In this document: piece by piece, positions 1-64,000 of the stretch
Layout of the letters: every line of letters starts with the position of its first letter
Position numbering within the stretch: position 1 is the first letter of the stretch
NCBI GenBank assembly: GCA_000004985.1
Contig: GG738918.1
Length of the DNA: 64,000 nucleotides
Strand: one strand, 5' to 3'
From: Naegleria gruberi
Lineage: Eukaryota
The notes under the pieces: model-generated
The model's database searches: none
What the model saw: only the letters and a program-made list of their open reading frames with translations
What the model was told of the DNA's origin: nothing
Translations under genes and position numbers: made by a program

Positions 1-276
1 AGAATTTGATTAAAGTGATGGTTTTTGAGCATTTTTATGGAAATTTGGATAACATCTTTGATGAAATTGCAAATTTCTATTGAATAATGTAAATATTATT
101 AATGTGTGAATTAATTTCATTGTAAATGAGAAGAATGAATAGGAAAGCAAGAGAAATTGGAAGGGAAATAGCATACTAAGAATGTCAATGTGGATATCCG
201 AGAAGGCAGATATCTCATTTGGACACGTGACATTCAAACTTCAAAAAAAAAGACCTGACACCATCGTTCATCAATA

Positions 277-2544
277 ATGTCATCACAATTGCGAATGGGA
301 TGCTGTTATTTCATAATGCTTTCCATCATTCTTTTGTATCATCATGTTTATTCGGTGGTGGCTCTTCAAAATTTTGAGACGAAAGTCCAAAGCATTTCTA
401 ATAATTTTCAAGTTATTCCAATAGAGAATTTAAAGGAAGGGAATGTAATTTATGGAGTTGCGGAATATAACTATGTATTCATTAGCAAATCTTTAAATAT
501 AACTAATCTGGAAATGTTACTTTCGTATATGAATACAACAGATAGAACTATTAGAAATTCAGCACCTCTACAATTCGGAATGGAAAGAAGTTTAACTCAA
601 TTAGTGGAAACATACTTTTACTATCAAAACATCTCATCCTATTCGATTTCTTTCATTTCATTTGCTCCACTAATTTGCAGAACTAGAAATCCATTCGAAA
701 TATTAAGTGGAATCATTACAAGTGAAAGCAGCTTTGCAGAACAAGTTAGATGCTACCGAGATAGAGTGAATACTCAAGAATCTACTCGATATATCAATTC
801 GAGAGATTTCATTCCAATACCTTTATTCCCAAATAAGGTAATTATTGGAAGAAATGTTTCAACTAGTAGTGAAATTAGTCAATATTCGGAAAGTGATTTG
901 AATTCTCTTGAAGTGAGCATACTCCCATTGACATTGGATTATGAAAAAAGTGGTTGCAAGAGCAATCCTCAAAAATTTGATGCACTGAGAATTTCACTCA
1001 CTCGTGGAATTTCAAATTTCACCAATTTTGATTTGGAATGGATGAAAAATGTGGCTGGTGTGAAGGAGTTGAATTATGATAGATCATTATATGAATATTT
1101 ATTTCAGAGATTTGTGAATCGAAATAATTTACAAAATTTAACAAATAGTATTGAAATTTCACAAAGTTTACTTTCTTCTGATTGCTATTATTGTAATTTT
1201 GGATCTTTTGGAGATCCGAGAGAAACATTGACTGATTTGTGGATTATTCCAATAGCTGTGCTTACATTGGTGTATTTTATTTTATTATTTGCTACAAAGA
1301 GTTATTCGAAACCTTATCTTCAAAGAAGATTGGTAGTACCTTACCTGTTGCCTATTTGTAATTTACTATTTGAGGCTCTATCAGTGGATTCTCTATTGGT
1401 TCTGGTTTACAATTGTGAACCGAAATATTTGTTGATTTCTGTATTCTTTGGAATTATCATGATTTTCCTTTACATGATAACAGTTATTCGATTCTATTAT
1501 TTGAGAAACCTTTACAAAATTGTATCAGATTCTAAATTTTACAAAGTTCACAAATATTTAACCTCTACATCATTTGGAATTGGTTTCACACTCATAATGT
1601 CAGCTCTCTTAACAATCATTTTCATGGTTCCTGTATTTGCAACATTGAGCTTTGAGACTAACATTATTTATATTTCTCAAAATGTGACAAATGCAAGTTA
1701 TGTGGTCATTGGAAGTGCATTTGCGTTGGCTGCTAGTGTTGTTGATGCAATTTTGAACAGAAAAAAGATTTCCAAAAATGGAATACTCTATTATTTATTT
1801 GCAGATGATCCTCTTTATGTGAGAATTGACTTGTTTTTGACTGGTATTATCATTATTATCATTCTACTCACAATTGTCTTCCAATTATTCGAATTGCTAT
1901 ATTTGGTGGGAGTTGTTAGAACTCTAGTTACAATAATGGCTCTAATGATAAGTGGAGGAACAGCAATTATAGCAGAAATGATAAGAAGATTCGTATATAG
2001 AAATAGAAAGATAACAGAGAATGATTCAGATTTGGAAAAACATCTTTCTCAAAGCAGCGACTTTTTTGAGCTATTCCAAGAATATGCATCGAAAGAGTTT
2101 AGTTTGGAGAATATCATGTTCTTTGATATTATTCACGAAATCAAAACCGAATATGTAACAGTGGAAACTATGAAACACATTGAGGAAAACTTTATGAGAA
2201 ATTATTCCAAATATGAGGTGAATATTTCCTTTTCTTCTAGGAGAAAGTTTTACGAATTGTTTGATACAATGGAATTCAAAGTAGACAAAATGGAAGTATC
2301 AAGTTCAGAAATGAATTTATTGAGTGGTAGAGCTTCTATGAAATTATCAACATCAGACATGTCTCAATTGAGTATTACAGAATCTAAGAAATCATCTAAT
2401 ATCACTCTAAAGCAATTGAAAGATGCAGTCTATATGGACATTATCGGAAATATGAAAGATACCTACGGAAGATTACAATTAACACCACAATTTGCCAAAT
2501 GGGAATCAGTTTACAATTTACAAAATAAGGCAGCAATTATTTAA
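277..2544 (+). CDS. Receptor-like protein: signal peptide, ~300 aa N-glycosylation-rich ectodomain, 7 predicted TM helices, C-terminal RGS domain (7TM-RGS)
   Basis: 755 aa uninterrupted ORF. It has an N-terminal hydrophobic signal, a cluster of hydrophobic helices at roughly aa 325-570, and an RGS-box-like segment FFELFQEYASKEFSLENIMFFDIIHEIK. Architecture is analogous to plant RGS1 and fungal GprK-type 7TM-RGS proteins. Confidence 0.65.
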   Translation: MSSQLRMGCCYFIMLSIILLYHHVYSVVALQNFETKVQSISNNFQVIPIENLKEGNVIYGVAEYNYVFISKSLNITNLEMLLSYMNTTDRTIRNSAPLQFGMERSLTQLVETYFYYQNISSYSISFISFAPLICRTRNPFEILSGIITSESSFAEQVRCYRDRVNTQESTRYINSRDFIPIPLFPNKVIIGRNVSTSSEISQYSESDLNSLEVSILPLTLDYEKSGCKSNPQKFDALRISLTRGISNFTNFDLEWMKNVAGVKELNYDRSLYEYLFQRFVNRNNLQNLTNSIEISQSLLSSDCYYCNFGSFGDPRETLTDLWIIPIAVLTLVYFILLFATKSYSKPYLQRRLVVPYLLPICNLLFEALSVDSLLVLVYNCEPKYLLISVFFGIIMIFLYMITVIRFYYLRNLYKIVSDSKFYKVHKYLTSTSFGIGFTLIMSALLTIIFMVPVFATLSFETNIIYISQNVTNASYVVIGSAFALAASVVDAILNRKKISKNGILYYLFADDPLYVRIDLFLTGIIIIIILLTIVFQLFELLYLVGVVRTLVTIMALMISGGTAIIAEMIRRFVYRNRKITENDSDLEKHLSQSSDFFELFQEYASKEFSLENIMFFDIIHEIKTEYVTVETMKHIEENFMRNYSKYEVNISFSSRRKFYELFDTMEFKVDKMEVSSSEMNLLSGRASMKLSTSDMSQLSITESKKSSNITLKQLKDAVYMDIIGNMKDTYGRLQLTPQFAKWESVYNLQNKAAII

Positions 2545-2547
2545 AAA

Positions 2548-3935
2548 ATGAATGAAGAAGAAACAAGCCCAACCGTCCTATCATTTGATCCATCATCTTG
2601 TGATCAAAAAGTTGCTTTAAGCTTGCTGAATCAGCAAGATGATTTAATGATTAGTGTATTTGAGTTTTTCTTTGGATCGGAAATATTAATACAAATAAGA
2701 TTGGTGTGTAAAGAGTGGTATCAATTATCTACAAAGGTTCCTCTCTATTTTCATTCATCTCCTCCCGATTATGATTTGGATACATTGGCTCTCTGTGAAC
2801 ATCTTACCCATCAAAATGAATTTACAAATATTGCATCAATTATTTGTTGTTCGCATCATTGGGGTAAGTAATCACATAAATTTTAATATATTTATGCAGG
2901 ACATGTATAATTGATTTAATTGATTGATATTTATTAGGAGAGATGAATGAGGAGAAGATGCAAATATTTTCACATCCACATTGCTCCAGAATGAAACGAT
3001 TAATTATTGGTCTGCAAGATTTAAAGATCTTTAATTCTAATCTCTCTAATTTGACTGATCTTGACCTGTACGAAACAAATTTAGATATGGAAGGCATAGA
3101 TAAATTGATTCAATTGAAACATTTGACTAGATTGAACATTCAATATAGTTCTGCCGATAGTTGTGAACCAATACTTGCAATGTTTGCAAATACTAATTGG
3201 AAAAAATTGAAATCACTAAACTTGCTTGCATTAATAGTGAAAGAGAAAAAAGTGCCATTAATCAAAGACGTTGAAATTGTTCCCTGTGGATTCAAACCAG
3301 AGCTAGAAAAGCTGGTCCTTGCAGAAAGTCAAATCTCTGGAAATTTGCTTAAACATCTTCTTAATTGTGAGATTCTATCAAATTTACAAATCTTGGACTT
3401 GAGCTACTTGTGCTTTGTATACAGCAATTCATCTATTCATAATTTAGATGGAGTACTTGCAATTGCCAACTCTAAATGCTTGAAAAATTTGAGGATTTTA
3501 AAATTGTATCAATCTTATATGGACAGTGATTGTATTAAACTAATTGCTGAGAGAGGATGTCAGACACTTCCTAATCTTCAATCATTGGATTTGCGAATGG
3601 GCCAACTTGGAGATGAATCATTTGAGAAAATTATGGAATATGAATTTATGCAAAATTTGGAATTATTATTTGTCATGTTGAGTGCAGAAAATAACAATTC
3701 TTACTTTTTGACCACTGTTTCTGCAAAGGCAATACTAAAGAATTCAAAGAAAATGAAGAAATCTCTATATGAAGCATATGAATATTATGTTCATGTAGGT
3801 GGCATTATTGATATTGAGAGAGATTATCAAAATTATCAAGTGGAAGAAGGTCCAAAATTGTTAGGAGCCATCGTTAATCATGGAAGTGATTGGGACTATG
3901 GTGTTGATGAACTAGAATTGTTATCCGAATCATAG
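2548..3935 (+). CDS. F-box-like / leucine-rich repeat (RNI-type) protein, 2 exons (2548..2863, 2938..3935; intron 2864..2937, phase 1)
   Basis: Exon 1 ends ...HHWG at a gtaagt donor at 2864. Acceptor ttattag at 2937 restores frame into ORF 2943..3935. The F-box-like motif is LMISVFEFFFGSEILIQIRLVCKEWYQLS. LRRs include LQSLDLRMGQLGDESFEKI. Confidence 0.55.
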
Positions 3936-4101
3936 TTTATTCATTTCCAAAAATCAATAATATTATTGAAACTTGTGAACTGATTCATTCCACTTTCGAA
4001 TAATCTTGATTAATGGATACACTAGGATAATGTGGAATTGAAAAATATTCATCTGATAGGATATACTCTTCGAATGGTATCTCCAGAGTGGCAGCATTCT
4101 C

Positions 4102-5199
4102 TCAAACATCAATGCAAACAAGAAATTTTAAAGAGGTTAGTGATGTTAATAATGTGACTCCTTCAGCACCAATTCTATTGTTACCAATATCAAGTGATGT
4201 CAATTGTTTCATTTCACTTATGAATTTGACTCCTTCAGCACCAATTTGATTTGCAGAAGCAGCAAGTGATGTTAATTGTTTAAGTTCACTTATTGATTCA
4301 GCTCCTTTTACACCAATTTGATTCGCAGAAATAGCAAGTGATGTTAATTGTTTAAGTTCACTTATTGATTTGGCTCCTTCATCACCGATTTGATTCGCAG
4401 AAATATAGAGTAATGTTAATTGTTCCAGTTCACTTATTGATTTGGCTCCTTCATCACCAATTTGATTTAGACAAATATCAAGTGATGTTAATTGTTTCAT
4501 TTCACTTATTGAATTAGCTCCTTTTACACCAATTCCATTATAGCATATATCAACTGATGTTAATCGCTTCATTTCACTTATGAATTTGACTCCTTCATCA
4601 CCAATTTGATTTAGACCAATATAAAGTACTGTTAATTGTTTCATTTCACTTATTGATTTGGCTCCTTCGTTACCAAATTTGTTGCTACCAATATTAAGTG
4701 ATGTTAATTGTTTCATTCCACTTATGAAATTGGCTCCTTTATCACCAATTTCATTGTTAGAAATATTAAGTGATGTTAATTGCTTCATTTCACTAATTGA
4801 TTTAGCTCCCTCTACACCAACTTGATTACAATAAATATCAAGTAATGTTAATTGTTTCATTTCACTTATAAATTTGAGTTTTTCTATGGGTTGAAGCAAC
4901 CAACAAGAAAATTTAACATTGACAATACTATTCACGAATTGACTTTTCATGCATAATTCAATTCTTTTTTCTGTAAGATTCTTTTTAAATTGAATGACAA
5001 GTTTTGCTCGTTCCTTGATCACATGAAAGAATTGTTTTGAAATTAGAGAACAATTTTGCAAAATAAAACACGAATCATCAATCATGGAAATGATTTCAAA
5101 ACAAACATCATCCGAAAATATAACATCATTGGAAAATACTTGTCGTTGGAGTTTTTGCAATTTTTGCACAAGATTTTTCTGATTTGGTGCCTCTTTCAA
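4102..5199 (-). CDS. F-box-like N-terminus + RNI-type LRR protein with ~10 tandem 24-aa repeats (EMKQLTSLDIxxNxIGxEGAKxIS)
   Basis: 365 aa ORF. N-terminal FSDDVCFEIISMIDDSCFILQNCSLISKQFF is F-box-like. Near-identical 24-aa repeats follow. It is a paralog of 26436..27599. Confidence 0.7.
   Translation of the reverse strand: MKEAPNQKNLVQKLQKLQRQVFSNDVIFSDDVCFEIISMIDDSCFILQNCSLISKQFFHVIKERAKLVIQFKKNLTEKRIELCMKSQFVNSIVNVKFSCWLLQPIEKLKFISEMKQLTLLDIYCNQVGVEGAKSISEMKQLTSLNISNNEIGDKGANFISGMKQLTSLNIGSNKFGNEGAKSISEMKQLTVLYIGLNQIGDEGVKFISEMKRLTSVDICYNGIGVKGANSISEMKQLTSLDICLNQIGDEGAKSISELEQLTLLYISANQIGDEGAKSISELKQLTSLAISANQIGVKGAESISELKQLTSLAASANQIGAEGVKFISEMKQLTSLDIGNNRIGAEGVTLLTSLTSLKFLVCIDV
4120..4870. 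repeat. 72-bp coding tandem repeats (LRR units) inside gene 4102..5199
   Basis: Repeated ...caattgtttcatttcacttat...ccttcatcaccaatttgatt... units are visible in the DNA at a 72 nt period. Confidence 0.7.
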
Positions 5200-5478
5200 A
5201 GTATTACTGGTGATCTGCAGCCGTATTAATTAATTGGTCATCGTTTTCTTGTCTTTCTAGTTGGCTCATTTTTTTTGAGTTTTTCGCGCGCAAACTTTGT
5301 GGAACATTGTAAAATATTGTAAACTATTGTAAAATCATATTAACAATTATTAAGAACCCTGACTGTACATATTGTAAAAGACAACATGCTACAAACCAAG
5401 TTCATGATGCTAAACTGAAAACAGAAAGATGTCGACTGTCAATGTGTGGTTTCCAAATAGCAAAAAAAATACACCAAG

Positions 5479-7249
5479 ATGAAGTTAGTTTCGCCACTGA
5501 TGAAAAAGTCCATCAATCAATCTCTGCTTCCACACTTGGAGATTCATCTTAGGTGTGCAAAGAATTTACCAGCCATGGATATTGGTGGAAAGAGTGATGG
5601 TTTCGTTGTCTTTTCTATTGGAAACGAAAGTGTAGGTTTTAATTAGATTCCTTGTGTGATGACGTTTGACAATTAGGTAAAATCAACAGTTGTGGAGGCT
5701 AATTTAAATCCAGTTTGGAGTGATAGAATGTTATTGGGTATTCCAAATGGTGATAAATTGACAGTAAGTTTCGTCAAATGTTTCGTATATTAATTCAGTA
5801 CAGAGTTTTGATCAATTAGTTCTAAAAGTTCAAGTTTTTGACAAGGATTTACTCACCAAGAATGATTTAATCTCAGAATTCACTCTCTCATTCAAAGAAT
5901 TCAAAAGTGAAGGTCTCCCATTAGAAAAGATTGTTTCATTACCTGGAACAGAATGTCAAAAAAAGAATAGCACACTTGATTTCTCAATTACTTGTCAAAA
6001 TTTCAATCAAATTGCAAATGCCAACAAACCAATCATTGCCAATCATTATCAAGTGATCATGGAGAAGAAAATTGAAGCAATTCAAGCTAAATTTGAGGAC
6101 AGTAATATTCAATTCATTGGATCCAGAGAGGATATTCAACAACGAATTGAGGCAGCTAAGAAGGAAGATGCTTGGTTCAAGTGTGGAAATAAGGTTGGTC
6201 TATCACCTGGTTTGGAGATTTGGAGAATTGAAAAATTCAAAGTTGTTCCAGTTCCAAAAGAAACCTATGGTCAATTTTATGATGGTATGTTTCGAATAGT
6301 TTGAGGAGATTCTGATAATTGAAAATTTATAGGTGATAGTTATATTATTCTTCATACATACAAGAAGGAAAATGCACTCTATTGGAATATTCACTTTTGG
6401 TTAGGATTAAATACTAGTATTGATGAGATGGGTGTTGCTGCCTATAAAACTGTTGAATTGGATGATTTATTGGGTGGATCTCCAGTTGAGTTCAGAGAAG
6501 TTCAAGGAAATGAGAGTGATGAATTCTTGGCCTTATTCCCAAAGGGCATTCGTATCTTGTCTGGAGGTATGGAAACTGGATTCCGTAATGTGAAACCAGA
6601 AGAATATGAACCACGTCTCTTACAAGTTAAGGGAAAGAAAAACATTAAGGTCACTGAAGTTCCTCTCTTATTTTCCTCACTCAATCAAGGTGATTGTTTC
6701 TTATTGGATGCTGGATTAAAATTATTGCTATGGGAAGGAAGTTCTTGCTCGAATATGGAAAGATTCAAGGTTAATCAATTGGCCCAATCGATTCAATCTG
6801 AAAGAGGAGAGAAACCAGTGCTCATTATTGCAAAGGATAAGGCCAGTTCCAATACTTCTGAATTGACATTCCTATATTCATTACTCAAGGGTGATGAAAA
6901 GGATATCAAGACAGCTCTTGAAGGTGGAAACGATGAAGAAAAGCAATCAGCCAAACTCTCCAAACCTGTCGTTTATAAATTGAGCGACAGCAGTGGCAAG
7001 ATGGAATTCACTAAAATGCAAGGAAATTTCATATTTTCTGATTTGAAGAGTCAGGATGCCTTCATTGTCGATGCAGGATATAAGGTTTTCACATGGATTG
7101 GAAAGGGCTCGAGTCAAAATGAAAGAAAATATGCCAATGACTTTGCTGTGACCTATTTGAGAAATAATGGAAAATCTTTGAGAACTCAAATTAGTAGAGT
7201 AAGTGAAGGAAACGAAACATCAACTTTCCTAGAAGTTTTCAATATTTAA
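5479..7249 (+). CDS. C2-domain + gelsolin/severin-like actin-binding protein, about 4 exons (5479..5631; 5677..5763; approx 5804 or 5829..6284; 6333..7249)
   Basis: The N-terminal exons encode a C2 domain ([32 protein letters not shown] | [29 protein letters not shown] ... [18 protein letters not shown]). The downstream exons encode gelsolin repeats (QFYDG|[24 protein letters not shown]... through ORF 6428..7249). Introns are at 5632..5676 and 6285..6332. The acceptor of intron 2 is ambiguous. Confidence 0.6.
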
Positions 7250-7278
7250 ACCTGTTATAGATTTATAAAAAAGAATAT

Positions 7279-8979
7279 TTACAAGGAGGCGAATACTTTT
7301 CTCACAAAATTTCCATTTACAAACATTGGAGAAGAAGATGAAATATATAATCCATCATATTCTAACTCAAATCTTCTCTGAATCCAAATATTTACAATTC
7401 CTCTATCTTGCCATGCGACATTTTGTTTCCCCTTGTTGGCATGTCTATCTGAAAGATAACCAGAGGAAAGAGCTGCCACTTCTGATAAATCTTCCTTGAT
7501 TGTTGATTTTCCAGATTCCCAATAGTACAGACAATGACCATTTCGTTCCACACACTTTCGAATAAAAAGTGAATCGATTGGAGGAATGAACGAAAGTACT
7601 AATTGAGGATTTTTCTCCACAATATCAAGAACAAACCCTTCATCCTCCATAAATTCATTTTCCAAAGATTTCAACTTTCCAGTGCTTGCATATTTTACAA
7701 TTATCTCCTTATCCTTTTTTAGTCTTTCACTAATGTGAGAAAACATTCCTGGAAAAAGTTCAATATTTTTCATAACGAATTCCTTGTCGTCTCTTAATCT
7801 ATCGGAAGCATACTCAAAATTAATTGATGACTGTTGCATTAAGGCACACGAAACGACCTGTTCGTCATCCCTTAATCTTTCAGAAGTTTCGGATAATCTA
7901 TTCGAGGGAAATTTCAGACATTCCAAAACAAATTCCTTGTCGTCTTTGAGAATTGGTGGTGCATCTCTAAGGGTATGTCTGTAAGTTGTTAAAGAATTCA
8001 ATAAAAATTGTCTTTCCGATCGTAACTCCAAATCTTTGCAAGTTTCGAATGCTTTTGCATCATATTTAACCCATTCCATTCGAAACTCTCTACTTTGCTT
8101 CAAAGATTGTGGTATGAATACCCTTACATTAGGTAACAATTTCAAAACAAATTCTTGATCTATTTTTACCGAATCAGGTAAATATTTAAATAAGGAAGGT
8201 TTCGTTTTCACACCACTCAAAACTAAACTCTTAATATCTTCCACAGAATATTTTAAGAGTTCTTTTCTAACAAGAACTCTTTCAATTATTGAATCACTTG
8301 CATACTGTAGTGTTGTCTTATCTTTTGTAATGGCTCTCAAAACAATCTCTTCATCATTCCTAAATAAATCTTTCGAATATTTCAGAGCTTGGGGATTATG
8401 CTCAATTACAGAAATATGAAAATCTCTATCACAAGGAATAAACCTTAATAGTGAAATATTCTTTTTACAAGCTTTCTTAAGCAATTCAATGTCAAATCCA
8501 TCAATTTTTATCAAGTATCGAATAATTTCTGGATTCAACTCTACCAACCGATTCAATTTTAAATCTTTGGGTATATATTCCTTCTCCTCTTGTTTTTCTC
8601 GTTGTAAAAATCGAAAAGTTTGATAATTTTCTTGAATCGCTCGCTCAATAAATGAAATTTTACATTTCCAAGTTTCGTCCAAACTCGAGAATAAATAATC
8701 AAATTCATGATCACTCTTTCCTCTCAAAAAAAAGAAAACAAACTCTTCATCGGCACCTTCTTTTAACAATAAATGTTTTAACAGAGGAGGATATTTCATC
8801 AAGACATGACAATCCCTCAGAAACTCCACTGGAATCAGATAAATATTCGAATATTTTCCACTCAATATTTCTTCCCGTTTCCGACAATATTTAGTGAAGG
8901 CACTTGTTTGCCGAGTGTATTTTCCCAGCAGTAACTTGGATCTGAAACTCATGTCCAGAAACAAGATGGTTTCGTCCAT
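7279..8979 (-). CDS. DUF4116-like repeat protein (tandem ~35-aa repeats LRDDKEFVxxxL...YAS)
   Basis: 566 aa ORF with repeated xDKEFVLECLK / DEQVVSCALMQQSSINFEYASDRLRDDKEFVMKNIELFP motifs typical of the DUF4116 repeat family. Confidence 0.55.
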   Translation of the reverse strand: MDETILFLDMSFRSKLLLGKYTRQTSAFTKYCRKREEILSGKYSNIYLIPVEFLRDCHVLMKYPPLLKHLLLKEGADEEFVFFFLRGKSDHEFDYLFSSLDETWKCKISFIERAIQENYQTFRFLQREKQEEKEYIPKDLKLNRLVELNPEIIRYLIKIDGFDIELLKKACKKNISLLRFIPCDRDFHISVIEHNPQALKYSKDLFRNDEEIVLRAITKDKTTLQYASDSIIERVLVRKELLKYSVEDIKSLVLSGVKTKPSLFKYLPDSVKIDQEFVLKLLPNVRVFIPQSLKQSREFRMEWVKYDAKAFETCKDLELRSERQFLLNSLTTYRHTLRDAPPILKDDKEFVLECLKFPSNRLSETSERLRDDEQVVSCALMQQSSINFEYASDRLRDDKEFVMKNIELFPGMFSHISERLKKDKEIIVKYASTGKLKSLENEFMEDEGFVLDIVEKNPQLVLSFIPPIDSLFIRKCVERNGHCLYYWESGKSTIKEDLSEVAALSSGYLSDRHANKGKQNVAWQDRGIVNIWIQRRFELEYDGLYISSSSPMFVNGNFVRKVFASL

Positions 8980-9165
8980 TTTTTAATTTTAATTTTTTAT
9001 TGGAATTAAACAATGTCTTGATTATTGATCTGGTTATTATTGGTTGATAATATCTTTTCAAGATGTTGGAATTTTCCTTTTCAAAAAGGATTTTGTTTTC
9101 TTCCAAATATCTGTCACGCAATATTCATCCAATAATTTCCAAAATCCACACTCAAATAAATTCAA

Positions 9166-9638
9166 CTATTTCTTCTCAATTTCAGAAGAAACAACAGTTA
9201 AAGTAGCAGCATTCATAATGCTATCCATTTTCATTCTTGTTTTCTTCTCTGATTGACTTTCTCCTGAAGCATAAAATTCAAACAAGTATCCTTCATAGGC
9301 TTTGTATTTATCCATTGCCTTGTATGATGAAGAAGATGACGAATGAACAGTATCCCTCATCCATGATGGAATTTCATTCATTTGACCTTCGGGAATGATG
9401 TAAATTTCCAAAGCTCCACCTCTATCAATTTTTACATATTGAATGTGATACTCGGGATGAGCATCCTTGCACCGACGTACAAATCCTTCAAGTTTGTTAG
9501 TTTTGTACACCGGTGGCCCACCTATTCACATTAATTATATAATATTAATATATATATATATTAAATAATCACATGTTTAAATATTTAAACAAATTAATGA
9601 ATTTTTGATATTCGTACCTCAGCAAGCAGTTCGTCCAT
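9166..9638 (-). CDS. Hypothetical small protein, 2 exons (9638..9618 MDELLAE; 9521..9166), intron 9522..9617
   Basis: A 7-codon first exon ends at a gtacga donor. The AT-rich 96-bp intron ends aatag. The second exon is the ORF 9166..9510 extended in-frame (GGPPVYKTNKLEGFVRRCKD...). No family recognised. Confidence 0.4.
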
Positions 9639-9837
9639 ATCGGACGAGAACAAGAGGAAATGACTTGAATAAATCATCATCCTCTTGAAAAGTGTTGGAA
9701 GTGGCACTTTGTGACATTTTTTTTAAAGATGTTTTTGAGATCTATTTTAGGAATCTTAATTGATGATTGGTTTTCATTGTAAGCGGCGAAATTATTGACT
9801 TACAATACTTGATAACTAGCATAAGAAAGTAGGTAAA

Positions 9838-10711
9838 TTAGTATTCATCAGGTTCCTGTTCTAAATAACCATCCAAATAGTAAACAAATGGTTGGAAATC
9901 TGAGGCAATTGGCAGTTGACCATAATGATCAAATACTTGATCGTTTGGTAAAGAAACATTAGGATCTAAACATTTACAATAGGATGCACCCTGACCACAC
10001 GAATCTGAAAATATCTTCAAAAGTAAATACACCTTTTCCTTGTCAATGGCAAAACCCTCTAGCTCAGAACTTGAAGCAATAGAACAGTACTTGAAAGAGT
10101 CAAAATTGAATTGATCAACCATTCTTGAAAATCCATCATGAACACAATAAAACTTGGATAATGAGTGTGGTAGTGTCCATTCTCCTTGGTAATCACTCTT
10201 CACTTGCATACCAAATGTTTGAGGATTACAAAACTTGCCTCTCCATAACTCTATCTTTTCCTCAAATTGAGCTACATATAATAATATCCAATTTCCATTC
10301 ATACAGACCACATAGAGATCCTTAATTCTCTCCTGTAATTGTTCCACAATTGGTGGATATTCCAATGGCTGCCAAATTCTAGAAATAATCGATTGGATAT
10401 CATTGGCCTCATCTGATCGAAGATAAATATCAAAAGGTGATGGAATACTTCCAATCTTGGCAAATATCGTCAATTTCCCTCTCTTCCTCAAGAGCCTCTT
10501 CTTGTTGTTGACAAGTTTCTAGACACGATGAAGAAACCATCATGAAATTGAATAAATCTTGAAAGGATAAATATTTGATAATCTCCAATAAACATGGAAG
10601 GATGATATTCAGTGCTGGAGCATGATGTTGTTGTGTTGTTGTTGTTGGTGATGATGTTTTTCTCTTCTTTTGTTGGATAGAAGAATCGGATGATTGTTCT
10701 AATCTCTTCAT
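9838..10711 (-). pseudogene. FBXO3-like F-box + SMI1/KNR4 (SUKH) domain gene with a frame discontinuity near 10430-10491 (frameshift, pseudogene, or unresolved tiny intron)
   Basis: The upstream ORF (10430..10711) carries the F-box LPCLLEIIKYLSFQDLFNFMMVSSSCLETC. The downstream ORF (9838..10491) is in a different frame and encodes a SMI1/KNR4-like segment (WTLPHSLSKFYCVHDGF). The two overlap by about 60 nt and no GT..AG pair restores the frame. Confidence 0.4.
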
Positions 10712-11194
10712 GATATTTTTTTTAATGTTGTTGTTATTAGTATCCAGTATTTACTAGTTTTCTAGTTTGGTGTGGAATAAAACAAGAAAAGACATGGTTC
10801 AATTATTGTTATTTGTTTAAATTTGAAATATATGTAACGGTTTTCTAAAGTGCCAAGAAATCACCTCGCTTATTAACCGTTTAAAAAAAAATTAATAAAA
10901 ATCTCAACAAAATTAATTACTTCCAGTTCATCATGAGTATTATTATTATTTCCAACTAATTTTAAGTTTAATATTATTTTTCAATTTTCATCATGTAACC
11001 CCACAAGAAGGATAACAACAATTCATGACCACCACCTCCAATTCCGGATGTTACCAACAAACATAGCACGATTACTATTTTACCTCATTCCGAAGATATA
11101 AAGTGTTGCTTGGATATTTATCAACACATCAATCGCACACAAGTTTTTGAAGATACACGATGTCAACAGGACGCTAAACAAATATCATCAAAAA

Positions 11195-14100
11195 ATGTTT
11201 GAAAGTGTTGTTGCCAAAGTATTGACAGCAACTCTTGGTGATTACATTGAAAATTTAGATAAACAATCATTGTCGGTTGGTGTGTGGAATGGTAAATTTA
11301 AACTGACAGATTTGATTGTTAAAAGATCGGCACTTGATTTGTTGGATTTACCTTTTTCTGTTGTGAATGGAACTGTTGGTTTGATTGAAGCTGATATACC
11401 ATGGAAGAGTATTTCAACTTCATCAATTAAAGTTCGATTGAGTGATATCATGTTGGTGGTTCAACCGAGGAGGTGTGAAAAAATTGATGAGACAAGTGAA
11501 AGGAAGAGACAACGAATGGTGAAACAGAGAAAGTTAACACAATATGAATTGAGAAGAAAATCAGAGAATGAAGTTTCGAATGCTGCAAGCCAAGCAACAA
11601 CAACAAATCAAACAGAAGAAACCAATGAAAAGAATGAAAAGAACGAAAAGAAACAAGAAGGATTTGTGTCAAGGTTGACTGAAACCATTATTAATAATCT
11701 TCAGATTGAGATTAATAATATTCACGTTAGATATGAAGATGATTCTGATGAAAGATTCAAAGTGGTTATGGGAGCAACACTTGAATCTCTTTCCATGTCA
11801 AGTTGTGATGTCAATTGGCAGGAATCTTTCTTGGCCACAACAGCAAAAACCTTTTTTAAAAAGCTTACATTGAGAAACTTATCAGTTTACATGAATAATA
11901 ATGAAACTGAATTGTTTTCATTGATGAAGAATGATTTGGATAATAGAAAATTCATTGAACACATGAGAAATATCATTGTGGAGAAGAAGAATTATAGGAG
12001 ATTTGTTTTGAGTCCAGTGAATGGAGAGTTATTGTTATGTATGCAGAAGGATGAAGCTTTGGATTTAGAAAGGCCAAGAATTAGTGCCGAGTTGAGGTTA
12101 GAATCGGTGAATGCAACACTGGACGAAAGGCAGTACAGAAATATTCAGTCAACTCTGGATTATATTACTCAGTTTATGGAAAAACCATTCGATAGACCAA
12201 TGTTTAATTCTCAAAACGAATGTCAACAATATTTATCTCAATCAACGGATGAGAAAGTTACCCAATTCAAAAATTACATGCTCATGTTCAAGAGGAGTAA
12301 GAAAGTGGCCTGGCTACAACCATTAACAAAAGATGAAGCTGAAAAATTATTGGAATTGGAAGATTTCATCCATGTTGATGACATTATGAAACTGAGAGAG
12401 GCAGCTTATCTTGAAATTCAAATTGAGGAACAAAAGTACAAACAAAAGAAGAAGGAATCAAGCTATTGGTCCAAGTGGTTCGGTTCAATTGATAAGACTA
12501 TTGAAGTTACCGAAGAGGATCGAGTGGAATTTTCCAAGCTATTTGGATTGGAAGAAGATAAGGGGCCATCTTTTATTCTTCCTCCACATTTTGTGAATTT
12601 TGCTCTTAAAGTTAAGATTAACACTATTGGAGTCAAGCTAAGGAATGCATCAACCAGAACTGCAGCACCTGATTCGGTTGCAGTATTTGAATTGACTCAA
12701 TTATTGGTCGATTTCAAGTTAAGAGTGGAGGGTTTTAATGTAGAGGTGAGTCTTGGAGGTGTATCCGGAGTTGACAATTTCTCTACAAGAAACGAACAGA
12801 GCATTTCAGAATATTACAACTTTGTCAAAACCAATTCTGTTGGAAATTTTGTCGAGTTTAAAATGGACTCTAATCCTATGAACGGAGTGGAGCAGATGGA
12901 TTGCAAGGTTGGCAATTTGAATGTGGTGTTGAATCTTTCTCTCATTCAAAAGATGTTGTCTATTTTCATTCTACCAAAATATTTACAAAGAAGTCAATTT
13001 ACAGCACCTTCATTACCAGATACTTTGAAAATTACAAAAAAGATACTCAATGCTGAGCTAGATAGTATTAGTGTAATCATTCCTGATACTCTTTCAGGTA
13101 AAGAATACTTTCAAGCTCATTTAGGACATTCTAAATTGACCAAAATTAATGAAAAGATTGATATTTCATTGACACCTATCAAATTGTTACACATTGGAGA
13201 AGCAGAGGATTTCACCATTATTCAGCCAACTGATTTCTCAATTTCTATGGTACAGACAATTGATCAAAATTTAATAGATGTCAAGTCCACTCCATTAATG
13301 GTTGATGTTAATCCTCAAGTGGTGACTCAATTGGTTCGGTTAGGAGATACTGTTTCTCATTTCACCAACAATCCATTCGGTTCTTCAAAGGAGAGTATTC
13401 TCATTGTAAATAATGTGCAAATGAAATTACCAAAACAAGAGGAACTTTCGTCAGCTCATATCCAATTACATGACGATGGTAGATTGTTAGTTTTCAAGGA
13501 AGAATCCAGTTTAGCTCCTTCACACAATATCTATTTCAACACTGTCCAATTCCATACGGAAACTAATAGTTTCAAAGTTGTGGATTTTGAATTTGTGCTT
13601 TCAAATGCAAAAACATTTGAAGAATGGAAGAAAAACTTGGAATCTCTATTGAACAAGAGCATTTCTAAAGCCCCACTTCCACCTGCCATAGAAACAATTG
13701 TAAATTTCAGTCTGGATAGTATCGTACTGAGAGCTCTGAATGATTCTTCATCGAGTGAAGTTGTTGCCATGGCACAAGCTAATGGGCTTCACACAAATGT
13801 ACTCGCGAGACCAAATGATAACCAGGTCAAGGTAACACTCCGAGAAATCACACTCCACGATGGAAATCAAAGAAAAATATTCTTCTCAGATCACAGTACG
13901 AATATTATTGAGATTAGTATTATTCTGTGCTCAAATAAGGAATCTGAATTTGCAAGCCAACATTCTTCTAAAATGTTCCTGAATATCAAGCTTTCAGATA
14001 TGAATTTGATTTTCAATACTGGAATTATCACAAAATTATTCCTATTTTCAAAGAAGATTAATTTTGAAAAGGAAAGTCCTATTGTAATGATTACAGAAGA

Positions 14101-17100
14101 TGATTCAGAGGATATTTTCAAACATGAAATGAAATTACAAGGAGAAATTTCTAAAATCCTTGTCGATTTGGAAAGAGAAGATAGTTCCAAGTTGGCCAAT
14201 TTCTCGCTTTCCAGTTTGAATGTAAATCTTTATATGGGAAAGAATAGTTTATCGTGTGAAGGAGATATTGGTACTGCCTATCTTTCACAACCTAATTCTA
14301 CATCTACTTATCCATATATTCTTTCTCCAAAATATTTGGGCGATCGCTCACTTATTAGATTTGCATACAGTCAAACAGATGATGAGCCAGTAATGAATAT
14401 AGAAAATTCAACCCGTGTTGTAAGAGGTTTCACCGAAAAGAAATCACTAAAGCTTGCAATGGCTTCAATTCAATTCATATTCATCAGCCAATTTATTGAG
14501 GACATTCAGAGTTATTTCCAAGATGGTCCACTATGGGAAGCTTTGGAAAATGGTGGAAAAATGATTAGTGACTATTCAAAAGAATTGATTTCTCAACAGG
14601 ATAAGAAATTGGAAATTATTTCTATGGACATTAAGGTGGAAGATCCAGTTGTTATTGCTCCAATACAAGACAATACTTTCACAGTTCACTTGGGAAATAT
14701 CAGATTAACCAATAAGGGAGACTGGGTTGAGAATGGAATTCCATGTGATAGCTATTCAATGATTTTCAATAGGATGAATTTACAAACTAAAATTAATGGA
14801 ATTGAAAAGACAGTGACTTCTCCATTCAATGTTGCTCTTGGATTGAAAAGAGTTCTCAAGAAGGATCACTTTCCAAGCATGTATTTGGATATTGAAATTG
14901 TACCAAAGGTTTTATTCACTTTGGAACATGCTCAGTATTTACTCTTGTTTCAACTTATTGATTCTTTCAATAAGAAACCAAGCGAAAGTAACGAAAAGAA
15001 ACAAGCAGAAGATTTGGAAAAGAAGGATAGTCTAACACTAATTGCTTTTATTAGAATCAAGTCCTTTGAGTTGGATGTAAAATCAGTAGCTGAGAATACT
15101 GATCTGGCCAAGTTGGAAGTTGAAGATTTCCAAATGAGATATTTCAAAGAACAATCTGGAGACAATATGCAATTCCTTGTCAAATCAATAATTGGAACTG
15201 ATCTAAGAGCTGAAAAGAATGAATATTTCACACAATTTATCACCACTCATTCCAAAACTACCAAGTGCTTGTCAGGTTCAATGATTACAAGAGGAAAGAA
15301 GAATGAAATTTCCCTCCAGATCAATAATCCAATTGTTACAATTATTCCTCAAGTATTTAAGGAGCTGCAAGAGTTCTTCTCCACAATGAAACTTGCTACA
15401 GAACCTCAAGAGGAAAAGAAACCAGAAAAGGAAATTAAGGAAGATGATTTAATGATATCTGTCAAATGTAACGATATTCGTGTAGCTCTTCCTGCCAATA
15501 ATTTCAATCAATTAGCATTCGTAATGAGATGCAAACAATTCTCAATGGAAGATATTCACAATTTCAATATTCATGATTTGGATCTTTCATTCCAAAAGAA
15601 TAGAAACAAATATGATGAGTACACCAACTATATTCTTCATCCAATTAGTTTGAATGTGAGCTATACGGATACTTTAATTATTCAGACAACTAGGGCAATT
15701 AATATTCGTATTTCAACAAGTATTATTCACCAAATTAGACAAGTTATGGACATGTTTACTTCTGAACTTTCCAAAATCAAAAAGACAACTGAAACCAAAT
15801 TGCCACCTTATCAAATTAACAACTTGCCTAATAATAAGGTAGATCTTTCGTATTTCGCTAACTTTTTTGCAAGTTTCAACCAAGAAACCAGATCTGAAAC
15901 CTTTAAATTTGAAGCATATCTAGTGTCAGGAATTTCCATTCTACTTGTCACTGATCGAAATGAAATTGACTTGCCAGCTCTACAACTCGATATTGAACAA
16001 GCGATCATTTCTGATTTCATTAGAATATCCAACATTCAACTATTGTGCTTCAATTTAAACTATGGAGTTTGGGAATCACTTGTGGAACCATTCACAGTTT
16101 CTGGATCTAGAAAAGGAAGCAATTACATTCTTGATATTCCAAAATGTTTATTGAATTTCAATAAGAATACATTCGAAATATTCAAATCTATAATGGAAAG
16201 TAAGGAAAGAAGTGTCATTACGAGAACTTTCTATCCAACAATTGTCAGAAACATGCATCCAACACCAATTACTATTAATGATCAATTACTGGAAGATGGT
16301 CAGGAATATATTGTGCAGGGAGAAGTTTCTTCTATTAGTTTCATTATTAATAATCAAACTTTCGTATTCTCCTTAAAGAAGAAACCAGGAACACATATTC
16401 TATCCTCTGAATGTTTACTCACTGTGGAAATTGTTGATGGAACAAGTTATTTTACCATTCATTCTTTGTATTCCATTGAGAATCAAACAGATGTCACCTT
16501 TGAAGTGTTGTACAATTCGAAACGATGTGGAAAACTTTCACCTAATCAAGTGAAATATCTTCCAAATGCTCCATTTGACAAGACCAATTTGAAAATTAGA
16601 CCATCCTATAGTGACGAGTACATGAGTCCAACATTCGAAGATCAAAATTCATCTCAATTCATCTTTATGAATAAGACTTCCAGTTTCTATTGTGAGTACG
16701 TGGAAGATATTGGACGAAACATGAAAAATTTCACAATTTCTCCACCTCTCAAACTAGAAAATAGAACTCCTATTGAATTGGACATGGAAATTAATGGAAA
16801 GAAATTTTCCTTACAAAAAGAATCCTCACTCTATTACTACTATGCCAATAAGGATTTCTCTGTGAACATTCTGACGAATAATCCTTCATTTAGTGATCAA
16901 TCATTCAGTGCCACAACCAGCAAAACCATGCAAATTTGTACGAATGGTAAAACTATTCCTCAAAAGCAAGAACCTAAAAAATCAAAATCATTTGCTGAGA
17001 TTGTCATTCGTGCACCTTTTTGGATTTTCAATGATTTGGAATTACCTATCAATATTAATGGAATTAATATTCTACCATTCAATTATACTACTATGAACAT

Positions 17101-19360
17101 CAATAATTTGACCATTTGTAGAGATGATAAAAACAAATTTACACCTAATTTGGATAAAATTCCACATGATACCATGGATTTGTGGAAATTAGGAGATAAA
17201 AGAATGGTTTACTATTTGAGAGAAACTGATGAGAGTAAATACATGTACCTCAGAGAAAGATATTACATTAGAAACAATACCAAATTTGATTTAAACATTA
17301 CTTTCGAGAAGAATTCATTCTCAGTCGCTGCAGGAAAGACACAACCTTATTCACATTACAATGATTCACTTCCTAAAATGAAAATCACTTTGGGAGAAGA
17401 GGAAAATATTGTGGAAACTAAATGTCAACAGGAATTGTCACTCAAATTTGGAAAATTCCTAAATGCCAAGCTTTTACTTAAGGAACAGGAAGGTTCAATG
17501 TTTGTGGTGATTAATGAAATACTATTGCCTGAATTTTACGTGGTCAACTCTACAGATTTGGAAATTGTAATTGATAAGGAAGGATTAGCTCCAAAAAATA
17601 TCAAACCCTATCTCAACATGCCCCAATCTGTTATAATTGACACCATTTCAGAGATTATCACCCTTAATAAGATTACAATGAATAAGGAAACAATGAAAAA
17701 GGTTGGAGATGAAGAAATTTATTACACACTCATTCCATATCAACAAGTAATCATTCTCCACATTCACAAAAAGAAAAAGACTGAGGAGAAGGATTATGAA
17801 CTGGCAGTAGATGTTACTTTCTATTCTATTGGAATTTCGATTATTGGTGAAAGTCAGGAATTGGCTTTTATTCATTTTGATCAATTATTTACTAAATTTG
17901 GAATGCTCAATACTCAATTTTGCGTTTATACTAAATTGCGTGGACTCCAAGTTGACGATCACAATGAACAAGAGGTCAACCCAGTTCAATTTGTGAATAT
18001 CAATTCTTCAGAGCAGAGTTTCATTGAATTTACAATAGAAAAGAATGGAAACTATTTTGAAACTGTTTCAGTAACTATCAGAGAAATGTTATTTAGCTCT
18101 AACAATATTTTCATTCAAAAGATGAGTGACGTATTCGCAAGTGCCATGAAACAAATGAAAGCAGTCCAAGAAACAAAACTAAATCAATTCTTGCAATATT
18201 TTGAAGTAGAGGAAAGTGAGAAAATGTTCTTTGGAAAGTTTGAACTCAATCCATTGAAAGTCGATGCTTCTTTCAAGGTGAAACCTTCCAATGATTTGAA
18301 ATACGATTTGGTTTATATTCTTTCCTCTTATGGAACTAAATTTACACACATTGAAAATGCCATAATTAGAATTTACGATTTCAAACTTCCTCAATCCTCA
18401 TTCGTTACCATGCAAGATGTTATGGAAAGAGTTGGAAAACACTACAAACGTCAAATCAAGTACAATTTATTGTCAATTATTGGATCGTTGAATACTTTTG
18501 GAAGTCCTATTCAATTATTTGGTGATTTGGCTTCAGGAGTTACTTCTCTATTTTATGAACCTGCAAATGCCATCACTGAAGGCCCACATATGTTCTTATT
18601 GGGTGTTGGTAAGGGATCTGTTGGATTTATTTCAAATTCTGTCAAGGGAGTAACTGGTTTCACATCAACAATTACAGGAACAGTTGGAAATACGCTTTCA
18701 ATCTTTACACTTGACAGAGATTTCGTCGAGAAGAGAGACAGGATTATGGAAAGGAAACCTGCCAATATTTTCCAAGGTATTGGACAAGGTATGCAAGTTC
18801 TCTTCACAGGACTCATTGATGGAGGTGTTGGAATTATTGCTCAACCAATTAAGGGAGCTAGAAAAGAGGGAGCTTTGGGATTGGCTAAAGGAGTTGTTCT
18901 TGGAATTGTTGGAATTCCTACAAAGCCAGTAGTTGGTATGATTGATTTTAGTATCAAGCAAATGCAAGGTATTCGAAACTTTAATCAATCATCACTTCAC
19001 AAAATTAGAGAAAATCCAAGAATGTTATTTAACGGAGTGATTAAACCATACAAGGAAAATATGGAATTGTTTTTGAGATTAATCCACAAATCCCAACAAT
19101 CAATAGAGTTTAATATTTTAATTCCTTTAGGAAAGACCTTGGCAATCACCAACAGACATTTGCTCATTCCACAATCAACCAACTCTAATGCACTTCAGGT
19201 TGTTGAATTGAATCAAGTGGAAGCTATTGAACAAGTAGATGATGATAATGTCAAGATTAGAGTGGCAAATCAAACAAGTTATTGTGTTTATTTGAATGTG
19301 GAGGCAGCTACTGTTCGTGCCTTGGTTGATAAGATGTTACGTGAGTTGAGTACTAATTAA
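11195..19360 (+). CDS. VPS13: VPS13-family bridge-like lipid transfer protein (chorein N-domain to VPS13/ATG2-type C-terminus), single exon
   Basis: The N-terminus MFESVVAKVLTATLGDYIENLDKQSLSVGVWNGKFKLTDLIVKRSALDLLDLPF matches the chorein-N motif of VPS13. The C-terminal region DLASGVTSLFYEPANAITEGP...GVGKGSVGFISNSVKGVTGF matches the VPS13 C-terminal (ATG_C-like) segment. It is a ~2720 aa uninterrupted ORF. The ATG at 11195 is chosen over the track start at 11147. Confidence 0.85.
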   Translation: MFESVVAKVLTATLGDYIENLDKQSLSVGVWNGKFKLTDLIVKRSALDLLDLPFSVVNGTVGLIEADIPWKSISTSSIKVRLSDIMLVVQPRRCEKIDETSERKRQRMVKQRKLTQYELRRKSENEVSNAASQATTTNQTEETNEKNEKNEKKQEGFVSRLTETIINNLQIEINNIHVRYEDDSDERFKVVMGATLESLSMSSCDVNWQESFLATTAKTFFKKLTLRNLSVYMNNNETELFSLMKNDLDNRKFIEHMRNIIVEKKNYRRFVLSPVNGELLLCMQKDEALDLERPRISAELRLESVNATLDERQYRNIQSTLDYITQFMEKPFDRPMFNSQNECQQYLSQSTDEKVTQFKNYMLMFKRSKKVAWLQPLTKDEAEKLLELEDFIHVDDIMKLREAAYLEIQIEEQKYKQKKKESSYWSKWFGSIDKTIEVTEEDRVEFSKLFGLEEDKGPSFILPPHFVNFALKVKINTIGVKLRNASTRTAAPDSVAVFELTQLLVDFKLRVEGFNVEVSLGGVSGVDNFSTRNEQSISEYYNFVKTNSVGNFVEFKMDSNPMNGVEQMDCKVGNLNVVLNLSLIQKMLSIFILPKYLQRSQFTAPSLPDTLKITKKILNAELDSISVIIPDTLSGKEYFQAHLGHSKLTKINEKIDISLTPIKLLHIGEAEDFTIIQPTDFSISMVQTIDQNLIDVKSTPLMVDVNPQVVTQLVRLGDTVSHFTNNPFGSSKESILIVNNVQMKLPKQEELSSAHIQLHDDGRLLVFKEESSLAPSHNIYFNTVQFHTETNSFKVVDFEFVLSNAKTFEEWKKNLESLLNKSISKAPLPPAIETIVNFSLDSIVLRALNDSSSSEVVAMAQANGLHTNVLARPNDNQVKVTLREITLHDGNQRKIFFSDHSTNIIEISIILCSNKESEFASQHSSKMFLNIKLSDMNLIFNTGIITKLFLFSKKINFEKESPIVMITEDDSEDIFKHEMKLQGEISKILVDLEREDSSKLANFSLSSLNVNLYMGKNSLSCEGDIGTAYLSQPNSTSTYPYILSPKYLGDRSLIRFAYSQTDDEPVMNIENSTRVVRGFTEKKSLKLAMASIQFIFISQFIEDIQSYFQDGPLWEALENGGKMISDYSKELISQQDKKLEIISMDIKVEDPVVIAPIQDNTFTVHLGNIRLTNKGDWVENGIPCDSYSMIFNRMNLQTKINGIEKTVTSPFNVALGLKRVLKKDHFPSMYLDIEIVPKVLFTLEHAQYLLLFQLIDSFNKKPSESNEKKQAEDLEKKDSLTLIAFIRIKSFELDVKSVAENTDLAKLEVEDFQMRYFKEQSGDNMQFLVKSIIGTDLRAEKNEYFTQFITTHSKTTKCLSGSMITRGKKNEISLQINNPIVTIIPQVFKELQEFFSTMKLATEPQEEKKPEKEIKEDDLMISVKCNDIRVALPANNFNQLAFVMRCKQFSMEDIHNFNIHDLDLSFQKNRNKYDEYTNYILHPISLNVSYTDTLIIQTTRAINIRISTSIIHQIRQVMDMFTSELSKIKKTTETKLPPYQINNLPNNKVDLSYFANFFASFNQETRSETFKFEAYLVSGISILLVTDRNEIDLPALQLDIEQAIISDFIRISNIQLLCFNLNYGVWESLVEPFTVSGSRKGSNYILDIPKCLLNFNKNTFEIFKSIMESKERSVITRTFYPTIVRNMHPTPITINDQLLEDGQEYIVQGEVSSISFIINNQTFVFSLKKKPGTHILSSECLLTVEIVDGTSYFTIHSLYSIENQTDVTFEVLYNSKRCGKLSPNQVKYLPNAPFDKTNLKIRPSYSDEYMSPTFEDQNSSQFIFMNKTSSFYCEYVEDIGRNMKNFTISPPLKLENRTPIELDMEINGKKFSLQKESSLYYYYANKDFSVNILTNNPSFSDQSFSATTSKTMQICTNGKTIPQKQEPKKSKSFAEIVIRAPFWIFNDLELPININGINILPFNYTTMNINNLTICRDDKNKFTPNLDKIPHDTMDLWKLGDKRMVYYLRETDESKYMYLRERYYIRNNTKFDLNITFEKNSFSVAAGKTQPYSHYNDSLPKMKITLGEEENIVETKCQQELSLKFGKFLNAKLLLKEQEGSMFVVINEILLPEFYVVNSTDLEIVIDKEGLAPKNIKPYLNMPQSVIIDTISEIITLNKITMNKETMKKVGDEEIYYTLIPYQQVIILHIHKKKKTEEKDYELAVDVTFYSIGISIIGESQELAFIHFDQLFTKFGMLNTQFCVYTKLRGLQVDDHNEQEVNPVQFVNINSSEQSFIEFTIEKNGNYFETVSVTIREMLFSSNNIFIQKMSDVFASAMKQMKAVQETKLNQFLQYFEVEESEKMFFGKFELNPLKVDASFKVKPSNDLKYDLVYILSSYGTKFTHIENAIIRIYDFKLPQSSFVTMQDVMERVGKHYKRQIKYNLLSIIGSLNTFGSPIQLFGDLASGVTSLFYEPANAITEGPHMFLLGVGKGSVGFISNSVKGVTGFTSTITGTVGNTLSIFTLDRDFVEKRDRIMERKPANIFQGIGQGMQVLFTGLIDGGVGIIAQPIKGARKEGALGLAKGVVLGIVGIPTKPVVGMIDFSIKQMQGIRNFNQSSLHKIRENPRMLFNGVIKPYKENMELFLRLIHKSQQSIEFNILIPLGKTLAITNRHLLIPQSTNSNALQVVELNQVEAIEQVDDDNVKIRVANQTSYCVYLNVEAATVRALVDKMLRELSTN

Positions 19361-19674
19361 TGTTATAAATTGTAAGGATTAACAGGTTGAGTGGTATCCT
19401 CATCCATTCCAACTGCTGATCGAGTTTTCCTCTCCAAATCCTCTTCTCTTGTTGTTCTTGCTCTCGTTCCAACTGCAAACTCTTCTTCCAGTTCGTGTTG
19501 CATAGACTCGAGATTGGTTTCTTCAGATATTGAAGGAGGTGTTTGTGGCTTTTCCAAAGTCGTTTCCTTATGCTGATGCTGTTTGTTGGATATGTTTGAA
19601 ATGTTGGATACGTTCGACATTTTTCTTTGTAGATTTGATTAATAATTATTAATAATTTTTTGGGAATTTTCCAT

Positions 19675-21060
19675 TTAGAGTTTTGACAAATAAAGTTGAT
19701 TGTGTTCTCCAAGTAATGGTCCAAATTCATTCATAGGTTGTAACTCCTCTGATTGATTTCCACTGACAGTCAGTTGAATTGATTTGTAATCGAGTGCATT
19801 CTTCACCAAATTGCTGGAAGTCAACATGTTTCGTTGTTGTAATAATTCTCTATCGACCTCTTTCAATTTTCTCACTTTTGTAATTGGCAATTTCAAATCA
19901 AAAGCAAAAATCTTCTCCCACTCCTCGGCGCTCTTTTGCTCGAGCACTTTAACAATTCTCTGTTTCAATTTCGAATCATTGGAAAAGAGAAATTCAACAG
20001 TTGTAAATTGTTTCCATGAATCTTTTGGATTTTCCTTATCGTGAACACTCAAAGCTTGAATAAATCCACTCCAAAAATGTGGTTCCAAACATCCAACAGC
20101 TAATTGTCCAGATTTTGTTGGATAGATATTATATCCAAGAATGGATCCACTTAAAACACTTCGTCCTTCACTTGCCATCTTGTCAAAACCATTCAATGTC
20201 AAGGAAAGTGGCATTTGAATTGCAGAAATGGCATTATCAAACATGGAAATATCAATAACTCGATTCATTCCTCTCAAGATTCGTTCTCTTTCTTCTGTAG
20301 ATTTTACAGAATAATTTAAAGCTTCAATTTTTCTAACCATGGCCACAACTTGCAAAGCAGAGCTGTAACCTGTCAATACATCAGACAATTGAATAGGCAG
20401 TGGTTTCAATTGCTTGTTCTTTTCACTCACATCTCCAGCAACATCAAATACACCAGCAGATCCAACAGCATTCATATCATGAGCTGGAATATCCGAATAC
20501 TTTCCAATATCTTGTCCGAAAGCAGAAATCCTACAAATTATCAATTGCAAATTCTCCTCCAACAATTCCTCAATCTTTCCAACACCCAATAAGCTTTCCA
20601 ACTTTCCAGGTCTTGAACTATCAATCAAAACCTTCACAGCCTTTCTCCTCTGATCGCCATCATCATTATCATTGGAATAACAACAAATTAATCGTTTCAA
20701 CTCTTCTACGTGTTGCTTCTTTTTAAAATTCAACGAAATGGCCTGTTTTCCTCTATTAAAACAATGATAAATTAATCCCGATGATGATGATTTCCCAATT
20801 TCATCATTATTTAAATTATTATTTAAATTATTATTTAAATTATGACGATCGGAAGAAGAAGAAGGCTTCTTATTGGAAATTTCAGCCTTCTTCTTCATCA
20901 TCATTGTATTAGTAGTAATAGTTGTAGAATTATTAATTAGTGGAGGATAATATCTTGTTGGATCACCACCATTGGATTCATCTTCAATTTTAATGACAAG
21001 TGCTCCGAGATCGGACAAGAGTTGGCCATAGAGGACCAGGATAGAGGCGAGAAAGATCAA
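19675..21060 (-). CDS. CoA-transferase family III (CaiB/BaiF, alpha-methylacyl-CoA racemase-like) protein with a low-complexity Asn-rich insertion
   Basis: The N-terminus LSDLGALVIKIEDESNGGDPTRYYPP matches the family III motif (LADLGAEVIKIE..GD.TR). Other matching segments are LIDSSRPGKLESLG, ICRISAFGQDIGKY and DVLTGYSSALQVVAMV. An NNLNNNLNNNLNN insert is encoded by a 12-bp repeat. Confidence 0.75.
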   Translation of the reverse strand: MIFLASILVLYGQLLSDLGALVIKIEDESNGGDPTRYYPPLINNSTTITTNTMMMKKKAEISNKKPSSSSDRHNLNNNLNNNLNNDEIGKSSSSGLIYHCFNRGKQAISLNFKKKQHVEELKRLICCYSNDNDDGDQRRKAVKVLIDSSRPGKLESLLGVGKIEELLEENLQLIICRISAFGQDIGKYSDIPAHDMNAVGSAGVFDVAGDVSEKNKQLKPLPIQLSDVLTGYSSALQVVAMVRKIEALNYSVKSTEERERILRGMNRVIDISMFDNAISAIQMPLSLTLNGFDKMASEGRSVLSGSILGYNIYPTKSGQLAVGCLEPHFWSGFIQALSVHDKENPKDSWKQFTTVEFLFSNDSKLKQRIVKVLEQKSAEEWEKIFAFDLKLPITKVRKLKEVDRELLQQRNMLTSSNLVKNALDYKSIQLTVSGNQSEELQPMNEFGPLLGEHNQLYLSKL

Positions 21061-21164
21061 AAACTTGAATATTGGAGAGCATTTAATGTTGTGATATTTT
21101 TTTTTAATATTAAATAGTGTATTGTAAAGTATTTAATCTTTACAAAGATCAATTTTTCTTTTCT

Positions 21165-22187
21165 CTAAAGTTGAGACACTTCCAAATCATAGGTATCAGT
21201 AGATTTCAATAACAGGAATGAAATACAGAAACAACAGTTATAATTTGGTCTCACCCGATAGGTATTTCCTGTTTTTTTCAGTTTCACCAATTTGTTTCTT
21301 ACAATCCACTCAGAAACATCTCTATTACAACATAATAAACTGAAAAGCAAACCAATAAACACTGCATCAATCAAGAAGAGGAACAATAACACTAAACCAC
21401 TTGGTAATAATCCTATGAATAGTGGATAATCAATTTCTGGTTTGTAAAGATAGAGTTGATAAATTTCAACTCCACTCTTAGAGCTATATGATGTCATTTT
21501 ACATTTGAGAGCTCCATCTTGATTTTTTTCCTTAATACATTCAGGGACATTGCATTCATATGAAAATACAGTGGGATATTGTATTTTGCTTTCTCTAAGT
21601 TTAACATAATAGAAATATTTCAGTCTTGTTGGGATACTATCAAACATACATCCAATACTTGTTGAGCTATTATTCGGTTGACAACATGGAAGAGTATTAA
21701 AATTATTACAACTCGAATTCCAATTAGTGTTGCATTCCACACATTCTGGATACGAAACCCTTCCAATAGTACTGTTCAAAACTTGAACAGAAGAAACAAT
21801 CCTCTCACAATCATTGAACGAACTCTCTACATGACTCGCAGAACCTAAAGCCAAGCCAAGACCTCCAACCAATAACAACATCCCCAGAATCACAACAAAT
21901 AGTAAACAAGCTGTATAAAAACAGTTGCACTCAGTAGCATATCTCATACTGTTGACAAGTCTGTCCGTGTTTTGTTCCTCGCGGTTTCGTTTGATTTCAA
22001 CTTTTTCTTCATATTCAATCCTTTTCTGATTCCAAAATTTTGGCTTTTCCGTCTCAAAAATTGAATAACATTGCCTATTGATATGTGAAAATGATGAATA
22101 ACTACTCGGAGTAATAAATTCAAGAATAATTGTCAGCTCATCATCATTTAATTTGTGAAAATTTCCCTTCACTTGCTTTCTTGTCAT
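21165..22187 (-). CDS. F-box-like N-terminus + TM + Cys-rich ectodomain + C-terminal TM protein (paralog 1 of inverted pair)
   Basis: 340 aa. It contains ELTIILEFITPSSYSSFSHINRQCYSIFE (F-box-like), a hydrophobic helix LLFVVILGMLLLVGGLGLAL, many Cys (CVECNTNWNSSCNNFNTLPCCQPNNSS) and a C-terminal TM. Confidence 0.6.
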   Translation of the reverse strand: MTRKQVKGNFHKLNDDELTIILEFITPSSYSSFSHINRQCYSIFETEKPKFWNQKRIEYEEKVEIKRNREEQNTDRLVNSMRYATECNCFYTACLLFVVILGMLLLVGGLGLALGSASHVESSFNDCERIVSSVQVLNSTIGRVSYPECVECNTNWNSSCNNFNTLPCCQPNNSSTSIGCMFDSIPTRLKYFYYVKLRESKIQYPTVFSYECNVPECIKEKNQDGALKCKMTSYSSKSGVEIYQLYLYKPEIDYPLFIGLLPSGLVLLFLFLIDAVFIGLLFSLLCCNRDVSEWIVRNKLVKLKKTGNTYRVRPNYNCCFCISFLLLKSTDTYDLEVSQL

Positions 22188-23168
22188 TTTTTTTCACAAG
22201 TTTGAACTCTACAGACCATGACAGGAGATCTTCACTTCAACAGTCAAAGAGAGAATTTCTTGTTTTGATTAATGTAGTTGTAATTTTTGAATTATCATAA
22301 TAAAATTACTGATTGTCACATGCTCAATTTACTCCTTGACTCAAACTATTCTTTGATTATTCGAATTTTGAATGTTTCGAACTCATCCATAAATTGTTCC
22401 CAATCATTTTACAATCCTTATTTTAAATCCAATCCCTCAAATTCAGTTGAAATGATGCGTGATAATAGATCATCATACGGATTTAACACTCTCACAACAA
22501 TAACAACATGAAAAAATCAACAAGTTAGGCTACTAATAATAATAATACACTATCAAAAGGTGCCACTTCAACCATTAATAATATATGTCCTTCAAAATCA
22601 AGTACCACAACAACAACCACTGCTCCATCTCCCACTCCTTTATGAATAAGAGAAAAATCTAAAACTTCTTCATCAAATCTTCATACAAAACAATATTCAA
22701 AACAATCCATTCAAAAAAATAATCTTAATAAGTTATCAAGGCTTCCGTTGGATTGTATTTTTTATATGTTAGAATTTGTTGGTCAATATTCAAATACAAC
22801 CAAAGGCTAATAAGAATAATAAGGAAATGTTAAATGATTCAAAGATTTATTGGAATTTATTAAAGATTGGTTCGGAAGATTTTCATAAACCAAAAAAATT
22901 TCCAATTTAATAGAGTGGATCAAATATATCTTGAAACATTGAATTATATAGTTACCGTTGATTTTAAAATTTGGAAATGGAAATATTCAATGCATAGGAA
23001 GATTTTCACGTGGCTAGATTTCTGTTAAAATCTTCATACCACTACCCTAACAAAACAAGAAATTCTCTCTTTGACTCTTGAAGTGAAGAAGATTGTCAAT
23101 CTCCTAGCATGGTCTATTAAGTTCAAACTCATGGTGTTGTGTTGGTTCAAACTTGGTGTGAAAAAAAA

Positions 23169-24197
23169 ATGACAAGAAAGCAAGCGAAGGGAAATTTTCA
23201 CAAATTAAATGATGAGCTGACAATTATTCTTGAATTTATTCCTCCGAGTAGTTATTCATCATTTTCACATATCAATAGGCAATGTTATTCAATTTTTGAG
23301 ACGGAAAAGCCAAAATTTTGGAATCAGAAATGGATTGAATATGAAGAAAAAGTTGAAATCAAACGAAACCTCGAGGAGCAAAACATGCACAGAATTGTCA
23401 ACACTATGAGACATGCTGCTGAGTGCAACCTTTTTTACATGGTTTTGCCTTTATTAATAGTTACGATTCTGGGGATGTCGTTATTGGCAGGAGGTCTTGC
23501 CTTGTCTTTTAGTTCTATGAGTCATGCAGAGAGTTGGTTTAAGGATTGTGAGAGAAATGTTTCATCTATTCAAGTTTTGAACAGTACTATTGGAAGGGTT
23601 TCGTATCCAGAATGTGTGGAATGCAACACTAACTGGAATTCAAGTTGTAATAATTTTAATATTCTTCCATGTTGTCAACCGAATAATAGCTCAACAAGTA
23701 TTGGATGTATGTTTGATAGTATTCCAACAAGAGTGAAATATTTCTTTAATTTTACAGTTAAAGATTACAAAGAAATGCATTATTCTTCAGTTTTTTCATA
23801 TGAATGCAATGTCACTGAATGCATTAAGGAAAATTATCAAGATGGAACTCTCAAATGTAAAATAACCTCATATAATACTAAGCGTGGATCATTTTATCAA
23901 CTATATGTATACAAGCCAGAAATTGATTATCCACTGTTTATAAGATTATTACCCAGTGGTTTAGTTTTATTGTTCCTTTTCTTGATTGATTTAGTGTTTA
24001 TTAGTTTGCTTTTCACTTTATTTATCGGGTTTACTTGTAAGAGAGACATGTTTGGATGGATTGTAAGAAACAAATTGATGAAATTGAAAAAAATAGGAAA
24101 TACCTATAGGGTGAGGCCAAGTTGTTGTTGTTTCTGTATTTCATTCCTGTTTTTGAAATCTACTGATACCTATGATTTAGAAGTGTCTCAACTTTAG
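23169..24197 (+). CDS. Paralog 2 of the F-box-like/TM/Cys-rich protein (inverted duplicate of 21165..22187)
   Basis: About 80% identical protein (MTRKQAKGNFHKLNDELTIILEFIPPSSY...). The ATG at 23169 is preceded by an A9 run. Confidence 0.6.
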   Translation: MTRKQAKGNFHKLNDELTIILEFIPPSSYSSFSHINRQCYSIFETEKPKFWNQKWIEYEEKVEIKRNLEEQNMHRIVNTMRHAAECNLFYMVLPLLIVTILGMSLLAGGLALSFSSMSHAESWFKDCERNVSSIQVLNSTIGRVSYPECVECNTNWNSSCNNFNILPCCQPNNSSTSIGCMFDSIPTRVKYFFNFTVKDYKEMHYSSVFSYECNVTECIKENYQDGTLKCKITSYNTKRGSFYQLYVYKPEIDYPLFIRLLPSGLVLLFLFLIDLVFISLLFTLFIGFTCKRDMFGWIVRNKLMKLKKIGNTYRVRPSCCCFCISFLFLKSTDTYDLEVSQL

Positions 24198-24338
24198 AGA
24201 AAAGAAAAATTTGGCACCTGCTATTCTTATGTGATCAACTCTTCTACAATTTGGTCCATATGATCAGAGAGAGTGCATGATTATTGTAGTTACAACATAA
24301 GATTCTGAACTTAATAAAAAAGAAAGAGATAAATTATT

Positions 24339-25400
24339 TTAATGTATTAGTGCTTCATCTTCAAAATCAATCAATTGAATACAAATGGTTGGTTCAAGAT
24401 CTGAAAGTTGTACATTTTTCTTCACTCCATGCAAACCCAATCGTACTGAATGGTAAAAATTGCCTGGAAGTGAAGTTTCCCTTGATTTTGAAGTGGCAAC
24501 GAACACAGAATTTTCATTTGAATTCATTGCCATTTCCTCTCTTTTCAACATTGTTTTAATTTCCTTAACAGTCGATTCAAGCTTGCTCGATTTGTTGAAC
24601 CAAGTGGAAAATAATTGTCTATAGATGGCAGTGCATGGTTTTTGAATCTGATTCTTGACATGGTGGTATTGCATCATTGTAAAGAGGGAAGCTCTAGTTG
24701 GTTGTTGGTAATACGAAATGTCAGTATCAAAGCAGAATTTCTTCTTTTCATTATTCCACTTGAGAGTGATGGTGTAGACTGTATGTTGATATTTACATGG
24801 TGATTTACAATAAGATCTATTCAATTCTGATTCTATAGAGTCAGTGGTAGACCCAGAGCTTGAATTGTGACTAGTTTCGAATAGAAAATCTTCATTGTGT
24901 TGAGGCGATATCGAACCAATCGAATCGTCCACATTCCACAACGTGGTCATTCCACAATTTCTCTGCACAATCTCCTCCTGTATATCCTCAAACGATGAAG
25001 ATCTCGAAGAGGACTTTGAGTTGACCACCGGAGTATTCATTAAGGAACAACTCCTACCAACTCCTTCATTCATATTCAAAATTGCATGATTCATTGTGAA
25101 TTGAAACTGTTCCTCTCCATCCAACCTCATCATGTTTAAATTCTCTTCATGTTGACCATTCGATAATATTTGATTTTGTAAATTTCCCGCCACCACAGAT
25201 GAACCCGAATAGGAAGAGGAAACATTGTAAATTCTATTCATTGTCCCCGAGTGCTGGTAATCGCTTGATTTACGTTTCATTTGAGAGTGAGTTTGAGTTT
25301 GGCGCTTTTCTAGCCGTAGATTTTCAGTCCTTTTTTTCAGGTTGAAAAAAGATAAAAATAGGTGAAAGCGGGAAGATTTTATTGGATTTTGCAGTGTCAA
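24339..25400 (-). CDS. Hypothetical Ser-rich protein
   Basis: 353 aa ORF with no recognisable domain. Codon usage is consistent with its neighbours. Confidence 0.35.
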   Translation of the reverse strand: MTLQNPIKSSRFHLFLSFFNLKKRTENLRLEKRQTQTHSQMKRKSSDYQHSGTMNRIYNVSSSYSGSSVVAGNLQNQILSNGQHEENLNMMRLDGEEQFQFTMNHAILNMNEGVGRSCSLMNTPVVNSKSSSRSSSFEDIQEEIVQRNCGMTTLWNVDDSIGSISPQHNEDFLFETSHNSSSGSTTDSIESELNRSYCKSPCKYQHTVYTITLKWNNEKKKFCFDTDISYYQQPTRASLFTMMQYHHVKNQIQKPCTAIYRQLFSTWFNKSSKLESTVKEIKTMLKREEMAMNSNENSVFVATSKSRETSLPGNFYHSVRLGLHGVKKNVQLSDLEPTICIQLIDFEDEALIH

Positions 25401-25873
25401 CTGTTTGGACTTGTTGGGGATGTGATAACACTTCTTAGAGAACTAATGGTGGCACACGAAGGAACTTGTTAGGAAACTGATTGAAATTATCAAGACGTGC
25501 AATTGTTATTTTCATTTTTATTTTGTCAAGTGTTCTTCTTGTCAATAGTTCATTCAAAAATTCATCATCATCATGAATTTATTAAATTATAATTACCAAT
25601 TCTCGGAGAACATTAAAACTGTAGATAATGAGCAAATAGAGTGAAAATGATTTTTATTAATATCTTTCAAAGAGATGATTCTATTTCACTCTTGAACATG
25701 ATGTGAATTTTAACTTTGAACATGTATCACCATATCTTCATCTTCATCTACCAACTCGTGAATTCATATTAAAAATAGATTTCAAAGATAATTTGCTTCA
25801 AAAATCTTCATCATGATTCGGAAACTATTATTAAACAATAAGAAAAAAACAATTAATAATACACAATAGTAAG

Positions 25874-25945
25874 ATGGAAGCCTCATACACTGTCAAGAGC
25901 ATTGTTGGTACCAGAATTACCTTGCAAATTTTGCAAAAGAAGTAA
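25874..25945 (+). CDS. Conserved micro-ORF copy 1 (23 aa: MEASYTVKSIVGTRITLQILQKK)
   Basis: It shares a 15-aa identical core YTVKSIVGTRITLQI with the micro-ORF at 30412..30486. Differences in the core are synonymous only. Confidence 0.45.
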   Translation: MEASYTVKSIVGTRITLQILQKK

Positions 25946-26435
25946 ATAGACACACAACTATCATTGATGAAATTTCGGCTTGGAAATATGGATATAACTA
26001 AACATTGTGAAAATGTTGGACTATTTCCACAACGCGTTCATCATCATCATAATCACCTACCTCTCCTGCTGCTGCTTTACTACACCAGGTGAGAAGAGAG
26101 AAACCTATTTCTACAACTACACTCAGTTTGCTATTGCTTTTGGAAAATGTTTTTAATAATGAGTGTGGTAATGTTGTTGAGAATCTTCTCTAGAATACAT
26201 TTGCTTGTAAATATAACAAAATAGTGCATCAATACAAACAACATTTATTTGTTGAATTATTAACCAGTTTTTTCTCTTGATAGAAATATCTTGTTGTGAA
26301 TTCACATGTGTGAAGAATCCTTGTTTGAAAAGTATTGGAATATTTTCAATTCTATATTCCAAAATATTCAATAATTGCTGTAAGGTAAATCGTGACCAAA
26401 TGAAAATTAAGTGATGTTAATTTAAATGTTTCATT

Positions 26436-27599
26436 TCACTTATCCTTCACAATTTCATTGTAACCTATATCAAGTGATGTTAACTGTTTCATTTCACTAA
26501 TGAATTTGACTCCTTCATCACCAATTTGATTTCCACCAATATAAAGTGATTTTAATTGTTTCATTTCACTTATGAATTTGGCTCCTTCAATACCAATTTG
26601 ATTGTTATAAATATTAAGTGATATTAATTGTTTCATTTCACTTATCAATTTGGCTCCTTCATCACCAATTTGATTTCCACCAATTTCAAGTGATGTTAAT
26701 TGTTTCATTTCACTTATTGGTATGACTCCTTCAACACCAATTTCATTTCCACTAATATCAAGTGATGTTAATTGTTTCATTTCATTTATAAATTTGGCTC
26801 CTTCATCACCAATTTGATTGTTATAAATACTAAGTGATTTTAATTGTTTCATTTCACTTATGAATCTGGCTCCTTCGGCGCCAATATGATTGTTATTAAT
26901 ACTAAGTAATGTTAAATGTTTCATTTCACTTATAGATTTGGCTCCTTTATCACCAATTCTATTGTTATTAAAATCAAGTGATGTTAATTGTTTCAGTTCA
27001 CTGATTGATTTTACTCCTTCATCACCAATTCCATTTCCACTAATATCAAGTGATGTTAAATGTTTCATTTCATTTATGAATTTGACTCCTACAACACCAA
27101 TTCGATTGTAACCTATATCAAGTGATGTTAATTGTTTCATTTCACTTATAAATTTGGCTCCTTCATCACCTATTCGATTTTCGCTAATATCAAGTGATTT
27201 TAATTGTTTCATTTCAGTTATGAATTTGACTTGTATAGAGTCAAGCAACCTTCTAGAAAATTTAAGATTAACAATACTATTCATAAATTGGCTTTTCATG
27301 CATAATTCAATCCTTGTTTCTGTAAATTTTTGTTTAAATTTAATAACAAGTTTTGAACGTTCCTTGATCACATTAAAGAATTGTTTTGAAATCAAGGAAC
27401 AATTATTCAAAATAAACCACGAATCATCAATCATGGAAATTATTTCAAAACAAACATCATCTGAAAATATTTCTTGTTCAAGCTTGACAACTTTTACTTT
27501 CCCTTCCATGTTAGTATTATTATTATTGATCATGAATAGCTCTTCCGAAATTAGTTGCTTTTCAAAATCTTGTCTTTGTTTACTCATTTTTTTTGGCAA
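26436..27599 (-). CDS. F-box-like + RNI-type LRR protein (paralog of 4102..5199), ~11 24-aa repeats
   Basis: 387 aa. The same N-terminal module (FSDDVCFEIISMIDDSWFILNNCSLISKQFF) and EMKQLTSLDI..N.IG.EG.KFI repeats are present. Confidence 0.7.
   Translation of the reverse strand: MPKKMSKQRQDFEKQLISEELFMINNNNTNMEGKVKVVKLEQEIFSDDVCFEIISMIDDSWFILNNCSLISKQFFNVIKERSKLVIKFKQKFTETRIELCMKSQFMNSIVNLKFSRRLLDSIQVKFITEMKQLKSLDISENRIGDEGAKFISEMKQLTSLDIGYNRIGVVGVKFINEMKHLTSLDISGNGIGDEGVKSISELKQLTSLDFNNNRIGDKGAKSISEMKHLTLLSINNNHIGAEGARFISEMKQLKSLSIYNNQIGDEGAKFINEMKQLTSLDISGNEIGVEGVIPISEMKQLTSLEIGGNQIGDEGAKLISEMKQLISLNIYNNQIGIEGAKFISEMKQLKSLYIGGNQIGDEGVKFISEMKQLTSLDIGYNEIVKDK
26440..27240. repeat. 72-bp coding tandem repeats (LRR units) inside gene 26436..27599
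   Basis: Periodic ...tgtttcatttcacttat... units are visible in the DNA. Confidence 0.7.
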
Positions 27600-27681
27600 G
27601 GAGCATTACAATGAAAAAGAAGGAAGTAAATTGATTTAGAAGAGTTATTGAGAATATAAAGATGAGCTATAATAGTATGTA

Positions 27682-28333
27682 TTATTGACTCGATTTCTGA
27701 ACCAATAATGTTTGAATTTGAAGAGTTGTTTCAGATTTTGGAGGTGGAATTGGAAGTGGCTTTCCAACATTTGAATTTCGTCTTGCTTGTTCTATTCCTT
27801 TCGAATCATTATCTGTCTTATTGGCCTCTGCTGATGGATAATTATTTGGTTTTGTTGCATTGGAGAGCCTTCTTGCTGAAGGTGGATTTACAGATGGAGG
27901 AAGTGTCACGCTAGTTGACTGTTGATTACAAAGCTGTAAAATTCCAAGCTGAATTTGTTTCGTTTTCAATTCATCAATTCTGCTTATTAAAGAAAGGCAA
28001 GCTCCCTTCGGAATGCCAATCTCTAACCAATCTTCAATTTTAATATTGAGAATGGAACCTCCATCAAATCTGTGTTTAATAATTACTTTAAATATATTTA
28101 AATACTATTAATTCTAATTGAACAGATTTACTTACCATCAACAACTGATGATTTATCATAACCCGATTCAATAAGCCATTGTCTAAAATTATCAACTGTC
28201 CAATTCTTGAGGCTAATCGAATCAACTTCCATTACAAGATGAGTTGTCTTTACCTTACTCGAGAATATTTTCAAAGAAGGCACATTGAGAATTGGCATAT
28301 TTTGTTCTGTGATGATTATTATAATACTCTCAT
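27682..28333 (-). CDS. SAM (sterile alpha motif) domain protein with Pro/Ser/Asn-rich C-terminus, 2 exons (28333 or 28298..28136; 28058..27682), intron 28059..28135
   Basis: Exon 1 ends ...GYDKSSVD at gtaagt. Acceptor ...gatggag| restores frame into ORF 27682..27969. The joined sequence SISLKNWTVDNFRQWLIESGYDKSSVDGSILNIKIEDWLEIGIPKGACLSLISRIDELK has the SAM-domain pattern. Confidence 0.5.
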
Positions 28334-28440
28334 GTTGTTGCTGTTCTTTCTACGGAGGTTTGATGTAGGAGATGACTCGAAAATCTCTTTCAATTCATGT
28401 CATTCAGAAAGGCTTGTTATCATCACTTGATTATAAATTT

Positions 28441-28746
28441 TTATTGGATTCTCTCCTCGATGCTTTTTCGAAACTTGTGGAAGCGTTCCCAGGACATTGA
28501 CTCTCTAGAAACCTTTTCATAGAGTCTCTTGTTGCAATAGATTGTTACCTCATCATTGTGTTCATTCTGAACAAATACCAAACAATCTGCACAATGATGT
28601 TCATCCAATTTATAAGGAACAAAAACGTAGCAGTCGACGTGTCTTCTCAAAAGAATGGCCTTCAAAAATCGAATAGTAACTTGCTCCTCTCCCTTCTTTT
28701 GCTCCTCCATTCTTCTTGCTTGTATTGTATCTAGCTTAATGATCAA
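28441..28746 (-). CDS. Small Cys/His-containing hypothetical protein (possible zinc-binding)
   Basis: 101 aa ORF. HHCADC ... IYCNK motifs. No family assigned. Confidence 0.3.
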   Translation of the reverse strand: MIIKLDTIQARRMEEQKKGEEQVTIRFLKAILLRRHVDCYVFVPYKLDEHHCADCLVFVQNEHNDEVTIYCNKRLYEKVSRESMSWERFHKFRKSIEERIQ

Positions 28747-28831
28747 AAAATTCCAAAAGGTTCTTACACAGATTGAGTTGAGTAATTTTTTTGTGCTTTA
28801 TTTGTGGCAAATTTTGGCGGCAAACTTTGTC

Positions 28832-29806
28832 TTAATTTGCTTGTTTGGTTGCCTCAATTACAATGGCAGTGCAAACATCGATCGAATTTCTTCCGTATTC
28901 TTTGGCGCCTAATTCCTTTTCATCGAGTCTTAATTTGTGAAAGACAACTTTGGAGAAACCTGCCAATTTGAGTGCCTTCTCATAACTTTGAGGTGAAAAG
29001 TATCGATTTTGAATCTTTACAATGAAATTCTCATTCTGATCGAATTCATTGAAATTCAAATCGATGGAAATTTCGAATTGATCACCATCGATGAGATAGT
29101 TTCGTTCCTTTGAATCTATCATGAAGTTACTTCTGTAAACTCCGAGTTTTTTCTGATCTTGATTGATTTGTGCTTGATTGAGGAAAGGATTCGAATTAAG
29201 GGTGAGGAAAGTTCCACCAGGTTTTAACATTCCAGAAATTGATTTGCACATTTTGCATAATTCTTCATAATCGGATGAGTAGTGGAGTAAGTGGCAAGCA
29301 GTTACGAAATCAAATACTGGACTTTCTTGTTTAGTTTCGTTCTTATTCGAATGTTTGTAATACAGTTTCTTCAATTGCTCATTTTCATTCAATTTAATAA
29401 CATCACCGACTATGAATTCGAGAGGAATTTTCTTTGAAAGAGAGTTTTCCACTTGCTCTTTCGAATTATTAGCCAACTGAATCATATCATTCGAAAGGTC
29501 CACACCAATCACTGATTTAATATGAGATTCGAATTGATTGTACAAAACCCAAGTATCATTTCCAGATCCACAACCCAAATTCAACACCATCAACTTTTCA
29601 GAGTTTCGGTTAGTTTCGTTTCTCTCCTTCTCCACAGTAAATATTCTTTCCCAATGATGAATCATATTTGGGTTGACAATATAGAGACGATGAGGGTGAT
29701 GTCTGTTCTTATCATACTTGTTGGAAATTGATTGGTAGAGTTGAAGTGCTTGCTCGCTCAGATTCATTTTCCTCAATCTTTGTTTTTTTTGAGATTTGTA
29801 TATCAT
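28832..29806 (-). CDS. Class I SAM-dependent methyltransferase
   Basis: Motif I is VLNLGCGSGNDTW. A downstream acidic post-I motif (GVDLSNDMI) and a Methyltransf_11/12-like core are present. Confidence 0.7.
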   Translation of the reverse strand: MIYKSQKKQRLRKMNLSEQALQLYQSISNKYDKNRHHPHRLYIVNPNMIHHWERIFTVEKERNETNRNSEKLMVLNLGCGSGNDTWVLYNQFESHIKSVIGVDLSNDMIQLANNSKEQVENSLSKKIPLEFIVGDVIKLNENEQLKKLYYKHSNKNETKQESPVFDFVTACHLLHYSSDYEELCKMCKSISGMLKPGGTFLTLNSNPFLNQAQINQDQKKLGVYRSNFMIDSKERNYLIDGDQFEISIDLNFNEFDQNENFIVKIQNRYFSPQSYEKALKLAGFSKVVFHKLRLDEKELGAKEYGRNSIDVCTAIVIEATKQAN

Positions 29807-30411
29807 ATTCGATTGGAAACGAAACTAAACTGAATGTAAATTGAAAGTTGATGATTTCAACGTTTCGAAATGGTTCTTTGCAAATTGTGGCTCATTCTGA
29901 TAAACCAATTCAAGTCCAAAGCAAGTTAGACATTTAAAACATTTAAAAGCAGTTTGATTTCAGATTGCTAGAAACGCGCCATTTTTAAAAAAGAAACCGT
30001 TACACAATTAAAAATCTTCTTCACAAAAAAATTAAGTTAAAAAGCAAATCACTCCTTCGTGAATTGTAGTTAACTGGACCTTCATCAACATACTATACAA
30101 CGATGCATTGGCCAACAATTCCCTAAATTAAACCTTCTCTAAAGAGGCAAATGAGTAAAAACAATAATTTGACCAAATATTCGAAGTCATCACCATTAAC
30201 AACCAATGAACAAGTTGGGAGGCTTCTTTCACGCATCATCATCCAACATTCCATCATGATAGAGAAGAAGAGTTGAGGATTTGTGTGCTATTCTTATTGC
30301 CTCAAGTTGATAAAGACAGAAAACAATCAAAAGATTTCAAGTAAAACAAAAACAAAGAGAAGAACAATAAGAATTTCACCATTTAGTATACAACAGAACA
30401 TAATCAACAAT

Positions 30412-30486
30412 ATGGATACTACATTCTATACAGTCAAGAGCATTGTCGGCACACGTATTACTTTGCAAATTAATTTTAAAAGATAG
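30412..30486 (+). CDS. Conserved micro-ORF copy 2 (24 aa: MDTTFYTVKSIVGTRITLQINFKR)
   Basis: See copy 1. The core is 45 nt with 5 synonymous codon differences and 0 replacements. Confidence 0.45.
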   Translation: MDTTFYTVKSIVGTRITLQINFKR

Positions 30487-30873
30487 GAAGAATTGTTGTT
30501 GATGATGATGAATTTGTTAATACATATATATGAGACTACATCAGACTACACCAATTCCTATTCTCTGATCAGCTTGCTTATATATTATAGGTAGCTACCT
30601 AGACCTTGTTCATGTATTTTGTAATTTAGAATGATTAATATTATTATTGTATAATAATTGTGTATTATAACCTCATCATCATAGTGAGAGTAAAAGAACA
30701 GAAAGAAGAATAATTATCATCAAACTGGAATGATCTCTTCCTACTTGTAGTGTATACAATAAACTCCACTTTATATGGAGTATTAATCCTCTCTAATTTA
30801 TTATCAATTTAGTCAATCCATTCTCCTCAATATAATCTTCTTCTTATAATATTCGAAAATTTAGAATTACAAT

Positions 30874-32572
30874 TTATTTTGATTGAACCAAAGCTTGTAA
30901 ATATCTTCTCTGGTGTTCCCTAATTGAATACTCTGTAATATCCTTAAAGACAGTCAACAAATTATTCTCATCAAAGGCATTCAACACTCTCACTAACATG
31001 GATGGTCCAGCATTCTCATCATTTGGATCGACACAACATTCTCCTGGATTGAGTAGTAATTGTCGAGTCTTTACACTTGAGGAATACTTATCAACAATGA
31101 ATTGAATGCAATCATCAATGTTCTGTCCATTCTTATCAGAAGGAAAGTCATCAAAGTGAGATGCAAATGATTGGTTGACTAGTTTTTGTTCCAAAACGTC
31201 TTTCTTATTGAAAAGTAGGACGAAAGGAAGTTTGGCAAATGAAGGATTATAGAGCAAGTTCATGAAAATATCGAAACTTTCTTTCCATCTTGGAGTTTCT
31301 CCATCTTCAAAACAATTCGTATCAAATTCTGATAAGGAAACAACAAATAGAATGACATCTGCTGAATTAAATTGGTGAATCCACTTTTTTCTTTCATGTC
31401 TGGATCCTCCCATGTCAATCATTGAGACAGTGACAGCATCTTCAACTCTGTACTTTAATTCTTGTACTCCAAGAGTCTTTTCTCTCAAAAGTAAGACATC
31501 TCTCAATGTTGGAACATAATCATCATTGAAAACTCTATCAAAATTGGTAAAAAAACTAATCAAGGTCAATCAGGAATTATTCAGTTACTGAGATTACTTA
31601 CTATTCTGCGTTATCGTAGACTCTAAATTCATTTCTTCTCTTAAATGACTCTTGAATTCCTTCATCATTCCATAACTTGACAAAAAACTCACAAAATTCC
31701 TTTGAAACTTTACAATTTCCACTCACAGTATACAAACTCTCAACTCCATCCATCTCACTAACTTTATCAGCAAAATCAAAAGCTTTTGCTTTCAATTCTT
31801 CTCCACCTCGAATATCAATTGCTAAATCTTCACTTCCCTCAATGACCCATCTCATATTATGGAGAACATTCTCTCTAATAACTTGAACGAAACCTTTCAA
31901 ATCATTCTCATTGTAAAATGTAGAAACGTCAATGTCAATGAGACTAGTTGATCTCTGAGCAGGTCCTTCACATAGATATTTCATTAGTTTAAAGAGAAGA
32001 GATTTTCCAACTTCTCCTGCACCTAAAAGTAAAATGTTCAGCTTGTCAGGTTCAATTTGAGTGTGATTCTTGACTGACATTTGAGAGCTGTAACGACGCC
32101 TTGGAGAAGTATTGACAGAAAGAAGGTTTGGAGGTGGTGGATTATCTTTTAAGAGTATGGCATTAACATTTCCATTAACACTTGATCCATTCAAATTATT
32201 ATTCGAAATGTCTTTTGTCAAATCATTAGACGAAACTCTCAATTTACTATCTCCCACTCCAAGAGTTGGTGATGAATGAAAACCTATCGAAGGATTAAGC
32301 AATGAGCCACCACTTCCAACCGAAACAAGTGGATGATTCGAACCATTCAAATTATTATTGAACGAACCTGACTTTTTTAATTTTGCAGCTAAATTTGCTG
32401 TTTGTTTCGAAAAGGAATTATTATTAGTCGAATTTTGAAGATTATTGAAGGAAGCTTGGTTCATGAATGGAGAGGTAGGTGAGGTTGGTGATTTGGGTGA
32501 GTTGGGTTGTGATTTTGATTTTGAAATGTGTGAGGCATCGTCAGACGAAATTGCCGAAACGCCAATTCCCAT
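30874..32572 (-). CDS. Heterotrimeric G protein alpha subunit, 2 exons (32572..31602; 31555..30874), 46-bp intron 31556..31601; long low-complexity N-terminal insertion
   Basis: MGIGVS N-terminus (myristoylation consensus). P-loop LLLGAGEVGKSLLFKLMK. Across the splice: YDNAEY|FFTNFDRVFNDDYVPTLRDVLLLREKT (switch I), DMGGSRHERKKWIHQF (switch II, DxxGQ-like) and LLFNKKDVLEQK (NKxD). Donor gtaagt, acceptor gattag. Confidence 0.8.
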
Positions 32573-33512
32573 TTTTTTCAAGTTTAAAGTTTTTCTAATA
32601 CAAGATGAAGAAGCTTGATGAAAACCAAATGTTTCTCTATGACTTGTTGCTGTTTGGCAAACTTTTTTTTAATGATATAAATCTGTAAACATTTTCAAAA
32701 ACTGTCAAAGATGTCAAAGTTGCCAGCAAACATCAATCTCTTCACCTTCTCTGAAAACTTGAATTATTTTTAGTGTCCTTGCTGGACTTTTATAACTAAG
32801 GACGAATTCTTCAATTTGCCTTGATGCCTCCTTAATATATCCTTGCAAACACTTTCCCGCCCAAAAAAGGGGAGATGAATACGTAATGCGAGTTGTTGCG
32901 CTTTTTGGAATTTTCATTGTATTTTAATGTCTTGTGAGGTTTCAGTAAAATTGTAGCGAGTGATAAAATTTGGAAGGAGTTAAAGTGAGCTTATCAATGA
33001 TGAGGATTGACATTTACACTATTGAATGAACTTGTTATCTTGCATTGATTCGAATAATTGAATGGATTTTTGAAAGAATTGATAGAAGAAAGTAAACTAA
33101 TCTTTGAGCAATCTTTAAGATTAATATGAGGAGAATAAAGTACTACCGAAAGTAGTATATTAAGATTTTATTAGAGATAATATTGTGTAGTGGAAGAGCA
33201 TGTCAGTATTACAAAAACATTTAAAAATAGTTGAATGTTGCGCATCGATGACATTTGACGACATGCGAAGTCAGCAGTTAGCCAATATCTTATTAACTTC
33301 TATATTTTATGTTACTATCAGATTATTTCACATTAAATACTTTCGTATTGTATTATTCTAAACAAAACCTTTGGCAAAAGCTCCATTTCACAGTATACGA
33401 AACTTAATGTCATAATAAGAAGTTGAACGTTGACTAAAGATGTGACACGCTAATCTAATAGTTACTAGATGTTCCATTTCAATAAACAATCAAAAACTAT
33501 CATGAGAAAAAA

Positions 33513-35185
33513 ATGTCTAGACGAATCTTATTGTGTTTCGTATTAGTTTTAGTATTGGCATTGGTCGCTTCACTTTCACAAGCAAAGGAAGAACCACATG
33601 TTGTAACTAAACATGATAAGGATGGTGTGTTGACTGTTGTTATTGATATGAGTGGAAGTAAAAAGAAGAAGGTAGAAAAGAAAGCAGAGAAGGTGGCGAA
33701 AGTAGACGAAAGTAAATTAAAGGTAGATTCACTTTCTAAACAAGCTGCTGCTATTATTGAAACATCTATATCATCAAAGGAGGCTACTCAAATTGCGCAA
33801 GATTTGTTAACACTCGCCAATGAAATTAGAAACGTAAGTTGTCACATGCCAACTAACAATTTCACTAACACTGACATTTCTCATTGATCTGTTATCTATT
33901 CCATTCACATACAATATCAAAATTGAACAAATAGGTTGAAAAACTCATCCCAGGTGATCAAGAAAAAGAAAAGAAAGATTTGAAAGATCAATTGACAGTT
34001 ATTGTTTCAAATCTTGTTCAACAAGCAGAAACTCCAAAAGCATTGTTATTGGAATCTTCACTCGTACTTGCTGCTCAACAAAAGAAAGCAGAACAATCTT
34101 CCCCAGTTGACTATGACAAGGTTTCTGTTGAAGATCTCCTTGGAAATTCAAAGAAATCTAGCAAGGGAGCCAAAACTCTCATTATTCCATCAAATCCTTG
34201 GGATTGGGCAGCATTAGGTTTGAATTTCGTAGATGGAATTGGAACTTACAGTCAAAAATTCAACAAGGTTGGAGAATTTATGAAAGGAAAAGTTGCTGAT
34301 AAATTGGAAAAATGGAATATGAAGTCATTGGCATCAGTTTCGAGAAATGCTGGCTCATCAATTAGTTCATATTCAAAGAAATTGGAACCGTATGAGCAAA
34401 AAGCTGCCAAATTTATTGCACCAGTTGTGAAATCAAAGACCTTCCAAGTTATTACCAAGTCGGTGAATGTTGTTTCTGGTGTTTTGAGTGTTCATGGAGG
34501 TTTGAAGGCATTGAATTTGATTAAGGGAGGTGGTGTTAAATTGCCAACCAGTTATGCTGCTTTGAAGACTACTCTCTCCAAGGTTGTTGCCAAATCTAAT
34601 ACTTTAATTAAGAATGGAAAGACTTTTATCACATCTAGTGGAAAGGTCACTAAAATTGTTGGTGCTTCCAAGAAGGCCTTAACCACTGCTGGAAGATTAA
34701 CCAAATTGAATGCTGCTCAATTCAAGAGAATGTCAACATGGAATAAGATTAGACACGTTGATGGTATCTATACTGGTTATGATGCTGCTAAGGGTTTGAA
34801 GGGTGATTTGAAGAATGTCAAGAATAGAGTTACAAATAAGTTGAAAAACAATACACCAAGAAAGGCACCAACTGGTAATAATAGATCCAATTCTAGAAAT
34901 ACCAAAAATACCAGAAATACCAGAAATACTGGAAATAGTAGAAATACCAGAAATTCCAGTAATGGAAGAAGTAGATCATCATCCAATACTACTCGTAGAC
35001 AAAATGCAAGCAATACTAGAGGAAATGTTAAAAGATCAAATAGTTCAACAACTAGAACTTCTTCCACCAAGTCAACTAGATCAAACATTAGCTCAAGAAA
35101 GTCTTCAAGTGGTTCTTCTAGAAGAACTGCTCCTACCAGAAAACAAACTATATCAAGTAAAAGAACTGGCGGCGGAAGAAAATAA
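33513..35185 (+). CDS. Secreted protein family member A: signal peptide, conserved core, Lys-rich and Asn/Thr/Arg/Ser-rich tail; 2 exons (33513..33833; 33935..35185)
   Basis: Signal peptide LLCFVLVLVLALVASLSQA. Exon 1 ends ...LANEIRN at a gtaagt donor. The acceptor aaatag at 33934 is in phase 0. The core FVDGIGTYSQKF...APVVKSKTFQ is shared with the gene at 36313..37919. Confidence 0.6.
34840..35110. repeat. Short-period (9-nt) coding repeats encoding NTRNTRNTGNSRNTRNSS... low-complexity tail
   Basis: aataccagaaataccagaaatactggaaatagtagaaataccagaaat. Confidence 0.6.
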
Positions 35186-35306
35186 ATGATTTGTTCGCAT
35201 CAAAAAAATCAAAAAAGCACCTGCTTCTAATTATGGAAATACTGCAATTTCAAAAAAATTTATTTTAAAAATTTATTTTAAAAAATTAAAAAGTATTTAA
35301 AAAAAA

Positions 35307-36146
35307 ATGCTCAACATCTCTGTCGAGGAAATTGTTCATCACTTGAATGAACACCTTCAAAAAGCCTATGAATCATCACCGAAATTGGAACAATATGAAA
35401 ATCCACGAATTGTTCAACAAGATGATATTCTACTTGTAGGAGTTTACGGATCACATATTTATGGATTGGCAACTGAACAATCAGACTTGGATATTTTCAT
35501 AATTGCATCGGAAGGGTTGGATGGTGAATTGGCCAAGTTGAGAGAGTTGATTCCGAACAAGCAGGATTATTCATATCAAGTAACTGAATTGCAAATTAAT
35601 GGAAAACAAGTTGATTTTTCAATTTATTCGGAAAAGTTATTTAGAGAATTATTGATGAGATTTATTTTGGATAGTTTTGAATTTTACTCGATTTTAATGA
35701 TGAGAAGAGAGTGGATGGTTCATGTGAATGAAGAGTTTGCTCAGCAAATTAAGGAATATGTGGAGAATAATGTTGTGAATTCTGCTGAGAGAGCTCTCAA
35801 TCTAAGAAAGGCAATTTCCAGAGAATCAGATCACTCATTTGTGAAAGGAAAGAACAAGATTGTAAAGGAATTCAAAGTTTATAAGGGAATCAAAGCCATG
35901 TTTCATTCATTGAGAACTGTAGTATTTGGCATTCAAATTGCAAAACACAACCAAGTCATTGATTTCTCCAAAGCAAACGAATATTGGAAAGAATTTGAAT
36001 TGTTCTACAGGGAAAAGATTGAATCTCAATTGAATGTTGAACCAATAGATTATGAAAAGATTTGGCTCACACTACGTGAGGAATTTCAACCAAAACTCAG
36101 ACAACTCCAGACAGAGTTTCGAATGGCAGCCAAATCCTCCCTCTAG
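35307..36146 (+). CDS. Pol-beta-superfamily nucleotidyltransferase (GS...SDLD motif), single exon
   Basis: LLVGVYGSHIYGLATEQSDLDIFIIAS gives the G[S]x9-13 D-x-D signature. A third acidic residue may be QVDFSIY. It is ~280 aa and no PAP-associated domain is recognised. Subfamily is unassigned. Confidence 0.55.
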   Translation: MLNISVEEIVHHLNEHLQKAYESSPKLEQYENPRIVQQDDILLVGVYGSHIYGLATEQSDLDIFIIASEGLDGELAKLRELIPNKQDYSYQVTELQINGKQVDFSIYSEKLFRELLMRFILDSFEFYSILMMRREWMVHVNEEFAQQIKEYVENNVVNSAERALNLRKAISRESDHSFVKGKNKIVKEFKVYKGIKAMFHSLRTVVFGIQIAKHNQVIDFSKANEYWKEFELFYREKIESQLNVEPIDYEKIWLTLREEFQPKLRQLQTEFRMAAKSSL

Positions 36147-36312
36147 TCCCAATTTGGAAGGCAACTGATTCTCATGTCCATTCGTGTTCACAATAAGCAG
36201 CAGGTCACAACCACCACTGAAATATTTTAGACGTTTACATGTGTCACTGCAAGTTCTTTTCTCACCTTTTCTCGACCAATGGGATATTAGGAAAAAACAT
36301 CATGCGAAAAAA

Positions 36313-37919
36313 ATGATCAAGGTCTCTACTGTTTCCTTGACTTTAGCCATCTGTTTGATGGTTTTGTGTCTTTGTTTTATTGGAAACACAAGTGCACGTT
36401 CCATTGCCATCAAGAATAGAGCTGGAGGAGATTTGACACTTGTAATTGATTTTGGAAAGGGAAAAGATTCATCTTCTTCATCATCTGAAAAGAAAAAACA
36501 AGAATTACCAGCAGTGGACGAAACTACAAAGAAAGTTATTGACAAAGTCCAAGATGTGATCAGTAGTAGTGAAGAGAAGCAAATTGCCGAATCCTTGTTG
36601 ACATTTGCTAATGAAATTAGACAGGTAAGTAGTTGGCAACAACTGCACTAGATCAACAAGATTATTTCTATTGTCATTAGATGGAAAAACTAATTCCAGG
36701 ATCAAACTCTGAGCAAAAACTTGTTAAACAAGAACTTTTGGCCATTATTAATGAATTCACAAAGGAATCTGAGAAACCTTCTGCCTTCATCTTGAAATCT
36801 TCCCTTGAAATGGTTGCTGATGCCAAGAAGAAGAAAACAGAGCAACAACAAGCTGAACCTGGTTCAGTATCCTCTGGAGCTCAATCTCTCTTTATTCAAG
36901 CTGGTATTAGTGTATTGAACGATGCCATGAATTTTGTTGATGGAATTGGAACATATTCCACCAAAATGTCAAGTGTTGGTAATTGGATTAGTGGAAAGCT
37001 TGCAACCAAGTTGGATTCCTGGGGATTAAAATCTGTAGCTCAATTCGCTAAAAACACTGGTAAATCCATTGATGGATTAGCTAAGAAAGTAGCTCCATAT
37101 GAACAAAAATTGGCCAAAGCAATTGCTCCTGTTGTTAAATCGAAAACTTTCCAATCCATCAAGAGAGTTGTCAATGTTGTTGGTGGTGCAATCAGTATCA
37201 AGAATGGTTTGAAACATCTTGGAATGTTACCTAAACAATTACCAAAAGCTTTCAACAAGTTGAAATCCACACTTACCAAGGCAGCTGCACCAATTAAGAC
37301 TAAAGCAGCTTCCTTGATTAAAAAGGTCACTAAATCTGGAGCTGCCGTCAAGAAGGCCAACAGTGCCAAGAAAGCTGCCAAAGCTGCAAAAGATGCTAAG
37401 AAAGCTACCAAGGCCGCCAAGAAAGCTGCCAAGACTGCTAAGCAACCAGGAAAATTGGCAAAGGCCTTTGGAAAAGCTAAAGCTGTTAAGGATGTTAAGG
37501 ATGGTTTTGGTGATATGAAGAGTGGCTTGTTTGGAGAAGGAAAACCAAAGAAATCTCAAACTAACAACAAGAAACAAACTGCCAATAATAGAAGAACAAC
37601 AAATAATCAAACTAATAACAGAAGAACTGCCAACAATCAAACTGCCAACAGAAGAACTGCAAATAATCAAAGAGGAAATACCAGAAACTCTTCCACTAGA
37701 ACTAATAGTAGTAGAAGAAGTACTTCATCTTCAAGAAGCTCACCTACAAGAAACAGTACTAACAATAGAGGAAGACAAACAACTAGTAGAACTAGCTCAA
37801 CCAGTAGAAGAACATCATCACCAAGTGGAAGACAATCAAGCAGTAGAAGTAGCAGCTCTTCAAGAGGGTCCTCTGGCGGAAGTCGATCATCAGGTGGTAG
37901 CAAAGGAGGAAGAAGATAA
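36313..37919 (+). CDS. Secreted protein family member B (tandem paralog of A): 2 exons (36313..36624; 36681..37919), 56-bp intron
   Basis: Signal/TM MIKVSTVSLTLAICLMVLCLCFIGNTSA. Exon 1 ends ...FANEIRQ|gtaagt at the same position and phase as in A. Exon 2 is MEKLIPGS... Conserved core FVDGIGTYSTKM...APVVKSKTFQ. Tails are AKKAAKAAKDAKKATKAAKKAAKTAK followed by NNRRTTNNQTNNRRT... and RS-rich. Confidence 0.6.
37330..37900. repeat. Coding low-complexity repeats: about 12-15 nt period (AKKAAK), then 24-nt period (TANNRRTxNNQ), then Ser/Arg-rich
   Basis: gccaagaaagctgccaaagctgcaaaagatgctaagaaagctacc...; actgccaataatagaagaacaacaaataatcaaactaataacagaagaactgccaacaatcaa. Confidence 0.6.
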
Positions 37920-38599
37920 ATTATTAAATTCCTTACAATATCACAATTTTCCAAATTCGTTGTTGTAATCACAATTTATTGTCAATGAAGGTTTTGGATC
38001 AATTCTGGCTTATTTCAATATTTAGAAGTATTAAATGTGTTGGCTTTTAAATGGGATTCATCTTTCGTTTCTTCAATAATACTATCAACTGGTTTTGTTC
38101 AATTGGTTGCAATGCTTAGAAATCGGAATGTTCTTGTTATCATTAAATACTTTCCAATACTTTGAAACAGCACCAAAGATAAAGTCTTATCTTATCGTCC
38201 TTGTCCACTTCTTCAAATGTCTTTCTCATAGTTTAAACTGATGAAAAATCAATCAAACTCCACTTTTCAAAGATATCAAGAAGATCCATTACATGCATAT
38301 ATTGTTCCTCTGTTTGAAACATTTGCACAAGCATTGTTTTATTTCTTCCCTCAGACAATTTTTTTTAAGGAGTTGAATTTAGGCGGTTTATTTGGGGCGA
38401 TTGAGGCGAGTATTTTATCAATATATTTGAAATTGTTTCATCTGTGATAAAAATTGAACAATGCGAATATGTTGCTCTCAATTTCAAACTCTTCTCAATA
38501 CCTAATCTATTGTTCAATTTTAACCTTTGAAAATAATAAGCTCAAAAGCCAGTTTAATTAAATGGAAGGATTTTGTAGCTTTATGTTGGTGCCTTAATT

Positions 38600-40351
38600 T
38601 TAGTTATGCACCTGAGGTCCTGTAGCAAGATCAAAAAATCTATAAACCAAAGCTCCACCACCACATAAACAGTGACATCCACCAACCACCAAAATAAATA
38701 ACCATAAAGGTACAAATAATGGAGTGTACAAGGCAATGAAAATGCTATCCAATCTTAGAGCAAATATTATAAACCAAACCTGATAGAATAAACCAAATGC
38801 ACACTGTGAAGCAACTCCAAATGTTGAGTAGCAAATATTGAGAGATGAGTCGCTGAATGCAGCACATCCAACATACCAGCAACACATACAATTAACAAAT
38901 AGAAGGAATATCCAAGCTGGTATGAGGACAACATTCCAATAGGTTGTTATAATATTATCCAATTTCAATCCTATGAGCAATATTTGAATTGCTGATACTG
39001 TGACAGTAACGGAATTTGTAAAGTAGGAACATTTGAATAAGTATTTTGATTCTGAGGAGATGTCATCGGATTTTCTGCAACAATAAAAAGTTAATGGGAA
39101 AATGCAATAAGATATACTGAAAATATAGCATGGAACGAATAAGGCTGTGAAGGGAGCTGAAAGTGTTGCAAACCAAATATACTTTGTAATGAACATCAGA
39201 ATAAACAGTAACCATATCCACAAGTGCCAAACATACAGATTAATACTATCTCTGATTCCATCATCAGCGTGCTTTTCTTCTGGATTGAGGGCCCAAAACT
39301 TACTATTAGTATTATTTGGAATAATATCAATGAGTTTCTTCCTCTTTGGATGCAAATAAAAAGGATCCATAATGAGGCAATAAGTTAAAAAGGCAAAACA
39401 TCCCAATGCAAAGAAGAATGGTAAAGTACAATATCCAACCATAGAAATATTAATAAAATCATCCATTATTAATGGAACCAATATTAAGAATATTAAGAAA
39501 CTGGTCAGAAATAGTTGAGGAGCAATAAATCCGTACGAAACTTGAAAACACGCTTGTTTGATAGTGCTGTATGGTAATTCTTCCTCTGCATATTTTCTTC
39601 TCTTTGTGAGAGTGTTCTTTTCATGAAGTTTCTTGATAAATTCCGTTCTAAAGCCAGTGTTTATGGAGGGATCTTTCTCCACAACCTCAAAATCAAAGGA
39701 ATTGTAAATTGGTGACCAAATGTCATCCTTACTCGACAAATCTCTAAATCTCTTACTAATTGATCCAACTTTTACCAGTTGATTAGGAGGCATAAACATG
39801 AACATGTAATTGAATACATCATCATACATATCTCCAAGTTTTGTTGGTGTGTTCACCTCCCAATCACACTTGGGCAATGGGGCCAAATAATAAGCATTTC
39901 CATTATTTACATTACTCGATGGTAACAAGCTATTGTCTTCATGATCCGATTGTGGTACAACATTCTTCCTCTTGAATGAAGCAATCCTATTCGTAAACAT
40001 TCCAGTGATGTTAGAAACTCTATCCCGAAGAGATGCTGAATTAGGTGATGTTAAATTTCTTGGAGTTACTCCCGATGAAGAAGCCTTTGAATTATTATCA
40101 AATTGTACATCATGCTCTTCTATTATAACATTTTGATGGTCCTCTCCCTTTTCCATACTCGTTGTATTTCTATTATTATTTGTTGTTGTTGTACTCATAA
40201 AAGCACCATAATCTATTCGGGTTGGTTGTTGTATAACTTGCTCCTCTAAATTATTATTATTATTACCAGTAGAGTAGCTTAACACTGATGATGTATCATT
40301 GATCAGATGAGATCTTCCCGCTGAATCTTCCTGTTCTGATGATGAAGACAT
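38600..40351 (-). CDS. F-box-like motif fused to a polytopic (about 10 TM) membrane domain; low-complexity N-terminus
   Basis: 583 aa. NYMFMFMPPNQLVKVGSISKRFRDLSSKDDIWSPIY resembles an F-box. The C-terminal ~330 aa hold multiple hydrophobic helices (FLTSFLIFLILVPLIMDDF, LWIWLLFILMFITKYIWFATL, AWIFLLFVNCMCCWYVGCAAF ...). Confidence 0.5.
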   Translation of the reverse strand: MSSSSEQEDSAGRSHLINDTSSVLSYSTGNNNNNLEEQVIQQPTRIDYGAFMSTTTTNNNRNTTSMEKGEDHQNVIIEEHDVQFDNNSKASSSGVTPRNLTSPNSASLRDRVSNITGMFTNRIASFKRKNVVPQSDHEDNSLLPSSNVNNGNAYYLAPLPKCDWEVNTPTKLGDMYDDVFNYMFMFMPPNQLVKVGSISKRFRDLSSKDDIWSPIYNSFDFEVVEKDPSINTGFRTEFIKKLHEKNTLTKRRKYAEEELPYSTIKQACFQVSYGFIAPQLFLTSFLIFLILVPLIMDDFINISMVGYCTLPFFFALGCFAFLTYCLIMDPFYLHPKRKKLIDIIPNNTNSKFWALNPEEKHADDGIRDSINLYVWHLWIWLLFILMFITKYIWFATLSAPFTALFVPCYIFSISYCIFPLTFYCCRKSDDISSESKYLFKCSYFTNSVTVTVSAIQILLIGLKLDNIITTYWNVVLIPAWIFLLFVNCMCCWYVGCAAFSDSSLNICYSTFGVASQCAFGLFYQVWFIIFALRLDSIFIALYTPLFVPLWLFILVVGGCHCLCGGGALVYRFFDLATGPQVHN

Positions 40352-40472
40352 TTTTTGCTTTGCAATTTACAAGAAACGTGATGCAAAGTTCATGTAAAAT
40401 TTCAACAAACTTCCTACAAGGAAAAAATTTGTTTGACAGAGGATGAATGTGAGTAATTGTGATTGTGTTGTT

Positions 40473-41549
40473 TTATTTACATCCTAAAACTATGGATAAT
40501 CTTTGGTGACTTCTCTTGTAAATCTGATTTTCAAACTCAAATTCATATCCAGTTGGAACCACTCTGTGAAGATAGTTCCATCTCGATGGACCAGTCATGA
40601 TTATGAGAGAATTTGGTTCGACGAGAATGGTTTTCACCTGATCTGGATCATTAGATTGTGGATTTTCATTCAATAATGATGTTGTTTCATAATTGTTTTT
40701 CCTAGGACTGAATCCTTCGTATTCAACTGATGACTCCTTAAATTGGAGTAGTCCATAATCACCCAATGATAGAATAGCTGTTAAATTTCCATTTGAAGCA
40801 ATATCTCTATGGAATGGAAATCCAGAATATTGTTTTGAATCTCCATTCTCAATGGGAGTGTAATAATTCAATGTAATTCTCCAATCAATACTATTTGGAT
40901 TTTTCACATTTTGCAGTACAATTTGTTTGAGAAGATCTTGATTGAACTTGTCATATAATTCATTAGAAATAAATGGAGGAATGTTTGAATTTTTACAATA
41001 GACCAACATGTGACCTTCTTCTCCATACTTTTCAAATACCTCAACATAAATTGGCTTACCATCTTGATCAACTTTAACTTTCTGAAATGATTCCTGACTG
41101 GTAAGATTGTGATATTGAGAGATTTGAAGATCCTTTGGAGAATTCTTGATAAAGTCATCGATTTGCTCATGAATATCCTTCAAGCTGACCAAATATCGAT
41201 CATGTTCCTTCTCCGATATGAAATTATTCACTTTGTAGAGCCCTGGAATGCCAGCAACATTTTCCTTCACTGAAAAGTATCTTTTTCCTGTGTCAGTCAA
41301 GATGGATTTAGACTTGAGAGGGTTGGGCATTAGAATAATACTACTATTGGATTGGTGAAGCAGTCTCTTCTTGATTTGCTGTTTTAACATTTTTTGATTT
41401 GATGAAGGAGTGTTCCTCCTGTTGCGAATACTATTATTGTAAACACTATTGTTCAGCACCAAGCAAAAATAGACCAATTTGATTGAAATTGTTTTTGATT
41501 GTTTTCTTTTACATTTTATTAATATGTTGGTTGTTTTTTTGTTAATCAA
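40473..41549 (-). CDS. 2OG-Fe(II) oxygenase superfamily protein (AlkB-like dioxygenase)
   Basis: H-x-D in FPFHRDIASNGNLTAILSLGD and a distal His in NYLHRVVP. The jelly-roll-like segment IIMTGPSRWNYLH is present. The true ATG is probably MLKQQIKK.. inside the track ORF. Confidence 0.5.
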   Translation of the reverse strand: MINKKTTNILIKCKRKQSKTISIKLVYFCLVLNNSVYNNSIRNRRNTPSSNQKMLKQQIKKRLLHQSNSSIILMPNPLKSKSILTDTGKRYFSVKENVAGIPGLYKVNNFISEKEHDRYLVSLKDIHEQIDDFIKNSPKDLQISQYHNLTSQESFQKVKVDQDGKPIYVEVFEKYGEEGHMLVYCKNSNIPPFISNELYDKFNQDLLKQIVLQNVKNPNSIDWRITLNYYTPIENGDSKQYSGFPFHRDIASNGNLTAILSLGDYGLLQFKESSVEYEGFSPRKNNYETTSLLNENPQSNDPDQVKTILVEPNSLIIMTGPSRWNYLHRVVPTGYEFEFENQIYKRSHQRLSIVLGCK

Positions 41550-42272
41550 GCATATCTCAATGCTCTCAATTAATAATTCAGTATTTCCTTTTTATTGAAT
41601 TAAAAAAACCAAAAAATTCAATAATACAAGTTGTGCCTATGTACTGAAACAATTGATATTTGATTTTAATCCATAGACAAAAGGGTTTTCCGAAATCACA
41701 ATAAGAATAAGAAAAAGAGTATACCATTAAGCTAACATTCCAAAATAGAGAATCAACCTTGATCCCTTACTAGACTTTGTCCGGAAAGTGTACCTCGATC
41801 ACTCTAGGTCAAAGTGCTCGTACTTTTGTACTCGGTGCTTAATCAAAAAAAACAGAATGAATTGTCAAACAATTATTATGATTCTTCTATTGGGAATTGC
41901 CTCCCTTCTCATAGTGGAGGCTTCCTCAATAGAAGGAGTTGAATATAAATCACAGATGACCTAGTGAACCTAGGGAGATCTCACCCAATAGCTGTGGTCC
42001 TGGTGCTTTAATGGACGAAGCCAAGGTATTGTTGTGATTATGGAATTGATGCTGGCGCGTATGATATCTTTGGTATTTTATATGATGTACCAACCCCTAC
42101 TCCAAATCCAACCATCAGCAGGAAGTAATATTCAAATTGTTAAGCCAATACCAACACCAACTGATGCATAATCCTGTTGTTTGTTTGATAATTGTGTTTT
42201 GTGTCATTAGAAAGAAGAAGGAGGGACAAAATCAAGATACTGAAATGCATGGATTGAAGAATGTTTAATAAA

Positions 42273-43241
42273 TTAAACTCTACTCGATAAATATTGTTGC
42301 AGCAAATCATAGCACACTAGAATTGCAGTTCCACTAGATCTGTGTAATAAACTTTGGGAAACAAATCCATTGAAAAGACCTCTGAATCCAGAATTACTGT
42401 ACAGTGATTTTAAACATGAGCGGGTAGTGATTGGCAGGTTAGATTGCTGAAGAGTGATCATTTCTCTCCTAGCATTAAGGAATGGGATTGAGAAGAAGGT
42501 AGAAATACAAGTTGCAGCCTGGGCCAGTAAAATCTTACTCAAAATTCCTAGTGAATTAGTTTCATCTTGGTAAGGATTAATAACTTTCAAGCTATCAAAT
42601 GTTCCGAATAGGAAAGCTCTGTAAATGATGGAGTGCATTGAAAACATTCCAAATCCATTAAATAATTTGAAAAATCCATTTGTTTTAAGAGCAAAATCCA
42701 TAGGACCTTTAAATTGACTCATCACTTGATGATTGCTCAAGTAGTGATGATATTTCAATTGAGCCATCTCCATAGGATGTAAAATACAATGTGAAACTGC
42801 ACCAGCCAAAGCTCCAGAGCTAAACTGAACACCCACAAACTTTAAATATTCGATTCGATTCGATTCATCCACAAATGGACTTGCAAACCTAACATTCACT
42901 CTATTCATCAACAATTCGCTAAAGCCATCCTTCAAACTTAAAGCCAAAGCCTGTGAAGGAGCAAACTTGAACAATATCGAGCCAAACATTTTAGCATTCA
43001 TCACACAAGTATTCCAATAATTTTGTCTTCCCAAAACGGATAAACATTGAATTGGTGTAGAAATCATCTTTCCCAAAACCGAAGCCGACGATCCAATCAC
43101 AAAATTCAATCCCATCTGCTCAATAACTTGTTGATCATCAGGAATTTGCCTTCCACTCTTAGAGGTTCGACCAAGTAGATCGTACGAATCATGAGATGGA
43201 TGAAGTAAGCTAAATAGCATTGAATTTTCTCTGTTATTCAT
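42273..43241 (-). CDS. Divergent mitochondrial carrier (SLC25)-like protein
   Basis: 322 aa with three-fold repeat organisation. Degenerate carrier signatures (STPIQCLSVLGRQ; PFLNARREMITLQ; FRGLFNGF). Confidence 0.4.
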   Translation of the reverse strand: MNNRENSMLFSLLHPSHDSYDLLGRTSKSGRQIPDDQQVIEQMGLNFVIGSSASVLGKMISTPIQCLSVLGRQNYWNTCVMNAKMFGSILFKFAPSQALALSLKDGFSELLMNRVNVRFASPFVDESNRIEYLKFVGVQFSSGALAGAVSHCILHPMEMAQLKYHHYLSNHQVMSQFKGPMDFALKTNGFFKLFNGFGMFSMHSIIYRAFLFGTFDSLKVINPYQDETNSLGILSKILLAQAATCISTFFSIPFLNARREMITLQQSNLPITTRSCLKSLYSNSGFRGLFNGFVSQSLLHRSSGTAILVCYDLLQQYLSSRV

Positions 43242-43630
43242 TTCAGTTATTGTTGTATGGCAAAGTGAACTTTCTCAAAGGCTTGATGTTGTTGATTGTT
43301 TTTTTCGTAGTTGAAAAAACGAGCAGAAATTTTATGGCGTTGTTTTAGAAATTGTCCAAAAATGGTCCAACATAAATTTTTCCAAGTTTGGGTACTTTCT
43401 AATACTCCTTTAATTTTAAGATGATTGGCGAATTTGTAATGGATTTTCACTATTGTAAAATTGTACAGTCATTTAGTTGTCAAACGCTAAATGTTACCGT
43501 TTCACAATTGTAATCTTTAATCTTTCACATCAAAAAAAATTCCATACAACACAAGCTTGGTGGCAGAAGTGACTCCGTAACTACCAATAAGTTAGCTCCT
43601 CACCTCCTCCAAACACTTCTTCAAACGCTT

Positions 43631-45247
43631 TCAACATGTCTTTTCTTGGTAAAATGGCAAAGTCCAAAAACTGGTAGACTTTGTGTGGGATTTTTGAATT
43701 TCTTCATCATTTCTAATGGATAAATCTATTAGTTTGAATGCTCTTGAATCATGACTCAAGGCCACCAAAGCAATCTCTTTGTCTCTTCTCCAGCTTGGAT
43801 CGACATACATGAAAGGACAGCCATTATTGAGAGCTTTGATAATAATTTCACGATCCATTTTCCAAGAATTTTGGACAAACTTGAGAGCTATGCCATTTTG
43901 TCTGACAGCTGTCAATACAACTTCTCTTTGGTCCTTGAATTTAGAGTAAATATATTGTAAAGACGTTCCATCAGTTTGTACAGCATCCATCACAATGTCC
44001 AAGGTCTGAATCAAACTGGATTGAATTGAATTTGGGTTCTGCCCTATAGCCATTTTAACAATCTCAATATTTTCCCTAATTGATGCTGAGAAATAGTGTA
44101 ATAGAAGGCCATTTCTTTGGACAACCTGTCGAGCAATATCAACATCATCGTTCAATGGATAATCAATGTTTCTCATTACATTGGGGTTAATTTCTATCAA
44201 TTGGAGAATGAAATCCTTGTCTGTTCTCAAACTCGAATCAGCATATACAATATTGGATGGAGATTGTTTCACAGCTTCAATGAAAACTGTTTTGTCCTTA
44301 AGAAAGTTTCGAGCATATTGCAAATTGGTTGGATCTATTTTCAGTGCTTCAAGTACCATTTCCTGACTGATGATATTTTGTGGAATGCTATTTAATTTGA
44401 AAAAGCCTTCCTTGACAACCATAAGAGCTAGATCTGGATTTGCTTGCATTTCTGAAGATAATTTTTTGTAATCCAAGGGCCTTTTCTTAATCCAATACTT
44501 TAAAAACTCAATATTACTAATCGCATAAAGAATTGAAGAATTATTCCTCACAGCAGCACAAAGAATTTCAAAATCATTCATGAATTTTCCATCTGCACAT
44601 GTCAGAGCCGTTGCATTATGTCTTACAACTTTTAAAACCACGTCTCTATCAGATTTGATCGAATCATCAAATGCCATAAGTGATCGTAAGACCTTTCCTA
44701 AAATACAGGCAATCTCCTTATCTTTCCTCAATCCATCTGAAAGACATGATGAAATGGCCGAAAGAATATAATCACGAGTACAATATTTAGTGGCCACTTG
44801 CTTAATCCACTCCTTATCTGAGAATAAGTTGTGCTTTTTAAAATGATTTTCAATATATCTCGTATGCAATTCAAAGTGATCATTGCAATATCTAAACACA
44901 TGAAGAGCAACTTGCTTCTCGAATTGAATTTCTGGAAGGAAACGAATAATCTTCCAATCCATCAGTGCCAAAGAGATGAGAAATTGTCGATCCCTTTTCA
45001 AATCAATCAATTGCTCTGAAAATACCAATTCTCGTAAGCATTCGGGATTTGTTTGTACCATCATACGAATTTCTACCTTCCTCCGATAGGAAATATCAGA
45101 GATTTTGCAAAAAAGCCTCTCGGATAGATAGTCAGCATCGAGAATACAACAACATCTCCCATTACCATTTGAAAAAGTATGGAATTTTTTCTTTAAATTT
45201 TGAAAGATCTCAAATTTTAATATTGTAAAATTATTATTTTCAATCAT
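43631..45247 (-). CDS. DUF4116-like repeat protein (second family member in window)
   Basis: 538 aa with repeated LRTDKDFILQLIEINPNVMRNI / DREVVLTAVRQNGIALKFV / DKEIALVALSHDSRAFKLI motifs. Confidence 0.55.
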   Translation of the reverse strand: MIENNNFTILKFEIFQNLKKKFHTFSNGNGRCCCILDADYLSERLFCKISDISYRRKVEIRMMVQTNPECLRELVFSEQLIDLKRDRQFLISLALMDWKIIRFLPEIQFEKQVALHVFRYCNDHFELHTRYIENHFKKHNLFSDKEWIKQVATKYCTRDYILSAISSCLSDGLRKDKEIACILGKVLRSLMAFDDSIKSDRDVVLKVVRHNATALTCADGKFMNDFEILCAAVRNNSSILYAISNIEFLKYWIKKRPLDYKKLSSEMQANPDLALMVVKEGFFKLNSIPQNIISQEMVLEALKIDPTNLQYARNFLKDKTVFIEAVKQSPSNIVYADSSLRTDKDFILQLIEINPNVMRNIDYPLNDDVDIARQVVQRNGLLLHYFSASIRENIEIVKMAIGQNPNSIQSSLIQTLDIVMDAVQTDGTSLQYIYSKFKDQREVVLTAVRQNGIALKFVQNSWKMDREIIIKALNNGCPFMYVDPSWRRDKEIALVALSHDSRAFKLIDLSIRNDEEIQKSHTKSTSFWTLPFYQEKTC

Positions 45248-45376
45248 TTCAGTAAACTGTAGAGAACAAGTTGTTGTACTCTTTGAAATTGATTGGAATT
45301 GTTTGTTACTAAGTAAATTTCAATCAAAAAGAAAGTTTTATTCTTTTTTCAATTTTAAAAAAAAATACAAAGTTGC

Positions 45377-46436
45377 AATGATAAAGTTATTTTCCGATTT
45401 TCTGAATGATGCACAATTTCGTGATCGTGTGTTGAGGAAATTCTTCATGATCGCTGGTGGATTGTGGGTTTCCTATTCGACTCTGAGAAGATATTGTAAC
45501 GGTCCGATGGTTTCCGAAGCTTTGATTAAAGATAATACATCAATGAAGGGAAAAATTGTGCTGATTACTGGAGTGGCTAAGGGTGGAATTTCCTATGAGA
45601 CATGCAGAGTTTTATTATCTCTTGGAGCTGTTGTTGTGATGACTATGAGAAATGTGAAGAGTGGAGAAGAAACTAGAAGAGAATTAATTAAGGAGTCAAA
45701 ATGTTTGGAAGAACAAGCTCATGTTTTGAGTTTGGATTTGGCCGATTTGAGGAATGTGGAAAGATTTGTTGAGGTTTTCAAAACCAAGTTCAATTCAACA
45801 TGTCATGTTTTGATTAATAATGCAGGATTGTATAATCCACTTGCCAAATTGACTAGTGACAACATTGAATCTCATTTTGGAGTCAATCATCTTGGACATT
45901 TCTATTTGACTGAATTATTGATGGATGTTCTCGTTAAAAGCAAGACTAGAGTAATTGTAGTTTCGTCTAAACTTCATGAATATTACACACCAAGCGAAAA
46001 GCTATTCACAACGAAGGAAGAATTCTATCAAAACGATGGATCTAAATCAAAGAATGATTTATATTCTCGCTCCAAATTTGCCAATATTCTGTATTGTAAG
46101 AAATTGGATAGAATTTTCCAAGAGAAGGATACATCCAATGATAGAGCTTGCTGTGTGAGTTTGCATCCTGGGTTAGTAACTACTAGCATTGCAACTCATG
46201 GGAGTTTTAGAACTATCTTGTTGTATAAATTCTTAGCATTAATCAGTAAGGATAAGGTACACGGAGCTCAAACTTCCATTCATTGTGCCTTGATTGATAG
46301 GAGCGAAATTAAGGGAGGGGAATACTTTAAAGATTGTGCCATTTCAAAGAGTAATCCGCTTACCAACGATCACCAAATGCAAGATGATTTGTGGGAGTTG
46401 AGCTTGGAATTAATTTCACTCTGCATTAAAAAGTAA
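45377..46436 (+). CDS. Short-chain dehydrogenase/reductase (SDR, retinol-dehydrogenase/WWOX-like) with N-terminal membrane anchor
   Basis: Cofactor motif KIVLITGVAKGGISYE (TGxxxGIG-like). NNAG motif at LINNAGL. Catalytic YSRSKFANILY (YxxxK). Confidence 0.8.
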
Positions 46437-46689
46437 TGTGGCACACGCAACAGTTTATTTGTCTATTGTAAATTATTACCCTTCTTGTCCTATATATTAC
46501 CCAACTCCAAAGCGCCAATTTCTCATACCACCTGTCATCCTTCCTTAATCAGCTCATTTCAGCTCCCGTAACTACCTACAACTCCTTCAAAACATGTTGA
46601 AAACCTTTAGGAGTTTGCAATCTACTCCGTTCACCATAAATTCACGTTGAGAAAATTTGTGAATTGAAAAAAAAACAAAAAATTAAAAG

Positions 46690-48147
46690 ATGAAAGTCTC
46701 ATTGTTACTTGTTGCTGTCATCTTTGCCATGATGATGATGGCCATGAACATTCATGCCGAAAAGACCTTTGAAATTCCTTTGAGAAAGAGAGCCTACGAT
46801 GATGCTCGTGCTGCCTCTGTCAAACTCTCCAAGATGAGAAGCATTCAAACACAAAACAAACTTCGTTCCTTGTTGTACTCTGCCACACGATTGGCCACCA
46901 CAAAGCCATCCCTCAAGGTTGGTGCCACTCCAATTGTTCCATTGAAGGACTATGATGATGTCGAATATTATGGAGAAATTACCATTGGTACTCCTGCTCA
47001 AACTTTCAAAGTTGTTTTTGATACTGGAAGCTCCAACTTGTGGGTTCCTAGTGTTGCCTGTAAGGATTTGAGTTGTGTTAGACATGCTAGATATAATCAT
47101 ACCAAGTCTTCTACCTATGTTCCAAATGGACAATCATTCAATATTACTTATGGTACTGGTGCTGTTAAGGGTGTAAGTTTTTTTGAATTGGATGATGAAT
47201 TTATTAATTATTATTATTATAATTATTATTATTGAAAATTAATTATATTGAAATGCATAATGTTTAAATTAATTTATATAATATTGTATACAATATATTC
47301 GGAATATTAGATTTTGTCAAGTGATACCGTTGTTGTTGGTGGATTGGCTATTAAGGGTCAAGTTTTTGGTGAAACTACCAATGAATATACTGATACTTTC
47401 TTGAATGCCAAGATTGATGGTATTTGTGGATTTGTAAGTATTTAATCTTTCTTTTATCCTTAATATTAATCTAATAATATTAATATTAATATTCTAATTA
47501 ATTAATTCAACAATTTATTATCGGAATAATTTAAATAGGCTTTCCCAAATATTGCTGTTGATGGTGTTACTCCAGTTTTCAACAACTTGATGAAGCAACG
47601 TCTCGTTGATAAGAACATTTTCTCCTTCTACATGTCTAAGAAGGCTGGAAGTGGTGCTTCTGCAATGATTTTGGGTGGAATCAATTCTAAATATTATACT
47701 GGTTCTTTTAGCTATGTTCCATTGATTCAACATAATTATTGGAGTATTGCTTTGGATGATATTGCAATGAATGGACAAGGACAAAGTTTGTGTGGATTTG
47801 GATGTATGGCCATTGTTGATACTGGTACTAGTTTGATTGCTGGAACACCAGATGTTATGCAACCAATTATTAATCAACTTAATGTTGCTGAAGATTGTTC
47901 TAATATTGATTCTAATCCAAATGTTTCATTTGTCATTGGTGGAAAGCAATATCTTTTGACTCCAAGAGACTATGTCATTAAGATTACCTCTCAAGGACAA
48001 ACTCAATGTTTCCCAGGTTTCCAAACTATGGATATGGGTACTAATGGATTCGTCATCCTTGGTGATGTTTTCATCTCCACTTATTACACTGTCTTTGATT
48101 ATGAAGGTTCTAGAGTTGGATTTGCCAAGTCAAATCAAAACCTTTAA
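46690..48147 (+). CDS. Pepsin-family (A1) aspartic protease, secreted; 3 exons (46690..47172; 47311..47433; 47539..48147)
   Basis: Signal peptide. Catalytic motifs [13 protein letters not shown] and [12 protein letters not shown]. Exon junctions ...GTGAVKG|[11 protein letters not shown] and ...IDGICGF|AFPNIAVDG. Donors gtaagt at 47173 and 47434. Acceptors tattag (47310) and aaatag (47538). Introns are extremely AT-rich. Confidence 0.85.
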
Positions 48148-48197
48148 ATTAAAAGATTAATATTTCACAATAATTTCGTATTCATTATTAGAATCTT

Positions 48198-50369
48198 CTA
48201 CTTTCTCTGTTGACAATATCTGAACCAAGTGTCATTTATGACCATATCTCGCACAAAGGTTTCCAATTTATCCAAGGCATCGTATCTTCCCAAACCATTC
48301 TCAATTTCCACTTTTGATTGTTGCAAAACTTGTCCTGAAATATTTAAATGATTATCTCCACTAGGATCAATGAATTGTTTGAGAACTTGCTGTTGTTTCT
48401 CGACACGATCTTGTGCATTGGGAATTCTTCTGTACTGCTCAACAGTTTCCAAGAAGAGAAAGTTTTCCACTGATCTTTCCTTTTCGCACTGCTTTTTAAA
48501 TTCCTGTCTCAGTTGAGTATTGTTGAACATTTTATCAAATTCCATGATGAGCTTGATAGATTCGAGAAGTTGTTGATTTTGTTGTTTCTTTTCTTTCAAT
48601 TTCTTTTCCTCACTCAAATCTTTACATACGAGAAGATAGGTATCTCGTAAAGATTCACATTCTGACTTTTCACTGTTTGGAAATTGAATTAATTTGGCAG
48701 AAATCTTGACTGGTATCTTTTCACTTGTTGGTTTGGTGAGATGTGTTTCCCATGAGTCTCTTGAGGATTGTACCAATTGATTAATCTTGGATAATAGCTC
48801 AGATTCTTGTGAAAATTCCTTCAAATATCTAGAAATGGAACCAAGATCTTTTTGGGAATATCTGGTTTTGTTAAAAAAGGCAGTGTTGGCCATTGTTACA
48901 TTTGCTGTTTTTCTATCCACTGCCAATACCATATCTGAAATACTGTTCAGTAGAATTCTTGTTTTTTGCTCTTCCAAAGATGCCTTTTCCAGCAATTGTT
49001 CTAACAAGTTTCCTCTCTTGGCTATTTGTTCACTCGAAGCAGCCACCACTCTCAACATGGTATTAATTCTCTGAGTGAGTGTTGAAATTTCTGTAATCCC
49101 CTTCACTGGAATTGTAGAATCTGCCAAATTTTCAGTATTTTTCATAATTTTCCTCAAATGGTAACCTAAATTCACAAGTGGAGTCACAACAATTACTTCA
49201 TTCAAGACGAAAATAATCAGTGATGACAAAATAACAACCAAACAAGTAAATCCATACGACCAACCAAAACTCTGAAGTCCCAATTCTCTTACAGAACGAG
49301 AGAAATCAGTTCTCAATACGAAAGAAGGTTGTCCATAAATATCCTGATAGGTTTGATAAGTAATAATTCGTTCTCCTGTGGAGGATGAATCATTTCCAAA
49401 GCAAATTCTTTGATTCTTTGCACTTTCGGCTACATTTCCCATTCGAATAAGTGTTGGGTCTGTATTTTTCCATTCACTAATGATGCTGCTTGAATTAGGA
49501 TAAATGTATGGCTTGGATTTGATTTGGTTCCACACAGCAGTGAATTCTGAATCCAATTCCTTACCAGATTGCAAATTATACATTGTAATACACACTTGAG
49601 CTCTATTCGAAACCTGACTAACATAAACTGAGCGAATATACCGAGCCCACATCATAATTCCAGGTGTATCCGTAAATCCACAACCACTACACTGCACAGG
49701 AGCTGCCATTACCAAAAACAAAGTTCCATCTTTCAATGTCCAATATCCAATATTCATAGTCGAAAGTATCTGAATGTTTTCCATTAGAAAGGAGGGTAAT
49801 TGATACATTTCTGTTGGCATTGGAACAGCCATTCTACTTTCAAAATCATATCCCACTTTTCCTGCAACGGTTCCATTCAGAAAATAGTATCCAATAAAGT
49901 TGGCACCTGTTAATTCTTCAACGTGGTCTATATTTCCATACGAAACGTTTAGTCTCTTGTTCATTTGGTCTACAGAATAAGTTTTCATGAGGTAATATGA
50001 AGAATCCTATCAATTTTCAGAAAGTAGACATTCCATAGAATAATTACATTTCATCACCATGCGAAATATTCCATTAAATATTTTTAAATATTAACAATTT
50101 ACAATATTAAATATTTACAAAATATTATATAACATCAAAATACTTACCCAATTAGAATAAGTCAACAGAATATCCATCTGATTCTTGAAATCATCCATAA
50201 TAGCCCTCGTCACTCTTGTAGTAGTTTCCGATATATCACTTCTCTCAGCATATTCGAAACTCGAAAGCAAAACTCCCAACAAAACAGCCATAAACAATGT
50301 CATTACCACCAGAAACAAAACAGCCAACACGATAACATTCTTAACTCTCAAACTGCAAACATCTTTCAT
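48198..50369 (-). CDS. Membrane sensor protein: TM1, about 250 aa extracytoplasmic domain, TM2, linker, PAS-like segment, coiled coil, C-terminal RGS domain; 2 exons (50369..50148; 50006..48198)
   Basis: Exon 1 has MKDVCSLRVKNVIVLAVLFLVVMTLFMAVLLGVLL (TM) and ends ...YSNW|gtaagt. The 141-bp intron ends gatag|. The second TM is CLVVILSSLIIFVLNEVIVVTPL. The RGS box is SVENFLFLETVEQYRRIPNAQDRVEKQQQVLKQFIDPSGDNHLNISGQV. Confidence 0.65.
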
Positions 50370-50759
50370 TTTTTTCTTCTTATTTCAAACAACTGTCAAA
50401 CTGTCAACAACTTAATACTCTAAAAAAGAGCTATTTTGACAGAGAGAAGATGTGATTGAGGGAACTTTTGTATCAATGCCTTCTGTATATAAAAATTGGT
50501 ATCCAGTAAGGTCAGCACTTAGCTAATTGAGAAACTCGTGTTCATTTTCAATTTCTTATTCGAAAGTGACATTTGTTAACTTCGATGGATTGTGTTAGAC
50601 TTGCCGCATTACTTTGAATACTTTCCTACTAGGTGCTGGAAAGGTCTTTTGTTGTTGTAACCAGTTCGATAATAAAGCAGCCATTCCTGTCATCAACTGC
50701 CTAAAATGTCAGATGCCATGAAATTGAGAATCCTGCTTGTTGATATATAGCAAGAAAAA
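50370..50759. promoter_or_regulatory. Shared divergent (bidirectional) promoter region between the two sensor-RGS paralogs
   Basis: A 390-bp intergenic space lies between the head-to-head start codons at 50369 (-) and 50760 (+). Confidence 0.4.
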
Positions 50760-53023
50760 ATGTCAACAGATGTAGAGTTGCAAACAGCAGATAGTGAAAA
50801 GAATCTGGTGGGTGATTCGTTTGAAAATAAAGACTATTCGAAACAACAACATGTTCACGAGGGAAATGAAATTGTGATGACCAATGTTTTGGAGGAAACT
50901 ACTTCGAGTGGTGGAATGGTTGACCTCACCGATCAACAATTACCCAAATTCGAAGAGCTGGAATCGACATCTATCAGCGATCGAGGTTCTTTCGTCAACA
51001 TTCGAACAATTTCCTATTCGATTCAAATCGTTACCAATTTCATCATGTTACTCATCGTGGCAGGAATTCTCTTCTCGATATTCTTTACTGGTTTCCAACA
51101 ATTGGAAGAGCACGTAACGACTGAGGCCAATTTACGAATCCAACGAGCAATTTATGATGATTTTAAAAATGCTCTTGCCTTGTTGGCTTCGTTTGGAAAT
51201 TGGGTAAGTTTCGTTGATGAAATATTCGAAAGTTAATTGGAGAATAGTTGGATTTTTATAATGTGATGGATGCTGCGTATAGTGATGGATATAAAACCTT
51301 CTTGGATTGGGTGGATATTAATTATCCGTATGGAATGAGTAAGTAGTTTCGAATATGTTGGGTTGACTAGATTATTTTAATAGTGAGAGATGCAATTAAA
51401 TCGAATTTTGCATTAATTTACTTTAAGAATGGAACACTGGCTGCTGCAAAAGGCTTCAATCTAGAAACAGGAGATATTCTAGAGACTCCTGCTGAGCTAG
51501 CCAACTTGGGTTCTGACAATCCACTGAGAAAGGATATGGACAAAAGCACAACCAGAGTAAATGGATACCTCCTTACTTCCAAATATGGTGCTCTCCTCGT
51601 TTCTGCCTATCCAATCCACTTCAGCCCTCTAAAAAACAATCCACCAAATGGAATTCTCATTTTTGCAAGAATTCAAACTGAACAAGTGACCTCTTCCATT
51701 GCATCCAGAGCTCAAATGTGCATCACCCAATTCAGTGTCAATGATGCAGCACTCGATTCAGTTAGAAAACGTATGAAACTCGATAAACCAACTATCATTA
51801 ATGGATACGACATGAATTGGGAGAATAATCAAGCTTTTGCCTATGAAGAAATTGATTTGAGATATTTGAGTGGAAGAGTTTGTGATTCTGTGAGTGTTGG
51901 ATTGGAAGCAAAGGGTAGAGTAGCAACATTTCAATTGTATGCAGATATTTATGGAAATCCTGCTGTGGTTTTGAGAGCTGACACTGAAAGATTTATTCTA
52001 AATTTGGGAATTAATGCTTTTGTGATTGCTGTTTGTTTGTTGCTTGCGATTATGATTATTCTTGGCATTGCTGTCATTTTATTTACTGAAGTTGGTATTA
52101 TTAGAGGAATTTTACAATTGACTGATCGTGTCACTAAGATTTATGAAACAAGTGACATTTCTAATAGAGTTTCTATGAAAGGAAATGATGAGATTGCAAA
52201 AATTGGTTCCAATGTAGATCAAATCTTGACAATTATCGAAAATTCTCAAGTTCAATTGAAGCAGAAACAAGACGAAATGAGACAACTCTTGCAAAGAATT
52301 TCATTAGAAGAATACAAGACAAAATCAATCATGAATAGCTTACCAAATTCTGTAATCATGGTCGATAAGACAAATGGTGAAGTGGTTGGTTCAAATGAAC
52401 CATTCTATGAATGCACAGGATACTCTGAAAGTATGATCAAAGTTGGAAACTTGTCAGTTGCCAAATTATTCAACAAGCCAAGCACAGATCAATTAATGGA
52501 TGAATTTAAAGAATTGACCTTGAATTCAGGATCGAAAGCAATGAGTATGAGCACAGTTAATGGAATGATTATTCCAGTAATTATCTCAGTACAAGATGCC
52601 AAATTCTATAAAAGGAATAAGGTAGTATCTGCTTTTGTAATTTCCATTCAAGATAAGAGAAAAGATTTGGAATTGGTTAAGGAGGTTGAATTGGATGAGG
52701 AGAAAGTTAGAGAAATTCAACTCTTAATTGAATTTGAGAGAATGATTAAGAATCCAGATAGTCGAGACGAATTTATACGAAAGTGCAATGAAAATGGAAA
52801 GAGATTAACAATGCTATTTGTAGAAGTTAAGAATTTGATGGCAGGACTCAATTCTACCAATTTCCAATATGTATGGGAAAGTTATTGTCAAGTTGAAGAA
52901 TCAATTTCTAATTTCCCAGAGTTTAAATCAGCAAAATTGGAAAAGGATCTTTCTAATCAATTAAATTTGATGGAAATGAATTTGAAGAGTGCCATTATTC
53001 GAAACTATTATAATAATAAATAG
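50760..53023 (+). CDS. Paralogous membrane sensor / PAS / RGS protein; 2 exons (50760..51203; 51371..53023)
   Basis: Exon 1 holds the TM IMLLIVAGILFSIFFTGF and ends ...SFGNW|gtaagt at the same position as its paralog. The acceptor gactag at 51370 is the only in-frame option without a stop. Second TM FVIAVCLLLAIMIILGIAVILF. RGS-like end (IQLLIEFERMIKNPDSRDEFIRKC...). Confidence 0.6.
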
Positions 53024-53273
53024 TCTTAATTCTTAGAAGAGATGAATAGTCTTGCATAAATGCATGAAAATATTCCGAATATTCTTTCTTATTTAGTGTG
53101 TGAAGATAGAGATGAATAAAAAGATACTCCAATTAATAGAAAAATCAAATGTGTATTAAGTCCGCCAATTAATATAATATATTTACAAACAGGAAGTATT
53201 AGTAAATATGAACACACACGCCTTGTATGTTCAGCAACACCTTGTGAGAGTGTTAAAAAGTGTGTGAAAAAGA

Positions 53274-54071
53274 TTACTTGTTAATTCCGAAAATTCTCCT
53301 CTTGTGGAAACTTGGCAATTTAGCCAAGACAACAACAACGGTAGCTACCACATTGACAAAGAGCAAGAGCATATTATCTCCGACAAAGTAGGAAGTGAGC
53401 AATAACAACACACAAGGCACAACAAACATGAATTTACGTGTTGGTGTGAATTGTTTTTGATCATCCAATTGTTCCCACAATGTTAATCTACTGTGGTCAT
53501 TGTAGCCCATCGAGTAATCATATGGAGAACCCTTCTTCCAATGGAAAAGAACAAAAGTAATCAAAGAGTGAAGAAGATTCAAAATAGTCCAAGTGTATAC
53601 TTTTCTTGTAGTATCTAATTTATATATTATTAATAATAGTAGATTGTTAATATATGTAAGAGGAAATGATGAAGGAATATAAAGATGATGAGTTAAATAG
53701 ATTTAAAAAGTAATAGTTGATTAATATGATTAGATATCAAATAATGATGAATAAAACAAACCTTGCAAGTCTCCGAAGGCTTTTCCATATAATACAAGAG
53801 CAAAGTGAATTGCCCAATAAGCCAAAGCTATAACCAATCCATAAACAACCCAAGCAACAGTTGCTCCAAAAGGTTGAACATTAAAGTTTGTACTCACAAT
53901 CTCTCCTTCATTTGTAGCAGATATAGTCAAAAAGGATTGTGATTCGGAACGAGTCATTTGTGATTTAAAAAGTGAAGGAGAATGAGTAGGTGAAGTTCCA
54001 GCAGGGACATCAAGATTCGATGATGACGAATTGTTGGAAGGACTTGTATTAACAGTTAAATTCTTTCTCAT
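53274..54071 (-). CDS. ORMDL: ORM1/ORMDL family sphingolipid-synthesis regulator with Ser-rich N-terminal extension; 2 exons (54071..53762; 53599..53274), intron 53600..53761
   Basis: The joined protein ...YTWTILNLLHSLITFVLFHWKKGSPYD...RLTLWEQLDDQKQFTPTRKFMFVVPCVLLLLTSYF...LAKLPSFHKRRIFGINK closely matches the ORMDL consensus (WTLTNIIHN..FLHTVKGTPF..LTHWEQMD..QFTASRKFL..PKLPQLHGVRIFGINKY). The donor gtttgt is weak. Confidence 0.75.
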
Positions 54072-54535
54072 CTTGTTGGTGTGAAAATGTGTAGTATTAG
54101 TGAATTGATGAAGAAAAAATCGTTTCGATGTTTTTTTTGTATTTTTTTTTGTTTGTTGATGGAAAATTTTATTAATAGAGGTTGTTATTGTAAAATGTTA
54201 GTATGTTTAAGGAGTTGATGATTGGTGTGAGGAGGGGAGATTTTCACAGAGTGTGGAGAAGACAATGGGGAGAGGACATGGATGGTTCTAGGTGGATTGT
54301 CGTGATTTCCGAAATTTTCATTGTAGAATGGACAGAAAAAAGTGCACGATTGTAATTGTGATATTTCTCCGTTTCCTTAATAAAGATTTGAGCAGGCACT
54401 TGCTTCGGCTCTGTTGCGATAAAGCTGCAGCACAATTTCTGGTTGTTGCTCTATTCTTGTTGATTAATCCAGTGAACGAATAGGAAGATTTTGTATTCAC
54501 ACTGAAGTGCACATTAGTTTAATTGCTTTCGAGCA

Positions 54536-54608
54536 GCCCCGCTAGCTCAGTCGGTAGAGCGTTGGACTTTTAATCCAACGGTCGTGGGTTCGAGCCCCAC
54601 GTGGGGCG
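54536..54608 (+). tRNA. tRNA-Lys (anticodon UUU), 73 nt, no intron
   Basis: Acceptor stem GCCCCGC/GTGGGGC (one G-U pair). D-arm GCTCAGTCGGTAGAGC. Anticodon stem-loop TTGGA-CTTTTAA-TCCAA. T-arm GTGGGTTCGAGCCCCAC. Discriminator G. Confidence 0.9.
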
Positions 54609-54610
54609 GT

Positions 54611-54620
54611 TGCTTTTATC
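54611..54620 (+). terminator. RNA polymerase III terminator (T-run) immediately downstream of tRNA-Lys
   Basis: TTTT at 54614-54617. A longer T9 run at 54655-54664 may act as a backup. Confidence 0.6.
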
Positions 54621-54947
54621 TTTTGCTCAGATTATTTGCTGTTACGCTGTTTTTGCTTTTTTTTTAAGAACCTCTGAGATATTTAAGTTGGGGTAGTGTA
54701 AACCGGTCTTGAAATGGAAGCTCATTATTGTAAACATGGTGAGATAATGAAAGCCATTATAATTGGTCATACTCGTTGATAAATTAATATCTTCAAATGT
54801 GCAAACTACTAAAAGGAGAAATTTCAAAAATCTTTCAACGTATTAACAGGACATCTATACCCTCCAATAGACCCATTTCCCCACCCTATTATCCTGTTAT
54901 TCAGATGAGTTTTCAAGATCTTTAATTTGAGACTTGCATTTTGGTGA

Positions 54948-54960
54948 AGGTATAAAAAGA
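54948..54960 (+). promoter_or_regulatory. TATA box (ggtataaaaagaa) about 45 bp upstream of the PaiB-like gene ATG
   Basis: tataaaaag at 54951-54959. The first ATG downstream in a long ORF is 55003. Confidence 0.4.
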
Positions 54961-55002
54961 ATAGAATTGGAGTATCTAGTGGAAAGTATTATTGAAAGAA
55001 AA

Positions 55003-55845
55003 ATGATTGAATTCATTCTTGCTGTTGGTGTTGGTGCCTTGTTGTGTTTGGCTTTTGTTTATTTAAGACAACACAACAAGAATAACAAGTTGAAAGCAGA
55101 CGAAAGTCCATGTCCTTTCCACAATATTCAAAAATACTCGTTATTCACTCCTCATCATTTTAAAGTTGAAAGAGATGAAGATTCCATTCAACTAATGAAA
55201 GACAACTCATTTGGCATTCTTCTCACTTGGAAAGGATCTGAATTACACACCTCTCATGTTCCATTCTTGATGGACGAAACGAATCCAAATTCTCTCAAGC
55301 TGCACTTCCATTTAGCCAAGCAAAATCCTCATTGCAAGGCATTGGAAGAATTTGCCAAATCTCCAACTGCCAACGGATGGAATTGTAAGATTATCTTTGT
55401 TGGACCTCATTTCTACATTTCACCAAAATGGTTTTTGGGTGGATTGGAAGGTCAAAAGAAGAAAGTTCCAACATGGAATTTCACAACAGTTCATGCTCAT
55501 TGTGATTCCTGCCAAGTTTACAATTCACATGATGAAAAGAACAAGATTGTCAGTGATTTGACAGTTTTTAATGAGGATTGGTTGATGGAACATTTCAGAA
55601 ATCCAGTAAAGGAATTGGATGATTACAAGTACGATTTCTCAAAGACTGATGAGAAGTATACTGAGCAAATGTTGAAGGCAATTGTTGGATTCACTCTCAA
55701 TGTTAAGGAATTGAAGGGAAAGTTCAAACTCTCTCAAAATTTGTCAAAGGAAGAAAGAATTTCAATTATCGATGGATTGAATAGACAAGGTTATGATTTA
55801 GCCATTGATGCAGGAGTCCATATGAACAGAACTATCAATGAATAA
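55003..55845 (+). CDS. PaiB-family FMN-binding split-barrel protein with N-terminal hydrophobic anchor
   Basis: ILLTWKGSELHTSHVPFLMDE, LHFHLAKQNPHCKAL, IIFVGPHFYISPKWF, KVPTWNFTTVHAHCDS and AIVGFTLNVKELKGKFKLSQNLSKEER match the PaiB (COG2808) pattern (...ISHLPF.LD..LHGHLARANP...F.GPHAYISPSWY..VPTWNY..VH.HG....GFEI.V..L.GKFKLSQNR). The N-terminus MIEFILAVGVGALLCLAFVYL is hydrophobic. Confidence 0.7.
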   Translation: MIEFILAVGVGALLCLAFVYLRQHNKNNKLKADESPCPFHNIQKYSLFTPHHFKVERDEDSIQLMKDNSFGILLTWKGSELHTSHVPFLMDETNPNSLKLHFHLAKQNPHCKALEEFAKSPTANGWNCKIIFVGPHFYISPKWFLGGLEGQKKKVPTWNFTTVHAHCDSCQVYNSHDEKNKIVSDLTVFNEDWLMEHFRNPVKELDDYKYDFSKTDEKYTEQMLKAIVGFTLNVKELKGKFKLSQNLSKEERISIIDGLNRQGYDLAIDAGVHMNRTINE

Positions 55846-55885
55846 GAAATGAGCTGAAGAAACAAAATAGGATAAATAAATTAAT

Positions 55886-58529
55886 TTACTTGGAAGGTGC
55901 AAACTTTTCACACCTGGCAATCATCTCCTCCACAGCTCTATCATTTTCATTCTTTATTTGGAATTGACGATATCTATCAATGGCTGATTCATATTCACCT
56001 TGAATATAATAAGATGAAGCTTGATTGTAAACATTCCATCTTTCCTTTCGTTCTTTCTCTTGCAATTCATACATCCATTCATCCATCATATTATTTGCAA
56101 TGTTTTCTCCCAATTCATAGATTCTCATCTCTTCGTACTCATTATTTCCGTTAATATCGCTCAGTATTGGTGAAGTGTAGACTTCCTCATGAAGAAGTGA
56201 CTTTTCATCCACCAATCTGGTATTGAAAGAGCCCTTAATTGCCTTTTGGAGTCTTTCTGTAATAACTACCGAGAGACCAAGCCTCTTGGTTGTTTCCAAC
56301 ATGATTTCAAAGTTGGTTCTGGCACTTGAAATGATAGCAAAGTTTTTCATTTCATTTGTTCCAATATTACCACAACAAACTTCATTGTAAAGGATTGCGA
56401 ATCTAAAGTTCAAAAGACTCATAATTTCCTTAGTTTGATGGGAAGATCCTAATACGCTTGGCCATTTGCCTTGTTTGGTTGTATTCAACTTTTCTATAAG
56501 GAATAGACAACCCTGAGCTGCCTTTTCTTGGTGTTTATCTTGGTTGGAGCTGGCATTGTAAGAAATGGTAATGCAATCGTTTTCAAAGGCACCAACATGT
56601 CCTCCAGATGTTCTACACAAAGCATTCACGTGGTCAAAGACATCAGACAACATCCTTACAATAATATCCGATCCAATGGTTGTGTCTGACATTTTCAATA
56701 ATTCTGATAATCCCTCCAAGTGACAACACAAAATGGTAATCTTCTTCTTGACCAAGTGCAATGAGAACATATCAACATTTTGAGAGTATTTCTTTCTTCT
56801 AGAGGAGGTATTTTTCATGCTACTTGTGTTATGTGAATGGGAATGATAGGAGCTCGAATGATCACTCTTACTGAATGAAAAGTGGCTGCTCTGTTGTTTT
56901 TCTCCAAATCCTCTATTGCTCTTGTCAGGTCTTATTGTGGAAACAGACTTTTGCTTATCACCTGGCTCCAAAGCGTTCTCATTTCTGTGCTCTAATTGTG
57001 AAAGTAAGTGGGCTGGAATGAAAGCTCTGTAAAGTTTTATACGTCCAACCATTTGTGTGAATTGACCTTGCAAGTGTTTCACCTCGGTAAAGCTACTGCT
57101 TAAAATATTCAAATCATCCAAGTCCATGTGGGCAACACTTTCAAAGAGTTCAATTAAATTGTAGAATGGTTTGACAATTTTTATAGAGACAAGAACAGAG
57201 ACTATCAAACCAATACCCATAATGATAATTGCACCACCAACAGAGGCGATGAATGAAATGATAATCGATCTGATATAATTCCACTTTGGAACAGCAAATA
57301 TAACTGTGAAAAAATATTAGAAATTGAAGTCAATATCAAAAACTTACTCATCCAATCCAACTTGGATTCTGTACAAAGACGATACATTGACACGTAATCA
57401 TCATTAAAATCGAATAAAGCTCTAGAGTTACATTTTGGAATAACAGTCTTGAGATTGGTCATTCCTCTGGCCACCATTTCGGTGGTGATTGGGCTGAATC
57501 TAGGATTTGTTAATTGGAGGTATTCAACTCTTTTGATATTACTTCCTTCAATGTCAGCTAAACTCACTGCTGGGTCATCAACTGAAATTGTTTAAATAAT
57601 TAAGCAAACTATTATGATAACATACTGGCAACTAAAAAGGAAGTGTCTATTTCTACAATAAAACTCTTAGAACCGCTCACTTCCTTGGTTTTCTTAGATA
57701 AGAATTTGGACACTGTTTCAACAGACAAGTCAAAACCAAAATAGTGTTCAAATTGGTGTCCACCATTTACAGGACCACTAGGTTTCAAGCAATTAAGCAA
57801 TGAAATGAAAGTAAATTGAGGCATAGTGGCATCAATATAGCTCTTTGTATAAATCTGAGCACCTGGGGATGAATCACAAGCTTCTACCAAGTTTGACAAA
57901 TCAAAAAAGCCCAAAACTTCATCTGGAGTGGAAGATCTATTACAATAATCCAATTGATCAAAATTATGGCAAGTATACAGCTGTTGGTTCGCTGTTGTAA
58001 TGTTCAGTAATGTTGGTTGTCCTCCCCAATTTATAACACCAAAACATCTTCCCAAATTATCACCAATATAACTCGTAACAATCAACCCCTGATGGTATTT
58101 CCACTCTGTCTTGAACCCCTGAAAAGTGAGCAATTCTGCCTCATCATAATTATTAAAATCCAATGTTTTTACCAATTGATACGTTATACTATCGGATGCT
58201 ATGGATACTTCTCGAAATGTTTGTTCTGTAAATGTTATAATTTCCTTAAATTCGGATGTTCTTAGATTCTGACTCATCTCTACAATGGACGGAACAAAAC
58301 TACTCAATGAAATAGCCACCAGTAACAGAACTGTAATGGTTACTATCAGGGAAATAATAAGGATGAGCCAAAATTTGATGGAACCACAAAATCTAATCTT
58401 TTTAGAAATATCTCCTTCCGATTCTTGATAACTCTCTTCATCATCTTGATGCTGTTGGGCCTCTGGATGATTTGGAGTGTGTAATTCTGAATCCTGAGGA
58501 ACTACCTTACTAATTTTGAATGAGGACAT
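55886..58529 (-). CDS. Receptor-type class III nucleotidyl (adenylyl/guanylyl) cyclase: TM1, about 260 aa ectodomain, TM2, cyclase domain, C-terminal TPR-like; 3 exons (58529..57626; 57581..57348; 57303..55886), two 44-bp introns
   Basis: TM1 FWLILIISLIVTITVLLLVAISL. Junctions ...FLVA|IDDPAVSLADIEGS (donor gtatgt, acceptor aatttcag) and ...SKLDWM|IIFAVPKWNYIRSIIISFIASVGGAIIIMGIGLIVSVLV (donor gtaagt, acceptor ttcacag). Cyclase core CCHLEGLSEL...CRTSGGHVGAFENDCITISYNA...CCGNIGTNEMKNFAIISSARTNFEIMLETTKRLGLSVVITERL. TPR-like YIQGEYESAIDRYRQF. Confidence 0.7.
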
Positions 58530-59006
58530 TCTCTCTATATATTTGTTATTTGTTCTTTGTTCTTTGTTATTATTAACAATATGGTGTTATAGCAATTTCT
58601 ACTATTAAGCAGCTAATTATTGTTGCTATTTGCTAAAATATAATTATTAACAGAGAGGGTGAAGAAAATATCTTTACACGCACAGATGAGTTCGTTCTCT
58701 CGAGTTGTGTTGGTTGTGTGCGCTGGTGGGGTATTTTTTTCAAAAACTGTTGACAACCGTTGTTGAATGTGTGAATTGGCTTGACCTTAATTACTGTAGG
58801 TTGTGCACAACCAAAATAAGGCCTCCATGAGCAGTTACAAAGGAGGAAACAAACTATTAAGGGTCTGTCTGGTATGGAACGTCCAAATGACGCGACTATT
58901 AAGGTCTCGAAGGAGGGAGAATACAAATTTAGCCGAGCATCATATTGTAAGAATCCACAATATTCTAAGGATGCACCTTAGCCGTATGGGTAAAATTATA
59001 TGGGTT

Positions 59007-59894
59007 TTAATGTTGATCATCCTCTTCTAGAGCTTTTTCTAATAATTCTTGTTCAAATTCTTCATCATCATGAGCATATAATGCCTCCCATTCGATGATT
59101 TGTTGATTCAGAGAAATGATTGGAAGTTCCAATTGAAGGGTCTCGAGTTGTCTATCTAAGGTGTTTAATTTCTTTGGATTGGTATGATCAATCAAGTTCA
59201 TTAAATCAAATCTTAATTCATCTGTCACTTGATTGGAATCATCTGCTTTGACAATCAAATTGATTTTAGAAATGAGAAGATTAACTAGCTTTTCTTCCAT
59301 ATTCTCATAGAGTGGAACGAACATGGTAAGGAGTTTCAAGTTGGTTGGACTAGGTGGTTTGAACAAGCTCTCTATTATGATGGCTCCAATTTTGGAAGAA
59401 ATCAAATCATTGGAAAGTAACTTGGCAATGAATTTGATATTATTTGATCTCTTTCTCATATATTCAAATTTTTGAAGTTTCACATCCTTTCCTTCATCAA
59501 TGACCAACTCTTCCTTAAATCCGATCTGGCACTTGGTCAAGAGCTTTTTCTTCAATGCAATTATAACATTTTCATTCAAATTTCCAACATTTTCCTTCAA
59601 TTGTTCTTTCATTAAATTTCCCATCGTATTGTACAATCCTCTCTCAACAGCATGCGAATAGATCATATCGACCCATTCCGATTGCATTCTCTCACTTCCA
59701 TCAAATTGATTAAAATTCTTAAAAAGGGCACTTCTCATCGATTCATAATTTTGGGCAGTCGGAAGAGTACTCGATTTATCAAAGCAAGAAACAAGTCGAG
59801 ACATGAGAAAGGAAATATACCCTATTTTCTGATCAATTAATTCATCACCAGGTGATGACAATGATGTGGAACTGCTTGATTGTTGTTCTGACAT
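59007..59894 (-). CDS. MIF4G-domain-like protein (eIF4G middle-domain fold; SLIP1/CTIF/NOM1-like)
   Basis: RKRSNNIKFIAKLLSNDLISSKIGAIIIESL resembles the MIF4G RRSLGNIKFIGELFK..ML.E.I motif. Acidic C-terminus. Confidence 0.45.
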   Translation of the reverse strand: MSEQQSSSSTSLSSPGDELIDQKIGYISFLMSRLVSCFDKSSTLPTAQNYESMRSALFKNFNQFDGSERMQSEWVDMIYSHAVERGLYNTMGNLMKEQLKENVGNLNENVIIALKKKLLTKCQIGFKEELVIDEGKDVKLQKFEYMRKRSNNIKFIAKLLSNDLISSKIGAIIIESLFKPPSPTNLKLLTMFVPLYENMEEKLVNLLISKINLIVKADDSNQVTDELRFDLMNLIDHTNPKKLNTLDRQLETLQLELPIISLNQQIIEWEALYAHDDEEFEQELLEKALEEDDQH

Positions 59895-59960
59895 TTTTTT
59901 TTGATGACAAGTTTTTCAAAACATACTTTTTCCGCTTAATCTAAAAATAAGTTTAAAAAA

Positions 59961-60160
59961 ATGCTTTTTAAAAATCGTAATTTTGTTGTTTCGCTTACCA
60001 ACAAATGCACAGAGGAAGAAATTATTCATTTAATAACAAGTAATGGTGGAAAGGTGAAAGGTGATCCTAACGAAGCCATCTTAATAGTTGATGTGAATAA
60101 AAGGGATGGTAAAAGTGTGGATTATCAATACATTACAACTTGTTTGAAACGAAAGGAAGT
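59961..60160 (+). CDS. Possible 5' exon encoding a BRCT-like domain, candidate splice (intron 60161..60212) into the P-loop NTPase ORF
   Basis: The 67-aa segment NFVVSLTNKCTEEEIIHLITSNGGKVKGDPNEAILIVDVNKRDGKSVDYQYITTCLKRKEV has BRCT-like spacing. A GTTAGT donor after ...GAAGT and a ttccttag acceptor give an in-frame junction ...KRKEV-V-LNPIEYQAMVRL... Unspliced, the ORF stops 4 codons later. Confidence 0.35.
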
Positions 60161-60237
60161 GTTAGTTTTTTAAATAATCATATTAATCAAATATATTCCA
60201 TCGTTTCCTTAGGCTGAATCCAATAGAATATCAAGCA

Positions 60238-62190
60238 ATGGTAAGACTGTCAACATATGCATTCAGGGATTGGACAATACAAGAAACTTGTTCTGCTCTT
60301 GTTTACAAAGCAGGGTTTAGTTTGAAGGAAGCAACCGAGTACTATCTCCATAGTTTTAGTGGCAGAGGATTGGAAGTGTTGTTGCGAACTGGTAACAAAC
60401 TTTCTTTTATGGGACCCAATTCTGTTGCTCTCTTGGAATATTGGGTTGAGAATGATTTGCTTCCATGTTCCTACTTGTATTGGACAAAAGCAAAGACCAG
60501 AGAAATGTTAACAAAATCAAAGAATGATGGAGGAATGGGTTTAAGCGAGGATGTTGCACAAAACTTTTATAACCTAGATGGGAAAGCAATAGAGTCTCTA
60601 ATTAGTCATTCCTTTTGTCAAAACAATTGTTTGATAGATTTAGAACTGTATGAATCTTTGAAGAGTTGGATATTTTCATTGAGAGAAACAGAGCTACTTG
60701 TTCCCTTAATAGGTTTCAATTTGATGAATATCTCCATCACTATGCCAGTTTTCGATAATTCAATGCCTTATCAAAATAACAAGAAATGTGTTCAGAATAT
60801 GGCTGTTGAATTTTTACACAATCTCAACACAGAAGAAATTAGATGTAAATCTCTGGTTTGTAATTTTTCCCATTTTGGATTTGGTAAGACAAGATTTGGT
60901 GTTCAATTTCTAAAGTTACTACGAAATGCAATCTCTGACGAATCTGTGTACATTGATGGTAAATCTTTCTCACAATATTTAATGGATCAGTTTAGTACTG
61001 ATCAAATTCACAGTTTGCTAAATGCAAAAATGGTTTATATTAATTTTGTTGAAATAACTGAAAATGTCACATTTGACATAATTCTCAGTTCTTGTATTGT
61101 AAATACATTGAAAGTACCTCCTCCAAATGATTCGAAACCATTTGAGGAGTGGATAGCCTCACTTGGCCCAATTTATATTATCTTGGACGAATTCCAAATA
61201 TTTCTTAAACAGACTGCAATAGATCAAAATACCGTTAAAAGTTACCATATAATATGGAATTCTAGCTTAGTCAAGTTACAGAAGCTTTCTAATGTGTTTT
61301 TGTACATTTGTGGGAAAGGTTTATTGTTTGATCTGATTGAAAAAGGACAGTTTAGAGAAGAGTCAAGTTACAGAAGCCCAACTGCTGTTTATTCTGTCAA
61401 TTTGTCCTCTCTTGACATTGGTGACATTAAAACAATAATGACACATTTTCAGCATTTTAAATCACTTCCTGATGAAGTTACAACAAAACTTGCCAATCAT
61501 GTTCATGAAATGACAGGAGGTGTTCCAATCCTTGTACATTATGCGTTTATGTATTCAAATCCTGACATTCAAGCCTCATTTGAAGGAATTAAACAAACTT
61601 TGGACAACAACATATCACACGCACCCCCACAAACCATTAAGCCATACGGCAATGCTAACTTTTCCCGAATTTTGAAAGATATGTACAAAGTATTGGTTTG
61701 GGCAAGTATATTGAAGAAAACTTTTTCAACAAAGGATTCAATTACTGTTTCAGAGATTCCTGAATTTAGTGGACTAGAAAATATTAGCATACTCCATCTA
61801 TCCATCTTTTGTAATTGTTACGTGGAAGAGGTAGCTGACCAAAAAGGAAGGTTTCAGTTCGTGTTTCCTAAATGTATCATTGATAGCTATATTGAGGATA
61901 ATGACTTGGACATTTCACATATTTATCAAATTTCTAAACAGTATCCATTTCTTGTTAGTAATGATCATATATTGGAGTATCTTACAGATTTCTACCTAGT
62001 TATTCCATCAAAAAGTGATCTTACCGAGTGTATTGGTCCATTGAATGCAATGATATTAAAAAAGTTGCCAGATTGGAAAAATCAAGATATTAATCTGAAA
62101 GACATTATGGACGTGGTAGTTAAGGGATGGAATGTAATCGAATCAAAGGAAACGATTGAACCCAAAAAAAAGAAATCCAAAAAGAAGTAA
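60238..62190 (+). CDS. P-loop NTPase of unassigned family (Walker A GFGKT, Walker B IYIILDEF), about 650 aa, Lys-rich C-terminal end
   Basis: VCNFSHFGFGKTRFGVQFLKLL is Walker A. The hydrophobic strand IYIILDEFQIF about 95 aa later is Walker B. Spacing is as in AAA+/STAND-type ATPases. The C-terminus is ~330 aa with no recognised domain. The true 5' end may include the upstream exon. Confidence 0.55.
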   Translation: MVRLSTYAFRDWTIQETCSALVYKAGFSLKEATEYYLHSFSGRGLEVLLRTGNKLSFMGPNSVALLEYWVENDLLPCSYLYWTKAKTREMLTKSKNDGGMGLSEDVAQNFYNLDGKAIESLISHSFCQNNCLIDLELYESLKSWIFSLRETELLVPLIGFNLMNISITMPVFDNSMPYQNNKKCVQNMAVEFLHNLNTEEIRCKSLVCNFSHFGFGKTRFGVQFLKLLRNAISDESVYIDGKSFSQYLMDQFSTDQIHSLLNAKMVYINFVEITENVTFDIILSSCIVNTLKVPPPNDSKPFEEWIASLGPIYIILDEFQIFLKQTAIDQNTVKSYHIIWNSSLVKLQKLSNVFLYICGKGLLFDLIEKGQFREESSYRSPTAVYSVNLSSLDIGDIKTIMTHFQHFKSLPDEVTTKLANHVHEMTGGVPILVHYAFMYSNPDIQASFEGIKQTLDNNISHAPPQTIKPYGNANFSRILKDMYKVLVWASILKKTFSTKDSITVSEIPEFSGLENISILHLSIFCNCYVEEVADQKGRFQFVFPKCIIDSYIEDNDLDISHIYQISKQYPFLVSNDHILEYLTDFYLVIPSKSDLTECIGPLNAMILKKLPDWKNQDINLKDIMDVVVKGWNVIESKETIEPKKKKSKKK

Positions 62191-62538
62191 AACATTGAGG
62201 ACTATTTCATTTCTCATTGGTAGAAACGATTCTTCACTTTGCAACATTGCATTAGAAGAGATGTCACAATTGACTAGAGTTAATTTTGACCATTTAAGGT
62301 TTAATTTAATACAAATAATATTTATTTTGTAGTAAACCTTAGGAAGAGTGATTGTACAAAAAGTTCAAAAACAACACTCCTTTTTCTATTTGCTTCGAGT
62401 TGAATTGCTCTAACAAATTTCACCACTCTGAAAAATCATCATCACAAAATTAAAATAATTTGATGATGAAATTTTCGGAATGTAAAATTTCAATTCCCTC
62501 TCTTCACTCTTCCTCTATCTCATCACAGCAATGATGAT

Positions 62539-62799
62539 TTACTTGAGAGACTTTCTTTCAGCGATCAATGCAGCTTGGGCCTTTCTTTGAGCCTTCACTT
62601 GTTCTTGCATTTCAACACTGTTCACCTTATTCATTGGATTGGAAATTGATGAGGCAACAAATCTCTTATTGGAGATTAATCTCATCTTGGAACGACCAGT
62701 CTTTTCCTTTCCAAGCAAGTGCTTATCAGTTACGTTAGCAGCTGGAGTTTGATGCTTAACTTTTCCTGCTCTAGTCAATGATCCGTGAGTCTTGGCCAT
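62539..62799 (-). CDS. RPS30: 40S ribosomal protein eS30 with extended C-terminal tail
   Basis: MAKTHGSLTRAGKVKHQTPAANV...KTGRSKMRL..NKRFV matches eS30 (KVHGSLARAGKV..QTPKV..KK.KTGRAKRR..YNRRFV). It is 86 aa versus the typical ~60. Confidence 0.65.
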   Translation of the reverse strand: MAKTHGSLTRAGKVKHQTPAANVTDKHLLGKEKTGRSKMRLISNKRFVASSISNPMNKVNSVEMQEQVKAQRKAQAALIAERKSLK

Positions 62800-63030
62800 T
62801 TTGTTGTTGATTTCAATTATTATTCTAACTTCAGTTCTTGATTTTTTTGTTTTTTATTTTTAGAATTGGAAATTGCAAAATTTATAACAATTTTTAAAGT
62901 GTTAAATTGTGAGATTGAGATGGAAAAGTTGCTTTTTCAATCTTGATATCAATTATGAAATGAAACTGTATTTAAATGAGATAGATTTTGTCAGAGGTAA
63001 TTACAACGACTGTAACATTTCAATATTTAT

Positions 63031-64000
63031 TTAATACAAGTCAACTTGAACAGTTCTCAAATAAAATTCAGCAACAATTCCAAACACAAAAGGACCACTT
63101 TTGGTTTGCTTGAATACAGCAGTAATGTATTGATTATCTGTTCCTCTCACAACCAAATTTGCATTATTTGGATTGAGATTAACAATAAATGGATTGGAAG
63201 AGTACAAAATGTCAACAGGTTGATTATTATTACCAAGTGAAGGATCATTTAACAATCTGACCTTGACACCAATGGTTGTACCTTCTGGAACATTATCCTT
63301 TTTGAAAGTCATCCAATTTTGGAAAATGAAAGGATGATACATTTCAAAGTGGCCACTGTTAATATCATTAACATATGGATAAGAAAGGAAACTCTTTGCA
63401 TAGTATTTGAGTCTGAATTGAGAAGAAGGAGCTTGCAAATTAAAGTAAATGATGAATTGACTTCCAATGGATTGAGGTAATGAAAGAGTTGCATTCAATC
63501 CATTTCCAAAGAATTCATAATTTGCAGCAGATGGTGATCCCGTCTTTGTACTGGCATAAAGCAACAATTGTGAGTCCATATCTGGTCCATTAAATGTTAT
63601 TTGTAGAGTGTAATTCAAATTAGTGGAATAGGGCATGGAAAGTGTCGTGTAAACAAAAGTTGACTTGGAAACAATGAATGGAGTTGGAGAACCATATCTA
63701 TCGGTGAATATTTCAATGGCATCACTTGGAGTTCCCTTCAATAAACACAAAATACGTGCAGAATTGGATCTGCCAGAATCACATGTATTACAAGTGGATT
63801 GACCTTGTTGTGGAGCAATGGCTCCATCTTGACAAACATAACTATGGTCATCACCTGGACAATAGGTGCCATAGTCACAAACATGACATATTTGTTCAAT
63901 GTTTTGAGTTGCAAAATAACCTTTTGGACAAACGCTACAGTTGACCACATGTGAACATGCAGCAACAATAAGAATTAATAGCAAGAGAGGAAAGAGTTTG
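63031..64000 (-). CDS. Secreted Cys-rich protein, 5' end runs off the window
   Basis: A hydrophobic leader (LLILIVAACSHVVNCSV) is followed by a CxxC-rich module (CPKGYFATQNIEQICHVCDYGTYCPGDDHSYVCQDG...CNTCDSG), then a ~250 aa domain of unknown type. The reading frame remains open to the window edge. Confidence 0.5.
   Translation of the reverse strand, partial: KLFPLLLLILIVAACSHVVNCSVCPKGYFATQNIEQICHVCDYGTYCPGDDHSYVCQDGAIAPQQGQSTCNTCDSGRSNSARILCLLKGTPSDAIEIFTDRYGSPTPFIVSKSTFVYTTLSMPYSTNLNYTLQITFNGPDMDSQLLLYASTKTGSPSAANYEFFGNGLNATLSLPQSIGSQFIIYFNLQAPSSQFRLKYYAKSFLSYPYVNDINSGHFEMYHPFIFQNWMTFKKDNVPEGTTIGVKVRLLNDPSLGNNNQPVDILYSSNPFIVNLNPNNANLVVRGTDNQYITAVFKQTKSGPFVFGIVAEFYLRTVQVDLY

What the first reader, a model, noticed from the sequence alone, without database searches (positions are those of the whole stretch)
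33513..37919. Tandem pair of novel secreted proteins with conserved intron position and basic low-complexity tails, flanking a Pol-beta-type nucleotidyltransferase
Genes A (33513..35185) and B (36313..37919) share a signal peptide and an N-terminal exon ending ...LANEIR(N/Q) at a phase-0 intron. They also share a ~110-aa core (FVDGIGTYS..APVVKSKTFQ) with no family I recognise. The tails are fast-evolving: Asn/Thr/Arg-rich, AKKAAK histone-H1-like, or Ser/Arg-rich. A single-exon nucleotidyltransferase (GS..SDLD) lies between them. It was either inserted after the duplication or is a third member of a co-regulated unit. Basic tails on secreted proteins suggest binding to polyanions such as cell wall, nucleic acid or membranes.
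Basis: partly seen in the sequence, partly recalled or inferred. Interest (0 to 1): 0.55.

Follow-up and report, generated by a model that had tools for sequence, protein, structure and literature searches.

The report
Naegleria secreted basic-tailed protein gene pair
Two neighbouring Naegleria gruberi genes belong to an undescribed family, found only in heterolobosean amoebae, of signal-peptide proteins with a helical bundle and a very basic repeat-built tail; the enzyme gene between them is an unrelated phage-type nucleotidyltransferase, so this is a real but fairly ordinary lineage-specific family.

Summary
The window is Naegleria gruberi. Gene A (523 aa) is the annotated "predicted protein" NAEGRDRAFT_74850. 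Gene B (516 aa) is its paralogue (36% identity, E 8e-61). Both have an N-terminal signal-peptide-like segment, a phase-0 GTAAGT intron after ...ANEIR(N/Q), a helical core and a tail of net charge about +30.

They are not a private pair. At least 9 N. gruberi loci belong to the family, with further members in N. lovaniensis, N. fowleri, Acrasis kona and environmental protists. The intron position is kept in all 7 Naegleria loci I could read. A is closest to a paralogue on another scaffold (72%), and B to NAEGRDRAFT_70206 (61%).

No Pfam, NCBIfam, PDB-sequence or fold match is significant. The AlphaFold model with 21 sequences (pTM 0.64) is a generic helical bundle.

The middle ORF (279 aa) is a real gene with host-like codon usage. 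It has no exact or similar counterpart in the public protein collections searched. It has full-length relatives in large phages (30% identity, E 3e-19). It is absent from 7 other family loci, so a three-gene unit is not supported.

Function is inferred only: secretory-pathway proteins that bind polyanions, most likely in a wall or surface matrix.

The parts
33513..33833 (+). Gene A exon 1 (107 codons). It encodes the signal-peptide-like segment (33513..33584), a short beta-hairpin region and the first helices, and ends ...LANEIRN.
   Evidence: The spliced product equals NAEGRDRAFT_74850.
33834..33934 (+). Gene A intron: phase 0, GTAAGT...AG, 101 nt, with two ACTAAC motifs.
   Evidence: The read-through ORF stops inside it.
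33935..35185 (+). Gene A exon 2. The helical core runs to about 34603, Lys-rich helices follow, and the S/R/N/T tail occupies 34844..35182 (net charge +30), including a 9-nt x 7.7 repeat at 34895..34963.
35307..36146 (+). Intronless 279-aa nucleotidyltransferase gene. The GS...DLD motif lies at 35445..35492. No exact or similar sequence was found in the public protein collections searched.
   Evidence: Pfam and PHROG hits; phage homologues; host-like codon usage; conserved in a second strain with 5 synonymous and 3 conservative changes; no exact or similar protein in the collections.
36313..36624 (+). Gene B exon 1 (104 codons). It encodes the signal-peptide-like segment (36313..36396) and ends ...FANEIRQ.
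   Evidence: A read-through ORF of a second strain is P0015.
36625..36680 (+). Gene B intron: phase 0, GTAAGT...TTAG, 56 nt.
   Evidence: It carries a 6-nt deletion in strain L002.
36681..37919 (+). Gene B exon 2. It encodes the helical core, the AKKAAK-type Lys/Ala region (37314..37544) and the S/R/N/T tail (37545..37916), with a 30-nt x 2.9 repeat at 37584..37671. The protein ends ...GGRR.
   Evidence: Indels against L002 are all multiples of 3.
33492..33515 (+). Leader around the start codon of gene A, shared with gene B (AAAAACTATCATGAGAAAAAAATG). It contains an out-of-frame ATG 11 nt upstream of the start codon.
   Evidence: D14, 88% identity; the pattern occurs only at these two places in the window.
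36292..36315 (+). The same leader in front of gene B (AAAAAACATCATGCGAAAAAAATG).
   Evidence: Strain L002 has ...CATGAGAAAAAAATG, which matches gene A's version over those 15 bases.

Best explanation
A and B are two old paralogues of a multigene family restricted to Heterolobosea.

Each protein enters the secretory pathway through a cleavable N-terminal signal peptide. It folds into one helical-bundle domain. That domain is assembled from helices on both sides of a disordered Gln/Ser-rich linker, and so from both exons. Lys-rich amphipathic helices follow. The protein ends in a 100-130-residue disordered tail with no acidic residues and a net charge of about +30.

The tail grows and shrinks by slippage of short coding repeats. 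Its charge is kept while its sequence is not.

The most likely role is structural. The tail sticks electrostatically to polyanionic material outside the cell or inside secretory compartments, such as a cyst-wall, pore-plug or surface-coat matrix. The bundle would supply protein-protein or lipid/glycan contacts.

The family expands by local duplication, so adjacent same-strand pairs recur.

The nucleotidyltransferase between A and B is an independent gene. It is host-adapted and intronless, belongs to a phage/bacterial Pol-beta-type family, and merely lies in the intergenic space.

Shown: paralogy, family extent, intron conservation, signal-peptide-like N-termini, charge and repeat structure of the tails, helical-bundle prediction, and the identity and independence of the nucleotidyltransferase.

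Inferred: actual secretion, polyanion binding, and the wall or matrix role.
For: - Paralogy: E 8e-61.
- Family size: 30 cluster representatives in a full HMMER scan of 1.84 billion proteins, 27 of them at E <= 1e-10. Named members come only from N. gruberi, N. lovaniensis, N. fowleri and Acrasis kona.
- Intron: a GTAAGT donor directly after the homologous codon at all 7 Naegleria loci readable here.
- N-termini: all 17 full-length members have an N-terminal hydrophobic segment and no later one.
- Tails: the last 110 residues carry net +14 to +36 in 12 members with very different compositions, namely S/R/N, S/R/G, A/K or P/R/A.
- Tail dynamics: the tails are built from tandem repeats and differ by in-frame indels between strains.
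- Structure: the AlphaFold model from 21 sequences has pLDDT 71.5 and pTM 0.64. Helices 4-92 and 143-218 are confident and the linker 93-140 is disordered.
- Local duplication: a second, non-orthologous same-strand pair exists in N. fowleri.
- Nucleotidyltransferase: phage homologues cover 82-89% of its length, it shares a C-terminal motif with them, its codon usage is host-like, it shows 5 synonymous against 3 conservative changes between strains, and it is absent from 7 other family loci.
Against: - No expression, localisation or binding data were found. Five searches for locus tags and accession numbers or for Naegleria secretome and cyst literature, plus one paper read, gave nothing on these genes.
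- The signal-peptide call rests on hydropathy and the -3/-1 rule, not on a trained predictor. The long hydrophobic regions (15-20 residues) could act as signal anchors.
- The fold is a generic helical bundle and says nothing about function.
- The wall or matrix role rests only on analogy and on net charge.
- Gene B has no public gene model. That could mean low expression in the life stages sampled, or simply an annotation gap.
Confidence: 0.45

Rival explanations
1. The proteins are cationic effectors against prey or bacteria. They would be delivered through the secretory or lysosomal route to phagosomes or the medium. The polycationic tail would bind LPS or teichoic acids, and the amphipathic helical bundle would open on membranes, as exchangeable apolipoproteins and cationic antimicrobial proteins do.
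For: - A signal-peptide-like N-terminus combined with strong positive charge and Lys-rich amphipathic helices.
- Faint, non-significant resemblance to apolipophorin-III, at E about 0.1 in the PDB profile search and with one member hitting Pfam ApoLp-III at 0.0035.
- The family is multigene and its tails diverge fast, as expected for proteins that face other organisms.
- Naegleria feeds on bacteria (general knowledge).
Against: - The apolipophorin similarity carries high compositional bias and is not significant.
- The Ser/Asn/Thr-rich tails are unlike typical amphipathic antimicrobial peptides.
- There is no evidence of processing into peptides.
- No functional data exist.
Confidence: 0.2
2. 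The proteins are secreted stress or desiccation protectants of cysts, comparable to LEA proteins. They would be largely disordered hydrophilic helices that coat membranes or wall material during drying.
For: - The sequence is Lys/Ala-rich and predicted helical, with long low-confidence or disordered parts.
- Scattered weak hits appear to the apolipoprotein, YtxH and DUF1664 type amphipathic-helix families.
- Gene B has no public gene model, which is compatible with expression outside the amoeba and flagellate stages sampled for annotation (inference).
Against: - No LEA-family hit appeared among the 25 Pfam families listed for the 21 members.
- The core is predicted as a compact bundle with pTM 0.64 rather than as disordered.
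- The extreme Arg/Ser tails are not LEA-like.
Confidence: 0.1
3. A, the nucleotidyltransferase and B form a functional three-gene unit. The enzyme would be co-regulated with the flanking secreted proteins, or would act on them or their mRNAs.
For: - The three genes lie on the same strand with short spacers of 121 and 166 nt.
- The arrangement nucleotidyltransferase then B is kept in a second strain.
Against: - The second strain is 98% identical, so conserved order there carries no information.
- The enzyme gene is absent from 7 other family loci with 0.1-10 kb of flank, including another tandem pair.
- The enzyme has no signal peptide, so it sits in a different compartment (read directly from the sequence).
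- The leader shared by A and B is missing in front of it.
- Short spacers are the rule across this gene-dense window.
Confidence: 0.07
4. The hydrophobic N-termini are not used for secretion, and the proteins are intracellular nucleic-acid or chromatin binders. This reading rests on the histone-H1-like AKKAAK stretch and the protamine/SR-like tails.
For: - Gene B carries Lys/Ala repeats like the C-terminal domain of linker histones.
- The Arg/Ser-rich tails resemble RNA-binding low-complexity regions.
Against: - The hydrophobic N-terminal segment is kept in all 17 full-length members although its sequence is not conserved, which argues that it is used.
- There is no linker-histone, RRM or other nucleic-acid-binding domain.
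- The public models for A, P0003 and NAEGRDRAFT_70206 all include the N-terminal segment.
Confidence: 0.05

Closest known systems
Giardia cyst wall protein 2 (CWP2), a secreted wall protein with a basic C-terminal extension of about 120 residues (recalled from Lujan et al. 1995; not checked here)
   Same: It has a signal peptide, a folded N-terminal domain and a long, strongly basic C-terminal tail, in a secreted structural protein of a cyst-forming protist.
   Different: The CWP2 domain is made of leucine-rich repeats, whereas this one is a helical bundle with no LRR or any Pfam hit. There is no sequence relationship. A cyst-wall role for the Naegleria family is untested.
Apolipophorin-III and exchangeable apolipoproteins (PDB 1AEP, 1LS4; Pfam PF07464, PF01442)
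   Same: Both are secreted, all-helical up-and-down bundles of amphipathic helices. This was the only named natural fold family to recur among the weak hits.
Polycationic secreted matrix proteins such as diatom silaffins (recalled from general knowledge)
   Same: They have a signal peptide, Ser/Lys/Arg-rich low-complexity sequence of high positive charge, and rapid repeat-driven divergence.
   Different: Silaffins lack a conserved folded domain and act in silica formation. Naegleria is not known to mineralise. There is no homology.
Phage nucleotidyltransferases of PHROG 388, for example Xanthomonas phage XacN1 ORF208 and Bacillus phage Kirov gp101. This comparison concerns the middle gene.
   Same: The N-terminal YGS...SDxD Pol-beta motif and a C-terminal helical domain with the shared motif FHSxR..FGIQIAKH are both present. 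Identity is 28-31% over 82-89% of the Naegleria protein.
   Different: The Naegleria protein is longer (279 aa against about 200). It has an N-terminal extension of about 25 residues and three insertions. It sits in a eukaryotic genome with host-like codon usage. The function of the phage family is itself unknown.
MNT/MntA minimal nucleotidyltransferases of HEPN-MNT toxin-antitoxin pairs, and RlaP (PF10127)
   Same: They share the catalytic motif region.
   Different: The MntA equivalog scores 21.9 against a cut-off of 60. RlaP matches only profile positions 8-68 of 249. No HEPN partner gene is adjacent.

Membership tests
Tandem or local paralogues of one gene family (A and B) | Significant full-length sequence similarity | tested here: met
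   BLASTP gives 36% identity and E 8e-61. Core identity is 46%.
Tandem or local paralogues of one gene family (A and B) | Shared exon-intron structure | tested here: met
   A phase-0 GTAAGT intron follows the homologous codon in A, B and five further Naegleria loci.
Tandem or local paralogues of one gene family (A and B) | The two genes are each other's closest relatives, as expected for a recent private duplication | tested here: not met
   A is 72% identical to P0002 on another scaffold. B is 61% identical to the P0006 / NAEGRDRAFT_70206 cluster. A and B share only 46% in the core.
Secretory proteins with a cleavable signal peptide | Basic n-region, hydrophobic h-region, small residues at -3/-1, and no further transmembrane segment | tested here: met
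   A hydropathy scan of 17 members places the h-region within the first 14 residues in 16 of them, and at residue 27 in the N. fowleri model P0034, which seems to start too far upstream. Kyte-Doolittle values are 2.6-3.7. The maximum for a later 19-residue window is 1.64 or less. Cleavage-type motifs are SQA|K and TSA|R. This is a heuristic only.
Secretory proteins with a cleavable signal peptide | A trained predictor call, or experimental evidence of secretion | not testable with these tools
   No SignalP-type tool and no proteomic data were available.
Any curated protein family (Pfam, NCBIfam) for the A/B core | A hit above the curated threshold | tested here: not met
   No family was found for A. 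B gave only a noise hit. None of 21 members shares a consistent Pfam family. NCBIfam gave nothing.
Apolipophorin-III-like exchangeable apolipoproteins | Significant sequence or profile similarity | tested here: not met
   The PDB profile search gave E 0.08-0.09 with high bias.
Apolipophorin-III-like exchangeable apolipoproteins | A specific five-helix up-and-down bundle fold | tested here: inconclusive
Linker histone H1/H5 (considered because of B's AKKAAK stretch) | Globular winged-helix domain flanked by Lys/Ala tails | tested here: not met
   There is no linker-histone Pfam hit. The Lys/Ala stretch follows an unrelated helical core and a signal peptide.
Pol-beta-type nucleotidyltransferase superfamily (middle gene) | The motif hG[GS]x9-13[DE]h[DE]h, and a hit above the Pfam threshold | tested here: met
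   The motif reads VYGSHIYGLATEQSDLDIFII. NTP_transf_2 scores 28.1 bits against 21, and Polbeta 26.9 against 26.9. G48, S49, D60 and D62 are invariant with the phage homologues.
Pol-beta-type nucleotidyltransferase superfamily (middle gene) | A third catalytic carboxylate on a later beta-strand | tested here: inconclusive
   A candidate Asp lies in QVDFSIY, but that segment falls in a region aligned against gaps in the phage proteins.
Phage nucleotidyltransferase family PHROG 388 | A profile hit plus full-length homology that includes the C-terminal domain | tested here: met
   phrog_388 scores E 2e-9. tblastn finds 60 phage records, 51 of which cover at least 80% of the query, with a best E of 3e-19. 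The C-terminal motif is shared.
HEPN-MNT (MntA) toxin-antitoxin nucleotidyltransferase | An equivalog-level score and an adjacent HEPN partner | tested here: not met
   NF047752 scores 21.9 against a cut-off of 60. The neighbours are genes A and B, not a HEPN gene.
RlaP (PF10127) | A full-length match to the 249-position profile | tested here: inconclusive
   The score is 23.3 against a gathering score of 23, but only profile positions 8-68 align.

The most novel reading that the evidence does not exclude
The family could be a heterolobosean invention that builds or organises an extracellular structure, such as the Naegleria cyst wall or pore plugs, or an adhesive surface coat. In this reading a conserved helical-bundle module is coupled to a polycationic tail whose length is tuned by repeat slippage. 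The recurring C-terminal ...GG(R/K)(R/K) end would be a processing or sorting signal. Independently, the unannotated nucleotidyltransferase could be a phage- or bacterium-derived gene domesticated by Naegleria.
Probability: 0.15. Interest if true: 0.5.

Novelty: new variant of a known kind. Interest (0 to 1): 0.3.

Why it matters
If the inference holds, this family would give the first molecular handle on a set of secreted, strongly cationic proteins common to Naegleria and Acrasis. That includes the pathogen N. fowleri, through FDP41_010275 and a neighbouring gene. They would be candidates for cyst-wall, adhesion or prey-interaction components, none of which is well characterised in Heterolobosea.

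In practical terms, the locus shows that the public protein sets searched appear to lack two real N. gruberi genes here: gene B and the nucleotidyltransferase. Several family gene models also look faulty.

The phage-type nucleotidyltransferase is a possible case of gene transfer into a bacterivorous amoeba.

None of this changes a general principle. Lineage-specific secreted families with low-complexity tails are common in protist genomes.

Tried and rejected
1. Word-indexed protein searches. The search with A found only itself and two paralogues. The search with the 21-sequence profile was swamped by low-complexity candidates and added nothing. The search with the nucleotidyltransferase found nothing, not even itself.

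2. AlphaFold with only 4 sequences gave an unusable model, pLDDT 38. It was replaced by the 21-sequence run.

4. The apolipophorin-III lead was rejected as compositional, at E about 0.1 with high bias.

5. PADLOC and MntA leads for the nucleotidyltransferase match the motif region only and fall below thresholds.

6. Locus scans for the nucleotidyltransferase in viral contigs and metagenome contigs found nothing. The genome-contig scan found only a spurious 28-residue match in a Crocinitomicaceae MAG.

7. Exact-sequence contig look-ups for P0002, P0003 and B exon 2 were not on record, so N. gruberi paralogue neighbourhoods could not be read.

8. Literature searches for locus tags and accession numbers, and for Naegleria secretome or cyst transcriptome papers, found nothing on these genes. 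A search on peptide amidation in Naegleria was uninformative.

9. No repeats of the mobile-element type flank the nucleotidyltransferase.

10. The upstream palindrome ATGTG(A/T)CAC at about -73 of both genes was considered as a shared regulatory site. One position differs in the second strain, so it is left as a weak lead.

Full report
**Source and gene models.** The window is AT-rich (about 33% G+C) and comes from Naegleria gruberi. The spliced product of gene A is 100% identical over its 523 residues to XP_002670169.1 / NAEGRDRAFT_74850 / UniProt D2W0G6, annotated only as "predicted protein".
- Gene A: 33513..33833 + 33935..35185.
- Gene B: 36313..36624 + 36681..37919, 516 aa.

Both introns begin with GTAAGT, end with AG and are phase 0. 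They follow the homologous codon (...LANEIRN and ...FANEIRQ) and precede the homologous sequence (V/M)EKLIPG. Without splicing, both reading frames stop inside the intron.

**Paralogy.** A and B align over 466 columns at 36% identity, E 8e-61. tblastn against the window finds no third copy. Two corrections apply. The stretch FVDGIGTYS..APVVKSKTFQ is 74 residues rather than about 110. Homology covers essentially the whole protein except the tail.

**The family.** A full HMMER scan of 1.84 billion cluster representatives, using a profile of four N. gruberi cores, returned 30 proteins. Of these, 27 had E <= 1e-10. Cluster look-ups give the following named members:
- N. gruberi: NAEGRDRAFT_82053, _63440, _66957, _70206 and _52385, in addition to A, P0002 and P0003.
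- N. lovaniensis: C9374_008815, _003269 and _013835.
- N. fowleri: FDP41_010275.
- Acrasis kona: AKO1_006519 and _006399.

The remaining hits are unnamed sequences from metagenomes, Logan assemblies and a Tara metatranscriptome. With B, N. gruberi has at least 9 loci.

In the core, A is 46% identical to B, whereas B is 61% identical to the NAEGRDRAFT_70206 cluster. A is 72% identical to P0002 on another scaffold. The A/B duplication is therefore old, and the two are not a private pair.

A contig that matches N. fowleri (L011) carries two other family genes on one strand about 1 kb apart. Local duplication is thus a recurrent mode of expansion.

**Intron conservation.** At DNA level a GTAAGT donor directly follows the homologous codon in all 7 Naegleria loci I could read: window A and B, L002, L003, L004 and both genes of L011. 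Several short "proteins" in the collections are exon-1 read-throughs that diverge at exactly this point with Val (GTx). A distant family member of unknown origin (L001, P0031) is uninterrupted there.

**Architecture.**
- All 17 full-length members start with a basic n-region. A hydrophobic stretch follows, with a 12-residue Kyte-Doolittle mean of 2.6-3.7. Small residues occupy -3/-1. None has a later transmembrane-like segment. The sequence of this segment is not conserved but its character is, which argues that it is used.
- AlphaFold with four sequences was useless, pLDDT 38.
- With 21 diverse cores it gave pLDDT 71.5 and pTM 0.64. Residues 4-92 and 143-218 of the core form confident helices. 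They are separated by a disordered Gln/Ser-rich linker. Helices encoded by both exons thus form a single bundle.
- Downstream come Lys-rich helices, which form the AKKAAK-type stretch in B. The tail follows. It has net charge +30 in A and +29 in B, no acidic residues, and S/R/N/T composition.
- In 12 other members the last 110 residues carry +14 to +36, with quite different compositions: S/R/G, A/K or P/R/A. Charge is conserved and sequence is not.
- The tails are encoded by short tandem repeats: 9 nt x 7.7 in A, and 30 nt x 2.9 plus 9/12/21-nt units in B.
- A metagenome contig from a strain 98% identical (L002) differs in B only by indels that are multiples of three, plus 7 synonymous and 5 non-synonymous substitutions.

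**Comparison with known families.**
- Pfam and NCBIfam give nothing for A. For B they give only a sub-threshold noise hit.
- Scanning 21 members individually gives no consistent family. There are only scattered weak hits to amphipathic-helix families such as ApoLp-III, YtxH, Apolipoprotein and DUF1664.
- A profile search of PDB sequences gives apolipophorin-III at E 0.08-0.09, with high compositional bias.
- Foldseek against PDB and against viral models gives nothing below E 0.4.

The family is undescribed.

**The nucleotidyltransferase.**
- ORF 35307..36146 (279 aa) passes the Pfam gathering score for NTP_transf_2 and reaches that of Polbeta. RlaP matches only through the motif region.
- It hits PHROG 388 "nucleotidyltransferase" at 2e-9.
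- tblastn against phage genomes finds 60 records, 51 of which cover at least 80% of the query. The best is Xanthomonas jumbo phage XacN1 ORF208 (30.6% identity, E 3e-19). Many Bacillus and Prevotella phages also match.
- The alignment shows the N-terminal YGS...SDxD motif. It also shows a strongly conserved C-terminal motif (S.NSFVK.K.K ... FHSxR..FGIQIAKH). The Naegleria protein has an N-terminal extension and three insertions.
- Codon usage in the reading frame is like that of other genes in the window: log-likelihood 0.18 per codon against 0.08-0.24 for reference ORFs. The other frames are strongly negative.
- In strain L002 it has 5 synonymous and 3 conservative non-synonymous changes and no indel.

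It is therefore a real, host-adapted gene. Neither it nor gene B exists as an exact sequence in the 15-billion-protein collection. Neither appears as a similar protein in the similarity searches. Both appear to be missing from the public protein sets searched.

**Is the enzyme linked to the family?** tblastn finds it only in L002, which is the same locus in a near-identical strain. It is not found in seven other family loci with 0.1-10 kb of flank: L001, L003, L004, L008 (20 kb), L009, L010 and L011. It has no signal peptide. It lacks the 24-nt leader that A and B share around their start codons. No repeats of the mobile-element type flank it. A three-gene unit is not supported. It could not be excluded, however, because the orthologous loci of other Naegleria species could not be read here.

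**Mechanism.** The following are shown:
- paralogy and the extent of the family;
- the conserved intron;
- the conserved signal-peptide-like N-terminus;
- the predicted helical bundle;
- the conserved polycationic, repeat-driven tail.

Inferred: the proteins enter the secretory pathway, and the tail binds polyanionic material electrostatically. My preferred reading is a structural role in a cyst-wall, pore-plug or surface-coat matrix. It rests on analogy with Giardia CWP2 and other polycationic secreted matrix proteins (recalled, not tested), and on the absence of any enzymatic domain. Overall confidence is 0.45. It is high for the anatomy and about 0.3 for the role.

Rivals are listed below with their confidence:
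- cationic effectors that bind prey or bacteria (0.2);
- secreted desiccation protectants (0.1);
- a functional unit with the enzyme (0.07);
- intracellular nucleic-acid binders that do not use the hydrophobic N-terminus (0.05).

No expression or localisation data were found in the literature library.

**Verdict.** This is a correct observation of a real locus, but one of modest significance. It is an undescribed heterolobosean family of secretory basic-tailed proteins, plus an unrelated, unannotated phage-type nucleotidyltransferase. Interest is 0.3.

Noticed in passing
window 36313..37919 and 35307..36146: Gene B and the nucleotidyltransferase gene have no exact counterpart in the 15-billion-protein collection and did not appear in the similarity searches, although gene A and two paralogues did. 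Both seem to be missing from the public protein sets searched.
   Followed up: partly
window 35307..36146; L006 1462..2070; L007 1477..2064: The only full-length relatives of the Naegleria nucleotidyltransferase found here are in large phages: Xanthomonas XacN1, and Bacillus and Prevotella phages. They share a C-terminal motif FHSxR..FGIQIAKH of unknown function. This could reflect an old transfer from bacteria or phage into the amoeba.
   Followed up: partly
window 33492..33515 and 36292..36315: A 24-nt leader around the start codon is 88% identical between A and B. It includes an out-of-frame upstream ATG 11 nt before the start, and the pattern TCATGNGAAAAAA occurs nowhere else in the 64 kb. 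A similar ...CTATCGTGAAAAAATG precedes the NAEGRDRAFT_70206 orthologue in L004.
   Followed up: partly
window 33440..33448 and 36239..36247: The near-palindrome ATGTG(A/T)CAC lies about 73 nt upstream of both start codons and nowhere else in the window. One base differs in strain L002 (ATGCGTCAC), so its significance is doubtful.
   Followed up: partly
C-termini of A (window 35159..35182), B (37899..37916) and relatives: Many family members end in ...GGGRK...GGRR...RRGGK...RGGRR or ...SGRR. This includes the distant member P0031 (...RGGRR). It looks like a conserved terminal motif and resembles glycine plus dibasic processing or amidation signals. It remains unexplained (and the end of the alignment).
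   Followed up: no
Proteins P0002, P0035 and P0034 (other N. gruberi and N. fowleri loci): Several public gene models of the family look faulty. P0002 (393 aa) lacks about 100 residues of the core right after the conserved intron site. NAEGRDRAFT_52385 is an 1822-aa model that clusters with a 302-aa family fragment and is probably a fusion. FDP41_010275 starts about 25 residues upstream of the hydrophobic segment.
   Followed up: partly
L011 about 540..1411 and about 2300..3988: A contig matching N. fowleri carries two other family members in tandem on one strand. Both have the conserved GTAAGT intron site, and there is no nucleotidyltransferase between them.
   Followed up: yes
L001 3288..4445: A distant family member (P0031, 17-27% identity to the Naegleria-clade members in the core) lies on a Logan contig of 40% G+C and unknown origin. 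It has no intron at the conserved site and carries an AKxxKSGLKAAxKAAKRAAKS-type repeat tail. Its neighbours include a pentapeptide-repeat protein.
   Followed up: partly
L004 758..1954 (orthologue of NAEGRDRAFT_70206): This member carries a His/Gly/Ser-rich insert (HGSSGHGSSGHGSSGHGSSSGHG...) between the Lys-rich helices and the Ser/Arg tail. This is a further tail variant and could bind metal.
   Followed up: no
window 11147..19360 (+): A very long uninterrupted ORF of 2737 codons lies elsewhere in the window. I did not examine it.
   Followed up: no

What the first reader, a model, noticed from the sequence alone, without database searches (positions are those of the whole stretch)
48198..58529. 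Signalling island: head-to-head TM-sensor/PAS/RGS paralogs next to a receptor-type cyclase with the same TM-ectodomain-TM topology
Two divergently transcribed paralogs (48198..50369 on -, 50760..53023 on +) each combine an N-terminal TM helix, a ~250 aa extracytoplasmic domain, a second TM helix, a PAS-like region and a C-terminal RGS box. The first intron sits at the identical position (...SNW|gtaagt) in both. This places a GAP for G-alpha directly under control of an extracellular ligand-binding module. That is a different logic from 7TM-RGS proteins, and I am not aware of it as a described receptor class. About 3 kb away, a nucleotidyl cyclase (55886..58529) uses the same TM-ectodomain-TM-output layout with a cyclase/TPR output. 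A tRNA-Lys and an ORMDL gene lie in between. The arrangement suggests modular reuse of single-pass-pair sensor ectodomains coupled to different second-messenger outputs.
Basis: partly seen in the sequence, partly recalled or inferred. Interest (0 to 1): 0.8.

Follow-up and report, generated by a model that had tools for sequence, protein, structure and literature searches.

The report
Bacterial-type sensor fused to G-protein brake
Two back-to-back Naegleria gruberi genes encode membrane receptors that join a bacterial-style extracellular sensor (CHASE4-HAMP-PAS) to a eukaryotic RGS domain, a little-noticed family found across heterolobosean amoebae; one copy has lost its working RGS, and the nearby "cyclase" is an unrelated, probably inactive relative of cyclases.

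Summary

Gene B (50760..53023, +; GenBank name "histidine kinase") is a true paralogue with the same sensor cassette and the same intron after "..NW". Its C-terminus is a shortened remnant that lacks every G-alpha contact residue.

The head-to-head pair, both intron positions and the active/degenerate asymmetry recur on a distant heterolobosean contig. At least 40 representative clusters share the architecture (Naegleria, Willaertia, Acrasis, metagenomes). Sisters carry CHASE in place of CHASE4. The closest non-RGS relatives are bacterial CHASE4-HAMP-PAS kinases.

Gene C (55886..58529, -) has the two-TM layout and a cyclase fold. It fails Pfam Guanylate_cyc, lacks most catalytic residues, has an unrelated ectodomain, and is absent near the pair on the other contig. 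The genes between and around are housekeeping, so there is no "island".

Verdict: a real, conserved receptor-RGS variant. I found no description in the searchable literature. Ligand and GAP regulation are inferred.

The parts
48198..50369 (-). Gene A (NAEGRDRAFT_74859, 676 aa). Exon 1 is 50148..50369, the intron is 50007..50147, and exon 2 is 48198..50006 including the stop.
   Evidence: The spliced model is 100% identical to the NCBI protein. The Pfam CHASE4 hit runs across the splice junction.
50262..50336 (-). A: TM1 (residues ~12-36), N-terminus in the cytoplasm
   Evidence: Kyte-Doolittle peak of 3.21, with K/R enriched on the N-terminal side. The AF2 model shows a long helix 7-71 continuing into the ectodomain.
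49578..50204 (-). A: CHASE4 core (residues 56-217, spanning the intron). The whole ectodomain is ~37-325.
49038..49253 (-). A: TM2 (326-348) and HAMP (348-397)
   Evidence: Hydropathy. The Pfam HAMP hit is weak in A (16.7 bits), but the cutoff of 25 is exceeded in paralogues P0013 (36.3 bits) and P0019 (26.3 bits). AF2 shows helices 312-363 and 380-397.
48618..48962 (-). A: PAS domain (~423-537), preceded by a signalling helix (410-428)
48210..48539 (-). A: RGS box (564-673), preceded by a linker helix (539-569)
50370..50759 (.). Shared 390-bp divergent intergenic region between the two start codons (presumed bidirectional promoter)
   Evidence: Sequence. The same head-to-head arrangement occurs in L001, with the called start codons ~60 nt apart. 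Promoter function is inferred.
50760..53023 (+). Gene B (XP_002670173.1, 724 aa, annotated 'histidine kinase'). Exons are 50760..51203, 51248..51338 and 51384..53023.
   Evidence: The spliced model is identical to the NCBI protein. It is a paralogue of A. There is no HisKA or HATPase_c hit.
51150..51724 (+). B: CHASE4 core (131-292), between TM1 (51027..51089) and TM2 (52010..52078)
   Evidence: Pfam PF05228, 30.3 bits against a cutoff of 26.2. Hydropathy. The ectodomain is 54% identical to the L001 orthologue.
52322..52654 (+). B: PAS domain (492-602)
   Evidence: Pfam PAS_9 E=3.9e-4 and PAS E=2.4e-3. It aligns with the PAS of A.
52742..53020 (+). B: degenerate, shortened RGS-like remnant (632-724)
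   Evidence: No RGS hit in Pfam or PDB. All six G-alpha contact positions are substituted. It is only 23% identical to the L001 orthologue, against 37-54% for the sensor domains. No alternative exon lies downstream.
55886..58529 (-). Gene C (851 aa in my model). Exons are 57626..58529, 57348..57581 and 55886..57303. Layout: TM1, ~310 aa ectodomain, TM2, HAMP-like helices, Ser/His-rich linker, cyclase-homology domain, TPR-like helices.
   Evidence: Splice sites read from the sequence. The family is seen only in Naegleria and metagenomes. This exact model is not in the protein collection.
56102..56755 (-). C: class III cyclase-homology domain, predicted catalytically degenerate
   Evidence: Foldseek TMt 0.73-0.78 to CyaB, Cya2 and CyaC. 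No Pfam Guanylate_cyc hit. First metal Asp is His, substrate Lys is Ala, transition-state Arg is Met/Ile, and the KG Lys is lost.
54536..54608 (+). tRNA-Lys(UUU), an intervening gene that is not part of the system
   Evidence: ARAGORN
53274..54071 (-). ORMDL gene, an intervening gene that is not part of the system
   Evidence: Pfam ORMDL E=4e-31 on the ORF 53274..53582

Best explanation
Gene A encodes a receptor-type GTPase-activating protein for heterotrimeric G-alpha subunits. Its input half is a complete bacterial-style sensor cassette. TM1 continues as a long scaffold helix into an extracytoplasmic CHASE4 domain, which returns through TM2 into a HAMP domain, a signalling helix and a PAS domain. 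A further linker helix connects to an R4-like RGS box.

By analogy with bacterial CHASE4-HAMP-PAS enzymes, the protein probably works as a dimer. Ligand binding to CHASE4 would be passed through TM2, HAMP and PAS to change how well the RGS box can reach or act on G-alpha-GTP. Naegleria G-alpha subunits exchange nucleotide spontaneously, so GTP hydrolysis is the controlled step, and such a protein would act as the receptor of the pathway.

Gene B arose from the same ancestral gene by inverted duplication. It kept a constrained sensor cassette but lost a working RGS. It most likely acts as a non-catalytic partner or modulator of A and is co-expressed from the shared divergent promoter.

Shown: architecture, topology signals, folds, residue conservation, paralogy, conserved gene pair, family distribution. 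Inferred: surface location, ligand dependence, dimerisation, GAP activity, A/B partnership. Gene C is an unrelated two-TM pseudo-cyclase and not part of the system.
For: Architecture:
- Pfam finds CHASE4 and RGS above their curated cutoffs in A, and HAMP and PAS weakly.
- P0013, P0024, P0019 and P0038 show CHASE4+HAMP+RGS. HAMP is above its cutoff in P0013 and P0019. PAS reaches its cutoff only in P0038.

Folds:
- The AF2 model has pLDDT 79.5 with the expected element order.
- Foldseek matches double-PDC sensors and WalK-type layouts.

RGS competence:
- SxEN and the Asn equivalent to RGS4 N128 align with RGS5, RGS9 and RGS6.
- The E87, N88, N128, D163 and R167 equivalents are kept in 58-70 of 75 family RGS domains.
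- A's RGS is as conserved between orthologues (46%) as its sensor (47%).

Topology:
- Two hydrophobic helices with a positive-inside bias.
- Two invariant ectodomain cysteines.

Bacterial origin of the cassette:
- Non-RGS hits align from TM1 through PAS.
- They are CHASE4-HAMP-PAS-HisKA/HATPase or GGDEF/EAL proteins. One sits next to a sigma54 response regulator.

Family:
- 40 of 166 retrieved proteins carry ectodomain+HAMP/PAS+RGS.
- Named members come from N. gruberi, N. lovaniensis, Willaertia magna and Acrasis kona.

Pair:
- The head-to-head A/B orthologues share introns on contig L001.

Context:
- N. fowleri G-alpha subunits are self-activating, and 7TM-RGS proteins act as their GAPs (PMC9283941).
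- The PA2072 CHASE4 domain is a proven extracellular ligand sensor for eATP (PMC12625894).
Against: - No experimental data exist for any member: no ligand, no localisation, no GAP assay and no transcript evidence was available here.
- HAMP and PAS score below Pfam cutoffs in A itself.
- RGS boxes normally act as monomers. How a dimeric coiled-coil signal would gate one is unknown.
- The AF2 regions linking HAMP to PAS (396-411) are low confidence.
- The ectodomain could face an organelle or phagosome lumen rather than the outside.
- The A/B partnership rests only on conserved adjacency and the active/degenerate asymmetry.
Confidence: 0.6

Rival explanations
1. The RGS box of A is not a regulated GAP. 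It is a docking or effector module in the manner of GRK2 or RGS-RhoGEF RH domains. It would recruit G-alpha-GTP to the sensor so that G-protein state modulates the receptor or scaffolds other partners.
Confidence: 0.15
2. One reading: A, B and C form a functional unit in which related two-TM sensor ectodomains drive G-protein and cyclic-nucleotide outputs in a coordinated way.
For: The three genes lie within ~10 kb and share the TM-ectodomain-TM-HAMP layout. The CHASE4-HAMP-PAS cassette also occurs with a canonical cyclase output elsewhere (P0088 and P0080).
Against: - C's ectodomain shows no profile similarity to that of A/B (hhalign probability 0.3%). It matches no Pfam or PDB family.
- C's cyclase domain lacks most catalytic residues and fails Pfam.
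- ORMDL, tRNA-Lys and an FMN_bind_2 gene intervene, and the flanks are housekeeping genes.
- No C homologue lies within 10 kb of the orthologous pair in L001.
- From memory of the genome paper, N. gruberi has roughly 100 cyclase-like and 100 RGS genes among about 15,700. Chance adjacency within a few genes would then be a few percent.
Confidence: 0.05
3. A and B are sensors of an internal lumen (phagosome, contractile vacuole or ER) rather than of the cell exterior. They would report on ingested bacteria or lumenal chemistry to G proteins on the organelle surface.
For: The topology is equivalent for the plasma membrane and a lumen. Naegleria is a bacterivore, and CHASE4 ligands known so far are bacterial or host small molecules (eATP and Fe3+). 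No signal for surface targeting can be read from the sequence.
Against: Nothing specific. This is a variant of the main explanation that differs only in location. No sorting motifs were tested.
Confidence: 0.15
4. The fused architecture is an artefact of gene prediction, for example two genes merged or a TM exon wrongly attached, or the genes are decaying pseudogenes.
For: The first exon is separated by an intron, and no transcript data were available here. B's C-terminus is degenerate.
Against: - Most of CHASE4, TM2, HAMP, PAS and RGS lie in one uninterrupted 596-codon ORF.
- The Pfam CHASE4 match spans the splice junction.
- Bacterial homologues align from TM1 onward without a break.
- The architecture recurs in at least three genera.
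- The exon structure is conserved at 42-44% protein identity.
- B's sensor domains are conserved at 37-54%.
Confidence: 0.02

Closest known systems
Seven-transmembrane RGS proteins (Arabidopsis AtRGS1; the 28 Naegleria fowleri 7TM-RGS proteins, PMC9283941)
   Same: A membrane receptor with a C-terminal cytoplasmic RGS box that acts on self-activating G-alpha subunits. The GAP step, not nucleotide exchange, is the regulated step. They occur in the same genus.
   Different: The input module is unrelated. Here there are two TM helices flanking a CHASE4 ectodomain, followed by HAMP and PAS transducers, instead of a 7TM bundle. Signal transfer would follow bacterial sensor mechanics and is probably dimeric.
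Bacterial CHASE4-HAMP-PAS enzymes (P. aeruginosa PA2072, CHASE4-HAMP-PAS-GGDEF-EAL, PMC12625894; CHASE4-HAMP-PAS histidine kinases such as P0167)
   Same: The same TM1-CHASE4-TM2-HAMP-PAS cassette, alignable from TM1 to PAS. The fold matches a solved CHASE4 domain (8wct).
   Different: The output is a eukaryote-specific RGS box instead of a kinase or a c-di-GMP enzyme. The host is a eukaryote and the genes carry spliceosomal introns. Sequence identity is only ~20-25%.
Plant cytokinin receptors (CHASE-histidine kinase, AHK4/CRE1)
   Same: A bacterial-type two-TM extracytoplasmic Cache-superfamily sensor used by a eukaryote as a ligand receptor.
   Different: The output there is still the ancestral histidine kinase. 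Here the cassette has been re-wired to a heterotrimeric G-protein regulator. This comparison is from general knowledge and was not tested here.
Class III receptor-type adenylyl/guanylyl cyclases with Cache/HAMP inputs (relevant to gene C; for example the dCache_1-Guanylate_cyc protein P0011, and the CyaB, Cya2 and CyaC structures)
   Same: The TM-ectodomain-TM-HAMP-CHD layout and the cyclase fold. A distant full-length alignment to P0011 exists.
   Different: C fails the Pfam model. It replaces the first metal Asp, the substrate Lys, the transition-state Arg and the KG Lys. It therefore resembles a pseudo-cyclase.

Membership tests
RGS (PF00615), gene A | Sequence match to the RGS box above the curated threshold | tested here: met
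   40.2 bits against a cutoff of 23.9, residues 564-673. PDB hits to RGS5, RGS9 and RGS6.
RGS (PF00615), gene A | Nine-helix RGS fold | tested here: met
RGS (PF00615), gene A | G-alpha switch-contact residues (RGS4 E87, N88, N128, D163, R167) | tested here: met
   SVEN, LNIS and DTWFR are present in A. They are conserved in 58-70 of 75 family domains. The residue roles come from established RGS4/Gi-alpha1 knowledge.
RGS (PF00615), gene A | GAP activity on a G-alpha subunit | not testable with these tools
   Needs a single-turnover GTPase assay.
RGS (PF00615), gene B | Sequence match to the RGS box and G-alpha contact residues | tested here: not met
   No Pfam hit at E<=1 and no PDB hit at E<=10. 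All six contact positions are substituted and the region is shortened. The L001 orthologue still scores as RGS in the precomputed Pfam hits but also lacks the contact residues.
CHASE4 (PF05228), genes A and B | HMM match above threshold, located between two TM helices | tested here: met
   A scores 35.4 bits and B 30.3 bits against a cutoff of 26.2. Flanking hydrophobic helices are present.
CHASE4 (PF05228), gene A | Scaffold helix, membrane-distal PAS-like subdomain and reduced membrane-proximal subdomain, as in solved CHASE4 structures | tested here: met
HAMP (PF00672), gene A | Two-helix HAMP immediately after TM2 | tested here: inconclusive
   16.7 bits is below the cutoff of 25 in A. P0013 (36.3 bits) and P0019 (26.3 bits) exceed it. 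AF2 shows helices 312-363 and 380-397.
PAS, genes A and B | PAS alpha/beta fold | tested here: met
7TM-RGS receptors | Seven transmembrane helices N-terminal to the RGS box | tested here: not met
   Only two hydrophobic helices are present.
Sensor histidine kinase (the GenBank name of B) | HisKA and HATPase_c domains | tested here: not met
   No such Pfam hits at E<=1.
Class III nucleotidyl cyclase (PF00211), gene C | HMM match above threshold | tested here: not met
   No hit at E<=1. The only PDB sequence hit is weak: CyaB, E=1.4e-3.
Class III nucleotidyl cyclase (PF00211), gene C | Cyclase-homology fold | tested here: met
   Foldseek E about 1e-9 to 1e-11, TMt 0.73-0.78 to CyaB, Cya2 and CyaC. 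The domain has pLDDT mostly 83-94.
Class III nucleotidyl cyclase (PF00211), gene C | Two metal-binding Asp, substrate Lys, transition-state Asn/Arg and gamma-phosphate Lys | tested here: not met
   Aligned with the canonical domains of P0088, P0080 and P0011: Asp1 is His, Lys is Ala, Arg is Met/Ile and the KG Lys is lost. Only Asp2 is retained, and Asn only if a one-residue shift is allowed.
dCache_1, ectodomain of gene C | Sequence or profile match to dCache | tested here: inconclusive
   No Pfam or PDB hit. There is a local hhalign match to the dCache_1 ectodomain of P0011: E=2.8e-4, probability 41%, 44 columns. The ectodomain was not modelled.

The most novel reading that the evidence does not exclude
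A and B form an obligate heterodimeric receptor that is conserved as a divergently transcribed gene pair. Two different CHASE4 ectodomains would jointly read an extracellular cue, for example a bacterial prey metabolite or extracellular ATP. They would gate a single competent RGS box (A), with B's dead RGS serving as the regulatory or occluding partner. In an organism with self-activating G-alpha subunits, this would be a prokaryote-derived, non-7TM receptor class sitting at the top of heterotrimeric G-protein signalling, and it would be widespread in Heterolobosea.
Probability: 0.25. Interest if true: 0.8.

Novelty: new variant of a known kind. Interest (0 to 1): 0.6.

Why it matters
Heterotrimeric G-protein signalling is taught as a 7TM-receptor system. 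Plants and some protists instead control it at the GAP step through 7TM-RGS proteins.

This family shows a third solution. A complete bacterial one-component-style input cassette (CHASE4-HAMP-PAS) is grafted onto an RGS box, and the fusion has been expanded across a whole eukaryotic lineage that includes the pathogen Naegleria fowleri's relatives.

If the cassette really gates GAP activity, three things follow:
- It links bacterial transmembrane signalling mechanics directly to eukaryotic G proteins.
- It offers receptors whose soluble ectodomains can be expressed and screened for ligands.
- It gives a natural active/pseudo-RGS gene pair for studying how such receptors are regulated.

The work also corrects two annotations. 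B is not a histidine kinase, and C is not a demonstrable cyclase.

Tried and rejected
- The word-indexed homologue searches with A and with the family profile returned almost nothing beyond A and P0002. The exhaustive HMMER search was needed.
- The afdb50 fold library was unavailable, so AlphaFold DB could not be used to survey taxonomic spread.
Only exon 3 (TM2 to the C-terminus) was modelled, so C's ectodomain fold is untested.
- A PDB sequence search with A's ectodomain found nothing. The C ectodomain profile found nothing in PDB or Pfam.
- I looked for an alternative downstream exon or frame that would restore an RGS box in B and found none.
- I could not read Anantharaman et al. 2011 (Gene 475:63, PMC3396428), the paper most likely to have catalogued Naegleria RGS architectures. 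It is not held.
- Literature searches for CHASE4+RGS, CHASE+RGS+Naegleria, CHASE4+eukaryotes+G protein and Acrasis kona+RGS found nothing relevant. All relevant CHASE4 papers retrieved concern bacteria or archaea.
- Rejected: a LOV-type PAS. I read A's PAS sequence directly and saw no NCRFL-type motif.
- Rejected: a wider signalling cluster.

Full report
**Source and gene models**

The window is AT-rich (about 33% GC) eukaryotic DNA with short gtaagt introns. My spliced model of the minus-strand gene (exons 50369..50148 and 50006..48198) is 100% identical over 676 aa to NAEGRDRAFT_74859 of Naegleria gruberi.

The plus-strand gene (exons 50760..51203, 51248..51338 and 51384..53023) is identical to XP_002670173.1, which GenBank annotates as 'histidine kinase'.

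The third gene (exons 58529..57626, 57581..57348 and 57303..55886) gives 851 aa. That exact model is not in the protein collection. I call the three genes A, B and C.

**Checking the observation**

- A and B are paralogues: 26% identity over 592 aa, E=5e-56.
- Each has two strong hydrophobic helices: A 12-30 and 330-348, B 90-108 and 392-410. These flank about 280-290 residues. Lys/Arg is enriched on the N-terminal side of TM1 in both, but on the C-terminal side of TM2 only in A. This predicts an N-in, ectodomain-out, C-in topology most clearly for A.
- In both genes the first intron follows the aligned Trp codon of '..SNW'/'..GNW' in phase 0, with a gtaagt donor.
- tRNA-Lys(UUU) lies at 54536..54608.

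**Domain content of A**

- Pfam gives CHASE4 (35.4 bits, cutoff 26.2) and RGS (40.2 bits, cutoff 23.9). HAMP and PAS score below their cutoffs.
- The CHASE4 match runs across the exon junction, which validates the splice.
- An AlphaFold2 model built on a 14-sequence family alignment has mean pLDDT 79.5. Its elements appear in this order:
  - a long helix 7-71;
  - a distal alpha/beta module 111-218;
  - a smaller proximal beta module 260-310;
  - a continuous TM2-HAMP helix 312-363, plus helix 380-397;
  - a signalling helix 410-428;
  - a PAS fold 433-537;
  - a linker helix 539-569;
  - a helical bundle 571-675.
- Foldseek matches double-PDC periplasmic sensor domains (3lid, 2p7j) and WalK-like layouts.
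- The element order of the ectodomain agrees with the published PA2072 CHASE4 structure: scaffold helix, PAS-like distal subdomain and reduced proximal subdomain (PMC12625894).

**Is the RGS box of A competent?**

- Alignments to RGS5, RGS9 and RGS6 place A's 'SVEN' on the SxEN motif. A's 'LNIS' falls on the Asn equivalent to RGS4 N128. 'DTWFR' supplies the D163 and R167 equivalents.
- Across 75 RGS domains of the family these positions are conserved as follows: E in 69, N in 64, N in 70, D in 58 (plus 11 E) and R in 64.
- Between A and its orthologue on contig L001 the RGS box is 46% identical, about the same as the ectodomain at 47%.
- The residue roles come from established RGS4/Gi-alpha1 structural knowledge. 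GAP activity itself was not testable here.

**B is different**

- B has CHASE4 above the cutoff (30.3 bits) and weak PAS hits. It has no RGS hit in Pfam at E<=1 and none in the PDB at E<=10.
- No alternative exon restores an RGS box.
- All six contact positions are substituted and the region is about 25 residues shorter.
- B's orthologue on L001 still scores as an RGS fold in the precomputed Pfam hits. It too lacks the contact residues: TSKIEF and PIVISH.
- Domain-wise identity between the B orthologues is 54% (ectodomain), 45% (TM2-HAMP), 37% (PAS) and only 23% in the C-terminal region.
- So B's sensor is under constraint while its output domain is relaxed. B has no HisKA or HATPase_c domain, so the GenBank name is wrong.

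**The pair is a conserved unit**

P0002 is the closest relative of A (42% identity). It lies on a 62.8-kb eukaryotic metagenome contig, L001. There it sits head-to-head with a B orthologue (44% identity), and the called start codons are about 60 nt apart.

The intron after 'NW' is present in all four genes. B's second intron (after INYPY.M) is also conserved.

The inverted duplication, the exon structure and the active/degenerate asymmetry therefore predate the split of these two organisms.

**Family and origin**

- An exhaustive HMMER search of 1.84 billion representatives gave 1549 hits at E<=1e-3 and 40 at E<=1e-30.
Another 29 carry HAMP/PAS plus RGS behind a different N-terminus.
- Pfam confirms CHASE4+HAMP+RGS in four tested members. 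PAS also hits in P0013 and P0038, and reaches its cutoff only in P0038. P0061 carries CHASE+PAS+RGS, and P0069 carries CHASE+RGS with PAS seen only in the scan. P0088 and P0080 are CHASE4+HAMP+PAS+canonical cyclase.
- Named members are N. gruberi (at least four further loci), N. lovaniensis, Willaertia magna and Acrasis kona. The rest are unnamed environmental contigs.
- The nearest non-RGS relatives align from TM1 to PAS. They have bacterial architectures: CHASE4-HAMP-PAS-HisKA-HATPase or GGDEF-EAL.
- One of them lies next to a sigma54-type response regulator on a bacterial contig.
- The simplest reading is that a heterolobosean ancestor acquired a bacterial sensor cassette and fused it to the eukaryotic RGS box. 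The family then expanded. This is an inference, and no phylogeny was made.

**Gene C**

- C has the TM-ectodomain-TM layout, then HAMP-like helices and a Ser/His-rich disordered linker.
- Its C-terminal domain folds as a class III cyclase: Foldseek TMt 0.73-0.78 to CyaB, Cya2 and CyaC.
- It gives no Pfam Guanylate_cyc hit at E<=1.
- Aligned with canonical domains, the first metal Asp is His, the substrate Lys is Ala, the transition-state Arg is Met/Ile and the KG Lys is lost. Only the second Asp is retained, and Asn only if a one-residue shift is allowed.
- These substitutions are shared by the Naegleria-specific family.
- From established class III cyclase enzymology this predicts a pseudo-cyclase, at least as a homodimer.
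- Its ectodomain has no Pfam or PDB match. It shows no profile similarity to the A/B ectodomain (probability 0.3%). The only hint is a weak local match to a dCache_1 ectodomain (E=2.8e-4).
- No C homologue lies within 10 kb of the pair in L001.
- The genes between and around are ORMDL, tRNA-Lys, an FMN_bind_2 protein, an aspartyl protease, an SDR, a mitochondrial carrier, MIF4G-like and DUF4116 proteins, a VPS13-like protein and others.
- The 'island' is therefore not supported. Only the A/B pair is a unit.

**Mechanism**

Naegleria fowleri G-alpha subunits exchange nucleotide spontaneously, and 7TM-RGS proteins accelerate their GTPase. In this genus the GAP step is therefore the regulated step (PMC9283941). 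That paper counts 79 RGS proteins beyond the 7TM class but does not itemise them.

I propose that A is a second class of receptor-GAP. A ligand binds CHASE4, and the signal passes through TM2, HAMP, the signalling helix and PAS, as in bacterial CHASE4 enzymes. The linker helix then alters access or activity of the RGS box towards membrane-bound G-alpha-GTP.

B probably modulates A as a non-catalytic partner. The evidence is its constrained sensor, its decayed output and the conserved divergent arrangement, which suggests co-expression.

Surface location, dimerisation, ligand dependence, GAP activity and the A/B partnership are all inferences.

**Novelty**

The proteins have been in GenBank and UniProt since the genome was published, with automatic labels such as 'RGS domain-containing', 'HAMP domain-containing' and 'histidine kinase'.

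Full-text searches found no paper that combines CHASE4 with RGS or that reports CHASE4 in eukaryotes.

The comparative-genomics paper most likely to have listed such architectures (Anantharaman et al. 2011) could not be read. From memory it describes very diverse RGS fusions in Naegleria, so prior cataloguing cannot be excluded.

I rate this a new variant of a known kind (receptor-RGS), of moderate to high interest. The conserved active/pseudo pair is the most original element.

Noticed in passing
window 50760..53023 (+): GenBank names this protein (XP_002670173.1) 'histidine kinase'. It has no HisKA or HATPase_c domain. The name probably comes from its bacterial-type CHASE4/HAMP/PAS input.
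   Followed up: yes
window 56102..56755 (-); proteins P0004-P0010: The Naegleria-specific family of C-like proteins shares a conserved His at the first metal-Asp position, an invariant-looking 'FEND' motif and an 'ISSAxxNLExM' motif. These replace the canonical cyclase catalytic motifs. This looks like a constrained pseudo-cyclase or altered active site rather than random decay.
   Followed up: partly
proteins P0061 (Acrasis kona) and P0069 (metagenome): A sister architecture, CHASE (PF03924)-PAS-RGS. It has the same PAS-RGS output behind a different Cache-superfamily ectodomain. Another ~29 retrieved proteins carry HAMP/PAS-RGS with N-termini I did not identify.
   Followed up: partly
proteins P0088 (714 aa) and P0080 (1920 aa), JGI/ENA metagenome contigs: CHASE4-HAMP-PAS followed by a canonical Guanylate_cyc domain. 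This is the same input cassette as A with a cyclase output. I did not determine whether these are bacterial or eukaryotic.
   Followed up: no
L001 14569..16552 (+): About 3 kb from the orthologous A/B pair lie a PAS-HisKA-HATPase_c gene and an adjacent Response_reg gene (possibly one hybrid kinase split by the gene caller). This is another bacterial-type signalling protein on that eukaryotic contig.
   Followed up: no
L001 9607..9669 versus window 50370..50759: The divergent start codons of the pair, as called, are only ~60 nt apart in L001 but 390 nt apart in N. gruberi. I did not search for shared promoter motifs.
   Followed up: no
window 54934..55845 (+): A gene with a bacterial-type FMN_bind_2 (PaiB-like) domain (E=2.7e-41), preceded by a hydrophobic N-terminal segment. 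It is wedged tail-to-tail against gene C.
   Followed up: no
window 7279..8979 (-) and 43631..45247 (-): Two separate genes made of DUF4116 repeats (E=6.5e-52 and 2.6e-70) lie in the same 64-kb window.
   Followed up: no
window 11147..19360 (+): A single 2737-codon ORF with a VPS13-like N-terminal region (E=2.6e-83). It is a very large intron-free stretch.
   Followed up: no
gene C protein residues ~480-555 (window ~56760..57000, -): A Ser/His/Asn-rich low-complexity linker lies between the HAMP-like helices and the cyclase-homology domain. It is predicted disordered (pLDDT about 30) and is variable in length among paralogues.
   Followed up: no

What the first reader, a model, noticed from the sequence alone, without database searches (positions are those of the whole stretch)
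55886..58529. Receptor-type nucleotidyl cyclase lacking a kinase-homology domain, with TPR tail and two 44-bp introns flanking TM2
The topology TM, ectodomain, TM, class III cyclase, TPR differs from animal receptor guanylyl cyclases (which carry a kinase-homology domain). It also differs from the 12-TM mammalian-type adenylyl cyclases. The two 44-nt introns bracket the short exon encoding the ectodomain end and are close to the lower size limit for spliceosomal introns. The key metal-binding and substrate-specifying residues cannot be read off confidently by eye, so ATP versus GTP specificity is open.
Basis: partly seen in the sequence, partly recalled or inferred. Interest (0 to 1): 0.6.

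Follow-up and report, generated by a model that had tools for sequence, protein, structure and literature searches.

The report
Naegleria receptor with a dead cyclase domain
This is a real, intron-containing Naegleria gruberi gene for a bacterial-style membrane receptor whose cyclase domain has lost key catalytic residues, so it probably signals without making cAMP or cGMP.

Summary
It lies on the minus strand at 55886-58529, has three exons and two 44-nt GT..AG introns, and encodes 851 aa. It is Naegleria gruberi NAEGRDRAFT_74863, filed publicly as an 817-aa 'predicted protein'. That public model shares both introns but probably mis-splices the C-terminus.

The architecture is TM1, dCache-like ectodomain, TM2, HAMP, a transducer-like helix, a ~70-aa disordered Ser/His-rich linker, a class III cyclase-homology domain and one TPR-like repeat. 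Apart from the linker, it is collinear with bacterial dCache_1-HAMP-cyclase-TPR adenylyl cyclases (hhalign 99.3-99.4%). Those are the right comparator, not animal receptor guanylyl cyclases.

The cyclase fold is genuine (profile E=3e-11 to CyaB; Foldseek TM 0.76-0.78). The catalytic hexad is broken:
- first metal Asp is His574
- substrate Lys is Ala618
- transition-state Arg is Met714
- base-specifying Thr/Asp is Ala702
- only Asp622 and Asn710 remain

All 80 canonical relatives keep D/K/D/[TS]/N/R. None of 44 scorable close family representatives keeps the first Asp, and none of 42 keeps the Arg.

The gene is under purifying selection (18 synonymous: 2 non-synonymous changes). The 44-nt introns are ordinary for this window.

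The parts
55886..58529 (-). Whole coding region (ATG to stop) of N. gruberi NAEGRDRAFT_74863; 851 aa in the model supported here
57626..58529 (-). Exon 1 (aa 1-301 plus 1 nt): cytosolic N-terminus, TM1 and most of the ectodomain
57582..57625 (-). Intron 1, 44 nt, GTATGT..TTTCAG
   Evidence: Junction confirmed by homologues and by the public model. 5 of 44 nt differ in strain L001.
57348..57581 (-). Exon 2 (234 nt; aa 302-379): membrane-proximal end of the ectodomain
57304..57347 (-). Intron 2, 44 nt, GTAAGT..TCACAG; 42 nt in strain L001
55886..57303 (-). Exon 3 (aa 380-851 plus stop): TM2, HAMP, transducer-like helix, linker, cyclase-homology domain, TPR-like tail
58293..58373 (-). TM1 (aa 53-79)
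   Evidence: hydropathy; coordinates
57287..58274 (-). Ectodomain, aa 86-385 (the span includes both introns): double-Cache-like sensor with 7 Cys and 2 N-x-S/T sequons
   Evidence: hhalign to the proximal module of the dCache_1 proteins P0009 and P0065. AF2 model of paralogue P0005 matches the dCache ligand-binding domains of PctD (7prq, E=9e-9) and McpB/C (9a69). Cys and sequon counts. Pfam dCache_1 does not hit this sequence itself.
57176..57268 (-). TM2 (aa 392-422)
57026..57175 (-). HAMP-like domain (aa ~423-472): AS1 'KPFYNLIELFESV', AS2 'TEVKHLQGQFTQMVGRI'
   Evidence: Aligns without gaps to the Pfam-HAMP segment 368-418 of P0065. Profile hit to NarQ TM2-HAMP, E=0.02. Two helices in the AF2 model. 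Pfam HAMP does not hit directly.
56984..57040 (-). Cyclase-transducer-like helix 'IKLYRAFIPAHLLSQLEHR' (aa 468-486), the most conserved stretch of the family
   Evidence: Invariant columns K469, Y471, F474, I475, P476, H478, L480, L483. Aligned to 'FKQYVPANLVRKL' of P0009.
56774..56983 (-). Disordered Ser/His/Lys-rich linker (aa 487-556), absent from canonical relatives
   Evidence: pLDDT below 40; gap opposite P0009 and P0065 in hhalign; composition
56102..56773 (-). Class III cyclase-homology domain (aa 557-780) with degenerate catalytic residues. Codons: His574 at 56720-56722, Ala618 at 56588-56590, Asp622 at 56576-56578, Ala702 at 56336-56338, Asn710 at 56312-56314, Met714 at 56300-56302.
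55901..56077 (-). TPR-like tail (aa 789-847): three helices forming one TPR-like hairpin plus a capping helix ending in 'ARCEKF'
   Evidence: AF2 helices at pLDDT ~90. Weak TPR_11 and TPR_2 hits. Designed-TPR hits, E~0.05. The homologous tail in canonical relatives hits TPR_2 at E=3.5e-5. Aligned to the bacterial tails.
55999..56032 (-). 34-nt segment (GTTTAC..CAAG) that the public gene model removes as a third intron; most likely coding
   Evidence: Read-through keeps the tail conserved in P0002, P0004, P0005, P0006 and in bacterial P0009, P0012, P0014. No differences in strain L001.

Best explanation
The gene encodes a receptor-like pseudo-cyclase. It descends from the bacterial-type dCache_1-HAMP-class IIIb cyclase-TPR receptor family.

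Proposed mechanism:
1. A small ligand, identity unknown, binds the extracellular double-Cache module.
2. The signal passes through TM2 and the HAMP four-helix unit into the very conserved 'YRAFIPxHLLxQL' transducer-like helix.
3. That helix acts on a dimeric cyclase-homology domain capped by a TPR-like hairpin.
4. This domain has lost the first metal-binding Asp, the substrate Lys, the phosphate-binding and transition-state Arg residues and (in this copy) the base-specifying Thr. The output is therefore most likely not cAMP or cGMP synthesis.
5. Instead the output is probably a ligand-dependent change in conformation or partnership of the domain. It could act as a dimerisation or scaffold module, pair with and modulate active cyclase paralogues, or work through the TPR-like cap and the phosphorylatable Ser/His-rich linker.

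Shown: gene structure, fold, collinearity with canonical enzymes, loss of catalytic residues across the family, and purifying selection.
Inferred: lack of catalysis, the ligand-to-output path, and the nature of the output.
For: Fold and homology: the family profile hits CyaB (3r5g) at E=3e-11. The AF2 model has pLDDT ~90 across the domain. The top 50 Foldseek PDB hits are almost all class III cyclase catalytic domains, with TM 0.76-0.78 to CyaB and Rv1625c.

Collinearity with canonical dCache_1-HAMP-Guanylate_cyc-TPR proteins: hhalign probability 99.3% and 99.4% over aa ~252-848; their Pfam architecture is.

Catalytic residues: three independent alignments (HMMER; MAFFT; hhalign) place His574, Ala618 and Asp622 at the Asp, Lys and Asp positions. 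None of the three places an Arg at the transition-state Arg position. Met714 at that position, and Asn710 as the conserved Asn, come from the gapped HMMER register (see the Against line).

Family-wide pattern among representatives at 50% identity:
- 80 of 80 canonical relatives have D/K/D/[TS]/N/R.
- In 45 close family members the first Asp is present in 0 (H13, Y13, L7, F5 and others).
- Lys is present in 2.
- The transition-state Arg is present in 0 (L21, M20).
- The second Asp is present in 22, and Asn in 40.
- The phosphate-binding Arg (R in 78 of 80 canonical) and the 'GD' Asp (79 of 80) are also lost.

The replaced positions vary freely, which indicates relaxed constraint there. Other positions are invariant (G691, N692, G694, N629, K699).

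Not a pseudogene: 18 synonymous versus 2 non-synonymous differences between two strains, and the family is conserved in N. gruberi, N. lovaniensis and N. fowleri.

Pfam PF00211 fails on this protein and is below threshold on its paralogues.

From established enzymology (Tesmer et al. 1997 and 1999, cited in PMC7384201): the two Asp hold the two catalytic metals and the Arg stabilises the transition state.
Against: No enzyme assay exists; inactivity is inferred from sequence.

The family conserves its own set of polar residues around the former active site: Glu/Asp576 in 33 of 44 (two residues after the lost Asp), Glu620 in 36 and Asn621 in 39 (just before Asp622), plus Asn629, Lys699 and Asn710. 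These could form a shifted metal or ligand site.

His can ligate Mn or Zn.

Some class III cyclases with non-canonical specificity residues are still active (from memory: Rv0386 in Mycobacterium).

The alignment register in the Asn/Arg helix differs by one residue between MAFFT and HMMER, although neither register supplies an Arg.

Confidence: 0.6

Rival explanations
1. It is an active adenylyl or guanylyl cyclase that uses a non-canonical catalytic centre. His574 or the neighbouring Glu576, together with Glu620 and Asp622, would hold the metals. Lys699 or Arg708 would replace the lost Arg and Lys residues.
For: Family-specific conservation of Glu/Asp576, Glu620, Asn621, Lys699, Lys/Arg708 and Asn710 around the pocket. 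The fold is intact at high confidence. Purifying selection acts on the gene. Several paralogues are labelled adenylate/guanylate cyclase by automatic annotation.
Against: Every one of 80 canonical relatives keeps all six classical residues, whereas the family lacks three to five of them. The substituted positions are variable: H/Y/L/F/Q/V at the first Asp position and S/N/A/Q/G/H at the Lys position. That is not what a re-tooled catalytic residue looks like. Asp622 itself is kept in only 22 of 43 members. No base-recognition pair of either kind is present.
Confidence: 0.2
2. It is the non-catalytic half of an obligate heterodimer with a canonical cyclase paralogue, as with mammalian C1/C2 or the subunits of soluble guanylyl cyclase. 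One composite active site would be formed and regulated by this receptor.
For: Class III domains act as head-to-tail dimers with shared sites (established knowledge; PMC7384201). Heteroloboseans keep canonical members of the same architecture, for example Willaertia magna P0147 with D/K/D/S/N/R. Naegleria has dozens of cyclases (PMC9928731).
Against: A useful half-site partner must supply either both Asp residues or the Lys/Thr/Asn/Arg set. This protein supplies neither complete set. No partner has been identified, and no linkage to a canonical cyclase is seen among the genes examined in this window.
Confidence: 0.12
3. It is a decaying pseudogene or a gene-prediction artefact with no function.
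For: The catalytic residues are lost. There is no Pfam domain hit and the public name is only 'predicted protein'.
Against: The spliced reading frame is open for 851 codons. Strain differences are 18 synonymous to 2 non-synonymous, while the introns diverge about 14 times faster. Homologues are conserved across three Naegleria species, with invariant HAMP and transducer motifs. The folds are confidently predicted.
Confidence: 0.03

Closest known systems
Bacterial dCache_1-HAMP-class IIIb adenylyl cyclases with a C-terminal TPR-like repeat (e.g. P0009, P0051, P0062, P0065; Lentisphaerota/Victivallaceae MAG proteins)
   Same: The order of modules is the same from the membrane-proximal Cache module through TM2, HAMP, the 'YVPxxLVxxL' transducer helix, the cyclase fold and the 'Y..A...F....D......ERC' tail. 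hhalign probability is 99.3-99.4%; Pfam architecture.
   Different: The bacterial proteins keep D/K/D/T/N/R in 80 of 80 cases, and the transducer helix joins the cyclase domain directly. The Naegleria protein has lost most catalytic residues, carries a ~70-aa disordered insertion at that junction, has a Cys-rich glycosylatable ectodomain, and contains spliceosomal introns.
Naegleria paralogues (N. gruberi D2VR72 'adenylate/guanylate cyclase'; N. lovaniensis and N. fowleri 'Guanylate cyclase domain-containing protein')
   Same: Same architecture and the same degenerate catalytic positions; 34-46% identity.
   Different: These are paralogues, not orthologues. Linker length and ectodomain details differ. 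Some carry N-terminal ankyrin repeats or other extensions (P0055).
The single 'bacterial-type adenylate cyclase' with a Cache domain reported in Naegleria (Upadhyay et al. 2016, PMC4822843)
   Same: A Cache sensor fused to a class III cyclase in Naegleria, of bacterial type.
   Different: That report found one Pfam-detectable protein. The gene here belongs to a larger, more divergent set that Pfam models for Cache, HAMP and cyclase miss.
Dictyostelium ACG and trypanosomatid receptor-type adenylyl cyclases (from memory and PMC9928731)
   Same: Eukaryotic membrane receptors with an extracellular sensor, one cyclase domain and no kinase-homology domain.
   Different: Those are active enzymes with intact catalytic residues and different ectodomains. 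No sequence comparison was made here.
Animal receptor guanylyl cyclases (GC-A etc.)
   Same: Class III catalytic fold; 9bcv is among the fold hits.
   Different: They have a single TM, an ANF-receptor ectodomain, a kinase-homology domain and a Glu/Cys specificity pair. None of these is present here.

Membership tests
Class III nucleotidyl cyclase (catalytic domain, Pfam PF00211) | Cyclase-homology fold / detectable homology | tested here: met
   Profile versus CyaB, E=3e-11. Foldseek top hits are cyclases, TM 0.76-0.78.
Class III nucleotidyl cyclase (catalytic domain, Pfam PF00211) | Scores above the Pfam gathering threshold | tested here: not met
   No PF00211 hit at E<=1. Paralogues score 16.5-20.9 bits against a cut-off of 21.9.
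Class III nucleotidyl cyclase (catalytic domain, Pfam PF00211) | Two metal-binding Asp residues | tested here: not met
   The first is His574; the second, Asp622, is kept. The first Asp is present in 0 of 44 family representatives and in 80 of 80 canonical relatives.
Class III nucleotidyl cyclase (catalytic domain, Pfam PF00211) | Substrate-specifying pair (Lys + Asp/Thr for ATP; Glu + Cys/Ser for GTP) | tested here: not met
   Ala618 and Ala702.
Class III nucleotidyl cyclase (catalytic domain, Pfam PF00211) | Transition-state Asn and Arg | tested here: not met
   Asn710 is kept and the Arg is Met714. Arg is present in 0 of 42 family members and in 80 of 80 canonical relatives.
Class III nucleotidyl cyclase (catalytic domain, Pfam PF00211) | cAMP or cGMP synthesis | not testable with these tools
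   Needs an enzyme assay.
Bacterial-type dCache-HAMP-cyclase-TPR receptors | Collinear domain order | tested here: met
   hhalign 99.3% and 99.4% over aa ~252-848.
Bacterial-type dCache-HAMP-cyclase-TPR receptors | Double-Cache extracellular sensor | tested here: inconclusive
   The proximal module aligns to dCache_1 proteins. The model of paralogue P0005 matches the PctD and McpB/C ligand-binding domains.
Bacterial-type dCache-HAMP-cyclase-TPR receptors | HAMP domain after TM2 | tested here: inconclusive
   No direct Pfam hit. Supported by a gapless alignment to the Pfam-HAMP segment of P0065, by NarQ at E=0.02, and by the helices and the Pro and E-x-x-x-L-x-x-x-F-x-x-M motifs.
Bacterial-type dCache-HAMP-cyclase-TPR receptors | Transducer helix joined directly to the cyclase domain | tested here: not met
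   A ~70-aa disordered insertion lies at the junction.
Animal receptor guanylyl cyclase | Kinase-homology domain, single TM, ANF-receptor ectodomain | tested here: not met
   No such Pfam hits. Two TMs. Cache-like ectodomain.
TPR repeat | Recognised 34-residue helix-turn-helix repeat | tested here: inconclusive
   TPR_11 and TPR_2 at E~0.1-0.2, below threshold. Designed-TPR hits at E~0.05. The homologous tail of P0062 hits TPR_2 at E=3.5e-5. Three confident helices in the model. One repeat only.
Spliceosomal (U2-type) introns | GT..AG ends, frame restored on removal, faster evolution than exons | tested here: met
   junctions match homologues.
Spliceosomal (U2-type) introns | Removal seen in RNA | not testable with these tools
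   No transcript data were available.

The most novel reading that the evidence does not exclude
Naegleria may have taken a bacterial Cache-HAMP-cyclase receptor and expanded it into a large family. At least 45 clusters at 50% identity were seen, all invisible to Pfam. In this family the cyclase pocket is not merely dead but re-tooled. Its new conserved set is Glu/Asp576, Glu620-Asn621, Asn629, Lys699 and Asn710. This set would form either a shifted metal centre with a different chemistry or a nucleotide or ligand-sensing site. The cyclase fold would then be a receptor output or allosteric module rather than an enzyme.
Probability: 0.2. Interest if true: 0.7.

Novelty: new variant of a known kind. 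Interest (0 to 1): 0.4.

Why it matters
Published counts of Naegleria cyclases (81 in PMC9928731) are typically drawn from domain models, although how that count was made was not checked here. Domain models miss this gene and score its paralogues below threshold. Annotations that do label paralogues as 'adenylate/guanylate cyclase' probably overstate their chemistry.

If the family is non-catalytic, it would be a eukaryotic example of receptor pseudo-enzymes derived from bacterial class III cyclases. That is analogous to receptor pseudokinases, and it raises the question of what a cyclase fold does when it does not cyclise.

The result also corrects the public gene model's C-terminus. It adds to the single Cache-cyclase previously reported for Naegleria.

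Tried and rejected
- Direct Pfam scan of the spliced protein: no cyclase, Cache or HAMP hit, only chance-level matches (CCG, EI24). These were rejected as meaningless.
I used the exon-3 translation and paralogue P0005 instead.
- Including bacterial P0009 in the profile for the representative search inflated the scores of canonical cyclases. I therefore classified hits by catalytic residues rather than by E-value.
- The genome-contig scan with P0009 found only unrelated Cache proteins in Vibrio and Campylobacter, so it says nothing about origin.
- The exact look-up of the neighbouring PaiB protein's contig failed.
- The Fritz-Laylin 2010 genome paper is not held. PMC2447327 is held only in part. 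One literature search was swamped by 'cachexia' matches. Searches for pseudo-cyclase terms found nothing relevant to Naegleria.
- Alternative acceptors for intron 1 (56, 59 and 68 nt) were rejected, because only the 44-nt version matches the homologues.
- The public model's 34-nt third intron was rejected. It has a non-consensus donor, it truncates a conserved tail, and it shows no strain differences, against about 4 expected at the intron divergence rate.
- I first suspected a non-gruberi species, because the best named hits were only 43% identical. That was wrong: the orthologous entry was hidden inside the cluster represented by P0001.
Full report
WHAT IS THERE

The window is AT-rich eukaryotic DNA (about 33% GC). 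On the minus strand, 58529-55886 contains three open pieces. Removing two 44-nt GT..AG segments (57625-57582 and 57347-57304) joins them into one 2556-nt reading frame of 851 codons.

The neighbouring gene (55003-55845, plus strand) is 100% identical to a Naegleria gruberi protein. An exact-cluster look-up shows that the gene itself is N. gruberi NAEGRDRAFT_74863 (XP_002670224.1, UniProt D2W0H7). It is an 817-aa 'predicted protein' on the same 222-kb scaffold.

That public model is identical to mine for residues 1-804, so it uses the same two introns. It then removes a further 34 nt (56032-55999, GTTTAC..CAAG). This shifts the frame and ends the protein 13 residues later.

The tail folds into three confident helices. 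The 34 nt show no differences between two strains, whereas the real introns differ at 11%.

THE INTRONS

- Both junctions give uninterrupted alignments with homologues.
- A metagenome contig from a second N. gruberi strain (L001, 98.7% identical) has 10 differences in the 88 intron bases, including a 2-nt deletion in intron 2, and keeps GT..AG.
- The same contig has 20 differences in 2420 exon bases (Fisher p=3e-8). Of these, 18 are synonymous and 2 non-synonymous.
- That pattern supports both the introns and purifying selection on the protein.
- A simple scan finds other likely introns in the window of 46, 48, 56, 74 and 101 nt. So 44 nt is the short end of a normal distribution here, not a limit case. 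Ciliate introns are about 25 nt (PMC5014332 abstract).
- The introns bracket the exon for residues 302-379, the end of the ectodomain. TM2 (392-422) lies in exon 3.

ARCHITECTURE

- Hydropathy gives two membrane segments, 53-79 and 392-422.
- The 300 residues between them carry 7 Cys and 2 N-glycosylation sequons.
- Pfam finds nothing significant in the protein.
- A profile of the Naegleria family aligns over residues ~252-848 with bacterial-type proteins. Their Pfam architecture is dCache_1, HAMP (just below threshold), Guanylate_cyc and a TPR_2-like repeat. hhalign gives 99.3% and 99.4%.
- The Pfam HAMP segment of P0065 (368-418) lines up without gaps on residues ~418-468 here. This stretch has the usual Pro in the first helix and the E-x-x-x-L-x-x-x-F-x-x-M pattern in the second.
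- The family profile also touches NarQ TM2-HAMP (E=0.02) and Tsr.
- An AlphaFold model of the full-length N. fowleri paralogue P0005 (mean pLDDT 72; ectodomain 75-90) has a long stalk helix followed by two alpha/beta modules. It matches the double-Cache ligand-binding domains of PctD (7prq, E=9e-9) and the McpB/McpC model (9a69).
- After HAMP comes 'IKLYRAFIPAHLLSQLE', the most conserved stretch of the family. It aligns to the helix that immediately precedes the catalytic domain in canonical cyclases, called the 'handle' or cyclase transducer element (PMC7384201).
- In this protein a ~70-residue Ser/His/Lys-rich segment follows. It is absent from canonical relatives and predicted disordered, with pLDDT below 40.
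- The cyclase-homology domain (557-780) and the tail (789-847) are predicted at pLDDT ~90.

THE CYCLASE DOMAIN IS REAL BUT DEGENERATE

The single sequence hits CyaB of P. aeruginosa only weakly (E=0.006). The family profile hits it at E=3e-11, followed by Cya2, OaPAC and CyaC. The model's 50 best PDB matches are almost all class III cyclase catalytic domains, with TM 0.76-0.78 to CyaB and Rv1625c.

Three independent alignments agree on the first three rows of this table and on the absence of an Arg at the transition-state position.

| Canonical role | Residue here |
|---|---|
| first metal Asp | His574 |
| substrate Lys | Ala618 |
| second metal Asp | Asp622 (kept) |
| base-specifying Asp/Thr | Ala702 |
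| transition-state Asn | Asn710 (kept) |
| transition-state Arg | Met714 |

MAFFT and HMMER differ by one residue in the last helix. Neither register supplies an Arg.

I then searched 1.84 billion cluster representatives with the family profile and read the six positions in the best 150 hits plus the proteins already in hand, 154 aligned sequences in all:

| Position | 80 canonical relatives | 45 close family representatives |
|---|---|---|
| first Asp | D in all 80 | D in 0 (H13, Y13, L7, F5 and others) |
| Lys | K in all 80 | K in 2 |
| second Asp | D in all 80 | D in 22 |
| Thr/Ser | T or S in all 80 | T or S in 34 |
| Asn | N in all 80 | N in 40 |
| transition-state Arg | R in all 80 | R in 0 (L21, M20) |

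The phosphate-binding Arg (78 of 80 canonical) and the Asp of the 'GD' motif (79 of 80) are also gone. A further 29 more distant relatives are degenerate as well.

Named family members are all from Naegleria. Named canonical relatives are bacterial (Lentisphaerota/Victivallaceae MAGs), plus one from the heterolobosean Willaertia magna. The contig of the closest canonical relative, P0009, has overlapping, tightly packed genes, which is typical of bacteria.

INTERPRETATION

The two Asp residues hold the catalytic metals, and the Arg stabilises the transition state (Tesmer et al. 1997 and 1999, as cited in PMC7384201). Their loss across the family, the free variation at the replaced positions, and strong purifying selection on the gene as a whole all point the same way. 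The cyclase fold is being kept for something other than cyclisation. I therefore read the gene as a receptor-like pseudo-cyclase. The proposed path is ligand sensing by the Cache ectodomain, transmission through HAMP and the conserved helix, then an output through conformation or partnership of the dimeric cyclase-TPR module.

The main caveat is that the family conserves its own polar residues around the old pocket: Glu/Asp576, Glu620, Asn621, Asn629, Lys699 and Asn710. A shifted metal or ligand site, and hence a non-canonical activity or a nucleotide-sensing role, cannot be excluded. I could not inspect model coordinates. A role as the silent half of a heterodimer with an active paralogue is possible, but this protein cannot supply either complete half-site. 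A decaying pseudogene is effectively excluded.

COMPARISON WITH WHAT IS KNOWN, AND NOVELTY

The right comparator is the bacterial dCache_1-HAMP-class IIIb cyclase-TPR family, not animal receptor guanylyl cyclases or 12-TM adenylyl cyclases. The Lys...Thr signature as the mark of class IIIb is from my memory of the Linder and Schultz classification.

Eukaryotic receptor cyclases without a kinase-homology domain are already known (trypanosomatids; Dictyostelium ACG; PMC9928731). A single 'bacterial-type adenylate cyclase' with a Cache domain has been noted in Naegleria and attributed to horizontal transfer (PMC4822843).

What I did not find described is that Naegleria holds a large, Pfam-invisible family of such receptors with a degenerate catalytic centre. 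Published cyclase counts for Naegleria (81 in PMC9928731) are typically drawn from domain models, although I did not check how that count was made. Such counts would miss this gene, and they would treat some degenerate paralogues as enzymes.

I rate this a new variant of a known kind, of moderate interest. The gene itself is already in the public databases.

Noticed in passing
window 55999-56032 (minus strand): The public N. gruberi gene model (XP_002670224.1, 817 aa) removes a 34-nt 'intron' with a non-consensus donor (GTTTAC). This frameshifts and truncates the conserved TPR-like tail, so it looks like an annotation error.
   Followed up: yes
window 48198-49988 (minus strand): A 596-aa ORF has a weak CHASE4 extracellular-sensor hit (E=3e-4) and a clear C-terminal RGS domain (E=4e-10). 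That would be a bacterial-type sensor fused to a regulator of G-protein signalling.
   Followed up: no
window 51383-53023 (plus strand): A 546-aa ORF has weak CHASE4 (aa 5-114) and PAS_9 (aa 323-424) hits. It is probably part of a larger sensor gene, and is a second bacterial-type sensor close by.
   Followed up: no
window 55003-55845 (plus strand): A PaiB-family FMN-binding protein lies convergent with the cyclase-like gene, with 40 nt between the stop codons. Outside Naegleria all listed named relatives are bacterial, at about 30% identity, which suggests horizontal transfer. The Naegleria protein has an extra hydrophobic N-terminus.
   Followed up: partly
P0002 and P0004 (N. gruberi paralogues), alignment columns 211-251 of A1: Both lack a 41-residue Cys-rich piece of the distal Cache module that all other family members have. 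This may be another mis-predicted intron in the public annotation.
   Followed up: no
L004 2976-3755: In the bacterial contig carrying the canonical relative P0009, the next gene overlaps it by 4 nt. It encodes a metallo-beta-lactamase-fold protein that hits the anti-Pycsar Apyc1 family, a cyclic-nucleotide phosphodiesterase. This would be a cyclase-phosphodiesterase pair.
   Followed up: no
L001 827-2506 (protein P0001): The metagenome gene caller read straight through intron 2, because in that strain the intron is 42 nt and has no stop. This produced a spurious 14-residue insertion, a reminder that prokaryotic gene calls on eukaryotic contigs can hide introns.
   Followed up: yes
window 43631-45247 (minus strand) and 11147-19360 (plus strand): One protein has seven DUF4116 repeats. 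There is also an uninterrupted 2737-codon ORF. Neither was examined further.
   Followed up: no
P0055, P0082, P0084 and similar (~1170 aa) from metagenomes: A second degenerate branch carries N-terminal ankyrin repeats ahead of the Cache-like sensor and the cyclase-like domain.
   Followed up: partly

What the first reader, a model, noticed from the sequence alone, without database searches (positions are those of the whole stretch)
59961..62190. BRCT-like exon apparently spliced (52-bp intron) onto a P-loop NTPase of unassigned family
A GTTAGT donor 14 nt before the stop of the 70-codon BRCT-like ORF and a ttccttag acceptor 25 nt upstream of the next ATG join in-frame. This would create a BRCT-like plus Walker A/B ATPase protein of ~720 aa. 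The GFGKT...hhhhDEF spacing resembles AAA+/STAND NTPases, and the ~330-aa C-terminal region is unannotatable by eye. BRCT plus NTPase architectures suggest DNA-damage or phospho-peptide-regulated signalling. An alternative is a bacterial-type AAA-ATPase-like (PF09820-type) gene acquired horizontally.
Basis: inference. Interest (0 to 1): 0.55.

Follow-up and report, generated by a model that had tools for sequence, protein, structure and literature searches.

The report
Unannotated BRCT exon on Naegleria ATPase
A Naegleria gruberi gene annotated as a 650-residue "predicted protein" very probably has a missed first exon encoding a BRCT domain, and its body is an ORC/Cdc6- or STAND-type AAA+ ATPase from a small protist-only family; this is an annotation fix plus a new domain combination, not a new kind of system.

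Summary
The window is Naegleria gruberi. The large ORF is NAEGRDRAFT_53730 (XP_002670175.1), 650 aa, annotated from the ATG at 60238.

- Exon 1 is 59961..60160, the GT..AG intron is 60161..60212 (52 nt), and exon 2 is 60213..62190. They join in frame to give 725 aa.
- The upstream 70-codon ORF is unannotated but real coding sequence. It matches Pfam BRCT_2 at E 3e-8, above the gathering score, and its codon usage is typical of in-frame genes.

The evidence for splicing is indirect:
- The intron length, acceptor and a branch-like TTAAT fit local introns.
- The BRCT profile match runs across the junction.
- A second strain has a net +1 nt change inside the intron. It rewrites the unspliced ORF's end but leaves both splice sites and the spliced frame intact.

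Against splicing, the donor GTTAGT has T at +3, whereas 10 of 10 good local introns have A. No transcript data could be reached.

The ATPase matches no Pfam family. With a 14-sequence alignment, AlphaFold2 models the core at pLDDT 70-95. The best fold matches are archaeal PABY2304 and SSO1545, archaeal ORC2/Cdc6, and NB-ARC/CED-4.

Homologues were found only in Naegleria, Willaertia and unassigned, probably protist contigs. None has a BRCT domain. A PF09820-type origin by horizontal transfer is not supported.

The parts
59961..60160 (+). Proposed exon 1 (unannotated): start ATG, 66 codons plus 2 nt, encoding most of a compact BRCT domain
   Evidence: Pfam BRCT_2 E 3e-8, 34.3 bits against a cutoff of 27.3. 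Codon-usage score +18.4 bits over 66 codons; in-frame controls 17.9 +/- 8.3, off-frame controls -41 +/- 22. The 70-aa product is absent from the 15-billion-protein collection. 97% identical in a second strain, where the precomputed Pfam hit is also PF16589.
60161..60212 (+). Proposed 52-nt spliceosomal intron: GTTAGT ... TTAATC (branch-like) ... CGTTTCCTTAG. It contains the TAA (60171-60173) that ends the 70-codon ORF
   Evidence: In-frame join. Length is within the 44-167 nt of local introns, with a TAG acceptor like theirs. Read as codons it scores -16.5 bits over 18 codons. The second strain has a net +1 nt here, with both splice sites intact. Against: T at +3, where 10 of 10 local introns have A.
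60213..62190 (+). Proposed exon 2. It begins 25 nt upstream of the annotated ATG and runs to the TAA stop at 62188-62190
   Evidence: The frame is open from 60187 with no ATG before 60238. The BRCT_2 profile match extends into LNPIEY, covering profile positions 2-85 of 86 against 2-80 unspliced, a gain of 1.5 bits. The only strain difference in 60213-60237 (60225 A>T) is synonymous in this frame.
60238..62190 (+). Currently annotated CDS NAEGRDRAFT_53730 / XP_002670175.1 / D2W0H9_NAEGR, 650 aa, 'predicted protein'
   Evidence: 100% identity to P0001.
60250..60696 (+). Two helical repeats (spliced residues about 80-150 and 151-228) with the pattern Y-x-x-W-[ST]-x-x-E ... GG-x-GL ... W-V. SAM-like by pattern only
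   Evidence: The repeat alignment A4 includes 1-3 copies from each homologue. A repeat HMM built without this copy scores it 13-14 bits. No Pfam hit. Model pLDDT is only 50-77.
60766..60780 (+). Family signature PYQNN, just before the N-terminal helix of the ATPase core
   Evidence: The Y-Q-N-N core is conserved in most family members that cover this region; P0012 has YFVNR and P0010 AFQDN.
60775..61407 (+). AAA+ alpha/beta core (residues about 255-465). Walker A GFGKTR at 60877-60894, Walker B IYIILDEF at 61171-61194, conserved CGKG at the end of strand 4 at 61303-61320
61408..61617 (+). Helical lid (residues about 466-535) with conserved T-G-G-[VI]-P, a GxP-type motif, at 61513-61536
   Evidence: Helices 469-534 in the model. 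The G-[IV]-P motif is conserved across the family apart from P0007, which has R-I-P. Foldseek alignments of 420-440 columns to ORC2 and SSO1545 extend through this region.
61630..61872 (+). Probable winged-helix-like module (residues about 540-620) containing the conserved NCY...FP motifs
   Evidence: Helix and beta-hairpin pattern in the model. Conserved NCY and FP columns. The assignment is inferred from the length of the alignments to ORC2/Cdc6 and SSO1545, not tested separately.
61873..62187 (+). C-terminal helical remnant and polybasic tail KKKKSKKK (62164-62187). It aligns with the first part of the homologues' C-terminal domain and stops before their conserved GPDK...IQxKN motifs
   Evidence: Alignment A3. 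Model pLDDT below 50 from residue 665. The nearest relative also ends early with a basic tail.

Best explanation
NAEGRDRAFT_53730 is mis-annotated at its 5' end. The most likely CDS is join(59961..60160, 60213..62190), giving a 725-aa protein. It consists of a compact BRCT domain, two helical (SAM-like) repeats, an AAA+ NTPase of the ORC/Cdc6-STAND type with lid and winged-helix modules, a truncated C-terminal remnant, and a polybasic tail.

Shown:
- The BRCT ORF is real coding sequence.
- The join is in frame through a plausible 52-nt GT..AG intron.
- The ATPase has the modelled AAA+/STAND-like fold, with Walker A and B conserved.
- It belongs to a small family found so far only in Heterolobosea and unassigned, probably protist contigs.

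Inferred:
- The intron is actually removed.
- The protein works as a nucleotide-dependent switch or oligomeriser, like ORC/Cdc6 and STAND proteins. ATP would bind at GFGKT and DE, and the BRCT domain and helical repeats would recruit partner proteins.
- This Naegleria copy has diverged from relatives that carry a presequence-like N-terminus and a PD-(D/E)xK-like C-terminus. It has gained BRCT and a basic tail, which would fit nuclear rather than organellar use.
For: Identity and arithmetic:
- Gene identity.
- Splice arithmetic and uniqueness of the sensible in-frame pair.

Exon 1 is coding:
- BRCT_2 above the Pfam gathering score on the unannotated ORF.
- The second strain's ORF carries the same precomputed Pfam hit.
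- Codon usage of exon 1 equals the in-frame coding controls, while the intron looks non-coding.

The intron is plausible:
- Length, TAG acceptor and yTRAy-like TTAAT fit 10 local introns.
- The BRCT profile extends across the junction (positions 2-85 against 2-80, +1.5 bits).
- In strain contig L005 the intron has a net +1 nt change. This removes the TAA and turns the unspliced ORF's end from VLVF* into VLVFFNNHINQIYSIVSLG*. GTTAGT, the CCTTAG acceptor and the spliced frame are unchanged, and the one substitution between acceptor and ATG is synonymous.
- Only 64 nt separate the 70-codon ORF's stop from the next ATG.

The ATPase fold:
- Model pLDDT 70-95 for residues 255-660.
- Foldseek top hits: 1w5t at E 2.5e-6, then 2fna, NRC3 and ORC4/5.

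Family distribution.
Against: - No transcript or junction evidence. The spliced product and the junction sequence were not found in any collection.
- The donor GTTAGT has T at +3, whereas 10 of 10 convincing introns in this window have GTAAGT or GTATGT. GTTAGT is not enriched among ORF-joining sites (2 of 19, background level).
- The gain in BRCT score from splicing is only 1.5 bits.
- No homologue has a BRCT domain. The Willaertia genes are single-exon without one, and the closest relative has none upstream. The architecture therefore has no comparative support.
- The BRCT part of the model is at low confidence, because it has no diverse alignment rows.
- The functional statements (switch, partner recruitment, nuclear use) are inference only.
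Confidence: 0.7

Rival explanations
1. There are two separate genes: a stand-alone mini-BRCT protein of 70 aa (85 aa in the other strain), and the 650-aa ATPase translated from the annotated ATG at 60238. The GT..AG pair is a coincidence.
For: - The current annotation starts at 60238.
- In-frame GT..AG pairs are expected by chance here; 7 exist, by hand count from the GT/AG list.
- The donor is off-consensus at +3.
- The unspliced ORF alone already passes the BRCT_2 threshold (34.3 bits).
- Naegleria tolerates very short spacers: the divergent neighbour's ATG is only 66 nt from 59961.
- No relative has a BRCT domain.
Against: - Only 64 nt would have to hold a 3' UTR, a poly(A) site, a promoter and a 5' UTR.
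- The stand-alone protein's C-terminus differs by 15 residues between two 97%-identical strains, while both splice signals are conserved.
- The BRCT profile is truncated at position 80 of 86 without the splice.
- From general knowledge, a 70-aa single-BRCT protein would be unusually small.
Confidence: 0.17
2. The BRCT ORF is a decaying relic, such as a former exon or a fragment of a duplicated gene. It is no longer expressed as protein, and the ATPase gene functions from Met-60238.
For: - The splice donor is weakened.
- No BRCT domain occurs in any homologue.
- There are 2 amino-acid changes against 3 synonymous changes in 66 codons between strains, too few to show purifying selection.
Against: - The ORF is intact in both strains.
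- The Pfam score is above threshold.
- Codon usage is exactly typical of expressed in-frame genes.
- The adjacent upstream intergenic 66 nt has accumulated many indels and substitutions, while exon 1 has none of the former.
Confidence: 0.08
3. The ATPase is a bacterial-type 'AAA-ATPase-like' (PF09820, usually paired with PDDEXK_9) gene acquired by horizontal transfer.
For: The overall layout of the full-length homologues is analogous to PF09820+PF08011 and to ATPase_2+DUF234 proteins of prokaryotes: a P-loop ATPase followed by a C-terminal domain with E...PD...QxK motifs. The prokaryotic architectures are recalled from memory. The best structural matches include the archaeal PABY2304 and SSO1545.
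Against: - No PF09820, PF01637 or PF08011 hit for any of 13 family members, even at E <= 10.
- The Walker A context (F/Y-G-x-GKTR) differs from the RPRRFGKS context of PF09820 (memory).
- An exhaustive HMMER search of 1.84 billion representatives returned 13 proteins. Five are from Naegleria or Willaertia. The rest are from unassigned environmental contigs, one of which carries REV3, AVEN and MACPF.
- GC content and codon usage match the host.
Confidence: 0.03

Closest known systems
Archaeal Walker-type ATPases PABY2304 (PDB 2qen) and SSO1545 (PDB 2fna). From memory these belong to Pfam ATPase_2/Arch_ATPase PF01637, the 'MNS' clade of STAND NTPases (Leipe et al. 2004), often followed by DUF234
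   Same: - Same order of modules: AAA+ core, helical lid, winged helix.
- Walker B is followed by F/Q (DEFQ).
- A GxP-type motif lies in the lid.
- The full-length homologues carry a PD-(D/E)xK-like C-terminal domain, by motif only.
   Different: - No sequence-level match to PF01637 or any other Pfam family.
- 13-16% identity in the structural alignments.
- Eukaryotic, with N-terminal BRCT and helical repeats.
- A family-specific PYQNN motif and CGKG at strand 4.
- An extra helical insert between helix 1 and strand 2.
NB-ARC / AP-ATPase STAND modules of plant NLRs, CED-4 and Apaf-1
   Same: - Modular logic of an N-terminal adaptor or effector domain followed by the NTPase, lid and winged helix.
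   Different: - No NB-ARC Pfam hit.
- No C-terminal LRR, WD40 or TPR sensor repeats.
- The N-terminal domain is BRCT plus helical repeats, not CC, TIR or CARD.
- The Walker B is hhhhDE rather than hhhhDD.
Orc1/Cdc6 initiator AAA+ proteins (archaeal ORC2 1w5t/1w5s; eukaryotic ORC1/4/5 and Cdc6)
   Same: - Top Foldseek hit: 1w5t at E 2.5e-6, TM 0.48 on the target, 442 columns spanning core, lid and winged helix.
- From general knowledge, eukaryotic ORC1 also carries an N-terminal chromatin-reader domain (BAH), an analogous arrangement to BRCT here.
   Different: - No sequence similarity detectable by HMMER to any PDB chain.
- The family is confined to Heterolobosea and unassigned, probably protist sequences, rather than being universal.
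- The arginine finger, sensor 2 and initiator-specific motif were not identified.
BRCT_2 (PF16589) single BRCT domains
   Same: The N-terminal 73 residues match profile positions 2-85 of 86 above the gathering score. From general knowledge, the C-terminal helix pattern [YW]-[IV]-x-x-C-...-L-x-x-x-x-Y fits the BRCT consensus.
   Different: - Compact: 72 residues across 84 profile positions.
- The Ser-Gly of the phosphate-binding loop reads Ser-Leu. That comparison is with BRCA1 from memory, so phosphopeptide binding cannot be assumed.
- No BRCT-plus-AAA+ protein of this family exists elsewhere in the databases searched.

Membership tests
BRCT domain (Pfam BRCT_2, PF16589) | Profile score above the curated gathering threshold over essentially the whole model | tested here: met
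   34.3 bits unspliced (profile 2-80 of 86) and 35.8 bits spliced (2-85 of 86), against a cutoff of 27.3. PF16589 is precomputed for the second-strain ORF.
BRCT domain (Pfam BRCT_2, PF16589) | BRCT fold (beta-alpha-beta-beta-alpha-beta-alpha) in a structure model | tested here: inconclusive
   Residues 1-85 have pLDDT below 50 in both models, because no diverse BRCT rows were in the alignment.
BRCT domain (Pfam BRCT_2, PF16589) | Phosphopeptide-binding pocket (S/T-G after strand 1, Lys in helix 2) | not tested
   By eye the sequence reads VVSLT rather than VVSG. The reference comparison is from memory, and no structural test was possible.
AAA+ / ASCE P-loop NTPase | Walker A (GK[ST]) and Walker B (hhhhDE) on strands 1 and 3 of an alpha/beta core | tested here: met
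   GFGKTR follows strand 280-284, and IYIILDEF lies on strand 387-392. Both are conserved in the family.
AAA+ / ASCE P-loop NTPase | Structural similarity of the core plus helical lid to solved AAA+ proteins | tested here: met
   [not shown]
AAA+ / ASCE P-loop NTPase | Arginine finger, sensor 1 and sensor 2 residues | not tested
The conserved CGKG at the end of strand 4 sits in the sensor-1 position.
STAND NTPases (Leipe et al. 2004), MNS/ATPase_2-like or NB-ARC-like | NTPase core followed by a helical domain with a GxP motif, then a winged helix | tested here: met
   T-G-G-V-P lies between lid helices 487-501 and 505-513, followed by a helix and beta-hairpin region at 540-620. The best matches are 2qen, 2fna, NB-ARC and CED-4. 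The winged helix is inferred from alignment lengths.
STAND NTPases (Leipe et al. 2004), MNS/ATPase_2-like or NB-ARC-like | Sequence-profile membership in PF01637, PF00931, PF05729 or related models | tested here: not met
   No such Pfam hit for any of 13 family members at E <= 10.
STAND NTPases (Leipe et al. 2004), MNS/ATPase_2-like or NB-ARC-like | C-terminal ligand-sensing repeat domain (LRR, WD40, TPR) | tested here: not met
   No repeat domain by Pfam. The C-terminus is a short helical remnant.
Orc1/Cdc6 initiator clade | Fold match including the C-terminal winged helix | tested here: met
   [not shown]
Orc1/Cdc6 initiator clade | Sequence homology to ORC/Cdc6 (PF13401, PF09079 and similar) and the initiator-specific motif | tested here: not met
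   No Pfam or PDB sequence hit. The initiator-specific motif was not assessable.
AAA-ATPase_like PF09820 (+ PDDEXK_9 PF08011) | Profile match to PF09820 or PF08011 | tested here: not met
   No hit at E <= 10 for the window protein, for 12 homologues, or for their C-terminal domains.
PD-(D/E)xK nuclease (C-terminal domain of the homologues only) | E ... PD ... (D/E/Q)xK motifs on a restriction-endonuclease-like fold | tested here: inconclusive
   The motifs FE.L, GPDK and IQxKN are conserved in 6 full-length homologues, but no Pfam or PDB sequence hit supports the fold. The window protein ends before the PD and QxK motifs.
Spliceosomal intron of N. gruberi | GT..AG ends, length and acceptor like local introns, in-frame join | tested here: met
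   52 nt against a local range of 44-167, a TTAG acceptor, a TTAAT branch-like motif, and an in-frame join.
Spliceosomal intron of N. gruberi | Donor consensus GTAAGT or GTATGT | tested here: not met
   GTTAGT has T at +3, whereas 10 of 10 convincing local introns have A. GTTAGT is not enriched at ORF-joining sites.
Spliceosomal intron of N. gruberi | Removal from mRNA | not testable with these tools
   No RNA data.

The most novel reading that the evidence does not exclude
Heterolobosea have their own family of STAND/ORC-like ATPase-nuclease proteins. These would carry SAM-like repeats, an AAA+ core, a winged helix and a PD-(D/E)xK domain, and would be targeted to the mitochondrion by presequence-like N-termini. 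In N. gruberi one member would have been rebuilt by exon gain: a BRCT exon replaced the presequence, the nuclease core was lost, and a polybasic NLS-like tail appeared. The result would be a nuclear, BRCT-tethered nucleotide switch acting in DNA-damage or chromatin signalling.
Probability: 0.15. Interest if true: 0.5.

Novelty: new variant of a known kind. Interest (0 to 1): 0.33.

Why it matters
- It corrects a gene model in the N. gruberi reference genome: a whole BRCT domain is missing from the proteome.
- It defines a small protist-restricted AAA+/STAND-like family that no Pfam model covers.
- It gives a BRCT-plus-STAND-like ATPase architecture that was not seen in any other member of the family. 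If the splice is confirmed, this is a tidy example of domain gain by exon acquisition, together with loss of a C-terminal module.
- The wider impact is modest. The fold class and the logic of adaptor domain plus NTPase switch are well known, and no function is established.

Tried and rejected
1. 'LNPIEY' as the start of the first helical repeat. MAFFT aligned it to the LNP/LIP that begins the repeats in homologues. A repeat HMM built without this copy prefers LSTYAFRDW and scores no better with the extension (13.0 against 13.7 bits). Dropped as evidence for upstream coding.
2. Direct evidence for the spliced product. It and the 70-aa ORF are not in the 15-billion-protein collection. The 27-nt junction string has 0 matches in JGI metagenome contigs. 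A search with the N-terminal 271 aa found no relatives there.
3. Comparative support for BRCT fusion. The Willaertia loci L006-L008, the closest relative L002-L004 and L001 all lack BRCT by tblastn. The ORF upstream of L002 is unrelated.
4. The single-sequence AlphaFold2 model was useless, at pLDDT 36.
5. A profile search with alignment A1 in the word-indexed protein database returned only the 2 proteins already found. A1 has no stretch conserved enough to scan viral or prokaryotic genome contigs.
6. Sequence-level family assignment. Pfam, PADLOC and PDB-sequence profile searches gave nothing credible. The only hits were isolated weak ones: KAP_NTPase at E 0.0097 for one homologue, BrxC at 0.013 and DrmC at 0.0052.
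7. Sequence support for a nuclease assignment of the homologues' C-termini: none.
8. Literature. No paper mentions the locus or its accessions, nothing was found on Naegleria donor consensus, and the SSO1545 structure paper is not held.
9. The AFDB50 fold library was unavailable.
Full report
**Source and annotation**

The window is AT-rich, at about 33% GC. The 650-codon ORF at 60238..62190 is 100% identical to N. gruberi 'predicted protein' NAEGRDRAFT_53730 / XP_002670175.1 / D2W0H9. Its neighbours are:
- a divergent MIF4G-domain gene, NAEGRDRAFT_81930 (59007..59894, minus strand), whose ATG is only 66 nt from 59961;
- a convergent ribosomal protein S30 ORF (62539..62799, minus strand).

Neither the 70-aa upstream ORF nor the 725-aa spliced product exists in the 15-billion-protein collection. 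The BRCT ORF is therefore unannotated.

**Check of the observation**

All stated features are present.
- Exon 1 is 59961..60160 (200 nt).
- The intron is 60161..60212 (52 nt): GTTAGTTTTTTAAATAATCATATTAATCAAATATATTCCATCGTTTCCTTAG.
- Exon 2 starts at 60213, 25 nt before the annotated ATG.
- The join is in frame, with junction codon GT|G = Val, followed by LNPIEYQA and then Met-76.
- The ORF2 frame is open back to 60187 with no ATG before 60238.

A bare in-frame GT..AG pair is not remarkable here. By hand count from the GT/AG list, seven in-frame pairs exist among the nearby sites. Only 60161/60212 combines G at +5 and T at +6, a pyrimidine-rich TAG acceptor and an intact BRCT domain.

**Is exon 1 real coding sequence?**

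Yes.
- Pfam BRCT_2 (PF16589) scores E 3e-8 and 34.3 bits, against a gathering score of 27.3, on the 70-aa ORF alone.
- A codon-usage log-odds score trained on 25 long ORFs of the window gives +18.4 bits over 66 codons. In-frame controls give 17.9 +/- 8.3 and off-frame controls -41 +/- 22.
- The intron read as codons gives -16.5 bits over 18 codons.

**Is it spliced to the ATPase?**

Evidence for splicing:
- The window contains about 10 convincing introns that join long open frames. They are 44-167 nt long, end in TAG or CAG, and often have a yTRAy-like element 15-30 nt upstream. The candidate fits, at 52 nt with TTAG and TTAAT.
- The BRCT_2 alignment covers profile positions 2-80 of 86 in the unspliced ORF and 2-85 of 86 in the spliced product, a gain of 1.5 bits.
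- A 1491-bp ENA contig from a second strain (L005, about 97% identical) covers 58826..60333. Inside the putative intron the T-run is longer and the A-run shorter, a net +1 nt. This destroys the TAA and changes the unspliced ORF's end from VLVF* to VLVFFNNHINQIYSIVSLG*.
- In that strain GTTAGT, the CCTTAG acceptor and the spliced frame are untouched. The single change between acceptor and ATG (60225 A>T) is synonymous in the spliced frame.
- Exon 1 has three synonymous changes and two amino-acid changes between the strains, and no indels. The 66-nt intergenic stretch just upstream is riddled with indels.
- Only 64 nt lie between the 70-codon ORF's stop and the next ATG.

Evidence against splicing:
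- The donor has T at +3, while every convincing local intron has GTAAGT (8) or GTATGT (2).
- GTAAGT is strongly enriched at ORF-joining positions (9 of 20 occurrences). GTTAGT is not (2 of 19, which is background).
- No transcript evidence could be obtained.
- No homologue has a BRCT domain.

I put the probability that the splice is real at about 0.75.

**The ATPase**

Neither the window protein nor its relatives match any Pfam family. A family profile finds no PDB sequence.

An exhaustive HMMER search of 1.84 billion representatives found only 13 proteins:
- the N. gruberi protein itself;
- three from Willaertia magna (KAL9649768.1, KAL9648688.1, KAL9654628.1);
- fragments and full-length proteins from ENA, JGI and Logan environmental contigs. 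One of these contigs also carries REV3, AVEN, MACPF and DSPc genes, so it is eukaryotic.

The family alignment (A1) shows conserved PYQNN, [FY]-G-x-GKTR (Walker A), hhhhDE (Walker B), CGKG, G-[IV]-P and NCY...FP motifs.

AlphaFold2 with the 14-sequence alignment gives pLDDT 70-95 over residues 255-660. The strand and helix order is that of an AAA+ core, followed by a helical lid and a helix/beta-hairpin module.

| Search | Hits |
|---|---|
| Foldseek against PDB | A. pernix ORC2 1w5t (E 2.5e-6, 442 columns), SSO1545 2fna, NRC3/NRC2/NRC4 NB-ARC, human ORC4/5 and Cdc6, PABY2304 2qen |

No single clade wins clearly, and sequence-level membership in any curated family fails.

The lid's GxP-type motif and the top hits 2qen and 2fna lean towards the STAND side. 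From memory, those two are the PF01637 / MNS clade.

**N- and C-terminal context in the family**

Between the BRCT domain and the ATPase lie two helical repeats (Y-x-x-W-[ST]-x-x-E ... GG-x-GL ... WV). These occur 1-3 times in the homologues. They look SAM-like by pattern, but there is no Pfam hit and the model confidence there is only moderate.

Full-length homologues start with 60 residues that are rich in K/R and S/T and nearly free of D/E, which looks like a targeting presequence. They end with a domain carrying conserved FE.L ... GPDK ... IQxKN, which looks like PD-(D/E)xK by motif only.

The window protein stops just before the PD and QxK motifs and ends in KKKKSKKK. Its nearest relative (about 40% identical; L002-L004) also ends early. 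That relative's ORF is interrupted by two frame shifts, at least one of which recurs in an independent assembly.

**Mechanism (inferred)**

The protein is most likely a nucleotide-dependent switch or oligomerising ATPase in the manner of ORC/Cdc6 and STAND proteins. The BRCT domain and the helical repeats would act as partner-recruiting modules.

Loss of the nuclease-like core, together with gain of BRCT and a basic tail, would suit a nuclear role. Phosphopeptide binding cannot be asserted: the loop after strand 1 reads S-L rather than S-G, a comparison made from memory.

**Verdict**

The BRCT exon is real, the splice is likely but unproven, and the AAA+/STAND-like fold is supported.
- The PF09820 horizontal-transfer alternative is not supported.
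- Novelty lies in a new domain combination and an uncurated family within a well-known superfamily.
- Interest is modest.

Noticed in passing
L002:330-1952 (also L003, L004): The closest relative of the ATPase (about 40% identity) comes from environmental contigs in ENA, JGI and Logan. Its ORF is split into three by two frame shifts, near L002:1093-1133 and 1560-1566. The first shift recurs in the JGI contig L003; L003 and L004 end before the second. It may be a pseudogene. It also lacks the C-terminal PD-(D/E)xK-like part and has no BRCT upstream.
   Followed up: partly
P0003, P0006, P0007, P0013 (loci L006:3001-5598, L007:3001-5574): Full-length homologues begin with about 60 residues that have 8-14 K/R and 0-3 D/E and are rich in S/T, like mitochondrial presequences. 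This suggests the ancestral family is organelle-targeted. No targeting predictor was run.
   Followed up: partly
C-termini of P0002, P0003, P0005, P0006, P0007, P0012 (alignment A3): Conserved FE.L ... (S/G)PDK ... IQxKN motifs resemble a PD-(D/E)xK nuclease core. Neither Pfam nor PDB sequence searches support this, and it was not modelled.
   Followed up: partly
window 62539-62799 (-): The ribosomal protein S30 ORF is 86 aa, but its Pfam match covers only residues 3-56. This exact product is not in the protein collection, so the annotated model probably differs, for example through an intron or a different 3' end.
   Followed up: no
window 59895-59960, and L005:1097-1117: Only 66 nt separate the divergent start codons of the MIF4G gene and the BRCT exon. 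In the second strain this spacer has several indels, and the MIF4G ORF gains a 13-residue N-terminal extension (P0015; it also has in-frame deletions just after the shared Met).
   Followed up: partly
window 59961-60160: The BRCT exon has a weak Pfam hit to EAD6 (Effector-associated domain 6, PF19958; E 0.025, 15 bits). EAD6 is an adaptor domain described in NTPase-based conflict systems. The hit is probably noise beneath the BRCT match.
   Followed up: no
window 60161 with 60245: A second in-frame acceptor (TAAG, ending at 60245) could pair with the same donor. That would give an 85-nt intron and skip LNPIEYQAMVR. Its acceptor context is poor and it lies downstream of the first AG, so it would be a minor alternative at most.
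   Followed up: no
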